DNA of 64,000 bases from the NCBI GenBank assembly GCA_964544915.1, contig CAZJDY010000015.1, positions 1,248 through 65,247 of the forward strand, read 5' to 3'. Source of the stretch: an uncultured Methanomassiliicoccaceae archaeon (GTDB lineage: Archaea; Thermoplasmatota; Thermoplasmata; Methanomassiliicoccales; JACIVX01). This document shows positions 1-64,000 of the stretch, piece by piece; position 1 is the first letter of the stretch; every line of letters begins with the position of its first letter. The notes beneath the pieces were generated by a model, which made no database searches, was not told where the DNA came from, and saw only the letters and a list, made by a program, of their open reading frames with translations. The translations under genes were made by a program, and so were the position numbers.

Positions 1-560
1 TTCGTTCCAAGTATCTTTGAGATATTGGCCGAGAAACGATTGAGCGCTTTGCCCCTAGCTGTCAACAATCGCCAAGCTTCTTCCTTCGTTGTTGCCTTCT
101 GATCGAAAGTCAATGTAATGAGCAGTAAATGGGTGTCCCTGACCAAATTGCGAGCATGAGGGACCGGATAGTCCCAATCAAGCTTCTTCAAGCCATGATG
201 GATTTCTGAGGCCTTCTTGCGCTTGTTCTTAGCATAGGCAGGATTACCTCGCTTCGGCGATAGCACCTCTGTGAACTCACCAGTCTCATTATTGACCAGA
301 TTGACGTAACATTCCTCCTCAATCCACCCCAGGAATGTCTCGACCATATCTCTCTCGTCAAGTCGGACAAGACCATCGTGCAACAAGCCCAAGACATCCG
401 GACTGTCATAGACCCATTTCGCCTCGCTCCCGTACCCCGCGAGACGCTTTGCGTCTCTTGGTGACAGGTCTATACGAGAACCCTTGCGTTTGCCCTTCCG
501 GGCCAATAACAGATCCGCAACGGTCCTGGGCACTTCACTTGCCCCCAAGACCGTCACCAT
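1..560 (-). CDS. Partial ORF open to the left window edge; hypothetical, possibly a mobile-element replication (rolling-circle Rep-like) protein
   Basis: My own minus-strand translation from ATG 560-558 (in-frame TAG at 578-576) stays open to base 1: MVTVLGASEVPRTVADLLLARKGKRKG...DTHLLLITLTFDQKATTKEEAWRLLTARGKALNRFS. It is absent from the ORF track because there is no stop in the window. ITLTF resembles RCR Rep motif 1, but motifs 2 and 3 would lie outside the window. Confidence 0.35.
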   Translation of the reverse strand, partial: MVTVLGASEVPRTVADLLLARKGKRKGSRIDLSPRDAKRLAGYGSEAKWVYDSPDVLGLLHDGLVRLDERDMVETFLGWIEEECYVNLVNNETGEFTEVLSPKRGNPAYAKNKRKKASEIHHGLKKLDWDYPVPHARNLVRDTHLLLITLTFDQKATTKEEAWRLLTARGKALNRFSANISKILGT

Positions 561-796
561 CAAGATCGTCGAGTTCTACCCGCTCATCACATTCTCTTTC
601 ACAGACGAAAAAATAAGAGAAAAGGGTTTGTGCAATTACCCTTTTAATTGAAGTCAAAAAATAATTGTCTGGGTAAGCAGTGATTCGAGGGCCTTCCCCC
701 GCACATTCATTCTTGCATTTGATTGCTTGAACTTCTCCCTAGAATCGCTTGCTGAGGTGGGATGCGATCACGAAGCTCGCTCTGCAGAAAGACGAT

Positions 797-1069
797 TCAG
801 TTCTTCCTGATGACGTTCGTCTCCTCTTTCTCCAAGTATGGCGTACTGCACATCGGGCACACGTGAGATTCTGCTCCCTCTTGTTTGAACCACGAGTGAC
901 CGCATCGCTTGCATTCTATTCTTGACACTCTCACATCTTCCAAGTTTGCGCTCGGAATCATATTGATCGTGTTGTTTCTTGGGAGTAGGCCGTAATCAAT
1001 CCTTCTGGTCCTCCGGACAACGAATCGGAGCGCAATATCCATCCAGTTCCTGATCTCACTGGCCTCCAA
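797..1069 (-). CDS. Small zinc-ribbon protein
   Basis: ORF track, 90 aa. C-terminal CKRCGHSW...CPMCSTPY four-Cys ribbon. No family recognised. Confidence 0.4.
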   Translation of the reverse strand: MEASEIRNWMDIALRFVVRRTRRIDYGLLPRNNTINMIPSANLEDVRVSRIECKRCGHSWFKQEGAESHVCPMCSTPYLEKEETNVIRKN

Positions 1070-1126
1070 GACAGCTTCTAGGAGGCGAGTTCCCTATTCC
1101 GTGTTTACGGAATGGCATCGATGAGG

Positions 1127-1291
1127 TCAGGCTACAATCTTCTCGAACATGTCCTTCTCGGCGCCGCATGTCGGGCATACCCAGCCATCTGGAAGGTCTT
1201 CGAAAGCCGTCCCCGGCGCGATTCCTGCGTCCTCATCCCCGATGGCCGGATCGTAGACATAGTCGCAAAGCGTGCACTTCCATTTGTTCAT
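1127..1291 (-). CDS. rub: Rubredoxin
   Basis: [15 protein letters not shown]...[12 protein letters not shown] has the two CxxCG knuckles of rubredoxin. I start at the internal ATG 1291 rather than the ORF-track start 1309. Confidence 0.9.
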
Positions 1292-1390
1292 TTCACCCCT
1301 CCTTTGCAATCCTTGAACTGTTCTTGTCGCTCAGTGAGTCTGTTGCTGTTTCTTGCCATCTGGGCACTTCCCGCCGCTCGCCCATCATCC

Positions 1391-1939
1391 TCATCCTGAC
1401 TTCTCGCTCTTCTCGGTTTTCTCGACGACCGCCTTGTACTTGTCGTGAATCATCTTCCTGTCGAACTCGGAAAACTCCTTCAACATGGCGTCCTTCTCTT
1501 CCCTGCTGAAGTAAGCCATGCATGGGACGAAGAAGCGCTTGTCTTCTTTCTGGATGTGCTTGGGGTATAGGTCGGTGAGGGCCTTCAGTCTCTTTGCTAT
1601 TTCGTCCGCGGCGCTCTGGTCATCCATCGAATAACTAAGCCTGGAATTGAATAGTGCTCCGACGTTCTGCCGCGCATAGACGTGTTCCTGGAGCAACTCG
1701 TCCATTATTGTCCTGTGTTCTTGGGCGAGCTTCTTCTTCGCCAGGTCCCTGAACAAAATGTCCTCCTCCTTCCCGTGATGGCATCTGTCAGCGTAGGTCC
1801 TGAGGAAGTCGACGGCAGTATCGATGAAGAATACGTCCACCTTGCATGTTTCCTCGATATTGCGCAATTCCCCTTGCATCAATAGAACCATTCGTTCGAT
1901 CAACCTGTGCTCGACCATTAGTGGACCTGCCGGCATCAT
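1391..1939 (-). CDS. Hemerythrin-like (HHE cation-binding) domain protein
   Basis: 182 aa. VEHRLIERM...DRCHHGKEEDILF...HIQKEDKRFF match His/Glu-rich hemerythrin-like motifs. Adjacent to rubredoxin. Confidence 0.7.
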   Translation of the reverse strand: MMPAGPLMVEHRLIERMVLLMQGELRNIEETCKVDVFFIDTAVDFLRTYADRCHHGKEEDILFRDLAKKKLAQEHRTIMDELLQEHVYARQNVGALFNSRLSYSMDDQSAADEIAKRLKALTDLYPKHIQKEDKRFFVPCMAYFSREEKDAMLKEFSEFDRKMIHDKYKAVVEKTEKSEKSG

Positions 1940-2565
1940 ATTCGGATCACCAGGGAGACCTTCTTAACGCAAAGAGAGACTAGACCCTATTTGTTACTTT
2001 CGAGGCTATGATGATGCTCCTGGGCTGGTCTGGATGGACCTCTGCTTGAAAACTTCTCGCCCCACGAAAGAAGGTTCGATTGTGTCGAAACGACTGATCC
2101 TATACTAAGATACGGGGCACTGGGGGAATACGTCTGCGGGGTAGTCACGGGCGTGGCCGAGTCGGATATGGACGCGAGGGGATTCTCGTAGAAAGTGAGG
2201 TCATGTCCATGTCACTTCATGTCCTGGACTGCTCAGAAGTCTTCTCGACTTTCGTCGTGCAGGCCGACAGAAGGCGGTGGTTTGAGTATCCTGCCAAGAA
2301 TCCCGCTTCTATGGGGTTTGACACGGCCTTGGTGCAGACTATCGAAGACACGAGAAGCATGGCAGGCCTTGAACCGAACATACCCGAACTCTAGCTGGAT
2401 GCGCCTCCCTTTGGCGCGGATTGCGGCAAATACAAGGTCCTAGGTGAATACGGGTGTCACGGATGTCCTGCCACCAACGCAGCGGAATCATTTGCCTAGC
2501 GATCGGACGAAACTTGTTGGCAAGGATGACTTTGCACCGAGGGCAGTATTATCGTAGCTGATAAT

Positions 2566-3195
2566 TTGCTGCTAGGGAGTTTTATGTTTGTCACCTATCG
2601 AAAACCGATAAACCTTGGAGAACAGCGGCAGAAAGCACAAGCGAAGGAGGGTGGGGCACTGCTAGCGATCGCCCACCTGTTCGTTGTGATGCTGCTCATC
2701 AGGCAGCTCGACCTCGACAGGAATGAGGCCATGGTCGGCATGCTTTTCGGCGTCTTCATCGACATTGACCACCTCCTGGGCATTCCAGATTTCATAAGCG
2801 CGAACGGTGCAGGCAACCTGGCGAACCCAGAGTCGCTTCTCAACTCGGGTATTCAGTGGAAGTCGACGCTTCACAGTCCGATCGCCGTGCTAGTCGTCGC
2901 TCCAGCCTCGGTCGCATTCCGTTTCGCCATTCCCCTGTCATTCTGGGGCATACACATCCTGATGGACACAGTCCAGATCGAGTATCTTGGCATTGCATCG
3001 TTTGCAGAGATTGTCTTGATCGGACTCCTGTTCCTTGCAATGATGTGGACGGAGCTTCGCGTTTTCAACACGCAGCATCATGACTATGAGAGGTCGACTG
3101 GCAAGTTCGTTTCATGGGAGATGAAGAGGATCACTTGGGTCCTGAACAGCGTCAACCCACTGAGCAAGACGAAGACCTCCAGTAGCACAGCTTAG
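2566..3195 (+). CDS. Integral membrane protein, possibly DUF457/YdjM-like metal-dependent hydrolase
   Basis: 209 aa, several hydrophobic helices, FIDIDHLLG motif. TTG start uncertain. Confidence 0.4.
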   Translation: MLLGSFMFVTYRKPINLGEQRQKAQAKEGGALLAIAHLFVVMLLIRQLDLDRNEAMVGMLFGVFIDIDHLLGIPDFISANGAGNLANPESLLNSGIQWKSTLHSPIAVLVVAPASVAFRFAIPLSFWGIHILMDTVQIEYLGIASFAEIVLIGLLFLAMMWTELRVFNTQHHDYERSTGKFVSWEMKRITWVLNSVNPLSKTKTSSSTA

Positions 3196-4190
3196 ACTTC
3201 CTCCAACAGTCCGATCAGCGCTTCGGTGTACGAGGCGGTCTCATGCTTCCCACCGACGTCCTGTGTCCTGATGCCTCTCTCTAGACCGAGTCGGATCACT
3301 TTCTCGATCCTTCCTGCTTCAACACGCTCTCCTAGGTACCTCAACATCATCGCAGTAGATAGCATGGCGGCCACGGGATTGGCTATCCCCGTGCCCGCGA
3401 TATCCGGCGCAGAGCCATGGGACGGCTCGAAGATGGCGTACCGGTCCCCTATGTTGCCAGAGGGACCGAAACCAAGGCCGCCCACCAACGCGGCAGCCTC
3501 GTCCGATAGTACGTCCCCGTAAAGGTTCAGGGTCACAACGCAATCGAGCTCTCTCGGCTTGAGGACCAGGGCGGCGGCAGCGGCATCAACAAGCATCTCC
3601 TGGGCGTCGAGTCCCGTTCCCTCGGTCTCTTCGAAGAAAACCCTCCGGAAGAGACCGTCCGAGATCCTCATCGCGTTCGCCTTGTGCACGCAGGTAATCC
3701 TCTTCCTCCCCTCGTTCAGACATAGCTCTACTGCGAATCTCACGATCCTTCTGCTCGCCTTTTCGGTCACCCGTCTTTCTAGCGTGACTCCATCGCTGTC
3801 CTCGCGCTCGATCCCAGTGTACATCCCTTCGGTGTTCTCTCTGACGATCGCTATGTCCAGGTCCACGAGTCCGATGGATGGGTGGAGGCGCTTCACCGGA
3901 CGGACGTTCGCGTAAAGGTCGAAATGCTTCCTCAGAAACAGAATGGAGGGACCGTGCTTCCGGTCCAGGGGCGTCGTCACCGCCCCGAACAAGCACGCGT
4001 CGCTCTGTTCGAGCGCCTGCATGGTCTCCCCAGGGATGAAGCGTCCGGTCTTATTGTAGCACTCCAGACCCATTTTCGCCGGTATGAGCTCCAGGTCCAC
4101 GTTCAGGTTCTCGAGGAGCCTTACTGCGGACGAAATCACCTCCGGGCCGATTCCATCCCCGCCGATGACAGCGACTTTCTTCAAGATCAT
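3192..4190 (-). CDS. Isocitrate/isopropylmalate dehydrogenase family (LeuB/AksF-like beta-decarboxylating dehydrogenase)
   Basis: MILKKVAVIGGDGIGPEV...NLYGDVLSDEAAALVGGLG...FEPSHGSAPDIAG are classic family motifs. Substrate not assignable by eye. Confidence 0.85.
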   Translation of the reverse strand: MILKKVAVIGGDGIGPEVISSAVRLLENLNVDLELIPAKMGLECYNKTGRFIPGETMQALEQSDACLFGAVTTPLDRKHGPSILFLRKHFDLYANVRPVKRLHPSIGLVDLDIAIVRENTEGMYTGIEREDSDGVTLERRVTEKASRRIVRFAVELCLNEGRKRITCVHKANAMRISDGLFRRVFFEETEGTGLDAQEMLVDAAAAALVLKPRELDCVVTLNLYGDVLSDEAAALVGGLGFGPSGNIGDRYAIFEPSHGSAPDIAGTGIANPVAAMLSTAMMLRYLGERVEAGRIEKVIRLGLERGIRTQDVGGKHETASYTEALIGLLEEV

Positions 4191-5125
4191 ACCCCGATGC
4201 GTTCAAGAATGCTCGCGACTATGATCGGAAGAGTGATCGTCGCATCTCCCTCGACGGTGATCTGGTCGGCAGAGGCCTTCACTTTCCCCCACGAGACGGC
4301 CTCACGCACCCTCGCTCCCGAAAGACTTCCGTCGTATTCCTCTGCGGTCGTCAGGTAAACCGCATGGTCGAGACCGTCGCGGAATTGGTTCCACCATATT
4401 ACGTGGTGTTTCGAGATTCCCCCTCCGACTATGATCGCTCCGGTTTCCTTCGCCTCGAATATGATGTCCGAAATGTCCTGTTCGTCCTTGAAGAGATCGA
4501 TCTTCAGATTTCTGTGGGTCTGCCAGTACATCCACAGTTGACTGCCAAAAGATCCGTCCGTGATTCCGGGAACGAACATCGGTACCCTATTCCTGTGACA
4601 CCAGTAGAGCAACGAGCTTTTGTCTTCCATCCTCGATCCGACGGCATCGATCAGTTCCCTCGTTGAGATTGATTCCTTTTCCTTCAATATCTCCCCGAAC
4701 ATCGGGATCAATCGTTTCTCCAGTATCAAGCCGTAGCTGTCGTCCGGGACCAGGACGTTCCCAAGCCTGCTGACCCTCCTCCTCCTGAGCTTCGCGTCGT
4801 CCATACAGAAGTCGCCGTGATAATAGTCCTTCCAGGTGCGGGCGAGATCGTGGTCGAGGGTCCCGCACGTCGTTATGATAACGTCTACTAGACGCCTCTT
4901 GACCAGCTCGACGATGACGCCCCTGGTACCAGTGGCCATTATGCACGCGGGGAATGAAAGGAAGGTCGTGCAATCCTCCCTCCGGGCCATGCCCTCGACA
5001 ATGTCGATGGCGTCGGCAAGTTTCCTCGAAGTGAAGCCGCCCGACTCCTTCATCTGTCTCACGAGCGAGTCCACTGTCATCGGCGCCTTAATCTTGATGT
5101 CTTTGACTGTCCTTTTCTCGTCCAT
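4187..5125 (-). CDS. dys: Deoxyhypusine synthase
   Basis: 312 aa. FLSFPACIMATGTRG...ITTCGTLDHDL...GGGISKHH pattern of DHS. 4-nt overlap with the downstream dehydrogenase gene. Confidence 0.85.
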   Translation of the reverse strand: MDEKRTVKDIKIKAPMTVDSLVRQMKESGGFTSRKLADAIDIVEGMARREDCTTFLSFPACIMATGTRGVIVELVKRRLVDVIITTCGTLDHDLARTWKDYYHGDFCMDDAKLRRRRVSRLGNVLVPDDSYGLILEKRLIPMFGEILKEKESISTRELIDAVGSRMEDKSSLLYWCHRNRVPMFVPGITDGSFGSQLWMYWQTHRNLKIDLFKDEQDISDIIFEAKETGAIIVGGGISKHHVIWWNQFRDGLDHAVYLTTAEEYDGSLSGARVREAVSWGKVKASADQITVEGDATITLPIIVASILERIGV

Positions 5126-5230
5126 AATGTCATCTCTTTCCCAGCGGTTTCCACTGAGTCCAAACAGTTACAAATAGAAAAATATTAGGATGATCGGAGA
5201 TCAGGAACGGGCAACCATCATCTTGCGGAT

Positions 5231-5607
5231 ATGGATTGTCATGATCTTGATCGTCATCGGTGTGAGGGGAGAGTCGCCAACATAATTCGTCAGCTGGCGC
5301 AGAGGACAATGGTCCAGAAGGCCTTGCATGAATCAAGGGAAATGCACAGGATGCTGGTCAGCGCCCCTCCGGACACGGTGTTCGTTTTCGATCTGAACGG
5401 AACAACCAGATGCGCATCGGACAGCGCGGTCACGGATCGATCCTCGTGAGGGAGATCCTCGGTATAACTGGAATGACCGTATCGGGGTGCGGTGAACCTG
5501 AGAATGGCGCGAGATCCGAGATCAAGGTCCCGAGAGGCAGCTACAGATTCACATGGATTGTGAGCCACAGCTGCCATTTCTGGATGAATAAGCATAGGTA
5601 TCGGTGA
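5231..5607 (+). pseudogene. Possible frameshifted PAS-domain remnant
   Basis: ORF 5231-5449 ends ...HRMLVSAPPDTVFVFDLNGTTRCASDSAV, which resembles the start of a PAS core. A second frame (5410-5607) continues GSILVREILGITGMTV...EIKVPRGSYRFTWIV. Together they look like one PAS domain split by an indel near 5440. No output domain. Confidence 0.3.
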
Positions 5608-5686
5608 GCCTTCTTCCTCGCCGTCCCCAGTCCAAGATTTGTAGAAAAACCTAAGTAGGGACATTCTTTACTGAAAGGAGACTTCT

Positions 5687-6628
5687 TTGAAAAAGGTAAA
5701 TGCTGCCTTGTTGTCCATTGTGAGCAATTCGTGTCTCGTCGTGATGAAGCTGGTAGCGGGCCTTATGATGTTCTCTGTCAGCGTGCTGTCAGAGGCAGTA
5801 CACTCGATGATGGATCTGATAGCGGCTATCATCGCCAACTATTCTATTAGGAAGGCCGTGAAGCCCCCAGACAAGGAGCACGCCTATGGACATGGCAAAT
5901 ACGAGAATGTTGCCGGTGTGATCGAGGCCCTGCTGATATTCTTCGCCGCTGCGATCATAATATATGAATCCTTTCTGAAGATCCTCATCAGCTCCCCGGT
6001 CGAATTCCTAGAGATCGGCATCATCATCATGGGCATCTCCACGGTAGTCAATTTCTTCGTTTCCAGGTACCTGTCGAAGGTCGCCGAGGACGAGGACTCG
6101 ATAGCGCTTGAGGCCGATTCGATGCATCTGAAGACAGATGTGCTGACATCCCTTGGGGTGTTCGTCGGACTGATAGTGATCAACCTGACAAACCTCAGGA
6201 TACTTGACCCCATCATAGCGATCGCGGTCGCGGTTCTCATAATCAGGGCGGCCTACAGACTCACGAAGGAATCGAGCAAGGGTCTAGTCGATGAGAAACT
6301 GCCGTCGGAGGAAGAGATGGTCATAAAGAACGTCCTGTTGGAGCACATGCCCGAGTTTGTCGAGTTCCACGGTCTCCGGACGAGGAAGGGAGGGGACCAG
6401 AGGTTCATCGACCTCCATTTGGTGATGAAGGCCGACACGAGCGTCGAGGACTCACACAAGGTCGCTGATCATCTCGAGCATGAGATCAAGAAGAGGCTCC
6501 CCCACACGAGCGTTCTGATACACGTGGAGCCATGCGACTGGCGCAACTGCCCACTTTCGGACGACAACAAGTTCATCGAGATCGAAGACCGATCGAAGGG
6601 AAAATCGAAGGATAAGAGAAAGATCTAG
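5687..6628 (+). CDS. Cation diffusion facilitator (CDF) metal efflux transporter
   Basis: 313 aa. SEAVHSMMDLIA...HAYGHGKYE...DSMHLKTDVLTS and a C-terminal cytoplasmic domain are typical of CzcD/FieF. Confidence 0.85.
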   Translation: MKKVNAALLSIVSNSCLVVMKLVAGLMMFSVSVLSEAVHSMMDLIAAIIANYSIRKAVKPPDKEHAYGHGKYENVAGVIEALLIFFAAAIIIYESFLKILISSPVEFLEIGIIIMGISTVVNFFVSRYLSKVAEDEDSIALEADSMHLKTDVLTSLGVFVGLIVINLTNLRILDPIIAIAVAVLIIRAAYRLTKESSKGLVDEKLPSEEEMVIKNVLLEHMPEFVEFHGLRTRKGGDQRFIDLHLVMKADTSVEDSHKVADHLEHEIKKRLPHTSVLIHVEPCDWRNCPLSDDNKFIEIEDRSKGKSKDKRKI

Positions 6629-6676
6629 CAGGTCGCTCCCCGATGATCCTGGACTGAGCTTCGAGTTCAAGTCCGC

Positions 6677-7903
6677 TTGAATTCATGCGTTCTAATATAT
6701 ACTGAAAAAGGCGTTTTGGGCTCGTTGCCTGACGCTAAGCGGTGGGCGGTCTATCTGGGTGCGTTCATAGGTCCACTCTCCGGAAACGCTGTCCTAGCGT
6801 TGGTCCCGACCCTCAAAACTGAGTTCAACACGACGGCACCTGGGGTCCTAGTCTCCATTTCCTTCTTTATGATCCCCTTCGCCTTCTTCACACTCTTCTC
6901 CGGCGCGATATCAGACGTCTACGACAGGAAGAAGACCGTGGCGGCCGGCTTCACCATCTACGCGATTGGGAGTCTGACATGCGCGGCGAGCGTGGACCTG
7001 AACATGTTCCTTCTGTCGAGGATGGTGCAAGGACTCGGGTACGGATTCGTTAACCCAGTGCTCGTCGCGATCCTCGGCGACATTACCCCGTTCAAGGACA
7101 GAGGGAAGGCGATGGGCTACCTCGGAGCGGCCACGACGACCGGCATCGCCCTCGGACCGTTCGTTGCAGGGTTCATCGCCATCATCAACTGGCGATTCGT
7201 ATTCATCGTCGTCGCCACGCTAGTCCTCCTTATCGGAGTGTTCTTCTCCCTGGCCTTTAGGGGCGCGACCTTCGAGAGAGGGGAAGGAGGATTCACAATG
7301 GTACTTAAGAATCTTGGGAGGACCGCCAGACAAAGGAGCGTTGTCCTCCTTTCTCTCGCAGGCTTCATGACATTCATGTGCTACGTCGCCACCCTGTCGT
7401 TCATCTCCGACACCCTGTCTCTCGATCCACTCTCCTTGTCAGAAAGTGACATCGGAATCGTAATGGCGACAACCGGTGTCGCGGGAATAGTCGCGGCGCC
7501 GATGGGAGGGAAGATGGTCGATCGATTTGGGAGGTACGTGACCGCGACGATAGGTTTTGTCATCATTATCTTAGCCTTCTCACTTCTCACCTTCTCTTCG
7601 ACCGTTGGCCACCATACAGGTTCATTGGCTGTCCTCGGTGTCGGCACCGCCATTACGTGGTCAGCTCTCCTAACTCTGACTGTCGAGGTGCTGCCGAAGC
7701 AGAGGGGAACGACGTCCTCTTTGTTCAATGGGGCGCGGTTCTTTGGATACGCCCTTGCTCCTCTGATCTTCGCTCCGGTGTATATCTCGTTGGGGATTCA
7801 CTCGATCTACTACGCGAGCATCGCCCTGGCAGCAGTGGCAATGGTGGTCACGTTGCTCATAAGGCTGAATCACCGAGAGCCGCGTTTCACGGAATCCCAA
7901 TAG
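6677..7903 (+). CDS. MFS transporter
   Basis: 408 aa, about 12 predicted helices, SDVYDRKK loop motif between TM2 and TM3. Confidence 0.75.
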   Translation: MNSCVLIYTEKGVLGSLPDAKRWAVYLGAFIGPLSGNAVLALVPTLKTEFNTTAPGVLVSISFFMIPFAFFTLFSGAISDVYDRKKTVAAGFTIYAIGSLTCAASVDLNMFLLSRMVQGLGYGFVNPVLVAILGDITPFKDRGKAMGYLGAATTTGIALGPFVAGFIAIINWRFVFIVVATLVLLIGVFFSLAFRGATFERGEGGFTMVLKNLGRTARQRSVVLLSLAGFMTFMCYVATLSFISDTLSLDPLSLSESDIGIVMATTGVAGIVAAPMGGKMVDRFGRYVTATIGFVIIILAFSLLTFSSTVGHHTGSLAVLGVGTAITWSALLTLTVEVLPKQRGTTSSLFNGARFFGYALAPLIFAPVYISLGIHSIYYASIALAAVAMVVTLLIRLNHREPRFTESQ

Positions 7904-8463
7904 AAAAGGATCTCGTCCAGCCGCTGATGAGATTCCACGTCCGAGAACGAGTTGTCGATCATCTCCCAGGATCCGCTGGTTAGGGACAGCACCTTCTCCC
8001 TTGTCCTTGTCAAGTGGAGGATGTCCTCAAACATCTCCTTCTTCTCCTTCCTGGCAGAGATCCTTCTAAGCGCGACCGCTGGGTCGATGTCGACAAGGAG
8101 CAACCGTTCCGGAACCGGCAGGAACTTAGCGAAGAACGTATAGCCTGTCTTGGCCAATCTCCCCGGAAGGTACGCAGTCGCCATGAGGTAGCGCACGAAG
8201 ACGATGTTATCATACTCGGCGTCTTGGCGCCTCATGATGCGAAGCGAGTTGAGTACGTCCATCATGAAGAACATCCCCGCCAGGGCTTGCATAACTCTTC
8301 CCGAGCCCTGCAGCGACCTCCTTGACAGTCTGCCGAGAAGCCGTGAGGACGGATGCATATAGATGATTGTGCTCTCCCCCCGCTTCTCGTAGTAGTCCCT
8401 TATCCAGTTGGCGTGGGTTGTCTTTCCAGATCCATCTATGCCGTCGACCACAATCCAACGCAT
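7870..8463 (-). CDS. Thymidylate kinase-like P-loop kinase
   Basis: MRWIVVDGIDGSGKTTHANWI is an N-terminal P-loop typical of dTMP kinase family. 197 aa. Confidence 0.6.
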   Translation of the reverse strand: MRWIVVDGIDGSGKTTHANWIRDYYEKRGESTIIYMHPSSRLLGRLSRRSLQGSGRVMQALAGMFFMMDVLNSLRIMRRQDAEYDNIVFVRYLMATAYLPGRLAKTGYTFFAKFLPVPERLLLVDIDPAVALRRISARKEKKEMFEDILHLTRTREKVLSLTSGSWEMIDNSFSDVESHQRLDEILFYWDSVKRGSR

Positions 8464-8466
8464 CGG

Positions 8467-9171
8467 TCACAACCCCACTAGGACGAACACTCCTGCTGTC
8501 AGGAGCGGGATGACCAGGTTGTCGTACTCACCCGGTGTCACCAACTCCACCATGGCGACGAAGGCGCCCGAGAAGATCGCTACTCCCAACGCGGCGAAGG
8601 GGTCAAGCGAGAACGTCCCGAACGCCCCGCTGCTCGCAAGGAACTGATAGAATAGGAGCACGGCGATCGTGGCTATGACGGTCGCCGTGAAGACCGCTGC
8701 CGTCCCTTCCAGAGTCTTCTCCCTCAGGATCTTCCTCTTCCCGTATCTCTTTCCGATCAGACCCCCGAAGCCATCGCCGTACGACATTGCGACTATGGCG
8801 ATCGATGCGATCATCCTCTTGTCGAAAAGGAAGAATGCGAGGATCGTCCACGATATCGCGTAGTACACTAGGCCGAGACCGTGGCTCTCGCCGGTCGTCT
8901 CTCCGAGGAATGAGGTTCGCAGTCTGCATACCGGTGAAAGCGGAGAAACGAGCAGTAGCAAGGGGATAAAGGGAGCGGCCGCGAGGAACGCCATTATGTA
9001 CGGCGAATCGAACATCCACCAGAGAAGTACGATGTTGCCGATGAGTATGTGTATGACCTTCCGATGGATGCCTCCGATACTCTTCTTCTTGACCAATCTT
9101 GAGATCAAGACCACCAGGACTACGTAGCTGTAAACAGAGAAGAGCCCGGTAAGATCCCCACCGCTCAGCAT
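8467..9171 (-). CDS. Polyprenol/dolichol kinase or CDP-alcohol (CdsA) family membrane protein
   Basis: 234 aa, polytopic. SYGDGFGGLIGKRYGKRK motif of the cytidylyltransferase/dolichol-phytol kinase family. Confidence 0.6.
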   Translation of the reverse strand: MLSGGDLTGLFSVYSYVVLVVLISRLVKKKSIGGIHRKVIHILIGNIVLLWWMFDSPYIMAFLAAAPFIPLLLLVSPLSPVCRLRTSFLGETTGESHGLGLVYYAISWTILAFFLFDKRMIASIAIVAMSYGDGFGGLIGKRYGKRKILREKTLEGTAAVFTATVIATIAVLLFYQFLASSGAFGTFSLDPFAALGVAIFSGAFVAMVELVTPGEYDNLVIPLLTAGVFVLVGL

Positions 9172-9569
9172 TTTATGTAGGTCAAAGCCTTACACATATA
9201 CATTGATTTCGCATCTGGCCAGTGCAGGAATTCTAAGGGAATCGTCTTCTTCGACGCGTGAGCTTCCGATTACGGTGGTCGGCCCGTCTCAAACCGGATA
9301 GTCTGCTGGAAATGCATGTAAATGGAGCCTATGAATCGGAAGAAAAGACTGGCATGAACGAGAAGGACGTCTGACTGATTCGGTCGATGATGGTGCTCGG
9401 CGATGCCACTCAGGGAGTCGCCGTGCTGCTTGATGTCAGATAGACACAGTTCGTGAGAGCCAATCTCGTTCTACTGAAGGGTCTCTGGAAGTGCTCAAGA
9501 TTCGGGGCAAGAACCGCCTGACAGGTAAGCAATCATTGGATATCACGCGGTCTGAAGGCACAGTCGTAC

Positions 9570-10856
9570 TCAAAGCGCGATTCTGACAGCGAACATCACG
9601 ACGACCGCCACAATCGTCGCGACCGTCGTCAGCAACAAGGCGGTCCGGGACCTGGAGAACACATCCCTCGACATGGTCCTGGAGATGATTAGCTTGTTGA
9701 GCGAACTTATCGCGCAGGCGATGAGAATCGTCTCCGCAGCTATCCAAGGGTCTATCTGTCCCGTCACTGTGAGCGTCGAGACAGAAGCGACCACTGCGGC
9801 TGATGAGATGAATCCCCCGATCGCAGCAAAATAGACTGCTTCGGCCCCGACATACTGATGGACCAGGATCGTCGCAGTGGAGACGACGACGAACATGATC
9901 CCGAACTTCAGGGCGGGGGCGATTGCAAATGGGGAGGTCACCTTCATCGGCTCCTTTTTCCCCAGTTCTACTTTCATCATCAGGCCCATGCCCATCCCGA
10001 GGGCGCTTACTATGAGGAGCGGTAGGGCGATGATGCCGGCTGTTGAGAGAGTCTGGTCTGCGAACAAGCAGACCACGAGGTTTCTGATGAACATGGTCGC
10101 GTTCGCGAGCACGACTCCTGATGCTGCGGCGCTAACGATTCCTTTCCTCTCGTTAGCTAGGCTGCAGATCGAAGCGGTCGCTGCCTCGGAGTTCACGAGC
10201 CCACCGAGCAGACCGGAGAACCTCAGGCCGCGGGACGGCCCCTTCCAACGAACTATCAGGAATGAGATGAAAGATATGGATGAGACAAATATGACGATCA
10301 GTATCGTGGTGCTGAGGTCGAGGGAGCCACCCCTTCCGAAGACGGCAAAGGGCCCGGTTAGGTGCAGTCCAAGGGCGAGTGGGTACAGGACGAAACCGAT
10401 CGTGATGAACTCGAGAGCACCGACTATCTCGCTCTCCGTCAGAAGCTGAGCGAACCTATGAAGATGCTTCTTCGATATCAGAAGGAAGGTCGTCGCGACG
10501 CTTAGCACTACCGCCTCCAGGATGTGATCGTATCCGATTAGGACGCCGGCTATGTACGTGACGATGAAGGCCAGAGGAGTGGTGAATCCGGGTATCTTAA
10601 GCTCGTACTGGATGTACAGCAATCCCATGGCGAAGGCCGCCACGATTACTAGCCCGACAATGACCAACTCGTCGAGATCGGGGTGCAGGCCCGCGAGATA
10701 CGAAAGGATGAATCCGCTCACCGAGATGAGCGGAAAGGTCCTTATGCCGGCCAGGACCATGTGTTCATCTCTATGATGCTCCCGCTCTAGACCTACGAGT
10801 GCTCCTACTGCGATGGCGACCAGAAGGTCATAGACGAAGGTCACCTCGCTAGCCAT
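9570..10856 (-). CDS. MgtC/SapB-type membrane protein with DUF4010-like C-terminal half
   Basis: 428 aa. N-terminal AVGALVGLEREHH...GIRTFPLI motif, polytopic throughout. Confidence 0.6.
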   Translation of the reverse strand: MASEVTFVYDLLVAIAVGALVGLEREHHRDEHMVLAGIRTFPLISVSGFILSYLAGLHPDLDELVIVGLVIVAAFAMGLLYIQYELKIPGFTTPLAFIVTYIAGVLIGYDHILEAVVLSVATTFLLISKKHLHRFAQLLTESEIVGALEFITIGFVLYPLALGLHLTGPFAVFGRGGSLDLSTTILIVIFVSSISFISFLIVRWKGPSRGLRFSGLLGGLVNSEAATASICSLANERKGIVSAAASGVVLANATMFIRNLVVCLFADQTLSTAGIIALPLLIVSALGMGMGLMMKVELGKKEPMKVTSPFAIAPALKFGIMFVVVSTATILVHQYVGAEAVYFAAIGGFISSAAVVASVSTLTVTGQIDPWIAAETILIACAISSLNKLIISRTMSRDVFSRSRTALLLTTVATIVAVVVMFAVRIAL

Positions 10857-10951
10857 CAGTGGTGGTAAGTGAGCTTATCGCAGATAATCTTTGTTTATCG
10901 AAACGATGGCGACCCCAGTTGACCCCTTCCTTCTTGGATGTTGGTAAAACA

Positions 10952-10959
10952 TTTATATA
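10952..10959 (+). promoter_or_regulatory. Candidate archaeal TATA box for the pyrophosphatase gene
   Basis: TTTATATA preceded by an A-rich BRE-like AAAAC, 46 nt upstream of ATG 11005. Confidence 0.35.
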
Positions 10960-11004
10960 GACACTTTAATTACGCCCCAAAAATCGGAGCAAGAAGGTCC
11001 GCTC

Positions 11005-13131
11005 ATGGATTCACTGATCTACGCAATTCCGGTCGCGGGCATCGTCGGACTGTTGTTCGCTGGTTACCTCACTTGGGACATATTCAAGAGGGACAAGGGA
11101 ACGCCAGAGATGAGAGTGATCGGGGATGCCATACGGGAAGGCGCGATGGCATACCTTGCCCGCCAGTATAAGACCATTGCAGTGATAAGCGTCATACTTG
11201 CCGTTGTAATCTCGATTGGAATTAGGGTTGAGGTCGGCATCGCGTTCATTCTCGGGGCCTTCTTCTCTGCTTTGTCGGGTTACATCGGGATGTATGTCTC
11301 AGTCAACGCGAACATCAGAACGGCAAGCGGAGCGAGAAGGACACTGAACGAAGCGCTCGTCATCTCCTTCAGGGGAGGGGCGGTATCTGGACTCGCCGTC
11401 GTGTCCCTGAGCCTTCTGGGAGTCGCGGGAGTCGTTTTCCTGTATGACTACTTCTTCGGGCTCAAGGACGCTCTCTTCTACGCGGTCGGTTACGCCTTCG
11501 GCGCAAGCTTCGCCGCTCTGTTCGCACAACTCGGTGGCGGTATCTACACGAAGGCTGCGGATGTGGCCGCCGATCTCGTCGGGAAGATCGAGGCTGGCAT
11601 TCCCGAGGATGATCCACGCAACCCTGCCGTCATCGCCGACCTCGTCGGTGACAATGTCGGTGATTGCGCTGGTCGTGGCGCAGACCTTTTCGAGTCCACG
11701 GCTGCTGAGAACATCGGTGCGATGATACTCGGTCTCTCTATCTTCCTGGCGACAGGCCAGACGCAATACGGTTGGGTCTTCTTCCCGTTGGTCGTCCGTG
11801 CGTTCGGTGTATTCGCAGCGATCGTCGGCATCATGTCCGTTCGGATGAGGAACGAGGACGAGAAGCCGATGAGCGCTTTGAATCGCGGTTATTACATCAC
11901 ATGCGTACTCGCGGCGATACTCTTCTACATCGCCGTTGATCAAATGCTAGGCAACATAGTCTACTTCTACTGCGGTCTAATCGGGATAGCCCTGAGCATC
12001 GTCATCGTCTACATCACCCAGTACTACACATCCGGCGAATGGAGACCGGTAAGAGAGATTGCGAAGGCGTCGGAGACCGGTCCCGCGACGAACATCATCA
12101 CCGGCTTCTCGGTCGGGTTGGAGACCGCTGCGATGCCAGTCATAGCGATCTGTGTCTCGTTGCTTGCAGCGTACGGAATTGGCCTGACGGCAGCGCCCGC
12201 TGGCGCGGTGTCCTTCGTATACGGTCTGTATGGGACTGCTGCAGCGACGATGGGCATGCTCGCCACTTGCGCGTTCGTACTCGCCGAGGATACGTTCGGA
12301 CCGATAACTGACAATGCGGGCGGAATCGTCGAGATGTCGAACCAGCCTGAGGATGTCCGCAGGAGGACCGATAGGCTTGATGCGGTCGGGAACACGACGA
12401 AGGCGCTCACAAAGGGATACGCGATGGGATCAGCTGCGTTGGCGGCATTCCTGTTGTTCGCGGCGTACTTCGAAGAGGTCGCGAAGCTGATGAACGACAA
12501 GCTGAACGCGGTCGTTCCCGGTTCGGGAACGCTTACCCTCGCGGACGTGTTTCACGTAGATATCGCGAGCCCGCCTGTGTTCGTAGGCGCGTTCATCGGG
12601 GCCATGCTAGTCTTCCTGTTCGCCTCTCTTGCGATCAGGGCGGTCGGTAAAGCCGCGTACGACATGATCGGCGAGGTCAGAAGACAGTTCAAGGAGATCC
12701 CTGGCATCCTGGAGGGCACGGCCAAGCCAGATTACGCGAAGTGCGTTGACATAAGTACAAGAGGCGCACTGAAGGCGATGGTCCTGCCTGGCATATTGCC
12801 TGTCGTCGTGCCTGTCGGTTTCGGTCTGATCCTGAGAATCCTAGGGTATACCGAGACGGTGCAGGCGGTCGGAGCACTCCTCATGGTTGGCACAATTGCA
12901 GGAGTGCTGATGGCCACCTTGATGAACAATGGAGGAGGTGCCTGGGATAATGCGAAGAAGTACATCGAGGCCGGGCACCATGGCGGGAAGAAAACGCCTG
13001 CCCATGCTGCAGCCGTTGTCGGTGACACTGTCGGGGACCCGTTCAAGGACACGGCGGGGCCGTCCCTGCATGTCCTGGTGAAGCTGCTCTCGACGATGAC
13101 CCTTGTCTTCGCGGCGCTGTTCGTTGTGTAA
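11005..13131 (+). CDS. hppA: Membrane-bound H+/Na+-translocating pyrophosphatase
   Basis: 708 aa. GGGIYTKAADVAADLVGK, DNVGDCAGRGADLFES, GGAWDNAKKYIE and VGDTVGDPFKDTAGPSL are diagnostic V-PPase motifs. Confidence 0.95.
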   Translation: MDSLIYAIPVAGIVGLLFAGYLTWDIFKRDKGTPEMRVIGDAIREGAMAYLARQYKTIAVISVILAVVISIGIRVEVGIAFILGAFFSALSGYIGMYVSVNANIRTASGARRTLNEALVISFRGGAVSGLAVVSLSLLGVAGVVFLYDYFFGLKDALFYAVGYAFGASFAALFAQLGGGIYTKAADVAADLVGKIEAGIPEDDPRNPAVIADLVGDNVGDCAGRGADLFESTAAENIGAMILGLSIFLATGQTQYGWVFFPLVVRAFGVFAAIVGIMSVRMRNEDEKPMSALNRGYYITCVLAAILFYIAVDQMLGNIVYFYCGLIGIALSIVIVYITQYYTSGEWRPVREIAKASETGPATNIITGFSVGLETAAMPVIAICVSLLAAYGIGLTAAPAGAVSFVYGLYGTAAATMGMLATCAFVLAEDTFGPITDNAGGIVEMSNQPEDVRRRTDRLDAVGNTTKALTKGYAMGSAALAAFLLFAAYFEEVAKLMNDKLNAVVPGSGTLTLADVFHVDIASPPVFVGAFIGAMLVFLFASLAIRAVGKAAYDMIGEVRRQFKEIPGILEGTAKPDYAKCVDISTRGALKAMVLPGILPVVVPVGFGLILRILGYTETVQAVGALLMVGTIAGVLMATLMNNGGGAWDNAKKYIEAGHHGGKKTPAHAAAVVGDTVGDPFKDTAGPSLHVLVKLLSTMTLVFAALFVV

Positions 13132-13142
13132 CCGGGAAATCC

Positions 13143-13170
13143 TTTCCCCTTTTCTCTTTTCCCTTTTCTT
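13143..13170 (+). terminator. T-rich tract after hppA (candidate archaeal terminator)
   Basis: CTTTCCCCTTTTCTCTTTTCCCTTTTCTT begins about 12 nt after the stop codon. Confidence 0.35.
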
Positions 13171-13210
13171 CATCCAGTATTATTCAATCCGAGGCTGAAC
13201 GGTCTCAAGA

Positions 13211-13219
13211 TTTAAATAA
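13211..13219 (+). promoter_or_regulatory. Candidate TATA box for the rpo7-spt4-DPCK-S24e-S27ae cluster
   Basis: TTTAAATAA about 40 nt upstream of ATG 13258. Confidence 0.35.
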
Positions 13220-13257
13220 GGGATGACGCATGCCCAAGTAGTCAAGAGGGCGTTCTA

Positions 13258-13821
13258 ATGTATTTACTTACGAATCGTGAGAGAGTGGTCAGGATTCCCC
13301 CGGACCGTCTTGGCGATGACCTTGATAAGGTGGTTAAGGAGCTTACCTGGGAATCTTACGAGGGGAAGATTGAAGGCAACGACTCGCTGACCATCCTCAT
13401 TCGGAACATCGAGCCCGTCGGGCTGGGCCGCGTGGTCCACGGGGACGGCGCTGTGTATCAGAAGGTCAAGTTCGATTCCTTGATATTCCGACCCCAGCTC
13501 CAGGAGGTCGTTGAGGGGACGATCTGTGAGGTAATGAAGTTCGGAGCTTTTGTAAGGTTCGGTCCTTTGGACGGACTGCTTCACATCAGCCAGATTATGG
13601 ATGACAGAATCGACGTGGACACCGACAACCAGAGGCTGATCGGGAAGGACACGAAGAGGGATCTGAGAATCGGGGACAAGGTCAGGGCGAGGATAGTCGC
13701 TCTGAGCCTGAACGAGCGGAGTCCCAGGGAGAGCAAGATTGGCCTCACGATGAGGCAGTCGGGCCTTGGCAAGTTCGAATGGATCGAGGAAGACCGCAAG
13801 AAGAAGGGTGGTGCCTCATGA
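13258..13821 (+). CDS. rpoE1: DNA-directed RNA polymerase subunit E' (Rpo7)
   Basis: 187 aa. N-terminal Rpb7 fold followed by an S1 domain (VEGTICEVMKFGAFVRFGPLDGLLHISQI). Confidence 0.9.
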   Translation: MYLLTNRERVVRIPPDRLGDDLDKVVKELTWESYEGKIEGNDSLTILIRNIEPVGLGRVVHGDGAVYQKVKFDSLIFRPQLQEVVEGTICEVMKFGAFVRFGPLDGLLHISQIMDDRIDVDTDNQRLIGKDTKRDLRIGDKVRARIVALSLNERSPRESKIGLTMRQSGLGKFEWIEEDRKKKGGAS

Positions 13822-14003
13822 AGGTCCAGAGGGCATGCAAGCACTGCAGTTACATAGTCGAGGAGGACACCTGTCCGCTGTGCGGGAACCCGACATCCGA
13901 TGACTGGCAGGGATATGTCATCATCATCGATCACACGAAGTCAGAGATAGCGAAGAGGATGGGTATCAATGTCAACGGCAAGTTCGCCCTCAGGGTCAGA
14001 TGA
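13818..14003 (+). CDS. spt4: Transcription elongation factor Spt4 (RpoE'')
   Basis: MKVQRACKHCSYIVEEDTCPLCGN...WQGYVIIID. ATGA overlap with the rpo7 stop. I use the internal ATG 13818 rather than ORF-track 13779. Confidence 0.85.
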   Translation: MKVQRACKHCSYIVEEDTCPLCGNPTSDDWQGYVIIIDHTKSEIAKRMGINVNGKFALRVR

Positions 14004-14043
14004 TCTCATAGTCCCCAAGAGAGGTTGGGCATTGCCGAATCAA

Positions 14044-14526
14044 ATGAGAGAACAGCTCAGGATGCCGTTCGGGAAGCTGATGGAAGAGAGTGATATGCTT
14101 AAGGAAATCGCGAACTGCCGTAGACTAGTGGCGGTCGGTGATGTCGTGTCGTTGACTCTCCTTCAGAATGGGGTCCAGCCAGACGTCCTCATATTCGACT
14201 ATAGGACCAAGAGGGACGAGATTAGCCTTCTCAAGGAAAGGGTCGAGGGCATGAACGGAGAAATGGTGGTCGTCAGCAACCCACCAGGACGCATCACGCC
14301 GGGGCTCGTCGATGAGGCGCGGAAGGCGATGAAGAGGAAGAGAAGGACGAAGATGCTGGTAAAGGGCGAAGAGGACCTCGCGGCCCTCGTGTGCGTAGCG
14401 CTCGCCCCTTCCGGGACATGTCTGGTGTACGGCCTCCCAGGCGAGGGCATGGTACTGGTCAAGATCGATAGAGAAACGTCGACTAGAGCGAAGTCGCTCA
14501 TATACGCGATGGAGGAGTTGAATTGA
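14044..14526 (+). CDS. DUF359 family protein (GTP-dependent dephospho-CoA kinase, archaeal type)
   Basis: LRMPFGKL...VAVGDVVS...DYRTKR...GEEDLAALV are DUF359-like motifs, in the conserved archaeal neighbourhood next to spt4 and S24e. Start is uncertain (13969, TTG 14032 or ATG 14044). Confidence 0.7.
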   Translation: MREQLRMPFGKLMEESDMLKEIANCRRLVAVGDVVSLTLLQNGVQPDVLIFDYRTKRDEISLLKERVEGMNGEMVVVSNPPGRITPGLVDEARKAMKRKRRTKMLVKGEEDLAALVCVALAPSGTCLVYGLPGEGMVLVKIDRETSTRAKSLIYAMEELN

Positions 14527-14963
14527 AGGTTGAGATTCAGAGCAAGAAGGAGAACGTGCTGCAGGAACGAACGGAAGTGCAATTCCAAGTGGACCACGAC
14601 GGGGAGCCGACCCCAACGCGGGATTCACTGAGATCAAAGATTGCGGAGCTCATGAACGTCCAGAAGGAGAGGGTCGTGATCGATCATCTCGACACCGAGT
14701 ATGGAAAGGGTGCGAGCGCGGGCTACTCGAAGGTCTACGCATCGGTCGAGGTCGTCAAGTCTCGGGAGAGCAAACACCAGCAGATTCGGCACGGACTGAT
14801 AGAGAAGCCGAAGAAGGAGAAGAAGGTCAAGGCGGCGAGGCCGACCCCGGCAGAGAAGAAGCCGGCAGAGAAGAAGCCCGTCACAGAAGAGAAGAAGCCG
14901 GCTACTGAGGAGAAGAAACCGGCCCCAGCAGAAAAGAAGCCTACCGCGGCGGAGAAGAAGTGA
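14523..14963 (+). CDS. rps24e: Ribosomal protein S24e with Lys/Pro/Glu-rich C-terminal repeat tail
   Basis: The N-terminal ~100 aa ([25 protein letters not shown]...) match S24e. The last ~45 aa are EKKPA-type repeats. Confidence 0.85.
14803..14960 (+). repeat. In-frame tandem GAGAAGAAGCC(N) repeats encoding (A/T)EKKP units
   Basis: gcagagaagaagccg / gcagagaagaagccc / gaagagaagaagccg / gaggagaagaaaccg / gcagaaaagaagcct / gcggagaagaag, read directly. Confidence 0.8.
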
Positions 14964-14974
14964 GGAGTGTTACA

Positions 14975-15127
14975 ATGCCAAAGAAGGATTACTATGAGGT
15001 CAAGGACGGCAAGGTGGAGAGGAAGCGTAGACACTGCCCGAAGTGCGGCCAGGGAGTGTTTCTGGCGGAGCACGGGGACCGGATTTCCTGCGGAAGATGC
15101 GGCTACACCGAGTTCAAGAAGAAGTGA
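14975..15127 (+). CDS. rps27ae: Ribosomal protein S27ae
   Basis: Own translation (below the ORF-track size cutoff): [50 protein letters not shown]. Zn-ribbon S27ae. Confidence 0.9.
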
Positions 15128-15163
15128 AGTCAGATTGGATTGGACCATACCATCATCTTTACT

Positions 15164-16765
15164 TCAGTCGTAGAACCGGCGTATAGCATAACCCGTTATG
15201 CTTCCGATTATTCCCATTTTTATCCCTTCGACTAACCCGATTATTACTGATTTGAAGACTGGGTCGGTCATCGGGAAAACATACCCAGAGTACCAGAGAG
15301 CAAATTGGAGTACAAGGGCAATTGGTACGCTGATTATAAGAGCCACGCCCACGCCAAGAACAAAACTAGCTATTCCAGCTTCAGAACTCCAAGCGATGAG
15401 GGCTGTGATCGCGCCTAAAATCCCGACATAAACAAGATACCCTGTGGTCCCTCCGAAAATACTTGCAGAATCCTCGCTAATAAATACGGCGGAGACAGCA
15501 ATTCCAACGAAGGCTCCAGCGACGAGAACATATAGGGTAATCTTCCTTGCATTCTGAATTCTCTTCCAGTTGAACGCTATCATAAGTGCGATTGATTCAC
15601 CTATTGCCGCGAGTCCAACGATAAACCATCCTATTTTGCTCCCAAGAATGATGTCCGTGTTATCGATAACCAGTAGATGATTTGAGTCGTAACCGACAAC
15701 GACTGATGCGCCGAAATCAGTGATGACATTCGTACAGACATCTCCGACTTTCGCTTCCCAGATCGGAGAGCTCCTGCCACCCCTATATGCTAGGATACTC
15801 TCTTTCGTCGAAACGAAGATGCTGCTGACTGCTGTCGGAGCTGTATAGGATGTGAGATCGTCTTTGGACACCTTCACCGAAACACCCTCGTTCGAAACCT
15901 CTAGTATATCATTACCAGATCTCACGAAGATCGATTCGATTTGTTTCTGTAGCTTCAGGTCGGTGCAGTTCCCCGGCAGATCCTTCTCGAGAATTGTCTG
16001 GATAGAATCTGATCTGTAGACGGATAATCTTGTCGGGTCGTGGCCCGAAAGGACAGCTAGACGGAGGCCAGTATTGGTCAGAACGATCTCCCTCACCCGC
16101 TCTCCAACATGGTAGATCCTTGTTGGAGTGCTCACAGATCTGCGAAACATGTACAACGAGTTATTTTCTAGGGCCATTGCGAAATGATGGGTGCTTTCGG
16201 ATCGGGCGGTCGCAACGACAAGTGATCCAAGGTCCTTGGTCCATTCTACTCCTCCGTCGGTGGAGATGGAGAGGACAACCACACTCGTGCTGGTTGAGTT
16301 ACTTGATAGAAGAACCACTTGTTCTGGAACGTAGCCTCTACTTGCGTACCCCTCGGTTATACCAATTAGTCTTATCGATCCATTCAAGTTGACTGAGAAG
16401 TGTGGTGTTGTCTGTCCTGGTTGGTAGTAGTGGATGACACCATCTTGGGTGACTATCGCTACAGCATCAGTCATATCTGCTATGCAGGCCCCCGTCACAT
16501 TGGTGCTGAGATCGTATTTCATAAATCCGCTAGGTGACGATAGTCGGACGCCGTCATCGGAGAGAATCAGTAGAGTGTCGGAGTAGGACTGCTGAACTTC
16601 TAGTATGTTGAAGGATGTGATTTGGATTTCAGCAGCTTTGTCCTCGATTGTATAACTGACCGTATACCAAGCGATTAGAAGGTCGGCCACGATGAGGATG
16701 ACGACAATCCCTGCTATGAAAATCCACTTCCTTTTCCTGATGACGTTCCGAAACCGAACCATCAT
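15164..16765 (-). CDS. Membrane protein: N-terminal anchor, ~380-aa extracellular beta-rich (propeller-like) region, C-terminal multi-TM block
   Basis: 533 aa. Hydrophobic segments at residues ~13-35 and the last ~150 aa. No family recognised. A+T-richer than the backbone (28/60 G+C in line 15601-15660). Confidence 0.55.
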   Translation of the reverse strand: MMVRFRNVIRKRKWIFIAGIVVILIVADLLIAWYTVSYTIEDKAAEIQITSFNILEVQQSYSDTLLILSDDGVRLSSPSGFMKYDLSTNVTGACIADMTDAVAIVTQDGVIHYYQPGQTTPHFSVNLNGSIRLIGITEGYASRGYVPEQVVLLSSNSTSTSVVVLSISTDGGVEWTKDLGSLVVATARSESTHHFAMALENNSLYMFRRSVSTPTRIYHVGERVREIVLTNTGLRLAVLSGHDPTRLSVYRSDSIQTILEKDLPGNCTDLKLQKQIESIFVRSGNDILEVSNEGVSVKVSKDDLTSYTAPTAVSSIFVSTKESILAYRGGRSSPIWEAKVGDVCTNVITDFGASVVVGYDSNHLLVIDNTDIILGSKIGWFIVGLAAIGESIALMIAFNWKRIQNARKITLYVLVAGAFVGIAVSAVFISEDSASIFGGTTGYLVYVGILGAITALIAWSSEAGIASFVLGVGVALIISVPIALVLQFALWYSGYVFPMTDPVFKSVIIGLVEGIKMGIIGSITGYAIRRFYD

Positions 16766-16900
16766 GACCAGTATCCCGCCGCCACTTCATATTCTTATTC
16801 CATACCTCTTAGGTTTTCATTATGAAAATTGTTAAAGTCTCAAGGTTTTTCAAATGACGTCAATCGATTCCACATCATGATCAATCCAGTCGGGACAAGC

Positions 16901-16906
16901 TTTATT
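16901..16906 (+). promoter_or_regulatory. Candidate TATA element for the tRNA gene
   Basis: TTTATT centred about 29 nt upstream of tRNA position 1 (16933). Confidence 0.4.
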
Positions 16907-16932
16907 GTGGACTTCAACTATCCCTTGGTCGC

Positions 16933-17056
16933 GGGCCTGTGGTGTAGCTTGGACATCACAGAGGCCTCCGGTGGTTTCTGTGCGAAGCCGAAGTGAGCCT
17001 CAGACTCGGGTTCGAATTCCCCAGCAAGGGGGACGAAAATCCCGACAGGCCCGCCA
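16933..17056 (+). tRNA. tRNA-Arg(CCG) with two putative introns and encoded CCA
   Basis: Hand fold: acceptor GGGCCTG/CAGGCCC, D arm GTGT..TCAC, anticodon stem GAGGC/GCCTC, loop CTCCGG..A (anticodon CCG at 16968-16970), T arm TCGGG-TTCGAAT-CCCGA, discriminator G, CCA. The fold requires removing 16972-16995 (position 37/38) and about 17018-17040 (T-loop/T-stem junction). Confidence 0.75.
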
Positions 17057-17057
17057 C
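17040..17057 (+). repeat. attL: 18-bp direct repeat TCCCGACAGGCCCGCCAC (3' end of the tRNA)
   Basis: Exact second copy at 34515-34532. Confidence 0.85.
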
Positions 17058-17159
17058 TGTCACCATCCAGCAAGTGCTAGATTTTCGTCAATAACGGCCT
17101 TCCGTGCAAATCGAAAGCTGCTGACAAACCCCTTTCTTTTTTCTTTTAATAAGCAGAGG

Positions 17160-17336
17160 ATGGGGAGAAGACGATCTACACAAACTCTCTCGATTATGGA
17201 TATTTTGTTGGAGCTGAGTAGTAGGGAGTATGCTGGCTATCCTAAGAAGATGTCTAACACCCCAATATCAGACATGTTAGACTTGAACATCTGGCTATCT
17301 CTAACATCGAATTTCGGAATAGAATTAAGGATGTGA
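17160..17336 (+). CDS. Small hypothetical protein (58 aa), possibly wHTH-like, coupled to the next HTH gene
   Basis: ATG 17160, in the distal part of ORF-track 16905-17336. MGRRRSTQTLSIMDILLELSSREYAGYPKKMSNTPISDMLDL... Its stop overlaps GTG 17333 of the next ORF. Confidence 0.35.
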   Translation: MGRRRSTQTLSIMDILLELSSREYAGYPKKMSNTPISDMLDLNIWLSLTSNFGIELRM

Positions 17337-17545
17337 AAAACATGGAATTGCCTCCCGGATGGGGAAATGTATGGAGCGCTAAGAAAGTTGATCGCATGCG
17401 GTTAGGTCCGTGCATAACCAGACTGTACCGGCTCGGACACTCAGAACGAGAGATCGCAAGAATACTCAAGATAAGTCCGTCAAGCGTGCATCGATATTTG
17501 GCACTGGTGAAAGCGTACGATGAATCGAGGAATACTTCAAAATGA
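17333..17545 (+). CDS. Small HTH DNA-binding protein (island regulator or excisionase candidate)
   Basis: 70 aa. C-terminal LGHSEREIARILKISPSSVHRYL is a typical helix-turn-helix. Confidence 0.6.
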   Translation: MKNMELPPGWGNVWSAKKVDRMRLGPCITRLYRLGHSEREIARILKISPSSVHRYLALVKAYDESRNTSK

Positions 17546-17567
17546 CCGCTATCGCTTCAAAAAGTGC

Positions 17568-17634
17568 GTTATTCGGTCGCTATCATTCGTTATTATCTGG
17601 ATGTGAAAAATGGTCGAAATAATGTCCGAATAAC
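17568..17634. repeat. Inverted repeat GTTATTCGG ... CCGAATAAC with related internal half-sites
   Basis: GTTATTCGG at 17568-17576 and CCGAATAAC at 17626-17634. ATTCGTTATTATC and CGAAATAATG lie between them. A+T-rich non-coding gap 17546-17890. Confidence 0.5.
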
Positions 17635-17989
17635 CCGTTCAATACCCATCTAGATAACGGACTAAAATGAAGCGAAGCAGCCGCCAAAGAACGATAATCT
17701 AACGAATGTAAAGAATTGAATGAGCCCCAATCAACTTACGGTTAGTGACATCATGTGACACGGTGCAGGCTATTCACCTTTTTTCTTTCTCGAGGAACAG
17801 GGGTGGGCAAATCTCGCGCTCGATTATGTCTTAACGATGAGCCGCATGGTAAGAAGGGAATGAATCCGAATCGTATCTTTAGCGTTTAGACGCTTGATCC
17901 AGCAACCTTATAAGCCGGTTAGCAAGATTAAGGTGAATCTTCCGCACGCTTGGCTGGAGGAATTGGGGGGATTGCTGATCCGAGACCGT

Positions 17990-18487
17990 GTGAGATCTCT
18001 GAAACCCATCATTGATGACCAGTCACGAGTTCTAATCCTTGGATCGATACCGAGTGCCATGTCCATAGAGAAACAGGAATACTACGCCAACAAGGGGAAC
18101 CACTTCTGGAGGGCTATCTACGCTATTTTTGATTCTGAACTAGACTCTTCATATGTTGAAAGGATTTCATTCCTGAGGGGAAAAGGAGTCGCACTCTGGG
18201 ATGTTCTCAAGGAGTGCAATAGAAAAGGAAGTGGCGACTTGACAATCACTGGGAGAGTGCCCAACGACTTTGCCTCCTTGTTTGAGGAGTATCCGGGAAT
18301 CAAGTTCGTGTTCTTCAACGGCAGGATGGCTGAAAAGTCGTTTGAGAAGCTAGTCAGACTGAATCCCAATTCAAGACTCAAACTCAAGAGACTTCCATCA
18401 ACTTCTTCAGCGAATGCCCGATTGACCATCGAGGCCAAGGTGGAAGAATGGCGAACTGTAAGAGAATGCTTAGAAAGGTGCGACTGA
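17990..18487 (+). CDS. UDG-superfamily DNA glycosylase, family-6-like (hypoxanthine/deoxyinosine DNA glycosylase)
   Basis: RVLILGSIPS...YYANKGNHFW...GVALWDV...LPSTSSANA matches the DNA-deoxyinosine glycosylase pattern as I recall it. I prefer GTG 17990; the longest ORF starts at TTG 17894. Confidence 0.7.
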   Translation: MRSLKPIIDDQSRVLILGSIPSAMSIEKQEYYANKGNHFWRAIYAIFDSELDSSYVERISFLRGKGVALWDVLKECNRKGSGDLTITGRVPNDFASLFEEYPGIKFVFFNGRMAEKSFEKLVRLNPNSRLKLKRLPSTSSANARLTIEAKVEEWRTVRECLERCD

Positions 18488-18751
18488 CCCGCCGAATCCG
18501 GAGCCAATGCCTCAGAAACAGAAGAACACATGTCATATGCGCCCACCCAGAGACCCTTCAGCAGACAGTCAACTTGTTTAATCCCTGAGAATTACGTCGA
18601 AAAGGTGGTTTGGAAAAGGCATTGCCTGAACATCAGCTTCTTCTCTATCTGATATTCTCTTCATGATGTAGTCTTTAATACTCATCTTACCTAATCTTGT
18701 CTTCTTGGTGTCAATAGTTGGTTGACGTACAGACTGTTTCTGACGCGCGTG

Positions 18752-19519
18752 ATGAAGGGGGCAAGCGGATTGGACCTTAGAGGCAAAACGCTGATCGTAA
18801 CAGGAGCTTCGAGGGGAATCGGTCGAGCTTTAGCTTTAGAACTGGCTCAAAATGGTGTCAACCTTGTCTTGAACTCCCGAAGCGAAGCACCCCTCGAGGA
18901 AGTGGCTACTGCTGCCCGAGGGAAAGATGTGAGCGTATTGACAGTAGTGGGCGATGCCGCGTTAGCCAGCAACTCCCGGCAGATGGTGAAAGCCGCGGTT
19001 GGCATTGGCGAATTCATTGGTTTCATTCACAACGCAGGAACTGCTCATCCAGGTCCATTCTTGTACGAACTACCTAAAGCCATGTTCGAGAATGTCTGGC
19101 GATCCAACGTGTTAGCTGGTTACCAGATCGCGCGCTTCTCCTATCCCGAGCTGCGCCGAAGGAAGAGCGGCTTAGCGGTCTTCTTTGGGTCTGGGGCCGC
19201 AGAGATGAACGTAGAAGGCATTGGAGCCTACTGCCTCTCCAAGGCCGCGGAAGAGCATTTGGCGAGACAACTCGCCGCTGAGGCTCCAGAAATCACTTGC
19301 TTCGTGTATCGACCTGGAGCTGTCGAGACTGAGATGCAGAAAGGTGGTCGGGAAGCAAAAGGCAGTGGAGCTAAAGGGTTACACCGATTCTTCGGAGAGT
19401 TGAAGGAGCGAGGAATCCTTCTAACTCCCGAAACAGCCGCACGAGCATTAGTGCGGATATTACAAAGAGACCCGCGCACCTTTCACGGTAGGATAGCTAC
19501 CTATGATGACGGATTGTGA
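18752..19519 (+). CDS. Short-chain dehydrogenase/reductase (SDR)
   Basis: KTLIVTGASRGIGRA Rossmann motif and YCLSKAA catalytic YxxxK. ATG 18752 preferred over TTG 18722. Confidence 0.85.
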   Translation: MKGASGLDLRGKTLIVTGASRGIGRALALELAQNGVNLVLNSRSEAPLEEVATAARGKDVSVLTVVGDAALASNSRQMVKAAVGIGEFIGFIHNAGTAHPGPFLYELPKAMFENVWRSNVLAGYQIARFSYPELRRRKSGLAVFFGSGAAEMNVEGIGAYCLSKAAEEHLARQLAAEAPEITCFVYRPGAVETEMQKGGREAKGSGAKGLHRFFGELKERGILLTPETAARALVRILQRDPRTFHGRIATYDDGL

Positions 19520-19789
19520 AAGTGGCGCGTGAATGCTAAGGGCTTTCTGCTCCTGTGCATGCGCTGACTACCGCCCATCGATTTGATTCGGCAGGAATTA
19601 CTCTTTAGTACTGAGTTTACCCAATCTAGTCTCTCGAGCGAACCAGTAGGCTTCGATAATCAGAACCGATTTTGAAGAACCTGAAGTAGGACTCCTCCTT
19701 TTTGCAGTAAGACCGCCAGAAGTCCGATGAAAGGGATTCTGGAGATTCGGACGAAGCTCATATCATAACAACTGGCGTAGAAGCCACCT

Positions 19790-20605
19790 CTATGGTGACC
19801 ACGTGAACATCCTAAACTCGCACAGCTCTTTGAACCCAAGTCTCTTGTAGATCGGGAAGCCCAATTCGCTCGCCTCGAGAACAGCAACATCATAGCCGGC
19901 TTCTTTTGCACGAATGAGAGGTTCGCGGGTCATCGCGGATCCTATGCCCTTCCTTCTCGCCCCGGTGAGTGTCGCGATATTGTAAATGCCGGCGACTTCC
20001 TCGTGAAGGACTAGAAGGGACATTGCGACAGGCTTCCCATCAAGGAACCCTAGGAACCAGCGGCGAGTCGGACTCGCGCCATAGCTCCTGATGAGACTCT
20101 CCCAACCTCCCCTGATGTCTTTTGGGACTTCAAACACTTCTGCTGATATATCGCTGCAACTCCCCAAGGACTTCGCGTCCTCGACTTGCTCAATCTCGAA
20201 ATCGGGAGGCAATGGTTCGCTGTTTACGTCTCTCAGATCGATAGCCATTCCCGGAGTCTTCGGTTCCGAGGCTAGACCCTGGCTCAATAGGAAGTTGCCA
20301 AGTGTCACTGGAGTGCTCGAGGGACCGAGAACCCATGTCATCGGAAGTTGAGCGCTTCTAAAGTATGTCATCGCCTCCTCAGCCCTTTTCGGGAGATTGC
20401 TGGCATTGAACCTTGGACCAAGAATGTAATTGAGCAAAGCCATACGAAGGCCTGTCGAGACGATGGTCATATCAGGCTCTCTACGCACGAATGAGCCCTG
20501 AAGGCCAGAACACAGGGATGTCAAGGCTTCATAGTGTGTTGTTTCAATTGTGCAAATCAACTCTTCCTCTGTAAACCTTCCCATCATAACGCGAAGGACT
20601 CCCAA
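19790..20605 (-). CDS. GNAT family N-acetyltransferase, two-domain type (paralog 1)
   Basis: 271 aa. C-terminal RRKGIGSAM...A...LY.RLGF acetyl-CoA-binding motif. Alignable along its whole length to ORF 31370-32167. Confidence 0.8.
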   Translation of the reverse strand: MGVLRVMMGRFTEEELICTIETTHYEALTSLCSGLQGSFVRREPDMTIVSTGLRMALLNYILGPRFNASNLPKRAEEAMTYFRSAQLPMTWVLGPSSTPVTLGNFLLSQGLASEPKTPGMAIDLRDVNSEPLPPDFEIEQVEDAKSLGSCSDISAEVFEVPKDIRGGWESLIRSYGASPTRRWFLGFLDGKPVAMSLLVLHEEVAGIYNIATLTGARRKGIGSAMTREPLIRAKEAGYDVAVLEASELGFPIYKRLGFKELCEFRMFTWSP

Positions 20606-20731
20606 ATTGCATTCTGTGGATGATTAGATAGTATTTTCGGTTTTGTCGTTCTCTCGAAAATGAAGTGGGCAAAGAAGTCCAGTTCCGCGCACTATCCGCA
20701 TATGGAACACAACACATGCGAAGAAACCTCT

Positions 20732-20757
20732 CCCCCATCTGCCGTCAGAAGCGTCAG
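20732..20757 (-). repeat. Island motif 1, copy A
   Basis: Plus strand: cccccatctgccgtcagaagcgtcag. Lies in the gap between the ICMT-like and GNAT-1 genes. Confidence 0.85.
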
Positions 20758-20780
20758 TCACGAAGTATGCGTGACCTTTC

Positions 20781-20820
20781 GGGATGCCGTGAGGTTCGGG
20801 CTGTGAGAGATTAGCTGAAC
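20781..20820 (-). repeat. Island motif 2, copy i
   Basis: Plus strand: gggatgccgtgaggttcgggctgtgagagattagctgaac. Confidence 0.7.
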
Positions 20821-20838
20821 ACTTTTCCGTTCTTCTTA

Positions 20839-21426
20839 TCAGAATTTCGGGATTCCTATCCATCTTGGGGTCCTATTCATGTATTCTCGGTATGCATTTC
20901 CATACTTTTGGAGGCAGGAACGTTCTTCAGAAACTATACCAGTATGCACTGGAATTAAGAAAACTGCGGTAATTAGCAGAAAAACCCAGGAAGCACATGC
21001 GATGCCTGTGCCGCCAAAGATCAAGAACATGCTAAAGTAGATAGGGTTTCTAGAAAAACGGTAGACCCCTTTGGTGACAGGTTTATCCACTGGAGTAGTG
21101 AAGAAATTTTGAACTGCTATAGTCTCGATAATCGCTCCCAGCAAATAGATGAGGAATCCAGCAAAGAACCAGACTGTCCCCAGTTCAAGCGGCAAGAAGA
21201 TGCTGTAAGCAATTAGAGCGATGAATAGAAAGGATATGATATTCGAGATTTTTTTCTCAGTCTCGTTGAGCGGCGCATCAGAACCTTTCTTCAATACCTC
21301 TTTGTCAATTAGCCATCCTGATAATAAAAAGGGCAATAAGTTTAAGAATGTCAAATAAAGCATGAAAATCCAAGCATTCCATAAGCCCAACTCAAAAGCT
21401 GGAATAAGCGACATAATCCTACCCAA
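20839..21426 (-). CDS. Isoprenylcysteine carboxyl / phospholipid methyltransferase-like membrane methyltransferase
   Basis: 195 aa, polytopic. GVYRFSRNPIYFSMF...EERSCLQKYGNAYREY is typical of the ICMT/PEMT family. Confidence 0.75.
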   Translation of the reverse strand: MGRIMSLIPAFELGLWNAWIFMLYLTFLNLLPFLLSGWLIDKEVLKKGSDAPLNETEKKISNIISFLFIALIAYSIFLPLELGTVWFFAGFLIYLLGAIIETIAVQNFFTTPVDKPVTKGVYRFSRNPIYFSMFLIFGGTGIACASWVFLLITAVFLIPVHTGIVSEERSCLQKYGNAYREYMNRTPRWIGIPKF

Positions 21427-21433
21427 GTCCGGA

Positions 21434-21931
21434 CTAGACCATGCGGTTCATGGTGTCTCTCGCGAATGCCCGAGCTTTCATGAGCCTAGCCTCGTCGGGT
21501 TGACCTTTACTGTTATGACTCTTTGCAAAAGTCCGAATTTTCTTATTAGTTGAGATTCTCATTATTAGCTCCAAACCCTTGGCTAGCTCCCCTTGGCAAT
21601 CGAAGAACCCTACTAGGTTCGCACCGGCAGCTGCTTGTTTGAACTTTGCCATCCATTCCGGGACTTCTGGTACATCTTCTGGGGCACAATGCGTCACGAA
21701 CAATGCTACCTTCCTTCCGCCCGTGCAATGTTTATCTAGGAATTCCTTTACCTTCTTGTCAGGTCCATATTGATGCGTGGGAAAGCCCAGGAATGAGATA
21801 TCATAAGCCCCGATATCCTGCACATCTTTAATCGGTCTGATCTCCTTCTCACCAGTTATCTCTCCATATATGGCTTCGGCTACCTTCTTGGTGTTGCCCG
21901 TCGACGACATGTATGCCACAAGCACTTTCAT
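21434..21931 (-). CDS. Flavodoxin
   Basis: MKVLVAYMSSTGNTKKVAEAI is an FMN phosphate-binding loop. 165 aa. Confidence 0.8.
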   Translation of the reverse strand: MKVLVAYMSSTGNTKKVAEAIYGEITGEKEIRPIKDVQDIGAYDISFLGFPTHQYGPDKKVKEFLDKHCTGGRKVALFVTHCAPEDVPEVPEWMAKFKQAAAGANLVGFFDCQGELAKGLELIMRISTNKKIRTFAKSHNSKGQPDEARLMKARAFARDTMNRMV

Positions 21932-21987
21932 TCCGTTGCCTCCAACTATTCTCCATTCGGGCGAGCATCCTTAAAACTTATGGCAGC

Positions 21988-22034
21988 GGTCCAGGACCTA
22001 TCAGGGTGCCGTGAGGTCGGGCTTTGACAGATAA
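21988..22034 (-). repeat. Island motif 2, copy ii
   Basis: Plus strand: ggtccaggacctatcagggtgccgtgaggtcgggctttgacagataa. Contains the palindrome GGTCCAGGACC. Confidence 0.7.
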
Positions 22035-22054
22035 AGAGCGTTCTCAAATGGTTC

Positions 22055-22324
22055 TTACTCCACGCGGGCTGGTAGGATTCGCTTCTCCGGATCCTCGTAG
22101 TGTTCCACCTTGATAATCACGTTTGACTTGACGCCAGCTACTGCAGATAGGACGTGATTCAAGATTTGCTCGGCGGTCGCCCGTAACTCTCGGCCACGTG
22201 CGCTCACTTTGTACCAGCCGCTCTTATCTCTATAATAGAACTCAGTAGAGTTCTTGCCGCTTATCTTGATAACATAGCTCTCATTGGTCAGGTTCATTTT
22301 ACATCCATCCACATGCATAAACAT
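22055..22324 (-). CDS. Small hypothetical protein immediately downstream of the STAND ATPase
   Basis: ORF-track 22055-22399. I trim the N-terminus because 22341-22396 is a non-coding repeat copy. Likely start is ATG 22324, 22318 or 22297 (MNLTNESYVIKISGKNSTEFYYRDKSGWYKV...). No family recognised. Confidence 0.45.
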   Translation of the reverse strand: MFMHVDGCKMNLTNESYVIKISGKNSTEFYYRDKSGWYKVSARGRELRATAEQILNHVLSAVAGVKSNVIIKVEHYEDPEKRILPARVE

Positions 22325-22340
22325 CAAGGTTTGTGACAGA

Positions 22341-22396
22341 GGTCCAGGACCTATCGCGATGCGGTGAGGTTCGGGCTCTGAGAGATGAGCTGAAAC
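22341..22396 (-). repeat. Island motif 2, copy iii
   Basis: Plus strand: ggtccaggacctatcgcgatgcggtgaggttcgggctctgagagatgagctgaaac. Confidence 0.7.
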
Positions 22397-22421
22397 CATT
22401 TACCTTTCCTTTTTTTTCCCT

Positions 22422-22450
22422 CCCCCCATCTGCCGTCAGAACCGTCAGAA
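22422..22450 (-). repeat. Island motif 1, copy B
   Basis: Plus strand: ccccccatctgccgtcagaaccgtcagaag. Lies 9 nt beyond the stop of the STAND gene. Confidence 0.9.
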
Positions 22451-22458
22451 GTGGCGGT

Positions 22459-24888
22459 TCAGTCAATATTCGATTCAAGCTCAGTGAGTAATACATCGAT
22501 CCTTGTAACTTGTCTTCCATTTCCATGTGATAAGAATATTTCTCTGGCCTTTGTCAATTGCTCAAATGCCTTTTCCCGATTTCCCAATCTTGATAAGAAT
22601 ATTCCAAGGGATTGTCTTGAGATTGCCTCCATATTTGGGTCCCTCACTCCTCCACTAAGCACATCCATTGCATTTTCCGATTGTCTAATGCATTCCTCAT
22701 TTCTTCCTTTAAGACCTTGGAGCATTGCTTGGGCTAATATTATCAGACCTCTAGCTGGCGTTTTTATGCTCCATTCATACGATTCTGTGAGTTGTTTCGA
22801 CCTATCGATCAGCTCCTCCGCATCATCCATCATTCCAGTCATAATATCGACCTGAGCAAGAACGGCACATGCCCGGGCATGCAGGACCGACTCCTCGATT
22901 GCTTGAGCGATTTCTAAGGTCTTCAGGCACTCGTCTCTTGCTCGAAGATAGTCTCCTCTCATCATCAATATCCTGGAAGAATCATTGTGAACCGCATAAA
23001 GGCATAGATTATGGCCCAGTTTGCTTGCCAATGTATGGGCGGACCTCAGGTGCTCGGCAGCCTTCTCCTCATCCCCGATTGTTATGAGTAGTTCTGCCAA
23101 CCCCAACTCGTATTTTAGTGAACTCAACGAGCTAGTTGACTCGCTGAGAATCGCAAATAGGCTCTCCATCTTTGAAATGGCTTCTTGCATCCTTTCCAGG
23201 GAACAAAGAAAGCCGGCATGATCATTCATGACGTCCATCAATCGATCCTTCCTTTTGCTTTTCCTAAGCATCATCTCGGCTTCATCATATGATCGCTCCG
23301 CCACGTCCAGCTTCCCCTCGAACATAGCAAGGTTCGCCTTTTCAGCTAAGATCGAACCAATGTCAAAGTCATTCATACCGGCGATTGACAAAGCCCGGTC
23401 GATATATTCCCATGCAAGTGCGGTGCTACCCTTCCCTAACGAAGTGGGACCGTACAATTTTGCCATCCTCCACAGAAGTTGGCCTTCTTTACATGGCTCC
23501 AGTTCCAATGATAGGGCCTGGTCGTAAGCACTTTGTGCAGAGTTGAAGTTGAGAACATCTACAAAGCTGTCGCCCAATCCGATTAATGCTCTGAGTTTCT
23601 CCTTCTTATGATTCGCACCTATTGGGATGCTATCCACGGCTCTTTGGAAAAATGTGACCGCCTCAGCACCCCCTGATTCTCCTAGGAAGTATTCTCCCGC
23701 TCGAATCGAATAATCGAGACTCTTTTCCTCTTGGCCGGCCAGATGGAAGTGAAATGATAGTGTGCCGAGCATCCTATCGTCCGGTAATCTCGATTCGAGA
23801 GAGGTCCCGACCTGCTTATGGAGTTCTTTCCTACGTGGTGGTGCGATCTGATTGTAAGCAACTTCCCTAACCTTGTCGTGTTCGAAGCGATATTCTTCAC
23901 CCATCGTTTTGACCAATTGGAATCTATTCTCCAGGGAGTCGAGCGATTCGAGAGCCTGCATCCTGTCCAGCTTCAGAACCTGCTCAATGATCTTTGGATC
24001 GAAATACTCACCGACCACAGACGCGCACTCCAACAACCGTCTCTGGTCTCTTGGCAGCCTTTCCAATCGCCTGAGGATGACCTCTCGCACCGTGGACGGA
24101 ATAGTTATCGTATCCTTATCTGAGAACACCCAGATGCCTTCCTTCAGGACTATGAGCCCCGAGGTTACAAGCATACGAACGATCTCTACAGCGAAGAGAG
24201 GATTCCCACCGCTCTCCTTGACGATTCGATGGGATACCGTTTCATGTACACGGCCTCCGAGCATGCTCTCAACAGCTTCGATGATTGCCTGGCCCTCCAG
24301 CCTGTTAAGATGTATTTCATTGACAATACCCTCCCTCACCATCAAATGAATAGTGTCCCCGAGGGGGTGCACTTGCTGCCCCGACTCAGCAATGATGTCC
24401 TCGGTACGGTAAGTTCCGGTAATCGCGACACGAAGGGGTCTGATGTTCCGTGCTAGGAAGTGCAGTAATTGGACTGTCACCGAGTCAGCCCACTGCAAGT
24501 CATCCAGACAAATCAGTATTGGTGTTTTTTCAGACTCTTTGGACAAGAAATCAAGGACTTTGAAGAGTACTATGCTGGAATCCTTCATCGCACGACCATC
24601 AGTCCCCGATTCATCTTCAAAAAGGCTTTGGGTGTATGAGGTGAAGGCTTCATAGAATGGAAGATATGGGCAAGGATTCCCAGGAATGCATCTACCTAAT
24701 AGGATTGTGAACCCAATTTGTCTTGCAATGTCAGCAGCTGCATTCATTACCCTTGTCTTGCCGATTCCTGCCTCCCCGGAAATCAGAACTAATGAACCGC
24801 TTCCTGAAAGCACCTCGCCTATATGGCCAACAATTCTTTCGATCTCTTCTTCCCTACCCACCAAAATGGGCTCGAGTTCCATTGTCAC
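22459..24888 (-). CDS. STAND-type P-loop NTPase (AAA_16-like) with long TPR/helical-repeat C-terminus and no recognisable effector or HTH domain
   Basis: 809 aa. Walker A GEAGIGKT, Walker B ILICLDDLQWAD. The ATPase module begins at about residue 10. The C-terminal ~450 aa are TPR-like repeats. Confidence 0.75.
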   Translation of the reverse strand: MTMELEPILVGREEEIERIVGHIGEVLSGSGSLVLISGEAGIGKTRVMNAAADIARQIGFTILLGRCIPGNPCPYLPFYEAFTSYTQSLFEDESGTDGRAMKDSSIVLFKVLDFLSKESEKTPILICLDDLQWADSVTVQLLHFLARNIRPLRVAITGTYRTEDIIAESGQQVHPLGDTIHLMVREGIVNEIHLNRLEGQAIIEAVESMLGGRVHETVSHRIVKESGGNPLFAVEIVRMLVTSGLIVLKEGIWVFSDKDTITIPSTVREVILRRLERLPRDQRRLLECASVVGEYFDPKIIEQVLKLDRMQALESLDSLENRFQLVKTMGEEYRFEHDKVREVAYNQIAPPRRKELHKQVGTSLESRLPDDRMLGTLSFHFHLAGQEEKSLDYSIRAGEYFLGESGGAEAVTFFQRAVDSIPIGANHKKEKLRALIGLGDSFVDVLNFNSAQSAYDQALSLELEPCKEGQLLWRMAKLYGPTSLGKGSTALAWEYIDRALSIAGMNDFDIGSILAEKANLAMFEGKLDVAERSYDEAEMMLRKSKRKDRLMDVMNDHAGFLCSLERMQEAISKMESLFAILSESTSSLSSLKYELGLAELLITIGDEEKAAEHLRSAHTLASKLGHNLCLYAVHNDSSRILMMRGDYLRARDECLKTLEIAQAIEESVLHARACAVLAQVDIMTGMMDDAEELIDRSKQLTESYEWSIKTPARGLIILAQAMLQGLKGRNEECIRQSENAMDVLSGGVRDPNMEAISRQSLGIFLSRLGNREKAFEQLTKAREIFLSHGNGRQVTRIDVLLTELESNID

Positions 24889-24954
24889 CTTTCAATAGGA
24901 GTTTCTTGAAGGCTTAGACTTTTGGATTCTCCTTCATCGTTCTGTTTCCTTTGT

Positions 24955-24981
24955 CCTTCAGAACCGTCGGATGTGTCAGAA
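24955..24981 (-). repeat. Island motif 1, copy C (degenerate 5' part)
   Basis: Plus strand: ccttcagaaccgtcggatgtgtcagaa. Near-identical to the distal part of copy E. Confidence 0.65.
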
Positions 24982-25069
24982 ATATGAGAGATAGGCCAAA
25001 CCTCATCCATTCTCTTCTTAACATTTTACTCCTCATAGATCAGATATTCATCCATCGCTCCAAGTTGAG

Positions 25070-25264
25070 TCAGTCGTCGAAGATGAATAGCTCGTTGATG
25101 CTCGTCTTCAACGCCTTTGCTATCGAGTGTGCCAGGTTGAGGGATGGGTTGTAGTCGCCCTTCTCGACGAAGAGGATGGTCTCCCTACGCACGCCCACCA
25201 TCTTGGCGAGATCTTCTTGAGTCATGTCGTACCTCGCCCTGAGCTCCTTGATCCTGGTCTTCAT
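25070..25264 (-). CDS. XRE-family HTH transcriptional regulator (64 aa)
   Basis: [56 protein letters not shown] overlap with the upstream membrane-protein gene. Confidence 0.85.
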
Positions 25265-25704
25265 TTGGGGACACCCTTTCTCTTGAGATAGGTGTTCAGA
25301 ACCAGGAAGATTGACCCCATCGCTGCAACGTAGATCATGAGCCATTCAGATGTGGGGAGTGACGAGATTTGGTTATCCTCAAGTATCACATGAAAGAAGC
25401 TCATTCCGAACACAAAGTATAAGCTGATGTAGAAGGCAAGATAGCCAGCGCGCATCTTGATCGTATGTGTTCGCTCGTCTTCGCTTGGAATTCCACTTTT
25501 CAGCTCCCTCAGCTTCCTTCGAGCGACAATGAGAGCGATCGCTGCCATTGTGATTACGATCACTGCCGACACCATCGTCGCCCAGTTGTCAACATTGACG
25601 TTCTCATATGCGATGACGAAAACTGTCCCCAAAACCAGCACAGTGACGGTCATCCATACAAACGCCCGAAACCTCGCTCTGTCGTCCATGTCAAACCTCT
25701 CCAT
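25261..25704 (-). CDS. Four-TM membrane protein (DUF2178-like by recollection) co-transcribed with the XRE regulator
   Basis: 147 aa with four hydrophobic helices. Translationally coupled to 25070-25264. Confidence 0.55.
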
Positions 25705-25850
25705 GATATTCTTTTGTTACTTTACGCGAACTTTTTGTTTGTTTAATATCGCTTTATGTTATCTATAACTAACATCACATATATGAATCCTTTGACGAGA
25801 CTTCTACGAAACGAGTCCTTAGAAACCCCTTTCTTCTTTCTAGTTCTCTT

Positions 25851-25885
25851 TCCCCATCTGCCGTCAGAACCGTCAGAAATGTCAC
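25851..25885 (-). repeat. Island motif 1, copy D
   Basis: Plus strand: tccccatctgccgtcagaaccgtcagaaatgtcacc. Confidence 0.9.
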
Positions 25886-26021
25886 CATTATCGATCTAGA
25901 GAATAGAGCTGAGGAATTTCTCAATGTCCGAGACAACAAGAGCGCTTCCGCAATACGGACAGTTGGTCAGCCTGTCAATTGAAGTGTCTTTGTTTATTGT
26001 CATCTCGTGCTAATGGTCCGT

Positions 26022-26576
26022 TTACTTCTTGAATTCTTTACCAATGGTCCAGCCTTTGGCGAGCTTTTCGCCGAGACAATAGTAGTTCCTGTCAGTCATC
26101 GTGAATAGGATCGGACGAAGTTTCGAGAGGTCCACTGCTGCATCTGTCATAACTTCCTCATCGCAATAGGTCGCAACGACCTTTCCGATGAACAGATCAT
26201 GATTGGGCATGTCAATTGTATCGATGAGCTCGCATTCCATAGAGACCGGACACTCTTCAATCATAGGAGCGGTCCCAAGTTTTCCGTAAAAAGTCTTGAA
26301 AAGAACAGACTTGTCTTCATCTTTCCCAGATACGATTCCACAATAATCAGTCACCTTTACCATATCCTCTTTGGGGATGTTGACGCTGAAGCACTTGTTC
26401 TCTCTTATGCCAATGTTCGTGTAGTGCTTCTTGTTCATGCTTAGTGAAATTGAACTGTGATCTGCAATGCCGACATGGGCCATTGTGATGTAGTTCGGCT
26501 TTCCTTCAACCAGCGCCCCCACAAGAACTATGGGTAAAGGATACAGGCAGTTCTTCGCCCCGATTTCTTTTTTCAT
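26022..26576 (-). CDS. Flavin reductase-like (FMN-binding split-barrel) protein
   Basis: MKKEIGAKNCLYPLPIVLVGA...NYITMAHVG. GGAGG 7 nt upstream of ATG 26576. Confidence 0.75.
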   Translation of the reverse strand: MKKEIGAKNCLYPLPIVLVGALVEGKPNYITMAHVGIADHSSISLSMNKKHYTNIGIRENKCFSVNIPKEDMVKVTDYCGIVSGKDEDKSVLFKTFYGKLGTAPMIEECPVSMECELIDTIDMPNHDLFIGKVVATYCDEEVMTDAAVDLSKLRPILFTMTDRNYYCLGEKLAKGWTIGKEFKK

Positions 26577-26658
26577 CCAAGTGACCTCCTTCAGGGTATT
26601 TTGCATAACATATATATTCTATTCGTTGACGATCCCGGTATGTTCGTCTTCCGGTCTT

Positions 26659-26696
26659 TCCCCATCTGCCGTCAGAACCGTCGGAAGTGTCAGAAG
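26659..26696 (-). repeat. Island motif 1, copy E (longest form)
   Basis: Plus strand: tccccatctgccgtcagaaccgtcggaagtgtcagaag. Minus-strand reading: CTTCTGACACTTCCGACGGTTCTGACGGCAGATGGGGA. Confidence 0.9.
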
Positions 26697-26865
26697 CCTC
26701 GAAAAAATCGAAGTCGCTATCCTTAACTGAACAGACCGGCGTTTTCTTGGTGTTTTCGTCATTTCCCTAGCAGTTGAATATAAAAAAAGTCCCTGGTTCC
26801 ACTTCTCCCGACTGGCGTTCCCAAATCACGAATTTCCGTGTTTCATTCTTTGCGAGGCATGCCCT

Positions 26866-28095
26866 CTACAGAGATTCTTGAGATGCTTCCACTTTCCCTA
26901 GTATTGGCTCATGGATGAATGACTTCTTCTTGAACGCAAGACGAGCTGCATCCACCAATAGCAAGGTCCCAATAAGAATCAGCGTGAATCCAACCAGCCA
27001 ACTACCTTCAAACTGGAACGGAATCTCGCCGTTATCTCTCATTGCTAAACCGGCGGATATGATGATTGGGGGATAGGCCAGAAACAGCCTCTTGGCAATT
27101 CTCCAATCCTTGGCCGCCCAGACGGACAGCATGGCGACCGGCATTATGTAGTATCCCGAATGGATTTTCGGATAGAACACTACGAAGACTATGAGAACAA
27201 GTGTGACGCTATCCCAGACCCCCATTCTTTTGCGGTGACAGTACAGATAAGTGAGGAAAAGTGAAGCTAGAACGATCCCAAGTTCGATTTCATTCTGGAT
27301 TCCGAGTCCCCCCATGCGCAGGAAATGCCACATGCTTGACCCGCCGGTCGGTCTTCCGGATTCACCCAAGAAGTAGAAGTCTATGAATCCGGCAAAATCG
27401 TCATAACAGAGAACTACAAATGGCAATGTTACGACAGAGGTGACAGCCAGAATGATCAGAATAAAAAACATCTTCTCCCTCGAGCTTCGCAGCCTCAGGA
27501 ATTGAATCGGAAGCAGTAGAATGGCGAACATCTTCGTCCATATACCTGCTGCAATCGCCGCAGCAGCAAGCCTGTTGCGTTCGTGTAGCATGAGGACCAC
27601 AGATATCAAGAAGACAAATGCAACAAGTGACTCGTCCTGACCCACCGAAGTATCTATGACGCTGAAAGGAGTGACGAGAACCAGAAGGCCGGTCAGAAAG
27701 GCGCTGTGGTCGTCCCATCGACGCAGGGCAACATAGAGGACACAGGCAGTTAGGAATGCGAAAAACGAGAAGTATATGCTCCAAACCCAATCGTACTGAG
27801 AACCTCCGAGCAGCTGAGCCGGAATCATAAGGTAGTTCACAAGAGGCGGAGTCTCGGTGTGAACATCCCTGTACAATAGATCACCGTTGAGTATGGTCTG
27901 GGTTCTCTCCCGGTAGTTGTAGATGTCAGCGTGGGCAACTTCTGGTTCGACCAGACCAGAAAACCACAAGAAATTGACTGGGATAGTAGCTCCGTATATG
28001 ACCGCCGTCAGGGCAAGATAGAACAAGATCTTCTTTCGGAAGTCGAACCCTCTCAGCTTTCTGTCAATCTTACCTATCTTGCCCCCGATATTCAT
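26866..28095 (-). CDS. GT-C-type membrane glycosyltransferase (DUF2029/GT87-like)
   Basis: 409 aa, polytopic. First extracytoplasmic loop reads NGDLLYRDVHTETPPLVNYL, like the GT-C/DUF2029 motif. Confidence 0.6.
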   Translation of the reverse strand: MNIGGKIGKIDRKLRGFDFRKKILFYLALTAVIYGATIPVNFLWFSGLVEPEVAHADIYNYRERTQTILNGDLLYRDVHTETPPLVNYLMIPAQLLGGSQYDWVWSIYFSFFAFLTACVLYVALRRWDDHSAFLTGLLVLVTPFSVIDTSVGQDESLVAFVFLISVVLMLHERNRLAAAAIAAGIWTKMFAILLLPIQFLRLRSSREKMFFILIILAVTSVVTLPFVVLCYDDFAGFIDFYFLGESGRPTGGSSMWHFLRMGGLGIQNEIELGIVLASLFLTYLYCHRKRMGVWDSVTLVLIVFVVFYPKIHSGYYIMPVAMLSVWAAKDWRIAKRLFLAYPPIIISAGLAMRDNGEIPFQFEGSWLVGFTLILIGTLLLVDAARLAFKKKSFIHEPILGKVEASQESL

Positions 28096-28232
28096 GGTGT
28101 ACCATCTTCGTATGAGACTCCAGAACAGGTGAGTGATTCTTCTATGTTTCTACTTTCTCGAAGTGATGATATCGGGCAAGATTGGTGTGACGACCAACCA
28201 TAGCAACGGTTAAGACCAAAATCCTGTGAAAT

Positions 28233-29180
28233 TCAAATAGGTCTTATAACTTGCCTGTACCACTCAACAAACCGCTGAAGTCCTTCTTCGATATCGACTT
28301 TCGGCTCCCAGTCAAGAATCCTTCGCGCCAAAGAGTTATCTCCCCAGGTATGTTCGACATCACCTGGTTGTTCTGGCAAGTACTCAGGCTCAATGTCCTC
28401 TCGGTCACAGATCTGAAGAATGTTCGAGACGAGGCGGTTCACTGTCAATCTCCTCCCGCTGCAGATGTTCAACGAGATTCCTTCCGCGTTCCCACAATCA
28501 ATCGATGCATTGATAGCCGGAACGACATCAGAGATGAAAGTGAAGTCCCTTGTCTGCTCCCCATCGCCAAATATCTGCGGTTTCTGGTTCCTAAGGACCC
28601 TGTCAGTGAAGATCCTTATTGCCATGTCCGGACGCTGGCGCGGACCGTACACTGTGAAGTACCTCAGTGAGATGGTTTCCAATCCATATAGCTCGTTGAA
28701 CTGGCGGCAGTAGACCTCCGCGATCATCTTGCTTGCGGCATATGGGGAGACGGGCTCAAGAGGATCATCTTCCTTCACTGGTAAACGTTTCGCATTGCCG
28801 TAAACAGACGATGATGAGGAGTTCACCAGCCTCCGAACCCCAGAATCTCTGCAAGCGACAAGAAGATTCAGTGTTCCCAGTGCGTTTACGGTGTGTGATT
28901 TCAGAGGATTTGCGACAGAAAAACGCACTCCCGCTTGGGCCGCCAGGTGCACGACAACATCGGCACCTTTGACCGTCCTTCTCATGCGCTCAAGATCGAG
29001 TATGTCCGCCTTGATGAGCTCGAAGTCAGGGTTTTTCTCGTGCTGAGCAAGAAACTGCATCTTACCAGAGTAGTAGTCGTCGAAGTTGTCTACCGCCTTC
29101 ACTTCATGTCCCTTGCAGACAAGGAGGTCGATCACATGGCTACCGATGAACCCAGCTGCTCCGGTCACAACGATCTTCAG
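28233..29180 (-). CDS. NAD-dependent sugar-nucleotide epimerase/dehydratase (extended SDR)
   Basis: (L/M)KIVVTGAAGFIGSH...YAASK catalytic motif. The conserved beta1 strand lies upstream of the first ATG/GTG/TTG (29168), so I extend to CTG 29180 (see finding). Confidence 0.8.
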   Translation of the reverse strand: MKIVVTGAAGFIGSHVIDLLVCKGHEVKAVDNFDDYYSGKMQFLAQHEKNPDFELIKADILDLERMRRTVKGADVVVHLAAQAGVRFSVANPLKSHTVNALGTLNLLVACRDSGVRRLVNSSSSSVYGNAKRLPVKEDDPLEPVSPYAASKMIAEVYCRQFNELYGLETISLRYFTVYGPRQRPDMAIRIFTDRVLRNQKPQIFGDGEQTRDFTFISDVVPAINASIDCGNAEGISLNICSGRRLTVNRLVSNILQICDREDIEPEYLPEQPGDVEHTWGDNSLARRILDWEPKVDIEEGLQRFVEWYRQVIRPI

Positions 29181-29184
29181 ACCT

Positions 29185-29976
29185 TCACCTCCTCTTCCTG
29201 AGCGCTTCCATTTCCACCCTGTGCTGTCTCTTGAACTTGGAGAAATCCCTGAGGGTTATGAACGGAACTGTGTACGATTTTATGTACGATCTGCCGCTGG
29301 GCCTTGCGTAGTGTGTGATAGGTATCTCCACGATTCTCATACCCTTGAGCGCGGCCAACGGGAGAATGAAGCGATGCAAGCCTCTGTAGCCCTCAGGATC
29401 GAACTGCATCGTGACAGCTTTCTCCCTTCGGAATGCCTTGAAGCCGCTGTTCTGGTCTTTGACCTTCAGTCCGAATCTTCTCTGTATGATGCGACGATTG
29501 TAAACGCTTGATATGAACTTCCTTATGAACGGATCGGTTCTTTGATGCCTCCAACCAGTGACGACATCATATCCCTCAGCGACTTTTTCAAGAAACAGCG
29601 TTATCTCTTTCGGTTCATACTGGCGATCCCCATCCATAATTATGATGACATCTCCTCTCGCTTCCTGGAACCCTGTTCTGATAGCGAAAGATCTTCCCTT
29701 GTTTACTTTGTGATGGATTGCTCTGACATTCTCGTGCCGTCTTGCTAGATCATCGCAGATCGCAGGGGAACGATCAACGCTGCCATCGTCAACGAGAACG
29801 ACCTCGCCATCAATCTTGTCAGATCTGTATACTTGAAGTATCGCCTCTGTCAGCGGCTCTATGTTATTCTCCTCGTCCTTTATCAGAAGCACTGTGCTGC
29901 ACTTCAGGCGAATCCCTCGGTCTTCACTGAGATTCCTGTGAATCAGTCGAAATTGACGGTTTGTGGCGTCCCTCAT
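29185..29976 (-). CDS. GT2 glycosyltransferase, polyprenol-phosphate sugar synthase-like (GtrB/DPM-like)
   Basis: VVLVDDGSVDRS...NKGRSFAIRTGF...IIIMDGDRQYEP is typical of the GT2 Dpm1/GtrB clade. Confidence 0.8.
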   Translation of the reverse strand: MRDATNRQFRLIHRNLSEDRGIRLKCSTVLLIKDEENNIEPLTEAILQVYRSDKIDGEVVLVDDGSVDRSPAICDDLARRHENVRAIHHKVNKGRSFAIRTGFQEARGDVIIIMDGDRQYEPKEITLFLEKVAEGYDVVTGWRHQRTDPFIRKFISSVYNRRIIQRRFGLKVKDQNSGFKAFRREKAVTMQFDPEGYRGLHRFILPLAALKGMRIVEIPITHYARPSGRSYIKSYTVPFITLRDFSKFKRQHRVEMEALRKRR

Positions 29977-30952
29977 AGAAGATCATCGCAAGGACCCCTA
30001 CTGGGATTGAAAGCCAGATGGACGTGAGAGCACTGAGGATTCCTGCAGTGGCGGCTATGTCATAGTTAATTCCACTGGCAGTGAAGATGGCGGAGGAAAC
30101 GACGACGTTGCTGCTTCCCGCCGATAGAAACACCGCGCTGAGAGACGCGATGCTTGCCGTTGCGACGACCGCAACGAGACTCGCCTGTACGCCAAGCGCC
30201 TCCATGATAAGGAATAGACGGACAATTTCGTTCGTCCAGATTACGATTGTAAGGGCGCCAGCATATGCAATCAATCTTCGTTTACCCTCTATCTTTGTCG
30301 AGTGGATTGCAGAGTTGAATGAGCCAACGAATCCCTTGATGCTATTCGAAAGTTTTCTTCCTCTCTCCCCCTTTGCTATCATCCGTACGGTTTTAGCCAT
30401 AAGATTGCCTGATTTTGCGAGGAACTTGGGTATTGCCAGCATATAGATGATGAGGAAATTCACAATCACCATGACTACAACAGTGGCGATTAGCTGATTC
30501 CTCATGTCCTCCACCAAGAAGGTAAGGAGGAGCATCAGGCTTGTAACGCACAGAATCGTCAATACTATAAAATCCATTAGTCTCTCCGACACAACGGTCG
30601 CAAGACAGGTGCCGATGCCGACACTCTCCTTAGCCCTCATCCCGTATACTCGACTTGCCTCTCCTACCACCCTTCCAGGAGTGACGTTGTTCAGGGCCTG
30701 AGAGAATGAGAATGTGGCAAATATCGAGGCGAAACGTATCTTATTCCCGGTACTGCGCATCAGCAACCCCCAGCGAAAGCTCTTCACCACGAGATTGATG
30801 AAGTAGAGTAATACGACAGAAGCGATGATAACAAGGTCAACTCCCACGAGGGCGTCTCCGACAGACTCAGGATTTGAAATCACGATCGTTGCGGCTATCA
30901 GTCCAACCGAGATGGCAATGTTGACCTTGGTGCTTCCGTTTATCTTCCTCAA
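29924..30952 (-). CDS. Flippase-like / lysylphosphatidylglycerol-synthase TM-domain (UPF0104) membrane protein
   Basis: 342 aa, about 8 helices. FRWGLLMR...TPGRVGE-like motif (NVTPGRVVGEASRV). Confidence 0.6.
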   Translation of the reverse strand: MRKINGSTKVNIAISVGLIAATIVISNPESVGDALVGVDLVIIASVVLLYFINLVVKSFRWGLLMRSTGNKIRFASIFATFSFSQALNNVTPGRVVGEASRVYGMRAKESVGIGTCLATVVSERLMDFIVLTILCVTSLMLLLTFLVEDMRNQLIATVVVMVIVNFLIIYMLAIPKFLAKSGNLMAKTVRMIAKGERGRKLSNSIKGFVGSFNSAIHSTKIEGKRRLIAYAGALTIVIWTNEIVRLFLIMEALGVQASLVAVVATASIASLSAVFLSAGSSNVVVSSAIFTASGINYDIAATAGILSALTSIWLSIPVGVLAMIFYEGRHKPSISTDSQESQ

Positions 30953-31052
30953 CGATTACTCAACTCCTCCCCTCAAAGTTGACTTCTTGACAGAAACGAC
31001 CTAGAATTGGCAAAAGGAGGATAAATAGTGTACCTAGCAGCGGTCAACCTCC

Positions 31053-31090
31053 TCTCCATCTGCCACCAGGACCGCTGGAAAGTGTCAGAG
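31053..31090 (-). repeat. Island motif 1, copy F (degenerate)
   Basis: Plus strand: ctctccatctgccaccaggaccgctggaaagtgtcagagg. Confidence 0.6.
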
Positions 31091-31270
31091 GAATGGATCG
31101 GGCGAAGCCCGAACGCTTTCGATCCGCTTGTTATCTGAATTGGGAAGAATGTGGGGCTCGCCCGAGACCGAACTCTGCACAATCCAGATGGGCAAAATCA
31201 AAATGCAATTCTCGCACCTTAACGCATGACCAGCCCATGAAACCCCTTCCCCCTTTTTCTCCTGATCTGT

Positions 31271-31299
31271 AACCCCATCTGCCGTCAGAACCGTCAAGG
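31271..31299 (-). repeat. Island motif 1, copy G
   Basis: Plus strand: aaccccatctgccgtcagaaccgtcaagg. Confidence 0.9.
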
Positions 31300-31302
31300 C
31301 TG

Positions 31303-31321
31303 CCGGAATCGGTGATTCCGG
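31303..31321. repeat. Perfect 8-bp-arm palindrome CCGGAATC-GGT-GATTCCGG abutting motif copy G
   Basis: Read directly. Lies about 50 nt beyond the stop of GNAT paralog 2 on the minus strand. Confidence 0.6.
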
Positions 31322-31369
31322 GCGAGCCGCGCACGATTCACTACCTGGTAGCCGCCAATGGATTTGCAT

Positions 31370-32167
31370 TCATGGCGACCACGTGTATGTCCTAAACTCG
31401 CAAAGCTCTCTGAACCCAAGTTTTCTGTAGATCGGGAGACCCATTTCGCTCGCCTCGAGAACGGCAACTTCGTAGCCAGCATTCTTGGCGATTTGAAGTG
31501 GTTCCCGAGTGATCGCGGTTCCTATGCCCTTCCTTCTTGCCTCAGGGATAGTCGCGATATTGTATACGCCGGCGACGTCCTCGTGAAGGACCAGAAGGGA
31601 TACTGCAACGGGCTCTCCGTTAAGAAACCCCAGAAACCAGCGACGCGTCGAACTCATGCCAAAGCTATCGATGAGTTCTCTCCAGCCGTCCCTGATGTTT
31701 CCAGGGATTTCGAAAACGTCTGCCATTATATCGCTGCAAGTTCTCAAGGACACCCGATCCTCGACCTGCTGAATCTCGAGTCCAGAAGGCAATGGTTCGC
31801 GGTTCACAGTCCTTAGGTCGATGGCCATTCCTGGGGTCGTCCTTTCTGAGACAAACCCCCGATTCAATAAGAAGTCGTCGAGCTCTGCTAGAGTGCTTGA
31901 GGGACCCAGAACCCATCTCATTGGAAGTCCAGTGTTCTTGAAATGTGACATCGCCACCTCGGCCCTTTCCGAGAAATCACTTGAGCCGAATCTCGGGCCG
32001 AGAACGCCGTTCAGTAAGGCCATGGGAAGACCGCTCGAACATACGATCATGTCTGGTTCCCTACGCAAGAATGAACCTGGAATGCCAGTGCAGAGAGCTA
32101 TGATAGCTTCGTAGTAGGTCCTCTCAATAGCTCGAATCAACTCTTTCTCTTCGAATCCTCCTATCAT
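31370..32167 (-). CDS. GNAT family N-acetyltransferase, two-domain type (paralog 2)
   Basis: 265 aa. RRKGIGTAI...LGF motif. Alignable along its full length to 19790-20605. Confidence 0.8.
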   Translation of the reverse strand: MIGGFEEKELIRAIERTYYEAIIALCTGIPGSFLRREPDMIVCSSGLPMALLNGVLGPRFGSSDFSERAEVAMSHFKNTGLPMRWVLGPSSTLAELDDFLLNRGFVSERTTPGMAIDLRTVNREPLPSGLEIQQVEDRVSLRTCSDIMADVFEIPGNIRDGWRELIDSFGMSSTRRWFLGFLNGEPVAVSLLVLHEDVAGVYNIATIPEARRKGIGTAITREPLQIAKNAGYEVAVLEASEMGLPIYRKLGFRELCEFRTYTWSP

Positions 32168-32313
32168 AGCACTCAGAACTCTCAGATTACATGCTGCAAA
32201 CGGTTAGATAGTGTTTTGGTTTTGTCGCTCTGTCGAAAATGAGAAGGAGAAAGCAGTCCAGCTTCGCACAGTAGCCCCTTATGTGACCCAGGGACAAAAG
32301 CAAAGAGGTCTCT

Positions 32314-32342
32314 CTCCCCTTCTGCCGTCAGAACTGTCAAGG
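32314..32342 (-). repeat. Island motif 1, copy H
   Basis: Plus strand: ctccccttctgccgtcagaactgtcaagg. Confidence 0.8.
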
Positions 32343-32502
32343 AGGAGCGGGTTGAGTGGGATTCTTACCCGCGATTCTGACTAGCAAGAGGTCGATTTGT
32401 ACCGTTTACGGTACAAAGCACCTGTTTGAAGGTATGAAAGATAGACCAAACCTCTTCCATTTTTCCCTTTTGAAATACCCTTGGTATGTCCAGATGATAG
32501 CT

Positions 32503-33066
32503 TCAGGGCGAGCTGAGGATGGTGGCGGCGAACTCATCCACCTTTCCCTGCCAGCCTTCCTCCAGCGGCCCCTTCATCTTCTCCCCTGAAACTAAGAATA
32601 TCTTGTCGGCAACTTTCACCAGCCCCTTCCCCCTCAAGATCTCATCCAGGATAGGTATGGTCTTCCTCCAGCGGTTGAGTCCTTCCTCCGTCGGCATCAG
32701 CCCGGTCTTCTTATCAGGCACCGCGTCACCGTGGGTCGCGAATATGGCACACTTTGTTCCCGACGGCAGTGAGACCTTCTTGATGAAACGGCGCATGCTC
32801 CCTAGTGGCCCGCCGAATCGCGTGGGTGACCCAAAGACGTACAGGTCGGCGAGGGGCAGCTCCTTAGGCTTCGACTCATCGATATGATGCACGTTCACCT
32901 GATGGCCTTTGGTCTCCATGACCCGCCGTAACTCCTCGGCGACCTTCGCTCCGTTCCTGAATTTCGAGGCGTGATATAGCTCAATCTTGATGAGGATCCC
33001 CCGGCCATGGCGAATGCAACTAATCCCTATTAATGATTTCTTGCAAGCCGGCTCCAAAACCTTCAA
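32503..33066 (-). CDS. Flavodoxin-like fold protein
   Basis: ILIKIELYHASKFRNGAKVAEEL...LYVFGSPTRFG pattern. The true start may be downstream of ORF-track 33066. Confidence 0.6.
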   Translation of the reverse strand: MKVLEPACKKSLIGISCIRHGRGILIKIELYHASKFRNGAKVAEELRRVMETKGHQVNVHHIDESKPKELPLADLYVFGSPTRFGGPLGSMRRFIKKVSLPSGTKCAIFATHGDAVPDKKTGLMPTEEGLNRWRKTIPILDEILRGKGLVKVADKIFLVSGEKMKGPLEEGWQGKVDEFAATILSSP

Positions 33067-33093
33067 GTCTGTCGCGCTGCAATCTCCGAATCT

Positions 33094-33615
33094 GTGTGTG
33101 GTAGGTTCACGTTGATATTCGACTCGGAGTTCTTCAGGAGGTTCGCTCTACAATCAAGGAACGTCGAGATCTCCACAAGATACAATATCGCGCCGACGCA
33201 GGAGGTTCCGATAATCGTCAATGACGGCAGGAACAAGGTCTTCATGATGAGGTTCGGTCTTATCCCCTCCTGGTCGAAGGAAAAGAAAACGAGATACAGC
33301 CTCATCAACGCAAGGGCCGAGACCGTCACAAAGAAGCCGATGTTCCGCCGACTTCTCGCCAAGCATCGCTGCCTAGTTCCTACGACCGGCTTCTACGAAT
33401 GGAAGAAGGTCGGCAGTCGCAAGACCCCTCATTTCATTCGCGTGAAGTATGAGAACTACTTCGCACTCGCCGGACTCTGGGACCATTGGAAGGATCCGAA
33501 AGGAGAGGAGATCAAGTCCTTCACCATCATAACAACCAAGGCAAATGATGTCCTGAGCGAAATACATCCCCGGATGCCGGTGATACTCAGGAAAGAAGAT
33601 GAGGTATCTGGGTAG
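33094..33615 (+). CDS. SRAP (SOS-response-associated peptidase / abasic-site processing) domain protein, C-terminally short
   Basis: MCGRFTL (Cys2), INARAET, GFYEWKK and EIHPRMPVIL are SRAP catalytic motifs. It ends at 173 aa, 17 nt inside the integrase ORF. Confidence 0.8.
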   Translation: MCGRFTLIFDSEFFRRFALQSRNVEISTRYNIAPTQEVPIIVNDGRNKVFMMRFGLIPSWSKEKKTRYSLINARAETVTKKPMFRRLLAKHRCLVPTTGFYEWKKVGSRKTPHFIRVKYENYFALAGLWDHWKDPKGEEIKSFTIITTKANDVLSEIHPRMPVILRKEDEVSG

Positions 33616-34507
33616 TGTGTTCGAAGGCTTGAAGTCGCAAGGACTCATAAGCACGACCGACCCCAGGCACATAGGGCGGCGGGAGATCCAAGAACTCCTC
33701 TGTTATTTCAGGAAGAAAGGACTGGACGTCTCGACCCAGGATACCCACTTGAAGTATCTCAAAGCCATCCTGAAGACCTTCAAGAACCATGTGATCGATG
33801 ACATGGAATCCGAGGGGGTCAGGTTCCCGAAGCCCATTAAGAAGCCGATTTTTGCCTTGTCGATCGAGGAGCTGACCAAGATGTTCGCCTCGGTTAAGGA
33901 AATGGACCGGTGGGAGGGGTCGTTGGCGCGGGGGATAATCGCGCTCCATTTCGCTACCGGAGTTCGACCGGGGGAGCTACGAATGGCCCATGTTGAGGAT
34001 TTGAATCTAGAAGAGGGGACCTTTTTCGTTCGATTCCCTAAAGGACTGGGCAGATGGGCTTCACCGGAAAAGATCCCGCTCATTCGGGGCGACGTGGCAC
34101 ATCTACTGCGGCAATATCTCGAAGAAAGGGAAGAGTATCTGAAAGCGCGCGGCATCGACAAGGCGATAGCTCTATTCCCCAGTATCCGTAGCAAAACTGG
34201 ATTCTATTCCCGCCAAAGGTTCCAGGACATCAAGGAAGACATTGAGAGAATGTCAGGGGTCAAGTTCAAGTTGAAGGACTTCAGGCCAACCCTGGCAAGT
34301 ATTACGGTAGCAGGTGATCTCAGTCGATTGCCTGCCGTCTCGGCGCAACTGAGGCACTTGGACCCAAAGACAACGACGGATTTCTATGCGAGAATCGAAC
34401 TGAACACCGTCACTCGGCAGCTTCGGGACGTGTGGAAGGAAAACCCGACAACAATGTACAATACACCCGTTATTGAGAAAGAATATGACATATCTGGCTA
34501 TCAGTAA
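33599..34507 (+). CDS. Tyrosine recombinase / integrase
   Basis: 302 aa. Box I HFATGVRPGEL. C-terminal LRHLDPKTTTDFYARI with a candidate nucleophilic Tyr. N-terminal SAM-like core-binding helices (THLKYLKAILKTF). Confidence 0.85.
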   Translation: MRYLGSVFEGLKSQGLISTTDPRHIGRREIQELLCYFRKKGLDVSTQDTHLKYLKAILKTFKNHVIDDMESEGVRFPKPIKKPIFALSIEELTKMFASVKEMDRWEGSLARGIIALHFATGVRPGELRMAHVEDLNLEEGTFFVRFPKGLGRWASPEKIPLIRGDVAHLLRQYLEEREEYLKARGIDKAIALFPSIRSKTGFYSRQRFQDIKEDIERMSGVKFKLKDFRPTLASITVAGDLSRLPAVSAQLRHLDPKTTTDFYARIELNTVTRQLRDVWKENPTTMYNTPVIEKEYDISGYQ

Positions 34508-34514
34508 TGGACAT

Positions 34515-34532
34515 TCCCGACAGGCCCGCCAC
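34515..34532 (+). repeat. attR: 18-bp direct repeat TCCCGACAGGCCCGCCAC
   Basis: Exact copy of 17040-17057. Starts 8 nt after the integrase stop codon. Confidence 0.85.
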
Positions 34533-34613
34533 CAACTCCCCAGAGCGCGGCACAAAGATTGAGCTAGAAATGTCCAAAACTGTTTTACAGGGCAAGTCTC
34601 TATCGGGCAATGC

Positions 34614-35783
34614 ATGTTCCTCACCCGGGATGAAGAAGCGGTCTTGAAAGGCGAGAAGGGATTGGGCGTCCAGCGGGCCATGGAATTGCTTGTAGCGATT
34701 GGCACCGTCTATGAGGCGGAACGTCTAATCCCAATAAGCTCGGCTCACCTCTCCGGAGTTTCCTATAAGACGATAGGCGAGGGGGGCGTCGACTTTCTGA
34801 CTAACATAGCCTCGGATTCGAAGGTCGTCGTAAAGACGACGCTTAACCCCGCGGGGATGGACCTCGTTCGCTGGGGAGAGATGAAGATCTCGAAGAGGTT
34901 CGCCGAGAGGCAACTTGAGATCATTGATTGCTATTCGAGGCTGGGTGTCGAGACCAATTGCACCTGTACCCCATACCTGGCAGGAAACCTCCCAAGAAAG
35001 GGTGATACCGTCGCCTGGGCCGAATCCTCTGCGCTCTCGTACATTAACTCGATCGTCGGCGCTCGAACGAACCGCGAAGGAGGCCCAGGGGCGCTAGCCG
35101 CCTCGATTCTCGGCAAGACACCAGCCTATGGCCTGCATCTCGACGAGAACCGGAAGCCGACCGTGGTGATAGATGCGGAGATTGACGGCGGGCTCTTCGA
35201 CCACACGCTCCTGGGGCAAGTTGTGGGCAAAAAGGTTGCGAATGCGGTCCCTTATTTTAGGAACATAAGGCCGAATCCCGACGAGGCTAAGACCCTTGCA
35301 GCGGCCATGGCCGCTTCAGGGTCTGTTGCGATGTTCCATGTAGAGGGGATGAAGCCCGAGGCAAACGATGCCGATCTGAAGGGACTCGAGAGGATTGGGG
35401 TCGAACGGAGAGATCTGATCGATGCGAGAGAAACCTTGTCCACTGGTCGGGAGCCGGATCTCATCGCTGTTGGCTGTCCACATCTGTCCGAGGCCGAGAT
35501 CCGAGATCTCGCCTCAATCTTGAAATGCAAGAGCAAGAAGACCGATATCGACGTCTGGTTCTGCACGTCGAAGGCCACGAGGAAGCGATGTCCGAAAGAG
35601 ATTGACGTACTGGAACGCTTTGGCAAGGTCCTGTGCGACACATGCATGGTCGTCGCTCCGATTGAGGATCACTATTCTTGCAGTGCCACGAATTCCGCGA
35701 AAGCGTGCAACTACCTGCCGACGCTCTGCTCGCAGAAGGTCGTCTGCGCTAGCGCGGCGGACTTGATGAAGATGGTCACATGA
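34614..35783 (+). CDS. Aconitase X large subunit (DUF521); mevalonate-5-phosphate dehydratase-type
   Basis: 389 aa. ISSAHLSGVSYKT...CTCTPYL...AWAESSA...FHVEG are motifs of DUF521/AcnX. Confidence 0.8.
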   Translation: MFLTRDEEAVLKGEKGLGVQRAMELLVAIGTVYEAERLIPISSAHLSGVSYKTIGEGGVDFLTNIASDSKVVVKTTLNPAGMDLVRWGEMKISKRFAERQLEIIDCYSRLGVETNCTCTPYLAGNLPRKGDTVAWAESSALSYINSIVGARTNREGGPGALAASILGKTPAYGLHLDENRKPTVVIDAEIDGGLFDHTLLGQVVGKKVANAVPYFRNIRPNPDEAKTLAAAMAASGSVAMFHVEGMKPEANDADLKGLERIGVERRDLIDARETLSTGREPDLIAVGCPHLSEAEIRDLASILKCKSKKTDIDVWFCTSKATRKRCPKEIDVLERFGKVLCDTCMVVAPIEDHYSCSATNSAKACNYLPTLCSQKVVCASAADLMKMVT

Positions 35784-36577
35784 TCCTGAGAGGGAGGGGA
35801 ATATTCAGGGGAATCGCAAGAGGTCCGATCGTAGCGCTGGACAGCCCTTTCAGCTTTCTCGGGGGAGTCGATCCGTCGACCGGTCTTCTCTCCGATTCAA
35901 ATGATGTCAGCATCGCCGGCAAGGTCCTCGCTTTCCCGACCGGAAAGGGGAGCACCGTCGGCTCCTATACAATGCTGGAGATGAAAAGGCAGGGAACGCT
36001 CCCGGCGGCGATTCTAAACAAGAAGGCCGAGCCGATCGTAACGACCGGTGCGGTCATGTGCGGCATCCCCCTGGTCGATTCAATCGACGTCTCAGTGCTT
36101 AGAAGCTGGGATGTGGCGATAGTGGACGGGACCGAGGGTACAGTCGAGGTCGAGGGAGTCGAAAAGAAGAGCGTTGTCACGTGCATCCTGATGAAGAGGG
36201 ACAGGTTCCTGATCCTGAAGAGGAGCGAGAAGGTCGGGACCTTCAGGGGCAAATGGGCAGGCGTCAGCGGGTACGTCGAGGTCGGCGAGGAGCCGATTCA
36301 GACAGCACTCAAGGAGATGTGCGAAGAAGTGAGGGTGACGGATGCCGAGCTTGTCAGGCAGGCCGATCCGATCGTCGTCCGTTCCGGTGAAATCGTGTGG
36401 GAGATACATCCCTTCCTCTTCAAGGTCAAGGGGGATGGGATAACGACGGACTGGGAACACACGGGGCACAGGTGGATCGTGCCGGACGAACTCCCGGGAT
36501 TCGACACTGTCCCGGGTTTCGACAGAGTGGTCGAGATGCTCCTCTCAAGGAAGATCGTTTCGACCGGAACGCGATGA
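35780..36577 (+). CDS. Aconitase X small (swivel, DUF126) subunit fused to a C-terminal Nudix hydrolase domain
   Basis: The N-terminal ~130 aa (GKVLAFPTGKGSTVGSY...LPAAILN) look like DUF126. The C-terminal ~135 aa carry a Nudix box, GYVEVGEEPIQTALKEMCEEVRV. 4-nt overlap with the large subunit. Confidence 0.75.
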   Translation: MILRGRGIFRGIARGPIVALDSPFSFLGGVDPSTGLLSDSNDVSIAGKVLAFPTGKGSTVGSYTMLEMKRQGTLPAAILNKKAEPIVTTGAVMCGIPLVDSIDVSVLRSWDVAIVDGTEGTVEVEGVEKKSVVTCILMKRDRFLILKRSEKVGTFRGKWAGVSGYVEVGEEPIQTALKEMCEEVRVTDAELVRQADPIVVRSGEIVWEIHPFLFKVKGDGITTDWEHTGHRWIVPDELPGFDTVPGFDRVVEMLLSRKIVSTGTR

Positions 36578-36614
36578 TTTGTCGCCGAACTCGTGACTTG
36601 CCCCGTCCAGGTCA

Positions 36615-39600
36615 TCACATCGTGACGTCGACTTCTTTCTCCAGCAGGTTAAGCTCGTGGGGTTCCAGCGTCGATGGGTTTAGCGCCATCAGCAGTATGG
36701 CGTTCCTGATGGCGATTTGGTCCCTCAGCGACTGAACGAATCTCAAGACCGTGAGGAAGTTGTTGTTCGTGATGAGGTACTCGAGTCCGTCAAGCAAGAC
36801 TATGCTGCCCTTGCCAGGGTCCGCTGCGGTGATGAACTGCTCCAGGGACACGCTCAGTTTCTCGAGGTCCTTTGGCCTGAGCGTGTTCTCCTTTCCAACG
36901 TTCGATAGCCAGATGATCGGAGTGTCCCCGATGTTGTGCTTTGCCTTGATCTTCAGCGGGTAGTTCCTTGTGACGCAGAAGCCCTTGAGGCCCTCGGACA
37001 GGGCCTTGACGAAAAACGCGTAGGCCCGCTCGGCCTTCTCCTCTTTAATCAGGTAGGCGAATGACGGCTCGAGCTTGTAGTCCTCGGTCGAGATCGCCTC
37101 GCCCTCCTCCTCGACCTCCTCTTCCTCCGCGACCTCCGAGGGCGCCTCCGCCCCGCACGACGGGCATGTCACCGCATCCGGCGGAATGCTGGTCCCGCAC
37201 TTCTCGCACTTCACAGGGTTCTTGAATCCGCCAGCGTGGACATAGGCCATGATACTCTCTGCCGTCTTCGCACCGATCCCCTTGACATGACGGATCTCAT
37301 CCTTTGACGCAGCCTCGATCTTCTCTATGCCGTCGAACCCGGCATCGTACAGCATCTCCGCCTTGACCATGTTCATCCTCGGGATCCTGAGCAGGTAGGG
37401 GATGAGCTTATCCCTGGGCATTGATCCACCTTTGGCGACCAGGCTCTTCCCGCAGGACGAGCAGGTCTCGGACCCTTCTTTTATAGGGGTGCCGCATTCG
37501 GGGCATGTCTGCTCCGCGCCCGCCCCAGTCTTCTGCAAGTAGTGAATGATCTTCCTCGCGTCCGTCTTCGAGACGTTTCTTATCGCGGCTATCTCCTCCT
37601 CTGAAAGAGACTTCAGGTCGGTCGGCGACTTGTGCCCCGCCTCCACCAATCCAAGCGCCCCTTCCCGAGACAGTCCGGGTATCGCAGAGAACTGGCCTAT
37701 CGACTCCCTGGTATGTAGAGACGTCACGCCGACCTCGATGTCCTCTCCCTCAACCTCCCAGCTGACGACCCTCTCCCCTCCGGGTTCTTCAGTGAAATTC
37801 ATGTCCTTCGCCCTGGTCTCCTTCATCATGTGTTCCTTCCAGACCTTGAAGAACTCGATGAGCTTCGCAGAGGCCTTGACCTTCGCAGTGATGAACTCCT
37901 CCACGTCCAGATCCATGTCTTTTCTCATCTGCTGTATGCGCCTTATCAGGTCCCTGGCATAGCCCTCCGCTTCGATTTCCGGAGTCATCTCGAAGTCGAC
38001 GTAGACTTCGCCCTCGGAGAACTTAACGCTCGTGACGTCTGGGGGCAGTGAGGTTGTGAACGAGACCATGTTTGGTTCGATCTTGATCATCTGGCCTTCA
38101 ATGCCGAGAGAGTACTCTCCCTTTTCGATGCTCTCCTTTATCTGACATGCAGGCCTGCTCTTCAGAAGGATCGCTATCTTGCTGGACCATTGGCGATAGA
38201 CCTTCCCGATTGCCATCGGGTTCGGGATCACGTTGAGTATCAGATCTTTCCAGTCCTCATCAGGGTTGACGAACTCGACCCCTTTGAGGTTGGCCTGAGA
38301 GGCCAGGACGCCCTCGAGGGTTTTCAACATGTCCAGCGTTTCATTCGTGTTGGCCTTGATTGTCAGCCTTCTGAGCGGCCAGCGGAGCTTCACGCCCCTC
38401 GATTGCCTCTCCCTGGTCACTATCTCTACTATCTCCTTGACCAGGGACATTGCCCCTTCCAGCCTGTCATCCGCCTTTGTCAGGTCAGGAGTGGGCCAAT
38501 CCGACATGTGGACGGAGGCTTTCGAACCGTCGAGGTTCTGGTATATCTCCTCCGTTATGTGAGGGCAGAACGGCGCTAGCAGCTTGGTGAGCGACATCAA
38601 CGATTCGTAAAGGACCTTATAGGCCGCGATCTTGTCCAAGTCCCCTTCTTCTCTCCACATCCTGTCCCGGATCAGCCGTACGTACCATCGCGACAGGTCC
38701 TCGAGGATGAACTCCTCGAGGGCCCTGCAGGCCTTGTGCAGCTCGAACGATTCGAGATGCTTCGCGACCTCGTTCTTCAGCCTCTCGCTTCTGGATACCA
38801 ACCACCTGTCCTCGGGCCGAAGCGTCGCGGTAAGGCTCGCGTAGTCTACGGCATTCGGATCGAAGTGGTCGATTGACATGTACGTGGTCGCGAAGTTGCA
38901 GACGTTCCAGAGGACGTTCAGCGTGCGTCGAGCGTTCTTCACCCCTTCGCGCTGGAAGGCGATGTCCTCCCACGGGGCGTTTGCCTTCATCATGTAAAAT
39001 CTGAGCGCGTCCGCGCCGTGCTCGCCTATGACCTCTGCCGGTTCGATGGCGTTCCCCTTGCTCTTCGACATCGGTTGCCCCTGAGGGTCCAGTATCCAGC
39101 CGTGCATGAGCACCGACTCATATGGCGCTCTCTCGAAACCTATGCATCCTGCGGCGAGCTGCGAGTAGAACCAGCCGCGCGTCTGATCATGAGCTTCGGT
39201 GATCCACTTGGCGGGCCACCATCTGTCCAGTTCCTTCCTGCTGCCGGGAAATCCCAGCTGGGCCCAGGTCGACACACCAGAGTCGAACCAGACGTCGAGG
39301 ACGTCTGGCACTCGTTTCATCTTTCCTCCACACTTGTCGCACTTCAGAGTCACGGCGTCGATCCACGGTCTGTGGAGCTCCATCCCTTCGCGGTAACCGT
39401 CGGCACCCTTGAGGTCGTTGACCGAACCGATGACCTTCATCTCCCCGCACTGGCACCGCCAGATCGGCAACGGAATGCCCCAATACCTCTGTCGTGATAT
39501 GCACCAGTCCCTTGCGTTGACGGCCCAGTCGTACTCCCGTGACGACCCCGCCCAATCGGGGGTCCACCTGACCTTATCAATCTCCTCGAGCATGAGGTCC

Positions 39601-40877
39601 TTTATCTGGGTGATTCTCAAGAACCATTGAGAGGTCGTTCTGTATATGAGAGGAGAATCACACCTCCAGCAGTGCCCGTACCTGTGCTCGAGCGAGTGAT
39701 CGTAGAACATCAATCCCTTTTCCTTCAGCGCCTGAGCGATCTCGACGTTGGCATTCCTCGCGTGCATGCCAGAGAACTTCTCTCCTGCCTCGGAGCTGAA
39801 CTTGCCGCTCTCGTCAACCGGGCAGAACGCTTCGATTCCGAACTCCTGCCCGAGCTCGAAGTCCTCGGGACCATGGCCAGGAGCGATGTGCACCAACCCT
39901 GTGTTCTCCGCGGCTACGGTCGACGAAGGTATGACGCGGTGCGTCCATTTTCCTGTCACGGTCTTCTGGTACGGGATCTCGTCTTGGAACGGGGTCAGGT
40001 ACTCCATCCCGACCAGATCGTCACCCTCTATCAGCTCGGCGATCTCGTACTCGTCCCAATCCGCAAGCGCCCCGATCTCCTCCGCGAGGTCCTCCAGCAC
40101 GATGACGCTCTCCTTCTCCTTTCCTTCCGACCGGGAATATGTAACCTTAGCATAGGTGAAATCCGGATGAACCGCCACTGCCATGTTCGCCAAGAGGGTC
40201 CAGGGTGTGGTAGTCCAGATCAACAGGGACACGCCCTCCTCGTCCCGCAGAGGTAATTTCACGTAGATCGATGGGTCGCTCTCATCCCAGAATTCGATCT
40301 CAGCTTCGGCAAGTGCAGTCTCGCAACGTGGGCACCACGACAGCACGCGATTGGCGGATATCAGCAGACCCTTGTCATACGCCCGTCTTAGCGTCCACCA
40401 AGCCGCCTCGACGTATTCCGGAGAGATAGTGAGGTAGGGGTTGTCCCAGTCCATCCATACACCGAGCTCCTTGAACTGCTCGGTCATGCGTTTCTGGAAA
40501 TCGATGGCGAAGTTCTTGCACGTGCTGACGAACTTGTCTATCCCGTAGTCCTCGATCTCCTTCTTGTTCTTCACCCCAATCGTCCGCTCGACCTTGACCT
40601 CGATCGGCAGGCCGTGCATGTCATAGCCAGGCTGATCGCGGACGTTGAACCGCTGCATTCGCTTATATCTAATGATCGTGTCCTTCAGGCTCTTGTTCCA
40701 CGCTGTTCCTAGATGGATCGAGCCAGTAGTGTAGGGAGGACCATCCACGAAGTAAAAATCCGCACCGCTCGAGCGAAGCTCCTTGACCTTCTTGTATGTG
40801 TTGTTGCGGTTCCAATTCTCTCTTACCTTCTTCTCGAGTTCCGCCGGATTGTATGTGGATTGGACCTGCTTTATCAT
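36615..40877 (-). CDS. ileS: Isoleucyl-tRNA synthetase with ~365-aa C-terminal HhH/Zn-ribbon/DUF835-like extension
   Basis: 1420 aa. PPYTTGSIHLGTA (HIGH), KMSKSKGN (KMSKS) and the editing domain are present. The tail is described in the findings. Confidence 0.95.
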   Translation of the reverse strand: MIKQVQSTYNPAELEKKVRENWNRNNTYKKVKELRSSGADFYFVDGPPYTTGSIHLGTAWNKSLKDTIIRYKRMQRFNVRDQPGYDMHGLPIEVKVERTIGVKNKKEIEDYGIDKFVSTCKNFAIDFQKRMTEQFKELGVWMDWDNPYLTISPEYVEAAWWTLRRAYDKGLLISANRVLSWCPRCETALAEAEIEFWDESDPSIYVKLPLRDEEGVSLLIWTTTPWTLLANMAVAVHPDFTYAKVTYSRSEGKEKESVIVLEDLAEEIGALADWDEYEIAELIEGDDLVGMEYLTPFQDEIPYQKTVTGKWTHRVIPSSTVAAENTGLVHIAPGHGPEDFELGQEFGIEAFCPVDESGKFSSEAGEKFSGMHARNANVEIAQALKEKGLMFYDHSLEHRYGHCWRCDSPLIYRTTSQWFLRITQIKDLMLEEIDKVRWTPDWAGSSREYDWAVNARDWCISRQRYWGIPLPIWRCQCGEMKVIGSVNDLKGADGYREGMELHRPWIDAVTLKCDKCGGKMKRVPDVLDVWFDSGVSTWAQLGFPGSRKELDRWWPAKWITEAHDQTRGWFYSQLAAGCIGFERAPYESVLMHGWILDPQGQPMSKSKGNAIEPAEVIGEHGADALRFYMMKANAPWEDIAFQREGVKNARRTLNVLWNVCNFATTYMSIDHFDPNAVDYASLTATLRPEDRWLVSRSERLKNEVAKHLESFELHKACRALEEFILEDLSRWYVRLIRDRMWREEGDLDKIAAYKVLYESLMSLTKLLAPFCPHITEEIYQNLDGSKASVHMSDWPTPDLTKADDRLEGAMSLVKEIVEIVTRERQSRGVKLRWPLRRLTIKANTNETLDMLKTLEGVLASQANLKGVEFVNPDEDWKDLILNVIPNPMAIGKVYRQWSSKIAILLKSRPACQIKESIEKGEYSLGIEGQMIKIEPNMVSFTTSLPPDVTSVKFSEGEVYVDFEMTPEIEAEGYARDLIRRIQQMRKDMDLDVEEFITAKVKASAKLIEFFKVWKEHMMKETRAKDMNFTEEPGGERVVSWEVEGEDIEVGVTSLHTRESIGQFSAIPGLSREGALGLVEAGHKSPTDLKSLSEEEIAAIRNVSKTDARKIIHYLQKTGAGAEQTCPECGTPIKEGSETCSSCGKSLVAKGGSMPRDKLIPYLLRIPRMNMVKAEMLYDAGFDGIEKIEAASKDEIRHVKGIGAKTAESIMAYVHAGGFKNPVKCEKCGTSIPPDAVTCPSCGAEAPSEVAEEEEVEEEGEAISTEDYKLEPSFAYLIKEEKAERAYAFFVKALSEGLKGFCVTRNYPLKIKAKHNIGDTPIIWLSNVGKENTLRPKDLEKLSVSLEQFITAADPGKGSIVLLDGLEYLITNNNFLTVLRFVQSLRDQIAIRNAILLMALNPSTLEPHELNLLEKEVDVTM

Positions 40878-41000
40878 CGCCGTCCCTAGAGGCCTAATGT
40901 GTGTTACCCCTCTTATAACTATAGGGCTCTGGCACTCATTCTGATAACGAGCTATCCCCGGCTTCTCTTACCCCTCGGAAGCGTCCGGGGAGCGGGATCA

Positions 41001-42032
41001 TCAAAAGATGTCGAGGCTGCTCTGCGAGTGCGTCTGAGCGCGTTCCGCCTTGTGCTTTTCCTCGATCCTGCTCAGCGCGCCCTCCACTCGAGACCTCGAG
41101 AAGTCGTGGCCTTCGCACAGGAACTCGATCACCTTCTCCTTGTCCGGCGCCCTCCAATCCAGTCGATAGTCGCCTGTCTTTTCGTACGCCAGGAAGATGC
41201 GTTTCACCGCTTCGCACCTGGGGATGTCGGCCCCTATGGACTTGAGCACCGCTTCAATGCTTCCATGCTCTCGTATCAGCTTCAGGGCCTTCTTCGGGCC
41301 GATCCCGGAAATGCCGCTGTTGTAATCGGTCCCCATCAGGATGCACAGATCGATAAGCTGCTCACTTGAGAGTTCCAGTTCGTGGAGGACCCTGCTCAGT
41401 TCGATGACCTCGATGCTCACTGTCTTGTAATCGTTCCTTCCCGGCATCTTCCTCTTGCCAGTGATGGTCAGGTTCCGCACTAATCTGGGGGCTCCGAAAA
41501 GAAGGGAATCGAAGTCCTGGGAGGACGCGGCCCAGACGCCTCCTTTCAGGGCCATGTATGCGGCCTGTGCCTCGCCCTCCTCCGGGGCCTGCACGATAGG
41601 AATGCCCATGTAGGTCAGGAGAATCCGGGATGACTCCACGATCTCGTTCGTGATCCTTGAGGCCTGGGTCGCCTTCGAGAATGCCTTCCCGTAATCGCCC
41701 TTCTTCAGTGCCTCCTCCCATTCCATCTTCGCCTTCACCCTCTTCTCGGATCTCTCCAGTATCGTCTCTCGCTTCATTTCCGGGGGGATGCCGTCGAAGA
41801 CGTAGGAGGGGCGGATCCCCGCCTCGATCAAGTTCGTATTTCTGTAAAGCAGACCGGCCAGGTGGGAGGTTATCCTGCCTCTCGAATCCATCAAAGGCGT
41901 GCCATCGGGCTGCCTTATCACCGATAGGAACTGGTATATCGCATTGTAGGCATCGACAGCTACGCTCTTCCCGGCCAGGTCCTCGAGCTGCACGACATCG
42001 ACCGGGACGATGTCTGAGAGATTTACGCCCAT
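41001..42032 (-). CDS. fen: Flap endonuclease 1
   Basis: 343 aa. MGVNLSDIV...AVDAYNAIYQFL...SQDFDSLLFG...GTDYN are FEN-1/XPG motifs. Confidence 0.92.
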   Translation of the reverse strand: MGVNLSDIVPVDVVQLEDLAGKSVAVDAYNAIYQFLSVIRQPDGTPLMDSRGRITSHLAGLLYRNTNLIEAGIRPSYVFDGIPPEMKRETILERSEKRVKAKMEWEEALKKGDYGKAFSKATQASRITNEIVESSRILLTYMGIPIVQAPEEGEAQAAYMALKGGVWAASSQDFDSLLFGAPRLVRNLTITGKRKMPGRNDYKTVSIEVIELSRVLHELELSSEQLIDLCILMGTDYNSGISGIGPKKALKLIREHGSIEAVLKSIGADIPRCEAVKRIFLAYEKTGDYRLDWRAPDKEKVIEFLCEGHDFSRSRVEGALSRIEEKHKAERAQTHSQSSLDIF

Positions 42033-42120
42033 GGCATTCTGACATATTGGAGCATCGTCAAATATACTTTCCTGGCCAATGGAGGTTATGCTTAACTAGT
42101 ACCATTGCCATCTTCGGATC

Positions 42121-42339
42121 ATGACGGGAGAGTATGGTTTCAAAGGTCGGAAACCAGTCGCAGAGGGGCAGGTCTACACGATACAGATCACCGACATAGG
42201 ATCGCAGGGGGACGGCATAGGGAAAGTGGAAGGCATGATCGTTTTCGTTCCAAACACGAAGGTGGGCCAGGAAGTGAAGGTCAAGATAACCAAGGTGGTC
42301 AGAAGAGCGGCCTTCGGAGACGTCGTCGATCAGACCTGA
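42121..42339 (+). CDS. TRAM domain protein
   Basis: 72 aa. GQVYTIQITDIGSQGDGIGKVEGMIVFVPNTKVGQEVKVKITKV is a typical archaeal stand-alone TRAM. Confidence 0.8.
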   Translation: MTGEYGFKGRKPVAEGQVYTIQITDIGSQGDGIGKVEGMIVFVPNTKVGQEVKVKITKVVRRAAFGDVVDQT

Positions 42340-42342
42340 GAT

Positions 42343-42513
42343 TCATTCCTTATTGTGTGGAAGATAGAGCATGAAGGTGCCGATCCCAATCCAGACCAGG
42401 ATCGCAATTATGACCACGACGTTCGAGCCCAGATACACCGCCGCGGCGAGAAGGAGAAGTGGGAAAACCACTGTCACCAGTATCAGAAACGTCTTGCTTG
42501 TGAACCCGTTCAT
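42343..42513 (-). CDS. Small two-helix membrane protein (56 aa)
   Basis: Own translation: MNGFTSKTFLILVTVVFPLLLLAAAVYLGSNVVVIIAILVWIGIGTFMLYLPHNKE. Below the ORF-track cutoff. Confidence 0.35.
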   Translation of the reverse strand: MNGFTSKTFLILVTVVFPLLLLAAAVYLGSNVVVIIAILVWIGIGTFMLYLPHNKE

Positions 42514-42599
42514 CTTGCCACTTGGGGCAGAATGAGGGGAAGCGTTTATGAATCTTTCCTATCGGACGCGTGTCAGTTTCTTGGTCCGGTATCCCTACG

Positions 42600-43250
42600 C
42601 TACCCGAACCGGTGCCAGGTCTCCATCTCCTTTTTGAGATCGGGACACTCGAAGAGGGCGCTCCCCGCAGCGAGCACGGATGCGCCCGCCTCCACTGCCA
42701 TCTTTCCGGTCCTTGCGTTTATTCCCCCATCGACCTCGATCTCGACCCCAAGCCCTTCTCTGTCGATGTATTCGCGAGCCTCGTGGATCTTCGGGAGCAT
42801 ATCGGTGATGAACTCCTGACCGGCAAAGCCAGGGTGAACGGTCATCACGAGCAAGAGGTCAATCTCCCGCATGTAGGGTTCGACCTTCTTGAACGGCGTC
42901 TCAGGGTTGAGAGAAAGCCCGCACCTCCTCCCCAGGGACCTTATCCTGTTCAGCGTGGATCGGACCTTCTCGGTCGCCTCCACGTGGACGGTGATTATGT
43001 CGGAACCGGCGCTCGCGAAAGGTTCGACGTATTTATCCGGGTTCATTATCATGAGGTGGACGTCGAATGGTATCGAGCAAAAGTGCCTGACTTGACGGAC
43101 GACGATGGGGCCGATCGTGATGTTCGGCACGAAGTTGCCGTCCATGACGTCCACGTGGACCCAATCCGCTCCAGCTTCCTCGAGCTTCCTCACCTCATCA
43201 CCAAGCTTGGAGAAGTCCGCGGACAGGATGGACGGGGCTATCTTGATCAT
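42600..43250 (-). CDS. rpe: Ribulose-phosphate 3-epimerase
   Basis: 216 aa. IAPSILSADF...HVDVMDG.FVPN...FDVHLM...MTV.PGF.GQ.F motifs. Confidence 0.92.
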   Translation of the reverse strand: MIKIAPSILSADFSKLGDEVRKLEEAGADWVHVDVMDGNFVPNITIGPIVVRQVRHFCSIPFDVHLMIMNPDKYVEPFASAGSDIITVHVEATEKVRSTLNRIRSLGRRCGLSLNPETPFKKVEPYMREIDLLLVMTVHPGFAGQEFITDMLPKIHEAREYIDREGLGVEIEVDGGINARTGKMAVEAGASVLAAGSALFECPDLKKEMETWHRFG

Positions 43251-43373
43251 CCAGCCGCAGTATCGGTAACCTGAATAATAATACTTCGCCGGGTGGTCCG
43301 AGGCCGCGCGTCAGTATGTCCAGACCCGAATCGTTCCGATGATCGCAGAAAAAGTTCATAATCTGCAAGGAAG

Positions 43374-43598
43374 ATGACTGGGAGCATGGAAGGAACGCAG
43401 TGTGCTTCCGAGGCGGGGACGTGTGATGTCACGGGATGCGGAAAGCCAGCAGAGCGCTCGGTGTCCGTGAAACTGGCAGCGAGAGCTGGTCTGAAGCTCG
43501 ACGAATCCCTGAGGCGCGTGCATCTCTGCAAGGAGCATTACAGGAAGCTCAAGAAGGAGACGAAGGAGCTCAGACAGCTTGAGTCTCTTGGTCGTTGA
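43374..43598 (+). CDS. Small hypothetical protein with Cys/His cluster
   Basis: 74 aa. CDVTGCGK...HLCKEHY followed by a basic coiled tail. No family recognised. Confidence 0.4.
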   Translation: MTGSMEGTQCASEAGTCDVTGCGKPAERSVSVKLAARAGLKLDESLRRVHLCKEHYRKLKKETKELRQLESLGR

Positions 43599-43638
43599 CG
43601 GACCGGAAAAGGTTAAGAATGGCAAGGATTTCTAGCCC

Positions 43639-44748
43639 TTGATGAAGGCCTCCACGATCCAAATGCTCTCCAACGCAGGGCTGGCCGGGGCCTCCTTGCT
43701 AATACCCAACCTAGCCAGGGACGGGTTCGGGTCGAACACTGTGGAGATAGGCCTGATAGTGGCGTCCTACAACGTCGCGGTCTTCACATCTTCCTACATA
43801 TTCGGGAGGGCCTCTGACGTCTATGGTCGACGCATCATCCTGGTCGTCGGACTATTGCTGTCGGCCATTGCCTGCGGTCTTCACATCTTCGCGTCCAATA
43901 CCTTCACGCTCGCGATAATCAGGGTGATAGTCGGCATCTGTGCGGGAATGTTCCCATCGGCTCTGATCGCGTACGTCTATGAATCCAGCAAGAAGATAGG
44001 TAAGTTAGCCTCTTGGGGAAGCTTCGGATTCGGGGCTGGCACTTTCATCGCGGGCTTCATTGGCATTTACTATGAGATATTCCTGTTCAGTGCTGGGCTC
44101 CTGGCAGTTTCATTCGCCATTTCCCTTTTTCTGCCGTTCGGCAAGGAGACGTTGCACGAAGTGGCGTTTTTCCCACGAGCGCTTATGAAGAGGAACCTTC
44201 CGGTCTACTCCTCGATCATGCTGAGGCACATCGGTGCGAACATGATCTGGGTCACATATCCACTATTCCTCGAGGACCTCGGCGCAGACCCTTTGTTCAT
44301 CGGCGCGATATACGCGGTCAATGCATTCGGACAGTTCTTCTTCATGCAACTGCTCGATCGTTTCAGCTCCTCCTCACTGGTCGCTTTCGGTTTCGTCTTC
44401 TCCGCCATAACCTTCCCGACTTACACGTTCGCGCTAGTGTATTGGCAAATAATTCCGGCCCAGATCATCCTCGCCGCCGCTTGGTCATGTCTTTATGTCG
44501 GGTCGATGAAGTACGTGATGGAGAGGAATGACGAGAAGGGAACCGCAGTCGGGATCCTGCATTCGGTACTCTCGGTATCGGCAATCTTGGGCGCGTTGCT
44601 GGGAGGCGTCGTATCATTCGCTTTCGGATATCACGGGGCGATGTACTTCGCTACTGGTCTTGCGATCGTGGGTCTGGTCGTGTTCGCGATGAGCGACAGC
44701 TGGATGAGAGCGAGAATCAGGAAAGGATTTAATCGCAGCAAATCATAG
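43639..44748 (+). CDS. MFS transporter
   Basis: 369 aa, about 12 helices, GRASDVYGRR loop motif. Confidence 0.75.
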   Translation: MMKASTIQMLSNAGLAGASLLIPNLARDGFGSNTVEIGLIVASYNVAVFTSSYIFGRASDVYGRRIILVVGLLLSAIACGLHIFASNTFTLAIIRVIVGICAGMFPSALIAYVYESSKKIGKLASWGSFGFGAGTFIAGFIGIYYEIFLFSAGLLAVSFAISLFLPFGKETLHEVAFFPRALMKRNLPVYSSIMLRHIGANMIWVTYPLFLEDLGADPLFIGAIYAVNAFGQFFFMQLLDRFSSSSLVAFGFVFSAITFPTYTFALVYWQIIPAQIILAAAWSCLYVGSMKYVMERNDEKGTAVGILHSVLSVSAILGALLGGVVSFAFGYHGAMYFATGLAIVGLVVFAMSDSWMRARIRKGFNRSKS

Positions 44749-44755
44749 TCCTTGC

Positions 44756-45664
44756 ATGCGGCTCGTATTCCTGGGGACAGGCGGGAGCATCCCTGCACCA
44801 AATAGGAACGTCAGCGCCACCGCGCTTCAGATCGCGTCAGAGATATTGCTTTTCGATTGCGGGGAGGGCACGCAGCGGCAGTTCATGATGTCCTCGGCGT
44901 CGTTCATGAAGGTGCAGAAGATCTTCGTTACGCACTTCCACGCTGACCACTTCCTCGGGATACCGGGGATGATCCAATCGATGAACTTCAGTGGCAGGGA
45001 CAAGCCTCTGGATATATTCGGTCCGCCCGGGATGATTGACATCATGCGGAACCTGCTGCGGGTGGGGTATTTCTCCCCGAGCTTCGACGTCCATGTCTAT
45101 GAGGTCCACGGAGGTGAGGCTGTCAAGTTTCCAGGTTACGACGTAGAGGCGGTCGAGGTCGACCACAACGTCCCGGCGCTCGGTTATATCCTAAAAGGGG
45201 AGGACCGTCCCGGGCGGTTCAATGTGGAGATGGCGAGGGAGCTCGGAGTGCCCGAGGGACCGATGTTTAGGTCCCTACAGCAGGGGAAGAGCGTCCGGGT
45301 TGGGAAGAGGATGGTGAAACCCGACATGGTCTTGGGAGAGATGAGGTCTGGAATAAGGATCGCGTTCTCCGGCGATACCAGACCCTGCGAAAGGCTGATC
45401 GAGGCGGCCATGGGGGCAGATGTCCTCGTGCATGAGGCCACGGCGGACTCATCACTCGAAGCGAGGGCGAACGAGTTCGGTCATTCAACCGCGAAGGGCG
45501 CCGCGACGGTCGCGGTCAAGGCGAAAGTGGCCGCCCTTTACTTGAATCATATAAGCAACCGCTACGAGGACCCGTCAGTTCTCGAATCTGAGGCGCAGCA
45601 GATATTCCCGAAGACGAAAGTCGTCGAGGACCTTATGGTCGTGACGGTGCGGACGATGGAGTGA
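44756..45664 (+). CDS. rnz: Ribonuclease Z (tRNA 3' endonuclease)
   Basis: MRLVFLGTGGSIP...LFDCGEGTQ...THFHADHFLG. Confidence 0.9.
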   Translation: MRLVFLGTGGSIPAPNRNVSATALQIASEILLFDCGEGTQRQFMMSSASFMKVQKIFVTHFHADHFLGIPGMIQSMNFSGRDKPLDIFGPPGMIDIMRNLLRVGYFSPSFDVHVYEVHGGEAVKFPGYDVEAVEVDHNVPALGYILKGEDRPGRFNVEMARELGVPEGPMFRSLQQGKSVRVGKRMVKPDMVLGEMRSGIRIAFSGDTRPCERLIEAAMGADVLVHEATADSSLEARANEFGHSTAKGAATVAVKAKVAALYLNHISNRYEDPSVLESEAQQIFPKTKVVEDLMVVTVRTME

Positions 45665-45749
45665 TACCGGGAAGGGGTTCGGCTCTTTTCGGGAAAACTG
45701 GAAGTAATCGAAGCATCATCTCATAAAGAGACCGCCGGGGGGGTGGCCA

Positions 45750-46901
45750 ATGGTTGACATGACATCGAGGGAAAGGGTCATTAAGGCAGTGGAAAGGAAG
45801 GAGCCGGACCGGGCCCCTATCGATTTCGGAGGGGTCGTCGCCGGCATAGTGATTGGACCGCCACATGGTTACGGGGCTCTTTGCCGTCAGCTCGGGATCA
45901 CCGACCCTGAGACCCCGGTCATCAACACGAGGCTCAGCAGCGTTCAGAACGTCGACGAGCGCATCCTCCGAAGGTTCAGGGTGGACACGAGGCACGTGAA
46001 CATTGGCGGCGAACCGCTGCAGGAGCTTCCGGACGGGAGGTACAGGGACGCCTGGGGACTGATTCTCAAACAATCCGGGTTGTACAAGAGCATCCCGGAC
46101 AGTCTCGCGCCCCTAAGGGACGCTTCTACCCAGGACGAAATAGAGGGCTACAAGTACTGGCCGGACCCGAGGAATCCCGCCTTCGTCAAGCAGAAGAGGA
46201 AGGAGGCCAAGCGCCTGCACGAACAGACGGACTTCGCCGTATTCTCGCATCCCGGATACGCGGGCAGGATCTTCCACATGTACGCCGGGTTGAGGGGGTT
46301 CGACAAGTGGCTGCTCGACATGAAGATGGAGCCGGATTTCTACAAGACGTTCGCGGACAAGATAACCGATGTCGCGATCGATGTTTGTGAAGCGTTCTAT
46401 GGTGAGGTGGGGGATTACACTGACGTCGCCGTCTACTACGACGACATGGGAATGCAGACTGGCGGTTTTGTGTCCCCAGACGATTTTCGTCAGTTCGTGA
46501 GGCCGTACACGGGCAGGTACGTCAAGGCGATCAAGAAGATGACTGGTGCGAGACTCTTCTATCACACTTGCGGTTCCGTTTATTCCTATATGAATGACAT
46601 AATCGAAATGGGAATCGACATCCTGAACCCGATTCAGCCCCTGGCGAAGAACATGGATCCCAGGATTCTGAAGTCGGAGTTCGGAAAGCGTATCTGCTTC
46701 CACGGCGGGATCGACGAGCAGAAGCTGCTGCCTTTCGGGTCGAAAAGGGACGTGGAGAAGTCGGTCGCCAAAACGGTTAATATACTGGCTCCAGGTGGCG
46801 GATGGATCGTGGCACCCGCCCACAACATACAACCCGACACCCCGCCGGAGAACATAATAGCCATGTACGACACGGCCTTTGAGACGGCGAGCAATCTGTA
46901 A
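45750..46901 (+). CDS. Uroporphyrinogen-decarboxylase (URO-D) family protein, possibly a corrinoid-dependent MT2-type methyltransferase
   Basis: 383 aa with URO-D-like C-terminal half. The H-T-C in LFYHTCGS plus a downstream Cys (RICFHGG) resemble the Zn site of MtaA/MtbA-type enzymes. Confidence 0.6.
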   Translation: MVDMTSRERVIKAVERKEPDRAPIDFGGVVAGIVIGPPHGYGALCRQLGITDPETPVINTRLSSVQNVDERILRRFRVDTRHVNIGGEPLQELPDGRYRDAWGLILKQSGLYKSIPDSLAPLRDASTQDEIEGYKYWPDPRNPAFVKQKRKEAKRLHEQTDFAVFSHPGYAGRIFHMYAGLRGFDKWLLDMKMEPDFYKTFADKITDVAIDVCEAFYGEVGDYTDVAVYYDDMGMQTGGFVSPDDFRQFVRPYTGRYVKAIKKMTGARLFYHTCGSVYSYMNDIIEMGIDILNPIQPLAKNMDPRILKSEFGKRICFHGGIDEQKLLPFGSKRDVEKSVAKTVNILAPGGGWIVAPAHNIQPDTPPENIIAMYDTAFETASNL

Positions 46902-46904
46902 TGA

Positions 46905-47468
46905 TTAGATCAATTTGAGCACGTCGGAGCTGGTGATTATCCCAGTTATTCTGCCTCTTCTCGTGGTTAGTACAGCATGTGAGGTCGAGAGAAGCGAGGT
47001 CACGGTCTCTATCGGTGTCTCCTCGCTGATCACAGGAAAGGTCTCGTCCATTATGGATCCCACGTTCTTCTCCGCCAGATCCTCCATTCTGGTGCCGTCC
47101 TTGAGAAGCATGAGAACACCGTACTCGCTCACGCTCCCGACCGGTCGCGCCCCCTCGAAGACTGGAAGTTGGGAATAGCCAGTCTCCCTCATGATCTCCG
47201 AGACCCTCTTCACCTTCTCATCGACTTGGACGGACACGACTTTGCCGGACGTGACATCCCTGGCCTTCATCCCCCGCCTGCGCTTGTTGACCTCATCATG
47301 AAGCACTTTGAAGATTCTGACCATTGCATCGTAGCTTCCGCTTATTCCGCCTCTCTCTATCTTTGCGATAGTCGACTGACTGACCCCCGACAGACTCGCC
47401 AATTCGGCCTGAGTCAGGTCGATTGACTTCCTGAGCCGCTTTATATCGGAAGCCTCCGGGAATTTCAC
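46905..47468 (-). CDS. XRE-type HTH fused to a CBS-domain pair
   Basis: LTQAELASLSGVSQSTIAKIERG followed by two CBS motifs (ARDVTSGKVVSV..., VGSIMDETFPVIS...GIITSSDVLK). Confidence 0.8.
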   Translation of the reverse strand: MKFPEASDIKRLRKSIDLTQAELASLSGVSQSTIAKIERGGISGSYDAMVRIFKVLHDEVNKRRRGMKARDVTSGKVVSVQVDEKVKRVSEIMRETGYSQLPVFEGARPVGSVSEYGVLMLLKDGTRMEDLAEKNVGSIMDETFPVISEETPIETVTSLLSTSHAVLTTRRGRITGIITSSDVLKLI

Positions 47469-47635
47469 CGTCTTACCATCTTCTTATTCCTATATGAATA
47501 ATTGTGTCAATCAGCTATTTATGGAGGGAATCAATACAACGGTTTTGAAGGTGCCTTGCGGCATGTTTGGATTGGGATGGATAAAGAATTCGTGTAGATC
47601 ATAGAATACGAATGTATTGAAAAAGGTGACATGTT

Positions 47636-48832
47636 ATGGGCAAGAATATCTTCGTTGAGCAAGTTGACCACATTCCTGTCAACAAGCAGAGAGTCGAGCT
47701 TGTCGAGCGAAAGGGCATAGGGCACCCTGACAGCATTGCTGACGGATTGTCGGAGTCTGTCAGTAGAGCCCTGAGCCAGATGTATATCGAACGTTACGGA
47801 AGGATTCTGCATCACAATACCGACGAGACGCAGATCGTAGGCGGGCAGTCTTCTCCCAAGTTCGGCGGAGGTGTCATGCTTGAACCGATATACGTCTTGC
47901 TAGTCGGCCGCGCCACGACTGATGTCAACGGAGAGAGATTACCCTTCAGATCCACTGCGATTAAGGCCGCCTCGGATTATCTCAAGATGCACTTCCCCAA
48001 CCTTGACGTCGGAACGGACGTCATGTTGGACTGCATGATTGGAAGGGGAAGCGTCGATCTCAGTGCGGTATACGAGACGAAGAAGCTTCTGGCGAACGAT
48101 ACCTCCTTCGGTGTCGGGTACGCGCCCCTGAGCGAGACGGAAAAGGTCACGCTCGAGACGGAGAAGTACGTCAACGGGGACATGAAGAGGAAGCTGAAGG
48201 AGACGGGGGAGGACGTCAAGGTGATGGCATCCCGCGTCGGCGACGAGTTGTCACTCACAGTCGCTTGTGCCATGGTCGACAGGTACATCGACGACCCTGA
48301 CCACTACCAGAGCGCCATAGCCGATATGAAGAGCATGATCGTTGACCATGCCGCGAAATTCACGGGCCTGGACGTCAAGGTCTACATCAACACTGCTGAC
48401 AACTACAAGGATGGGATATACTACCTGACCGTCACGGGGTTGTCAATGGAGAACGGGGACGACGGCTCTGTGGGAAGGGGCAACAGGGTGAACGGACTCA
48501 TCACGCCCTTTAGGCCGATGAGCATGGAGGCTGCGGCAGGCAAGAACCCAGTGACGCATGTCGGGAAGCTCTACAACATCCTCGCGAAGATCATAGCCGA
48601 TGAGATCGCAGAGATGGGCGGTGGAGATATCTACGAGGCGAGGGTCAGGATCCTGTCCCAGATTGGCAGACCGATATACGATCCCCAGACCGCGAGCGTT
48701 CAGCTCAACATTGCGAAGAACGCGAAGTTCTCCAAGCTCAAGTCGGAGGCAGAGCGGATCGTCGACTACTGGTTGGAGAATATCGGACAGATAACAAGCA
48801 AAGTAGTAAATGGCGAAATCACCGTATTCTAA
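47636..48832 (+). CDS. mat: S-adenosylmethionine synthetase, archaeal type
   Basis: 398 aa. [15 protein letters not shown]...[11 protein letters not shown]...[17 protein letters not shown] is typical of archaeal MAT. Confidence 0.92.
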
Positions 48833-48835
48833 CGG

Positions 48836-49420
48836 ATGAGACTTGTCGACCTTCCGAAATACGGCCCTGTGCACCGTTTCGCAGATTACCACGTGTACAG
48901 CGTCCTCTCCATACTTACTGATCGGAAACGCAGGGGAAGGAAGCAGCTTGCCGAACTTGTAGGAGTGGGCGAGGGCAGCATGCGAACGATACTTGGCTGG
49001 ATGAGGGAGAAGGGACTAGCCAGCGTAAAGCAGACCGGCGTGAGGATTACCAACACCGGCCTGGAGTTCTTTTCCAGGTTGCCGGTTCATGTCAGGAATA
49101 TGGAGTCGTCGGATATCTCGGTCGGCAGCTGCAATGTCGCCGTTCTTGTCAGCGGGAGAAAGGAGGAGGTCGGCTCTGGCATAGAGCAGCGAGACGCGGC
49201 GATCAAGGCTGGGGCGGATGGCGCCACGACGATCGTGGTCAAAGGCGGGAGACTGATCGTACCGACAGACTATGATCTTGACAAGGAGGATTCGGATCTA
49301 GCATCGTCGATAAGGGATCTTTTCGAATTGAAGGATGGCGATGTCATTATCGTCGGCAGTGCCACATCCAGGAAGATTGCAGAAGAAGGAGCACTCGCGG
49401 CTGCTCTCGAACTCTTGTGA
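48836..49420 (+). CDS. wHTH-containing protein (DUF4443-like by recollection), 4 nt downstream of mat
   Basis: 194 aa. N-terminal RRGRKQLAELVGVGEGSMRTILGWMREKGL is a winged helix. C-terminal alpha/beta domain. Confidence 0.5.
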   Translation: MRLVDLPKYGPVHRFADYHVYSVLSILTDRKRRGRKQLAELVGVGEGSMRTILGWMREKGLASVKQTGVRITNTGLEFFSRLPVHVRNMESSDISVGSCNVAVLVSGRKEEVGSGIEQRDAAIKAGADGATTIVVKGGRLIVPTDYDLDKEDSDLASSIRDLFELKDGDVIIVGSATSRKIAEEGALAAALELL

Positions 49421-49593
49421 ACACCGAGACTTCTGGTCTGAATCCGAAATCGCGTTGCCGTCATTTTGGCGGCTCTCATTCTGGTTAGGTATAGGTGAGA
49501 AAGGACTATATATGACGAGCACATTAGCCTCATTAGTTGGATGATACATCCAACTAATTGCATACCAGAAAGATAGAGAAGGGAGGGCAATCG

Positions 49594-51258
49594 ATGAAAT
49601 TTGCGTCTTTCTTGACACTCCTGATGATTCTCAGCGCGTCTATTGCGGTTGCTGTGTCCGCTGCGGACGATGGGTCTGAGGGATGCCTGGTTCTGATCGA
49701 CTTTGGGAATGGTAAGGTTCTCTGGACAAGCGTCGAAGTCCAGGAGAACTTGAGCGCGTTCAACGTCACAATGGATGCCGCCGGGCAGCTCGGCTTGGAC
49801 GTCAGCTATTCCGAATCCTCGTTCGGGGTCTTCGTGAACGGAATCGGGGGAGTGATGGGGGACTGGCCGAATGAATGGTGGCATTTCTGGATATGGAACC
49901 CTGCGAGCAAGGCGTGGGAAAGTGCCACGCAAGGGCCATCTTCAGTGGCAGCGAAGGATATCGTCGCAATAGCATGGAGCTATGTGATGGACAGGCCTGA
50001 CTTCTCGGCCCAGTCTCCTCTCGCGACTCCCGACCACAAGTACCCTTGGACGAGTCTTAGGCATGACCTTCTGAGCACTGGGTCATCACAAACTGGTTCT
50101 TCGGCGAAGATTAGTCTGGATTGGGACAAGGACCTGACCAATGGTCCTGTTTCAACGTCAGTCGTTGCCGCAAACGATCGCCTCTACGTCCTCACATCCG
50201 GTGTGTATGATTGGACTCAGATGACATACGACTCCCCTCCCCACCTATCCTGCCTGAACCGGGCGGGAGAAATCTTATGGAACGCAACCATTGACGGGGC
50301 TAAGTACCAGATCGCTTCTCCAATGATAACCGAGGACTTCGTGGTCGTGCCGTCCTCGAACGGGAAAGTGTACGCATTCGACTCGAAGACCGGAGCCCCC
50401 TACTGGATTTCCGGAATCGAATCGTCCGGAACGGGATTGACGTCGTCCCCAATACTCTACAGGAATCAGGTCATCGTCGGAGGCGGTGACGGGAAGCTGT
50501 ACTCGTTTGCCGATAACGGAACTCTCCTCTGGGCGACCAAGGTCGCATCCTCGATCTACTTCTCCTCCCCCGCTGCGCGCGACGGGATGGTGTACATCGG
50601 CTCGGAGGAGGGACAGTTGCACGCTGTTGCGGCAAATGGAACCGGTGAGATATGGAACGTGACAGTGGGAGGGAAGGTGCGCTCGGCTCCATTGCTTCTC
50701 GAGAATGAGATTGTGGTGACGTATTCGACCTACGAGGATATCACCGCCGTTGACGGAGGAGCGGTCGCGGTCTCATACGATGGCGAGGAGCTGTGGAGAG
50801 TGGACGTGAATGCAACCTCGAGCTCTGCGGCTGAGACCATTAGTGGAGTCGTGGTCTCTTCGGCGGATGGTCTGACGATGATATCACTGGGCGGGCAAGT
50901 CATTTGGAGGACGAGTCTGGGAGCTCACATCACAGGATCGCCCTCGGTGGGAAAAGACGCGATATATGCGGTAACGTCCGAGGAGCAGAGCCGCGTGGTC
51001 GCAGTCAGTCTCTCGGGAGCGATAATTTGGTCCTATGCACTCGAGCCTAAGCAATACTCCATGTGCTCTCCGACAATATCGGACGATGTCCTCTACGTGA
51101 CATCGGACAACGGCCATGTGTACGCGTTCTCTTTGATCGAACCTGAACAGGTCGGAGGCGGGAATATGCTGTTACTTATCATTGTCTTCATCGGGATCTT
51201 CACAATCCTGATGATTGGCGCAATAGGTAACTGGATTGGCAGGAAGAGAGAAGGTTAG
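49594..51258 (+). CDS. Secreted, C-terminally membrane-anchored protein: DUF4430 (transcobalamin-like C-terminal) domain plus PQQ-like beta-propeller
   Basis: Signal peptide MKFASFLTLLMILSASIAVAVSA. WWHFWIWNPASKAWE...IVAIAWSY is DUF4430-like. Repeated GKVYAFD/GKLYSFA/GQLHAV/GHVYAF propeller blades. C-terminal TM LLLIIVFIGIFTILMIGAIG. ATG 49594 with GGAGGG upstream. Confidence 0.7.
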   Translation: MKFASFLTLLMILSASIAVAVSAADDGSEGCLVLIDFGNGKVLWTSVEVQENLSAFNVTMDAAGQLGLDVSYSESSFGVFVNGIGGVMGDWPNEWWHFWIWNPASKAWESATQGPSSVAAKDIVAIAWSYVMDRPDFSAQSPLATPDHKYPWTSLRHDLLSTGSSQTGSSAKISLDWDKDLTNGPVSTSVVAANDRLYVLTSGVYDWTQMTYDSPPHLSCLNRAGEILWNATIDGAKYQIASPMITEDFVVVPSSNGKVYAFDSKTGAPYWISGIESSGTGLTSSPILYRNQVIVGGGDGKLYSFADNGTLLWATKVASSIYFSSPAARDGMVYIGSEEGQLHAVAANGTGEIWNVTVGGKVRSAPLLLENEIVVTYSTYEDITAVDGGAVAVSYDGEELWRVDVNATSSSAAETISGVVVSSADGLTMISLGGQVIWRTSLGAHITGSPSVGKDAIYAVTSEEQSRVVAVSLSGAIIWSYALEPKQYSMCSPTISDDVLYVTSDNGHVYAFSLIEPEQVGGGNMLLLIIVFIGIFTILMIGAIGNWIGRKREG

Positions 51259-51267
51259 GCGAGAGAG

Positions 51268-51771
51268 ATGAAGTCCGGGAGCCTTGCATGGCTGGTCGTC
51301 ACTGTGACGGTCGTCGCAGCCGTCATGCTCTCGGGCTGTCTCTCCGGAGGTGACGGCGGAAGCGAGCAGCGGACCGCCTCCCTCATCATCGATTTCAAAG
51401 GGAACGGAGGATTGACAAACCCAGGCAATCTGACGACATGGACGAAGGTCGAGAATACTTGGATGCCCACAACTTTGTCGAACGGCGGTAAGACGGTGTG
51501 GGTGTTCAATAATGTGACGTCCGGTTCCACAGTCTTGGACCTAGTTGAGGAATGCTCCAAGATCGGCGGTTTCGAGATAGTGACGAAGCACTACATCGGC
51601 CTGGGGACCCTCGTGGAGTCGATCGGCGGGGTCCACAATGAGAAACCAGGGCGGGGATGGCAGTACTACGTAAACGGGCAGTATGCCACAAAGGCTTGCG
51701 ACCTGTTTGCGATGGACAACAATGACGTCGTCACCTGGATGTTCGCAGACCTGACAGATTTTGCGCGGTAG
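51268..51771 (+). CDS. DUF4430-domain lipoprotein
   Basis: Signal peptide plus lipobox-like LSGC. C-terminal GRGWQYYVNGQYATKACDLFAMDNNDVVTWMF is typical of DUF4430. Confidence 0.7.
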   Translation: MKSGSLAWLVVTVTVVAAVMLSGCLSGGDGGSEQRTASLIIDFKGNGGLTNPGNLTTWTKVENTWMPTTLSNGGKTVWVFNNVTSGSTVLDLVEECSKIGGFEIVTKHYIGLGTLVESIGGVHNEKPGRGWQYYVNGQYATKACDLFAMDNNDVVTWMFADLTDFAR

Positions 51772-51776
51772 GTCAC

Positions 51777-52643
51777 ATGCTATTTCCCTACAAGAACACA
51801 TCGTCCAGAATCCACGGCCTCGATGCGAGGCCGAAGATAGTGTTCGTCTTTGCCGTGTTCGTTTCCTCAATTCTGCTATCCGACATACTGTATCTCTCGG
51901 TCCTACTCGCGTTAGTTCTGATAGTTTCAGCGGTCGCTCGCACCCTCAAATCCACTTTGAGCCTTCTGAGATACGCTGTCTTCGTCGCTATCTTCGTCAT
52001 ACTGTTCAACGTGCTGCTTTCTAGCGGAAGGGACGTGGTGTTCATGCTGGGATCGATCGCCGTCACAAGTGAGTCGATCCTCTTCTCGATCAGCATGTGT
52101 CTCCGGCTCTTCCTTGCGGTCTCCGCATTCTCACTCCTCACATTCGCCATCCATCCAGACGAAGCCCTCAGGACGATGTCGAAGGTAGGGTACAAGACCA
52201 TGACTGCATTGTCTCTCTCGACGAGGATGTATCCTACGATCGCCGCAGATTCAAGGAACATCATGGATTCGATGCGGGCCAGGGGGGTCGAGTTCGATCG
52301 TGGCGGATTCTTCACCAAGCTGAGGGCGAGAGCTAACGTCGTCATGCCGCTGCTCTTCAACTCGCTTGACCGATCGATCGCCATCGCTGAGGCGATGGAG
52401 ACCAGGGGTTTCGGGGCAGGAAGGCGAACGAACTACTCTGAGGCGAGACTGTCCCGAGGGCAGAAGTGGATGGTCGCCTTCTTCGTGCTTTCCATTATTG
52501 TCGGCATCGCCTTGTTTGTGTTCGGATATGGGAATGCTGACTATCTGAACGGCGCGGGCTTCGTCTACGGATTCGACGACCTGATCGTTCTCGCAGTGTA
52601 TGTCATCCTTCTCTCTCCGATATTGGTCGGGGGTGGAGAATGA
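51777..52643 (+). CDS. ECF transporter transmembrane (T) component, CbiQ/EcfT family
   Basis: 288 aa. Coupling-helix motifs MRARGV and AMETRGF. Confidence 0.85.
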   Translation: MLFPYKNTSSRIHGLDARPKIVFVFAVFVSSILLSDILYLSVLLALVLIVSAVARTLKSTLSLLRYAVFVAIFVILFNVLLSSGRDVVFMLGSIAVTSESILFSISMCLRLFLAVSAFSLLTFAIHPDEALRTMSKVGYKTMTALSLSTRMYPTIAADSRNIMDSMRARGVEFDRGGFFTKLRARANVVMPLLFNSLDRSIAIAEAMETRGFGAGRRTNYSEARLSRGQKWMVAFFVLSIIVGIALFVFGYGNADYLNGAGFVYGFDDLIVLAVYVILLSPILVGGGE

Positions 52644-54106
52644 TCTCGGTCGAGGCCATGACGTTCACCTATGCGGGGTCCGATTGCCCGGTCCTCAAGG
52701 ACGTTTCCACGCGGATAAGCGAGGGCGAGTTCGTTCTTGTCGTAGGGAGGTCTGGATGCGGGAAATCAACGCTGTGTCGGGCACTGAACGGCCTTGTTCC
52801 CCACTTCCACGGAGGGCTTCTCTCCGGAAGAGTCCTCGTCGACGGACGAGACACGAGGAAGACCCCCCCATCCAGATTCGCAGACCTGATAGGAATGGTG
52901 TTTCAGGATCCCGAGAATCAGCTCGTCATGACGAACGTCGAGAACGAGATGGCGTTCGGTCTGGAGAACCTCGGGGTTCCGGTCTCGGAGATGAAGGAGC
53001 GCGTGATCCGGTACGCCGATTACTTCGATCTCAGAAGGTTCTTCCAACGTTTCATCCCCGAGCTATCGGGCGGCGAGAAGCAGAAGGTTGCGCTTGGCTC
53101 GGTCCTCGCCATGAAGCCGAAGTACCTAATTTTGGACGAACCGACCTCCCAACTCGACGCCGAGAACGCGGCCCTGTTCCTGGAATTCCTGACAAAGCTC
53201 AATAAGGATTTCGGTGTCGGAATAATCCTCGTTGAGCACAGATTGGAGCGATGCCTGCCCTATGCCGACCGCGTGATATTGATGAATGAGGGCAGGATAG
53301 TCGCAGACGGGCCGAAAGACGAGGTCGTCCCGGCCCTGAAGGAAAGTGGTCTTCTCGGAACCGTTTCCAGGATGATCGCTGATGTCGCCGGCAATGGAGA
53401 TTCTTTGCTGTCGGCGAAGGACATACACTTCTCATATGACCAGACGCCCGTCCTCGATGGGGCTGATTTGGTCCTTGCAAGGGGTGAGCTCGTCGCGATC
53501 ACTGGGGCGAACGGAAGTGGCAAGTCAACGCTCATCAAACAGTTGAATGGTCTGCTGAAGCCGCAAACGGGGATCGTCACACTGTTGGGAAGGGACGTGT
53601 CCTCTGTCACGACCGCGAGCATCGCCAAGGAAATCGGATATCTGGGTCAGAACCCGAACGACTATCTGTTCGAGGAGACGCTTGAGAAGGAGCTTGAATT
53701 CACACTGTCTAATCTCGGAGTCGATACGAAGGAATGGAATGAGCGGATTGAATGGACCCTTTCGATGCTGGACCTCGCAAGGTTCAGGGGGATGTTCCCG
53801 CGCGACCTTAGTTGTGGGCAGAGAGAACGCACCGCGTTGGCAACAATCCTTGTCGGGCGGCCGAAGATCCTCATTCTCGATGAACCGACTAGGGGTCTCG
53901 ACTACTGGAGCAAGACGAAGTTAGGCTCCATGCTCGAGAGTCTGAGGAGGCAGGGCATGGCAATCCTCTTAGTGACTCATGACTATCGATTCATAGCCGA
54001 GCATGCGACGCGTATCCTTCGCCTGGAAGGAGGGCGGTTGCTTGAAGTTCCTGTCGACCAAATGGTCTTCCTCGCATCGGAGAGTGCGGCGACCGGAGGT
54101 ACCTGA
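52640..54106 (+). CDS. ECF transporter ATPase, fused tandem ABC domains (EcfA-EcfA')
   Basis: 488 aa. Walker A GRSGCGKST and GANGSGKST. Signatures LSGGEKQKV and LSCGQRERT. Confidence 0.9.
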   Translation: MISVEAMTFTYAGSDCPVLKDVSTRISEGEFVLVVGRSGCGKSTLCRALNGLVPHFHGGLLSGRVLVDGRDTRKTPPSRFADLIGMVFQDPENQLVMTNVENEMAFGLENLGVPVSEMKERVIRYADYFDLRRFFQRFIPELSGGEKQKVALGSVLAMKPKYLILDEPTSQLDAENAALFLEFLTKLNKDFGVGIILVEHRLERCLPYADRVILMNEGRIVADGPKDEVVPALKESGLLGTVSRMIADVAGNGDSLLSAKDIHFSYDQTPVLDGADLVLARGELVAITGANGSGKSTLIKQLNGLLKPQTGIVTLLGRDVSSVTTASIAKEIGYLGQNPNDYLFEETLEKELEFTLSNLGVDTKEWNERIEWTLSMLDLARFRGMFPRDLSCGQRERTALATILVGRPKILILDEPTRGLDYWSKTKLGSMLESLRRQGMAILLVTHDYRFIAEHATRILRLEGGRLLEVPVDQMVFLASESAATGGT

Positions 54107-54107
54107 T

Positions 54108-54875
54108 ATGTCTGTCTCAAAGAAGACGATCATACCCCTCTTCGGTGCTGTCTTCACTTTGCTGGTGTTCCTCCTTGTGTCGGTCTTCGCGAAAGAGAGT
54201 CTGGCTACCTATGCGACAATCCTTGCATTCTTCTTCGTGCTCTTCCTTATGATTCTCCTGTTCGCGAGGTTCGAGGAATCGGCAATCAGCTCGAAGGAGG
54301 TCGCATTAGTCGGGATTCTCGCGGCTATAACGGCCGCGGCCCGAATCCCCTTCGCAGCCCTGCCGAACATCCAGCCGTGTACGTTCCTGATAATCGCGAC
54401 CGGTATCGTGTTCGGGCCTCTGGCAGGAGTTATGGTCGGGAGCATGACAGCTGCAGTGTCGAACATGTTCCTCGGTCAGGGCCCTTGGACTGTCTGGCAG
54501 ATGGCCAGCTGGGGTTTGGTCGGCCTTCTGTCCGGGTTCATCGGCAAGAGAAGACAGCAGATCGGACCGCTCGGGATCGCCGTTCTGGGCGCGATTCTCG
54601 GCATGGTCTACAACACCATCATGGATTTCTCTAGCTGGGTGTGGCTATACGGTCTCGATCCGACAAAGTTCCTCGCTGTCTACTCTCTCGGACTTCCATT
54701 CGGCATCGCCCATTCGATAGGAAATGTGGTCTTCGCGTTGGCGCTGGGAAAGCCGGTGCTCTTTGCGTTCAGGAGGTTCCAGCGAAGATTCCACGTCGCG
54801 TATGTCGACGAGGGCTTGCCGAGAACTCAGGCAGGTGGAGGAGTCGATGAGTTGGTCAGTCAAGAGAGAACTTGA
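54108..54875 (+). CDS. ECF transporter substrate-capture (S) component-like membrane protein
   Basis: ATG 54108 lies 1 nt after the ATPase stop. About 6 helices. AARIPFAALPNIQPCTFLII is an S-component-like motif. Substrate unknown. Confidence 0.6.
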   Translation: MSVSKKTIIPLFGAVFTLLVFLLVSVFAKESLATYATILAFFFVLFLMILLFARFEESAISSKEVALVGILAAITAAARIPFAALPNIQPCTFLIIATGIVFGPLAGVMVGSMTAAVSNMFLGQGPWTVWQMASWGLVGLLSGFIGKRRQQIGPLGIAVLGAILGMVYNTIMDFSSWVWLYGLDPTKFLAVYSLGLPFGIAHSIGNVVFALALGKPVLFAFRRFQRRFHVAYVDEGLPRTQAGGGVDELVSQERT

Positions 54876-54931
54876 GGCTTCTCATAACGCGTCATTAGCC
54901 GCTGGACAGTATGTCTCGCGGTCGATTCTCC

Positions 54932-55666
54932 TCACTTCACCTCAGGGACTGCCTCGGGGTTGAAGGGATTGGTCCTAACAGCAAGTGAGAACAGGTAGGG
55001 GTAGTCATCCTTCAGGTGCTTCATATAGCTCAACCACTCCCTGACAAGCAGAGTGTATGCCCTTTTCGCGTCATTTGCGAGATGCACAAGATCCGACTCA
55101 GGTATCTCCGTCACGTACTTCCTGGCTCCGAGCTCCTCTGTCAGGTGGAACACCGCCCATAGCAGCTCCGTGAATTCCTCATGTTCGAGCAGGTTCGGGT
55201 TCTGCAGAAGGCCGAGCAAGAACTCCCTCTTCTGCTTGAGGAAGTCCCCGAGGCGCCTCATGTCGCCTCTCTCAGCGACGATTTTGTACTGATAGCTCTT
55301 GATGCGCTCTGCCGCATCCTGGAACTCCTTGTCAGGCCACTCATTCTTCACCTCGAGCTCTTTCCTGACTTTCCCAACTTCCGTGTCGAGGCCAGACATA
55401 TCCCTGATAAGACTCGTTCCGACCTCGCTGTAGAAGGCTCCAATGACCATATTGAGCTTCTTTAGCATCGCGCTTTTGTCTCTCCGAGAGAGGAGTGCTT
55501 CGATAATTAATGTGACCATAAGCACGCTTATGAAAACGAAGGCGATGTTCATCAGCAGCCAGTAGTATATGTTGTACGAATCTCTGTAAACCTCGTAATG
55601 AATTAAGTAGGTTATCACCGAAGCTATGATCAGGATCGCTCCTATCTTGATCTGCCATCTGTCCAT
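54932..55666 (-). CDS. Hypothetical protein with two N-terminal TM helices and a helical cytoplasmic domain
   Basis: 244 aa. No family recognised. Confidence 0.5.
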   Translation of the reverse strand: MDRWQIKIGAILIIASVITYLIHYEVYRDSYNIYYWLLMNIAFVFISVLMVTLIIEALLSRRDKSAMLKKLNMVIGAFYSEVGTSLIRDMSGLDTEVGKVRKELEVKNEWPDKEFQDAAERIKSYQYKIVAERGDMRRLGDFLKQKREFLLGLLQNPNLLEHEEFTELLWAVFHLTEELGARKYVTEIPESDLVHLANDAKRAYTLLVREWLSYMKHLKDDYPYLFSLAVRTNPFNPEAVPEVK

Positions 55667-55813
55667 TCTTCATCGCTCCCCTTCGGTCTTGTCCGTTTCC
55701 AAATCAACCCGTCACTGACAGACTACCTTTGCGCAGACGTAGCAACTTCTCCTTATACGTTTGCCCATCGCGTCACAGGGAAAACCGAAACTCTGTTCTG
55801 AAGGAATGTCCAT

Positions 55814-57913
55814 CTAACCATTCTTGAGCATCTTCATCATCGTGTCAGCATCGGTGGTCGGTTCCCTGCAAGAGCGATTCGAGCACACGTATGCTGTCGT
55901 TTTGCCGTCGATCGCGAGCTTGCCGGCGATCGTCTTTGCCAGAACAGGAGCAGATCCCCCTCCCATTGTTGGGTTCAAGATGACGACCAGATTCGGTAGG
56001 AATCCCTCCCTCAGGGTGCGTATCATCACTTTCGTCCCCGAGTTCTCCGGATCGCCGGCTATCACCACATCGAACGACGGTCCGAAGGCGAAATCCAATG
56101 CGATAAGTGACTGTGTGTATGCTTCCGGCATCGTCGATACTTCTCTGGAGAACCGCCGCGCGACCCGATATGCCATCCTCTCCAGTTCCAGATCGTCAGT
56201 CAAATGGGACAGCTTCAACAGGTCGAGCATGGCGACAGAGTTGCCGGAAGGCAAGTCGCCGTCGTGCGACTCCTTCTTCCTGACAACGACCTCCTCCGCG
56301 TCAGCCGTTGTGAAGAAGAACCCGCCTTCCGAGTCATCCCAGAACAGATCTATCATTGTCCTCGTCATATTCATTGCATCTTGGAGGAACTTGGTGTCGA
56401 ATGAGGATTCGTAGAGCTCTATGAATCCCCAGATTAGGAATGCATAATCGTCCAGGAACCCCTCGACTGCCGCCTCGCCATCCCTGAAGCGATGATAGAG
56501 GCGCCCATTCGAATGCCTCATGTTGTTGAGAAAGAACTCTGCCGCCCTTACGGCAGACTTCTCGTAGCCCTTGCACCCAAATGCCTGGGCTGCCTTGGCG
56601 AAAGCGGCGATCATCAATCCATTCCAGTCGGCAAGGACCTTATCATCCCTCTGCGGGCGAATCCTTTTCTCCCTCAGGTCGAAGAGCTTCTTTGATGCAA
56701 TTGCCAGGACATCTCGCAGTTCTTCCGTGGTCATGTCCATTTGCGAAGCCATTTCGTTCAATGGTCCGGTCAGATACAAGACGTTGCTCTTTGATTCCCC
56801 GTTCTCGCGCCCCTCCCCGATATTGCCATACGAAGTCATGTTGAAAACCTTTGCGAATGCCCGTGCCTCCCGAGGAGACAGCACCTGTTCGATCTCGTCG
56901 AGGGTCCACAGATAGTGCTTCCCCTCGACACCCTCACTGTCAGCATCCTCCGCAGAGTAGAACGCCCCATCGGGTGACGTCATCTGTCTGGTGACATACT
57001 CCAGGATTTCTCGCACGGTCTGCGCATACTCGTCCTTCTTCGTGGCCTGATACGCTTCGGTGTATGCTATTGACATGAGCGCCTGGTCGTAGAGCATCTT
57101 CTCGAAATGGGGCAGGATCCAAGCCCTGTCCGTTGAGTATCGATGGAATCCTTGACCGATATGATCATGGATGCCTCCCCGCCTCATCTGGGTAAGGGTT
57201 TCCTCCACAATTCTCAGCGCCCTCTCTTTTCCTGTTCTCTTCCAGTAATGCAGTAGAAACGCCAGCTTCTCCGGGGTCGGGAACTTCGGAGCGTCTCCGA
57301 AGCCTCCATATCTTTCATCGAACGAGTCAGAAAGTCGCTCGAAGGCTTCGTCCAGTATTGTGATGTCCGGGTTCTCCTCCGCCTCCGTGCGATCGGTTTC
57401 TTTCAGCGCGGAGCCGACTCTGTCGGAGATATCCCCGACCTTGTCCCTCTGGTACATCCAGATATTCCGGACGTTCGGGATCAGCTCCTTCATCCCTATC
57501 CGGCTGAAGATGCTCTCCTTCGGGATGTAGGTCGTCGCGAAGAACGGCTTCTTGTCGGGCGTCATTATGATGGACAAGGGCCATCCGCCGCTACCAGTCA
57601 TCATCTGGCAGGCTGTCATGTAGACCTTGTCAATATCCGGTCGCTCCTCCCTGTCGACCTTGATGCACACGAAGGCCTCGTTCATCATATTCGCGATCTC
57701 GAGATCCTCGAAGGACTCCCTTTCCATTACATGGCACCAGTGGCAGGTCGAGTATCCTATTGAGAGAAAGACAGGTCTGTCCTCGGTCCTGGCCTTTTCG
57801 AAAGCCTCTTCCCCCCATGGATACCAGTCCACAGGATTGTACGCGTGTTGGAGCAGGTAGGGGCTCTTCTCGGAGATCAGCCGGTTTGGGCGCCGATCAG
57901 CTTCCGGCCGCAT
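55814..57913 (-). CDS. Thioredoxin-domain protein of the DUF255/YyaL family (thioredoxin fold plus six-hairpin domain)
   Basis: 699 aa. [22 protein letters not shown]...[14 protein letters not shown]. Confidence 0.85.
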
Positions 57914-58331
57914 GCTCGTGCTCTTCCACGCTTTCCTTCTTGCGAGGCTCGATCTTTATTCCCTTTCGCTTATAGTAATCCTCGATCGCTGCGTGCAGAG
58001 CGTCGGCCGCAAGGTTCGAGCAGTGCATCTTGATTGGTGGAAGTCCTTCCAGTGCGTTCGCGACGTCGCCCCTGGTTATTCTCAACGCTTCCTCGATTGT
58101 CTTCCCATTCGCAAGTTCAGTGATCATGCTGCTGGTGGCTATCGCCGCCCCGCAGCCGAAAGTCCTGAACTTGATGTCACTGATCACTTCGTCCTTGACC
58201 TTAATCTGGATCTCCATCATATCCCCGCACACGGGGTTGCCTACGCGTCCAACACCATCAGGGTCCTTTATCGTCCCGACGTTCCTCGGGTTCCTGAAGT
58301 GGTCCATACATCTGTCAGTATACACACTCAC
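57897..58331 (-). CDS. iscU: Fe-S cluster scaffold IscU/NifU N-terminal type
   Basis: HFRNPRNVG...GNPVCGDMM...[11 protein letters not shown]...HCSNLA. The start is probably GTG 58331 or 58325, or ATG 58307, abutting the nifS stop; ORF-track 58430 is unlikely. Confidence 0.85.
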
Positions 58332-59500
58332 ACCTCCGTCTCCGGGGTCAGCGGGGACATCTTCCTCAGAAGGTCCACCACCCCCGGAACGTTCTCTAGA
58401 ACGTAATCCACATCCTTCTCGGTCGTCCATCTTCCCGTCGTCAGAAGGAGCGTTCCCTGCGCTTCCTCCGCCGGAACGCCCATTCCCCTCAAGACATGCG
58501 ACGGCTCAAGGGTCTTTGAGCTGCAGGCAGAGCTTGTCGCCGCGGCGATTCCCAGATCGTTCAGTCTGAGTATCAGCGCCTCGCCCTCTATGTAATTGAA
58601 CCTGAAGTTGACGTTGTTTGGAGCGCGTTTGTCTGGATGTCCATTAAGGATCGCTCCCTTCGTTCTCGATCCGATCCCTCTTATCATCCTGTCCCGGAAT
58701 GCCTTCAGCCTGGCGCTCTCCCCCGTCATCTCCTTCCTCGCCAGCTCAGCCGCTTTTCCGAAGCCCACTATTCCTGGCACGTTCTCGGAGCCGGAACGCA
58801 ATCCTCTTTCCTGTCCGCCTCCGTGAATCAGCGGCTCTATCTTCACTCCCTTCCTTATGTAAAGCGCCCCGACGCCCTTCGGGCCGCAGATATCGTTCGA
58901 TGACATCGACATGAGATCGATGTTCTCGCTTCGAACATCGACCGCCATCCTCCCGACGGCCGGAACCCCGTCCACATGCATGTAGGCTCCATGGTCCCTG
59001 GCTACCTTGCCGATCTCCCTGATCGCTTGCACAGTGCCGACCTCGCCATTCGCATAAGTGACCGAAACGAGTGTGGTATCTTTCGTTATGGCCGCCTCTA
59101 TGCTTGCAGGGTCAACGAATCCGAAGCTGTCCACAGGAACGAAAGTCACGTTGAAACCCTTGGTCGTGAGGGACTTCGCCGTGTTAAGCACGGACATGTG
59201 TTCGATCGTCGTCGTTATCAGATTCTTGCCCTTATCCGCATTCCTGTAGGCTACGCCCTTCAACGCCATGTTGATGGATTCGGTCGCGCCTGATGTGAAC
59301 ACGATCTCTCTCGGTCTCTCTGCGTTTATCAGATCGGTGACCTGCTGTCGACCATTCTCGATTGCTTCCCGCGTCTCCGCACCGACGTTGTGTATGCTCG
59401 AGGGGTTGCCGAACCTCTCGGAGACGTATGGCAGCATCGCCTCTGAGACCCTGGGGTCAACAGGGGAAGCGCTTGCGTAGTCCATATACACTGTTTTCAA
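58328..59500 (-). CDS. nifS: Cysteine desulfurase (NifS/IscS class)
   Basis: 390 aa. Class-V aminotransferase pattern: SSIHNVG...TSGATESIN...LMSMSSNDICGPKGVGALY...SSACSS. Confidence 0.9.
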   Translation of the reverse strand: MKTVYMDYASASPVDPRVSEAMLPYVSERFGNPSSIHNVGAETREAIENGRQQVTDLINAERPREIVFTSGATESINMALKGVAYRNADKGKNLITTTIEHMSVLNTAKSLTTKGFNVTFVPVDSFGFVDPASIEAAITKDTTLVSVTYANGEVGTVQAIREIGKVARDHGAYMHVDGVPAVGRMAVDVRSENIDLMSMSSNDICGPKGVGALYIRKGVKIEPLIHGGGQERGLRSGSENVPGIVGFGKAAELARKEMTGESARLKAFRDRMIRGIGSRTKGAILNGHPDKRAPNNVNFRFNYIEGEALILRLNDLGIAAATSSACSSKTLEPSHVLRGMGVPAEEAQGTLLLTTGRWTTEKDVDYVLENVPGVVDLLRKMSPLTPETEV

Positions 59501-59511
59501 TCTGATCCCTG

Positions 59512-59880
59512 CTAGAATGAGATTATCGAGTCGGCCTCAAGCGCCAGATCGTTCAGGGTAGCAGCCCCGACCACCTTGGTGTAGCTGACGAAGTCTCCTC
59601 TGGACAGGCCCAGTAGCTGCGTGCTCTGGTCGCAGACGTACATCTTCACACCGGCCTTGCTCGCCTGATCCATGACTTCTTTGAGAGACGGGAACGACCC
59701 GATCTTGATCTTCTCCGCCTCGCCCTTCTTGACTCCGCTCACTCCCGTGATGAGGAAGTATATCGTCGCGTCGATGTCCATCGCAGCCGCAGTGGTTGCG
59801 AGTATGAATGGCGCGTACAGTCTCTCGGGATGGTCAGTTCCAGATGTCTGGATGTAAAGTATCTTCTTCTTATCAGCCAA
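59512..59880 (-). CDS. DsrE/DsrF-like sulfur-relay family protein
   Basis: 122 aa. KKILYIQTSG...ATIYFLITGV...MYVCDQS. Confidence 0.65.
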   Translation of the reverse strand: MADKKKILYIQTSGTDHPERLYAPFILATTAAAMDIDATIYFLITGVSGVKKGEAEKIKIGSFPSLKEVMDQASKAGVKMYVCDQSTQLLGLSRGDFVSYTKVVGAATLNDLALEADSIISF

Positions 59881-59891
59881 TCAGATTCCTC

Positions 59892-60152
59892 CTAACCTTT
59901 CTTCACTAATATCCTCAGTCTCCCGTTCTCCTTCTCGATGAGCAGGACCTCGTTTCCCGTTCTCTTGGCCCACCGCTCGATGTCCTCCTCGGCTGCAGGG
60001 TCGTCTGCCAGTATCTCCAATACTTGTCCTTTCGAGAGTTCTTCGATCCCTTCTCTGGTCTTCAATATCGGCACTGGACAGTATAGTCCAATTGCGTCGA
60101 GTGTCTTTTCGACCTTGATTACCTCACCAGAGGTCTCGCTTTTCTTTCCCAT
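59892..60152 (-). CDS. tusA: TusA/SirA-like sulfurtransferase
   Basis: 86 aa. LDAIGLYCPVPILKT with the CPxP motif. Confidence 0.8.
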   Translation of the reverse strand: MGKKSETSGEVIKVEKTLDAIGLYCPVPILKTREGIEELSKGQVLEILADDPAAEEDIERWAKRTGNEVLLIEKENGRLRILVKKG

Positions 60153-60382
60153 GTTCTCCCTACCTTAACGATGGTTATGGTACTATTTGATATAGTCGAT
60201 TCCCCGAACCTGTTAGGTCACGGCTACGCTTGACCGAGGAGTCTAAGAGCGGAGGCTGCTTTCGGCGGCGCATTTGCAGTGCTCGACAAATCAGATGATA
60301 ACTCCTTAGATAAAATCTCATCGGGTGTCCGCATCGGCTCCTACGGCAAGAAAGGCTGACCGTTCCAATACTGTCACTCGGT

Positions 60383-60898
60383 TCAGTACTTGTTGTAGGA
60401 GACTAGCTCTGTGAGGTTCTTCCTGTCGGTCCGCTCCATCTCCTCAGCTGGATAGCCTAGCGGGGTTAGGGCGACGACCTTCGCTTCCTGCGGTACTCCG
60501 ACCGTCTCCGCTACCTTCTCCTCTTTGAACGAACCGATCCAGCAGGTTCCAAGTCCCTCCGACGCTGCGGCGAGCATCAGGTGGTCCAGGACGATGGCGA
60601 CGTCGACCGGATAACTGTTCATGTATCCGCCCATGATTGGATACGCCTCGTCAGGCAGACCACAGGCCACGAGAACGACAGGCGCCTCGGCGACGAAGCG
60701 CTGGTTGTTGCAGGCCGGTACGAGCTTTCTTTTTATGTCCTCATCCGTTACGACGATGATCTTCCAGGGCTGGAAATTCTCCGCGGTGGGGGCCATCCTG
60801 GCTGCGTTCAAGATCTTCTTCAGCGACTCCTCCGGGACAGGGTCGCGTCTGTATTTCCTCACGCTCTTTCTCGATTTGATTGTTTCGTACAAATCCAC
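60383..60898 (-). CDS. Nitroreductase family protein
   Basis: 171 aa. ETIKSRKSVRKY...APTAENFQPW. Confidence 0.85.
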   Translation of the reverse strand: MDLYETIKSRKSVRKYRRDPVPEESLKKILNAARMAPTAENFQPWKIIVVTDEDIKRKLVPACNNQRFVAEAPVVLVACGLPDEAYPIMGGYMNSYPVDVAIVLDHLMLAAASEGLGTCWIGSFKEEKVAETVGVPQEAKVVALTPLGYPAEEMERTDRKNLTELVSYNKY

Positions 60899-61271
60899 AG
60901 AATCACTCCATGATGCACCCGATTGAGTTCATTCTCCTTGCCTCAAAAATGATCTAGGAGGTGACAGCTCCCCGTCGAAGTCGCCCGAGAGCAGAACACT
61001 TCTCCGAGCCTCGTTGCTTTCCCTCCTGAGGTACAGCAAGCAATGCTCCGCACGCACAAATCCGCGCATTGACACGGTAATTTCTGGTAATGTGATTTTT
61101 GATATTAATCCTTTCGGAGAGAGTGACTCGTCCGTCAGCGAATTGCCAGGCTCGTGGAATGGGGTCAATGTGTCGGCACGAATGTGTCTAGTACTGAACG
61201 ATCGACCTTCGTCATTCGGTCCACCGAAGTGAAGGGACACCGGAGCGAAGAGGGACGGTCTTTTCTCGAGG

Positions 61272-63071
61272 CTACATGTTGATTCGGTCGCTCAACTTCT
61301 TTGTTGCAGAGGCGACCGCTCCGTTCGCGATCTTTCTGCTCTTCCTCACCCCAGGCTTATTGGCGGTGACAGCCGGGGCTGAGCTCCATTCTTCGACCCG
61401 ATTCGCATTTCCGGATTGTAGCAAGTATGGGATTACTCGGTCCGCCATCTCTTCCATCAGCTCGATGCCGGTGACCTGGCGAGCCCGCTCGCTCAGCGAG
61501 ACGACGTCGTCCCTGTCCAGGAACGTGAGTTTGAACTTCCTCGATCCCGCCATTAGCTGCTTGAGCCCTTCTCCGACGCGGTCGACGAAGCAGGTGTAAA
61601 GGCCGATTGCACCCCACGGGATATCCTTTCCAATGATGAGATCTGGATGTGTGCGCTTGAACTCCTGTGCCATTATGAAGAACTTCCTCGGATCCTCCCC
61701 GTATTCGTCCGCAAACCCCTTGGGGAGCTTCTTCGATTCGGCCAGTCTAGTGAAGTAGCCGGATTTCATGACCGTGAGGAGAGGCGCTCGAGCCATGGCT
61801 ATCGCCTTTATGACAGGTCCATCCCCGAGATTGCTCATCGCTATGGACTTGAACATCTGGGTCTCGTTCACGAACCCGCCCGCCATGGCTATGTCGGGGA
61901 TGAACTTTCCCTTCTTTTTCAGGATCTGGACGCACTTGAGCACTTGGGCTTCGAGGTGAATCGTCGGCGTGCTCGATTCATTCATCATTGGCACGGGGCT
62001 CATGCCAGTGCCCCCGCCGGCGCCATCGATTGTCAAGAGGTCGATCTTGGCATCCGAAGCAACCCTCAGAGTGAACGCCACGACGGCTGGCCTGTAGGCT
62101 CCAGTTTTCAGGAAGACGTACTTCGCTCCCTTTTCCCGAAGGGATTCCACATCCTCGACGAATGACTTCTCGTTTGGGAAACCGACGCGACTGTGCCTCT
62201 CGAACGTCTTGAAGGTGCCCGACCTGAACTCTTCCTGGACCATCTTTTCCTCCGGGTCAGGCAATACGAGGTACCCTCTCCTCTTCAGCTCCAGCGCTCT
62301 CTCGATGGAGCCCAGTCTGACCTCACCACCGATCGACTTGGCGCCTTGCCCCCACTTCCTCTCGATGATGTCGACCTCCAGCTTCGACATCGCGTAGTCA
62401 TCGACCGCCGCCCTCTGATCCTCAACGTTGGTCTGGACGGCGATGTTGCCATTTTCTCCATCCCAAAGCTCTCGGTAGGTCTTAATCCTCCAAGCCAGGT
62501 CCGGCGATGCCTTGACCATGCCATTCGAATAGGATGCGTCTGGGTCCATGCCGCAGACGTTCTCTCCGATCACCTGAATGGTTCCCGCGAGCGCGGCCCC
62601 CTTGGCCAATCCATCCCAGTTCTTCTTTGCCACTGCCGTTGAGCCCAATCCCGCAATCATGAGTGGAACCTTCAGTCTGATCGGCTTCTTCGAATGGTTG
62701 GCAACCGAAGTGCTGATGTCGACGTTCTCAAAGAATGCCTTGTCTGGGCTGGGCTCGATACCCCAAGCGCCGAGAAGATCCGAAAGGATTTGGAAATGCG
62801 ACCAATCCAGCATGAAATCCTTATTTGAAGCTGCAGTGCTGACTCCGAAGTATTCCGGGCTCGGGTAGAGTACCTCCCTCCCGCGGAATGCTGATTTCCC
62901 CACCTCGCACAACATGGGGCATTCTTCTATGCACAAGGGACACATCCCGCTGAGCGGGCTCACATCTGAGACACGCGTGCGCGTGCCACTAGTGGTTCTC
63001 GCATTCTCCGTGATATGCATCGAGTCACCGTACCCTGACAAAGATTGCCTTGCTATGATAAAGCATAGCAA
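61272..63071 (-). CDS. FMN-dependent glutamate-synthase-domain-2-like protein with N-terminal Cys cluster
   Basis: CPLCIEECPMLCE...IDGAGGGTGMSP...GG. The start may be ATG 63020 (MHITEN) rather than 63071. Confidence 0.8.
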   Translation of the reverse strand: MLCFIIARQSLSGYGDSMHITENARTTSGTRTRVSDVSPLSGMCPLCIEECPMLCEVGKSAFRGREVLYPSPEYFGVSTAASNKDFMLDWSHFQILSDLLGAWGIEPSPDKAFFENVDISTSVANHSKKPIRLKVPLMIAGLGSTAVAKKNWDGLAKGAALAGTIQVIGENVCGMDPDASYSNGMVKASPDLAWRIKTYRELWDGENGNIAVQTNVEDQRAAVDDYAMSKLEVDIIERKWGQGAKSIGGEVRLGSIERALELKRRGYLVLPDPEEKMVQEEFRSGTFKTFERHSRVGFPNEKSFVEDVESLREKGAKYVFLKTGAYRPAVVAFTLRVASDAKIDLLTIDGAGGGTGMSPVPMMNESSTPTIHLEAQVLKCVQILKKKGKFIPDIAMAGGFVNETQMFKSIAMSNLGDGPVIKAIAMARAPLLTVMKSGYFTRLAESKKLPKGFADEYGEDPRKFFIMAQEFKRTHPDLIIGKDIPWGAIGLYTCFVDRVGEGLKQLMAGSRKFKLTFLDRDDVVSLSERARQVTGIELMEEMADRVIPYLLQSGNANRVEEWSSAPAVTANKPGVRKSRKIANGAVASATKKLSDRINM

Positions 63072-63275
63072 CGGGCATTAGGACGCGACTATTTGTATCT
63101 TTTGAAGTGAAAACGCTGAATTCGTGAAGGAATCTACGCGATGCGTCAACTCTTCTTCGCAATTCGTCGATGGGAGATTGCATCTTTTTCCGGGGGAGGA
63201 TAAGATTCTGCCGCGGATTCTGTAGCAGAATCACCCGGGCAATCGCGAAAGGGTTTATACTGCGATTGGCGTTAG

Positions 63276-64000
63276 ATGGAAAGATATCAGATGCCAGTGC
63301 TCAGGGAGAAGAAACTCAAGTGGCTTCCGACGAAAAAGACATGCACCTGCAAAGAGGGCCGCCTCAACTGCCTGACTCGAAAGGAGACATACGAACTCGG
63401 ATCCACGGTACTGAACGTGCGCAGGAGGCAGGTATGGAAGGATTCGCACCCCGCGAGATTCGTCCCCGAGCTGCCGGAGAAATACATCAGGTTGTTCTCT
63501 CACAAGGGCGAGACGGTACTTGACCCCTTCTGCGGATCTGGCACCACGAATGTCGTTGCGATGAAGCTCGGGCGGAACAGTATCGGGATCGACATAAATC
63601 CTTACTCGACCGATCTCACATCGGAAAGACTGGCGAGCACTGAGTCGGGAGGTCCGGAGATTGGCACCGTTCACATGGTACTGAATGGAGATTGCAGAGA
63701 CCTGATGAAGGAGATTCCGCGGGATTCGATCGATCTGGTTGTTACCTCTCCTCCATATTTCGATGTCGTGGACTACAACCACGATGATCCTGATCAGCTA
63801 GGTAACTTCCATGACTACGACGCCTTCCTCTCTGGAATGGAGACGGCGTTTGCTGGGATGTTCTCGGTGTTGAAATCTGGGGGATACGCCGTGGTCAACA
63901 CTCAGGATCTCTTCAAGAAGAACGCCAAGTGCCCGATTCATTCAGACTACATCCAATTGGCGAAGAGGGTGGGTCTAGAAACAATAAACGTCAACATCTA
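63276..64000 (+). CDS. Partial N4/N6 DNA methyltransferase (runs off the right edge)
   Basis: Own translation from ATG 63276: ...VWKDSHPARFVPELPEKYIRLFSHKGETVLDPFCGSGTT...DSIDLVVTSPPYFDVVDY... Not in the ORF track because there is no stop in the window. Confidence 0.8.
   Translation, partial: MERYQMPVLREKKLKWLPTKKTCTCKEGRLNCLTRKETYELGSTVLNVRRRQVWKDSHPARFVPELPEKYIRLFSHKGETVLDPFCGSGTTNVVAMKLGRNSIGIDINPYSTDLTSERLASTESGGPEIGTVHMVLNGDCRDLMKEIPRDSIDLVVTSPPYFDVVDYNHDDPDQLGNFHDYDAFLSGMETAFAGMFSVLKSGGYAVVNTQDLFKKNAKCPIHSDYIQLAKRVGLETINVNI

Follow-up and report, generated by a model that had tools for sequence, protein, structure and literature searches.

Five genes on the plus strand of the DNA analysed here, a stretch of 64,000 nucleotides (the window) from an uncultured Methanomassiliicoccaceae archaeon, form one co-transcribed unit with a dedicated (group I) ECF module in a Methanomassiliicoccales methanogen, and this operon probably encodes an importer of corrinoids (cobamides or their precursors, for example cobinamide). 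The Methanomassiliicoccales are methanogens of gut and rumen, all of whose energy metabolism passes through corrinoid proteins. The way in which they obtain cobamides matters both for gut competition over B12 and for efforts to mitigate methane.

The genes occupy positions 49594-54875, and a check of the ORF coordinates placed all five where a sequence-only reading of this DNA had put them, on the plus strand and with gaps of 9, 5, -4 and 1 nt:

49594-51258, plus strand: g1, signal peptide, transcobalamin-beta-like (divergent DUF4430/SLBB) domain, 8-bladed PQQ/BamB-like propeller and C-terminal TM anchor; 554 aa
51268-51771, plus strand: g2, N-terminally anchored DUF4430 protein (PF14478); 167 aa
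51777-52643, plus strand: g3, EcfT (CbiQ family) transmembrane coupling subunit (PF02361)
52640-54106, plus strand: g4, fused EcfA-EcfA' ATPase, two ABC domains
54108-54875, plus strand: g5, CbrT-family S component; 255 aa

The same five-gene unit recurs in other Methanomassiliicoccales with flanking genes that differ between loci, and the cluster is therefore no chance juxtaposition. Domain searches and synteny bore out the operon structure, the propeller, the TM anchor and the complete dedicated ECF module of the sequence-only reading.

The S component, g5, begins 1 nt past the end of g4 and so lies in the same operon as the ECF module. It matches the ECF S-component families of Pfam (PF07155, E 4e-14; PF12822, E 2e-9) and consists of an N-terminal extension of approximately 60 hydrophobic residues followed by a CbrT-like core (residues 64-227). 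As a single sequence it matched CbrT (PDB 6FNP_A) with E 1.8e-9, and with a profile of its family the match rose to E 9.3e-23, the next S component being 4HZU_S at E 0.24; in the PDB search no match at E<=10 was obtained to RibU, FolT, ThiT or BioY. By sequence comparison g5 is thus assigned to the CbrT (vitamin B12-type) family, distinct from other S-component families, in place of the unknown specificity it had been given before. The structure 6FNP is that of ECF-CbrT, which has been shown to transport both cobalamin and cobinamide (PMC5997447).

Family profiles also agree with the earlier assignment of g3 as EcfT and g4 as a fused EcfA-EcfA'. The g3 protein matches CbiQ/EcfT (PF02361) with E 2e-22, with a match to TIGR02454 that falls under the cut-off, and g4 carries two ABC_tran domains in a single 488-aa protein that scores above the cut-offs of the ECF ATPase models TIGR04520 (384 bits, cut-off 315) and TIGR04521 (371 bits, cut-off 330), corresponding to ECF_ATPase_1/2. 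In addition, g4 matches cbiO models and g3 matches a model named 'CbiQ, cobalt transport protein'.

Both surface proteins encoded ahead of the transporter had been read as carrying DUF4430. For g2 this was confirmed by Pfam, residues 86-159 matching PF14478 with E 1.2e-13 and 51.7 bits against a gathering score of 23.8; a search against PDB sequences gave no match. The LSGC lipobox noted earlier in g2 is present in the window and in close relatives but is missing from L003, L004, P0129 and P0130 in the orthologue alignment. As judged from this alignment, the conserved trait of g2 orthologues is an N-terminal hydrophobic anchor and not the lipobox cysteine.

The N-terminus of g1 (residues 1-169 and 1-219) gave no DUF4430/PF14478 match in Pfam even at E<=10, and here the DUF4430-like assignment stands by other methods but not by Pfam profile. 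BLASTP aligned g1 with g2 at E 5e-4, hhalign related the g1 N-terminal domain family to the g2 family (96.2%, E 2.2e-9), and an iterated HMM gave E 5e-19. The AF2 model of full-length g1 comprises a beta-grasp domain and a propeller (pLDDT 90.4, pTM 0.85). For the N-terminal domain, AF2 modelling gave 10-residue block means of 86-97 across residues 31-150. When the N-terminal domain was compared with known structures by Foldseek, the top 19 PDB matches were all the beta domain of transcobalamin, intrinsic factor or haptocorrin, or 3U7Z, with TM scores of 0.73-0.81 against isolated beta domains, and the domain has a beta-grasp fold with the hairpin specific to the DUF4430/SLBB transcobalamin-like clade. 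Profile-profile comparison and the predicted fold therefore identify it as a divergent transcobalamin-beta-like (DUF4430/SLBB) domain. The parts of g1 are as follows:

49675-49989, plus strand: transcobalamin-beta-like beta-grasp domain, residues ~28-132 (hhalign, AF2 and Foldseek)
50101-51138, plus strand: 8-bladed beta-propeller, residues ~170-515 (PQQ_2, AF2 fold)
51160-51252, plus strand: C-terminal transmembrane helix, residues 523-553 (predicted helix H523-553)

The propeller matches PQQ_2 in Pfam with E 3e-33, and its closest folds are the 8-bladed Cake8 (TM 0.91), BamB and YxaL. The C-terminal helix is a hydrophobic stretch, LLLIIVFIGIFTILMIGAIGNWIG, followed by RKREG. Domain-family searches with g1 and g2 recovered no toroid family, and the pairing of an alpha6/alpha6 toroid with a beta domain that typifies full-length transcobalamins is absent from both; toroid domains do occur in the bacterial counterparts L067 and L021.

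A profile of the S component was used to search a collection holding one genome per species, which yielded at least 598 stretches encoding relatives. Synteny was scored in the best 80 of these loci, of which 61, having at least 4.6 kb of upstream sequence, were informative. In 60 of the 61, EcfT and EcfAA' adjoin the CbrT-like S component; at least one DUF4430 gene lies upstream on the same strand in 56/61, and at least two lie there in 44/61. The architecture of DUF4430, EcfT, EcfAA' and CbrT-like S component spans several bacterial and archaeal phyla, including the non-methanogens Aciduliprofundum, Altiarchaeota and Dehalococcoidia, and the partner domains of the DUF4430 proteins vary among loci. 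Pfam confirmed PF14478 in all nine of the nine proteins checked from outside the Methanomassiliicoccales. The distant relative L006 has no stand-alone DUF4430 gene, and its propeller protein retains a DUF4430-like domain.

In 12 of the 14 Firmicutes loci whose upstream sequence was long enough for a riboswitch test, the first DUF4430 gene is immediately preceded by a cobalamin riboswitch (RF00174, 87-139 bits); the Dehalococcoidia/Chloroflexota loci with the same operon have none (0/11). In this census a CbrT-type ECF importer nearly always comes with one or two surface proteins of transcobalamin type encoded beside it, and in many cases a B12 riboswitch precedes them. This is at odds with the working assumption that extracytoplasmic binding proteins have no part in ECF transport. 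A regulatory RNA, for which a search upstream of g1 had been suggested, was not found: Rfam gave only sub-threshold noise for positions 48800-49800 at E<=10, with no RF00174 aptamer, and the MFE fold of the upstream region is unremarkable (z-score -1.8). A scan for sigma-70 promoters and terminators was uninformative in an archaeal context. We know of no riboswitch equivalent for the regulation of corrinoid or cobalt genes in archaea.

The upstream region contains a different candidate control element, an inverted repeat situated between a TATA-like box and the g1 start codon:

48836-49420, plus strand: HTH + DUF4443 protein (PH0730 family; Pfam match, PDB 2P8T E 2e-13)
49504-49514, plus strand: TATA-like box ACTATATATGA in the operon's putative promoter, as read from the sequence
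49532-49558, no strand assigned: perfect 12+12 palindrome ATTAGTTGGATG-ATA-CATCCAACTAAT, candidate operator, which overlaps the site where transcription is expected to begin

The palindrome is the sole match in the window at up to 3 mismatches (0.2 expected by chance), and every archaeal relative examined has it ahead of the operon. Its core, GTTGGATG-N3-CATCCAAC, is kept upstream of the g1 orthologue in L002-L006, L010-L012 and 7 metagenome contigs, and an A/T-rich box stands approximately 20-25 nt ahead of it with equal spacing in related loci. In metagenomes the same palindrome also precedes 12 BtuF-like and 2 further SBP genes, as well as 2 cbiM-cbiQ-cbiO clusters (cbiMNQO) and one CobN gene. 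These SBPs, which may be of BtuF, heme or siderophore type, match BtuF and the heme protein IsdE with similar scores. In one case, L107, a g1-like DUF4430 domain is fused to a BtuF-like binding protein; the idea that all 12 BtuF-like proteins are such fusions was rejected, as hhalign found the extra domain in L107 alone. Approximately one third of the metagenome motif matches fell in an apparent eukaryotic gag/CCHC retroelement (GC 0.38-0.45), and these, together with isolated matches by helicase, resolvase, cytochrome bd oxidase and alcohol dehydrogenase genes, were taken as chance. The motif-bearing CbiM cluster is named Bathyarchaeia, not Methanomassiliicoccales.

A dimeric DNA-binding protein acting at the palindrome probably controls expression of the operon, which would place the operon in a cobalt/corrinoid-uptake regulon and functionally replace the bacterial B12 riboswitch. 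Speculatively, the HTH-DUF4443 protein is a candidate for this regulator on the basis of its sequence and gene neighbourhood: its gene adjoins the ECF operon in the window and in L003, L006, L010, L108, L115 and L124, lies within a BtuF-like ABC operon in L158 and is near an ECF-CbrT locus in L062. It is not adjacent to the operon in L004, and searches of L011, L012, L097, L121, L127 and L185 found no homologue.

Corrinoid uptake, which the sequence-only reading had offered as a guess, is well supported because the S component is of CbrT type, bacterial operons of this kind carry cobalamin riboswitches, and the putative operator is common to BtuF-like, cbiMNQO and CobN genes. In the arrangement that we infer, g5 would be the membrane-embedded, substrate-specific component, energised through ATP hydrolysis by g3 (EcfT) and g4 (fused EcfA-A'), while g1, by its C-terminal anchor, and g2, by its N-terminal hydrophobic anchor, would sit on the outer face of the membrane. 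There the SLBB/DUF4430 domain that each carries may pick up extracellular corrinoid when little is available and deliver it to the S component. In g1 the propeller takes the position that the alpha/alpha-toroid, the second jaw of transcobalamin, has in many bacterial counterparts.

The Methanomassiliicoccales depend on corrinoid methyltransferases, and in many of their genomes the anaerobic B12 pathway is incomplete and BtuFCD is present (PMC10804542). Uptake is not obligatory, since the order largely encodes anaerobic cobamide synthesis (PMC10804542); Burroughs et al. raised the same caveat for archaea (PMC1796856). No cobamide-biosynthesis gene was found among the ~30 ORFs scanned in the 64-kb window. 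The URO-D gene at 45750-46901, noted earlier as MT2-like and possibly corrinoid-dependent, does exist but was rejected as a partner of the operon, being a weak MtaA/CmuA relative (68 bits, cut-off 235) and missing from the otherwise syntenic L003.

It is rather unlikely that a different tetrapyrrole is imported (heme or, in a methanogen, coenzyme F430 or a sirohydrochlorin-type precursor) and that the DUF4430 proteins capture that ligand. Heme uptake was linked to lsa1836-1840 of L. sakei, which encode S, AA', T, a DUF4430-like beta protein and an alpha-toroid protein (bioRxiv 10.1101/864751), a 'distinct metabolite' was proposed for B12-making archaea by Burroughs et al. (PMC1796856), and the palindrome-sharing binding proteins score alike against BtuF and IsdE. 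Against this stand the cobalamin riboswitches that control bacterial operons of this type, the specific resemblance of the S component to CbrT, and the inclusion of the cobalt transporter CbiMNQO and a CobN-type chelatase in the palindrome regulon. F430 as cargo is further argued against by the presence of the same operon in non-methanogens. The Methanomassiliicoccales are not known to have cytochromes.

We also consider it improbable that g1 and g2 have no part in transport and serve instead at the surface or in the envelope, say in adhesion or as an S-layer-associated propeller, being merely co-transcribed with a self-sufficient ECF-CbrT. The Lactobacillus delbrueckii transporter does move B12 in proteoliposomes without an accessory protein (PMC5997447), and L006 is without the stand-alone gene. 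PQQ-like propellers, moreover, are common domains of unknown function on archaeal surfaces. However, the DUF4430 genes stand ahead of the ECF genes in the great majority of informative loci, in distant phyla and with varying partner domains, the riboswitch is placed ahead of them and not ahead of the ECF genes, the g1 domain has the fold of the domain of transcobalamin that contacts B12, and even the L006 propeller protein keeps its DUF4430-like domain. That the module transports cobalt or nickel ions, as the matches of g3 to CbiQ and g4 to cbiO and the palindrome common to the operon and cbiMNQO might imply, is highly improbable, since the operon has no CbiM, CbiN or NikM component, the S component matches vitamin-type families and CbrT, and the names CbiQ and CbiO are applied to EcfT and EcfA in general.

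The corrinoid importer proposed here resembles L. delbrueckii ECF-CbrT (6FNP; Santos et al., 2018, PMC5997447) in its homologous S component, EcfT and two ATPase domains, and cobalamin and cobinamide would be the expected substrates. The L. delbrueckii protein, at 182 aa, belongs to the group II S components, drawing on a general ECF module that it shares, and needs no accessory proteins in proteoliposomes. The operon described here has a module of its own with EcfA fused to EcfA', an S component extended by ~60 N-terminal residues and two surface DUF4430 proteins encoded alongside. The one homologous operon that has been studied by experiment, the five-gene lsa1836-1840 of L. sakei (Verplaetse et al., bioRxiv 10.1101/864751), likewise encodes an S component, fused ATPases, EcfT and a transcobalamin-beta-like protein. 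Its second surface protein is an alpha-toroid (transcobalamin alpha-like) protein rather than a propeller fusion, and the authors argue for heme.

The sequence-only reading had called the surface proteins an undescribed front-end, which does not hold: besides the L. sakei work, Burroughs, Balaji, Iyer and Aravind (2007; PMC1796856) described transcobalamin-like SLBB surface proteins, secreted or anchored, with a frequent second paralogue, in operons with CbiO/CbiQ, with an occasional beta-propeller fusion (a Clostridium protein) and with archaeal examples mentioned, and predicted scavenging of B12 or a precursor. The idea of a surface binding protein for corrinoid uptake has thus been on paper since 2007 and is still a prediction. 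That study was published before ECF transporters, CbrT and the Methanomassiliicoccales were recognised and makes no link to a riboswitch or archaeal operator; what goes beyond it is the SLBB domain, 8-bladed propeller and TM anchor as a fixed form in one archaeal order. Since such operons are widespread and were predicted in 2007, the present one is an archaeal version of a known type and no new system, and its new parts are the propeller variant and the operator. A recent survey covering 243 genomes of the order dealt with BtuFCD and cbiMNQO alone, without mention of the ECF system (PMC10804542).

Tentatively, both parts may belong to one picture, which we regard as possible. On the one hand, the Methanomassiliicoccales would have rebuilt the corrinoid-capture front-end, with an 8-bladed propeller replacing the alpha-toroid as partner of the beta domain and a second beta-domain protein helping to feed the S component; if so, these importers have an accessory binding-protein step that textbook ECF transport is without. 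On the other, archaea, which have no B12 riboswitches, would use a protein operator, GTTGGATG-N3-CATCCAAC, possibly read by HTH-DUF4443, to control this operon and also BtuF-like ABC importers, CbiMNQO and the CobN chelatase. This would constitute a previously undescribed archaeal cobalt/corrinoid regulon. The conserved palindrome gives access to the control of corrinoid and cobalt genes in archaea.

Mammalian transcobalamin, intrinsic factor and haptocorrin share the fold of their beta (C-terminal) domain with g1 and g2, which differ from these carriers in having no alpha6/alpha6 toroid, in being membrane-anchored and, as we infer, in acting upstream of a prokaryotic ECF transporter. BtuG of Bacteroides is a surface lipoprotein whose B12-binding beta-propeller works with BtuB, and as a surface-anchored propeller accompanying a B12 importer it may be compared with g1 by analogy only. 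The idea that the g1 propeller, which is 8-bladed and PQQ/BamB-like, resembles BtuG was rejected, BtuG being absent from the 39 PDB sequence matches and from the top 50 fold matches. In P0159, the propeller protein and the g2-like protein are joined in a single ORF.

The five plus-strand open reading frames described in the sequence-only reading, and the gaps between them, were reproduced exactly at every coordinate, and the five-gene arrangement is real. Its members were assigned by profile search as follows:

49594–51258, plus strand: g1, PQQ_2 β-propeller protein (E 3e-33)
51268–51771, plus strand: g2, DUF4430 protein (E 1.2e-13, exceeding the gathering score)
51777–52643, plus strand: g3, CbiQ/EcfT
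52640–54106, plus strand: g4, two ABC domains, above the NCBIfam ECF-ATPase cut-offs
54108–54875, plus strand: g5, ECF S component (PF07155 and PF12822)

The intergenic gaps from g1 through to g5 are 9, 5, −4 and 1 nt.

The S component had been considered to be of unknown specificity. A search of g5 against all PDB sequences gave one good S-component match, chain A of 6FNP (E 1.8e-9), and a profile built from 26 members of the g5 family matched the same chain with an E-value of 9.3e-23, against 0.24 for the next S component, so that this description no longer holds. The structure is that of ECF-CbrT from L. delbrueckii, which transports cobalamin and cobinamide (PMC5997447). Since this is the transporter that g5 matches, we assign g5 by homology to the CbrT family, and the ‘riboflavin’ name of PF07155 is misleading for this protein. 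An N-terminal extension of approximately 60 hydrophobic residues is also present in g5.

The proposal that g1 comprises a signal peptide, a propeller and a C-terminal transmembrane anchor is borne out by the PQQ_2 match and by a full-length structural model (pLDDT 90.4, pTM 0.85), in which a signal peptide, a β-grasp domain, the propeller and a C-terminal helix follow one another. Although Pfam gave no PF14478-type DUF4430 match in the g1 N-terminus even at E ≤ 10, the DUF4430-like domain claimed for this region is established by other routes. BLASTP relates g1 to g2 (E 5e-4), an HMM built from g2 orthologues matches the N-termini of g1 orthologues, and hhalign aligns the g1-domain and g2 families over 102 columns (96.2% probability, E 2.2e-9). 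Furthermore, an AlphaFold model of g1 residues 1–180, with pLDDT of 86–97 across residues 31–150 (10-residue block means), has as its best 19 PDB matches only transcobalamin, intrinsic factor, haptocorrin or 3U7Z, a DUF4430 protein of R. gnavus, and superposes on the isolated β domains with TM scores of 0.73–0.81. The propeller itself is closest to the 8-bladed Cake8 (TM 0.91), followed by BamB and YxaL; BtuG was absent from the sequence hits and from the top 50 fold hits.

For g2, the Pfam match upholds its identification as a DUF4430 protein. The LSGC lipobox noted previously is present in the window but varies among orthologues, and anchoring through a predicted N-terminal hydrophobic segment is therefore the safer statement. 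A database protein of 632 aa (P0159, from a 65.9 kb JGI contig) carries the propeller protein, two transmembrane segments and a g2-like DUF4430 domain (E 1e-33 against the g2 family) in one open reading frame, and is a fusion of both surface proteins.

The names carried by homologues place the window in a Methanomassiliicoccales archaeon. The five-gene unit also occurs in other members of this order, with the flanks of the window at one related locus (L003) and with wholly different flanks at two (L004 and L005). In L006, which is more distantly related, the propeller protein, EcfT, EcfAA′ and the S component are retained but there is no separate DUF4430 gene. More widely, a profile scan of one genome per species found S-component relatives in at least 598 stretches, from Firmicutes, Dehalococcoidia, Actinobacteria, Armatimonadota, Altiarchaeota, Aciduliprofundum/DHVE2, Methanofastidiosum and Thermoplasmata. 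The best 80 of these loci were annotated locally, and counts were made over the 61 that have 4.6 kb or more of sequence upstream. EcfT and fused EcfAA′ adjoin the S component in 60/61. At least one DUF4430 gene lies upstream on the same strand in 56/61, and at least two do so in 44/61, usually one large multidomain and one small. The propeller fusion was found upstream in 3/61, all from Methanomassiliicoccales. Pfam confirmed PF14478 in each of the nine proteins checked from outside this order. In the large bacterial proteins the partner domains are prenyltransferase/squalene-cyclase α-toroids, the fold of the transcobalamin α domain, and the wall anchors SLH, CWB2 and Big_2 (Pfam).

A cobalamin riboswitch (Rfam, gathering threshold; 87–139 bits) lies directly 5′ of the first DUF4430 gene in 12 of the 14 Firmicutes loci for which 400 nt or more of upstream sequence was available (L038, L041, L059, L063, L067, L013, L032, L043, L056, L072, L077 and L079); L032 has two in tandem, L050 was negative and L023 ambiguous. 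Rfam searches of 8 kb fetched upstream detected none in the 11 Dehalococcoidia/Chloroflexota loci with a DUF4430-ECF-CbrT operon (L021, L022, L026, L028, L034–L036, L042, L053, L057 and L064). In Clostridium muellerianum (L020) and C. carboxidivorans (L063), extra pairs of small DUF4430 genes and a second CbrT-like S component lie 3′ of the main operon, at approximately 8.7–12.5 kb, followed in L063 by a second cobalamin riboswitch. These additional sets may reflect multiple corrinoid specificities.

Rfam gave no match in the 173 nt upstream of g1, where a search for regulatory RNA had been proposed. This region contains a perfect 12+12 palindrome at 49532–49558, approximately 18 nt past a TATA-like box and 36 nt ahead of the ATG. 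Its core, GTTGGATG-N3-CATCCAAC, was found at the same position in all Methanomassiliicoccales loci examined, with 0–3 mismatches, including L004 with its different neighbouring genes. At up to two mismatches the core occurs once in the window, and approximately 1 Mb of fetched loci contain it at no other place than this one upstream of the operon. Beyond the window, the palindrome-bearing loci are L002–L006, L010–L012, L097, L108, L115, L121, L124, L127 and L185, together with L088 and L101–L186. The central triplet is either ATA or TAT, so that both orientations are used, and changes in the arms are one-sided. Both features favour a protein that binds DNA as a dimer over an RNA element.

Metagenome contigs scanned for exact matches to the palindrome yielded 99 stretches, among which the following genes lie directly 3′ of it:

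Genes 3′ of the palindrome in metagenome contigs
7 contigs: DUF4430-propeller gene of an ECF operon (an eighth, L159, has just a DUF4430-like open reading frame beside the motif)
12 contigs: BtuF/IsdE-like Peripla_BP_2 binding protein of several subfamilies (ABC ATPase approximately 2 kb downstream in 6/12)
2 contigs: further such binding protein
2 contigs: cbiM-cbiQ-cbiO
1 contig: CobN-type chelatase

These contigs share the order TATA-like box, palindrome, Shine-Dalgarno-like sequence and start codon. The other hits fall in a retroelement-like repeat or beside scattered genes with no relation to one another. Bathyarchaeia is the name attached to the CbiM cluster; most of the other contigs carry no taxon name. 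The presence of the motif before ECF operon, BtuF-like, cbiMNQO and CobN genes suggests an archaeal cobalt/corrinoid regulon under a DNA-binding protein. One BtuF-like periplasmic binding protein (L107:3293–4576), encoded 3′ of the palindrome, has an extra N-terminal domain resembling the transcobalamin-β-like domain of g1 (BLASTP E 5e-4).

A possible regulator acting on the palindrome is the HTH-DUF4443 protein (uncharacterised PH0730 family), whose gene adjoins the ECF operon in the window (48836–49420) and at six other loci. It also ends a BtuF-like ABC operon (L158:9294–9962) and, in a Methanofastidiosum MAG, lies close to the ECF-CbrT locus (L062:536–1147). In most cases, however, the gene is also 3′ of a SAM synthetase gene.

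The front-end had been called undescribed, but operons of this type were predicted by Burroughs et al. (2007), who defined both the SLBB superfamily and, within it, the transcobalamin-like clade (PMC1796856). They reported signal peptides, wall anchors, fusions to toroid, Ig, fasciclin or β-propeller domains, operons that contain a second paralogue, neighbouring CbiO/CbiQ genes and many hosts without B12 synthesis. Their prediction was that B12 or its precursors are scavenged, with the caveat of archaea that make B12 (PMC1796856). The same five-part layout is found in L. sakei lsa1836–1840, although there it has been tied to heme uptake (bioRxiv 10.1101/864751). For the operon described here, three independent lines lend good support to the guess that corrinoids are the cargo, namely CbrT homology, riboswitch control of the orthologous bacterial operons and the operator shared among archaeal genes. 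Systems of this kind were predicted long ago, and the transporter core has already been characterised. The features specific to this case are the conserved operator and the SLBB-propeller-TM architecture, which is fixed in a single archaeal order. Corrinoid binding by DUF4430 proteins and delivery to the ECF S component are predicted roles, here as elsewhere. A study of 243 Methanomassiliicoccales genomes found anaerobic B12 synthesis mostly present, often incomplete, and BtuFCD widespread; it makes no mention of an ECF-CbrT system (PMC10804542).

Elsewhere in the window, the gene at 45750–46901, previously read as a URO-D/MT2-like methyltransferase, does encode a URO-D-fold protein, but this is a distant relative of the MtaA/CmuA methyltransferases (68 bits; cut-off 235). 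Compared with the syntenic L003, the gene is an insertion between RNase Z and an HTH-CBS gene. An aconitase X large subunit, followed by a protein joining AcnX swivel and NUDIX hydrolase domains, is encoded at 34614–36577 on the plus strand. The minus strand at 36615–40877 encodes a class I aminoacyl-tRNA synthetase of 1420 aa (tRNA-synt_1, Anticodon_1 and DUF5915), an unusual fusion in which a DUF835 domain, zinc ribbons and helix-hairpin-helix motifs extend the C-terminus. A stretch at approximately 16000–30000 has a GC content of 0.47–0.50, against approximately 0.55, and encodes glycosyltransferases, sugar epimerases and a large AAA/TPR protein; with a phage-type integrase gene nearby (33599–34507), it may be an acquired island.
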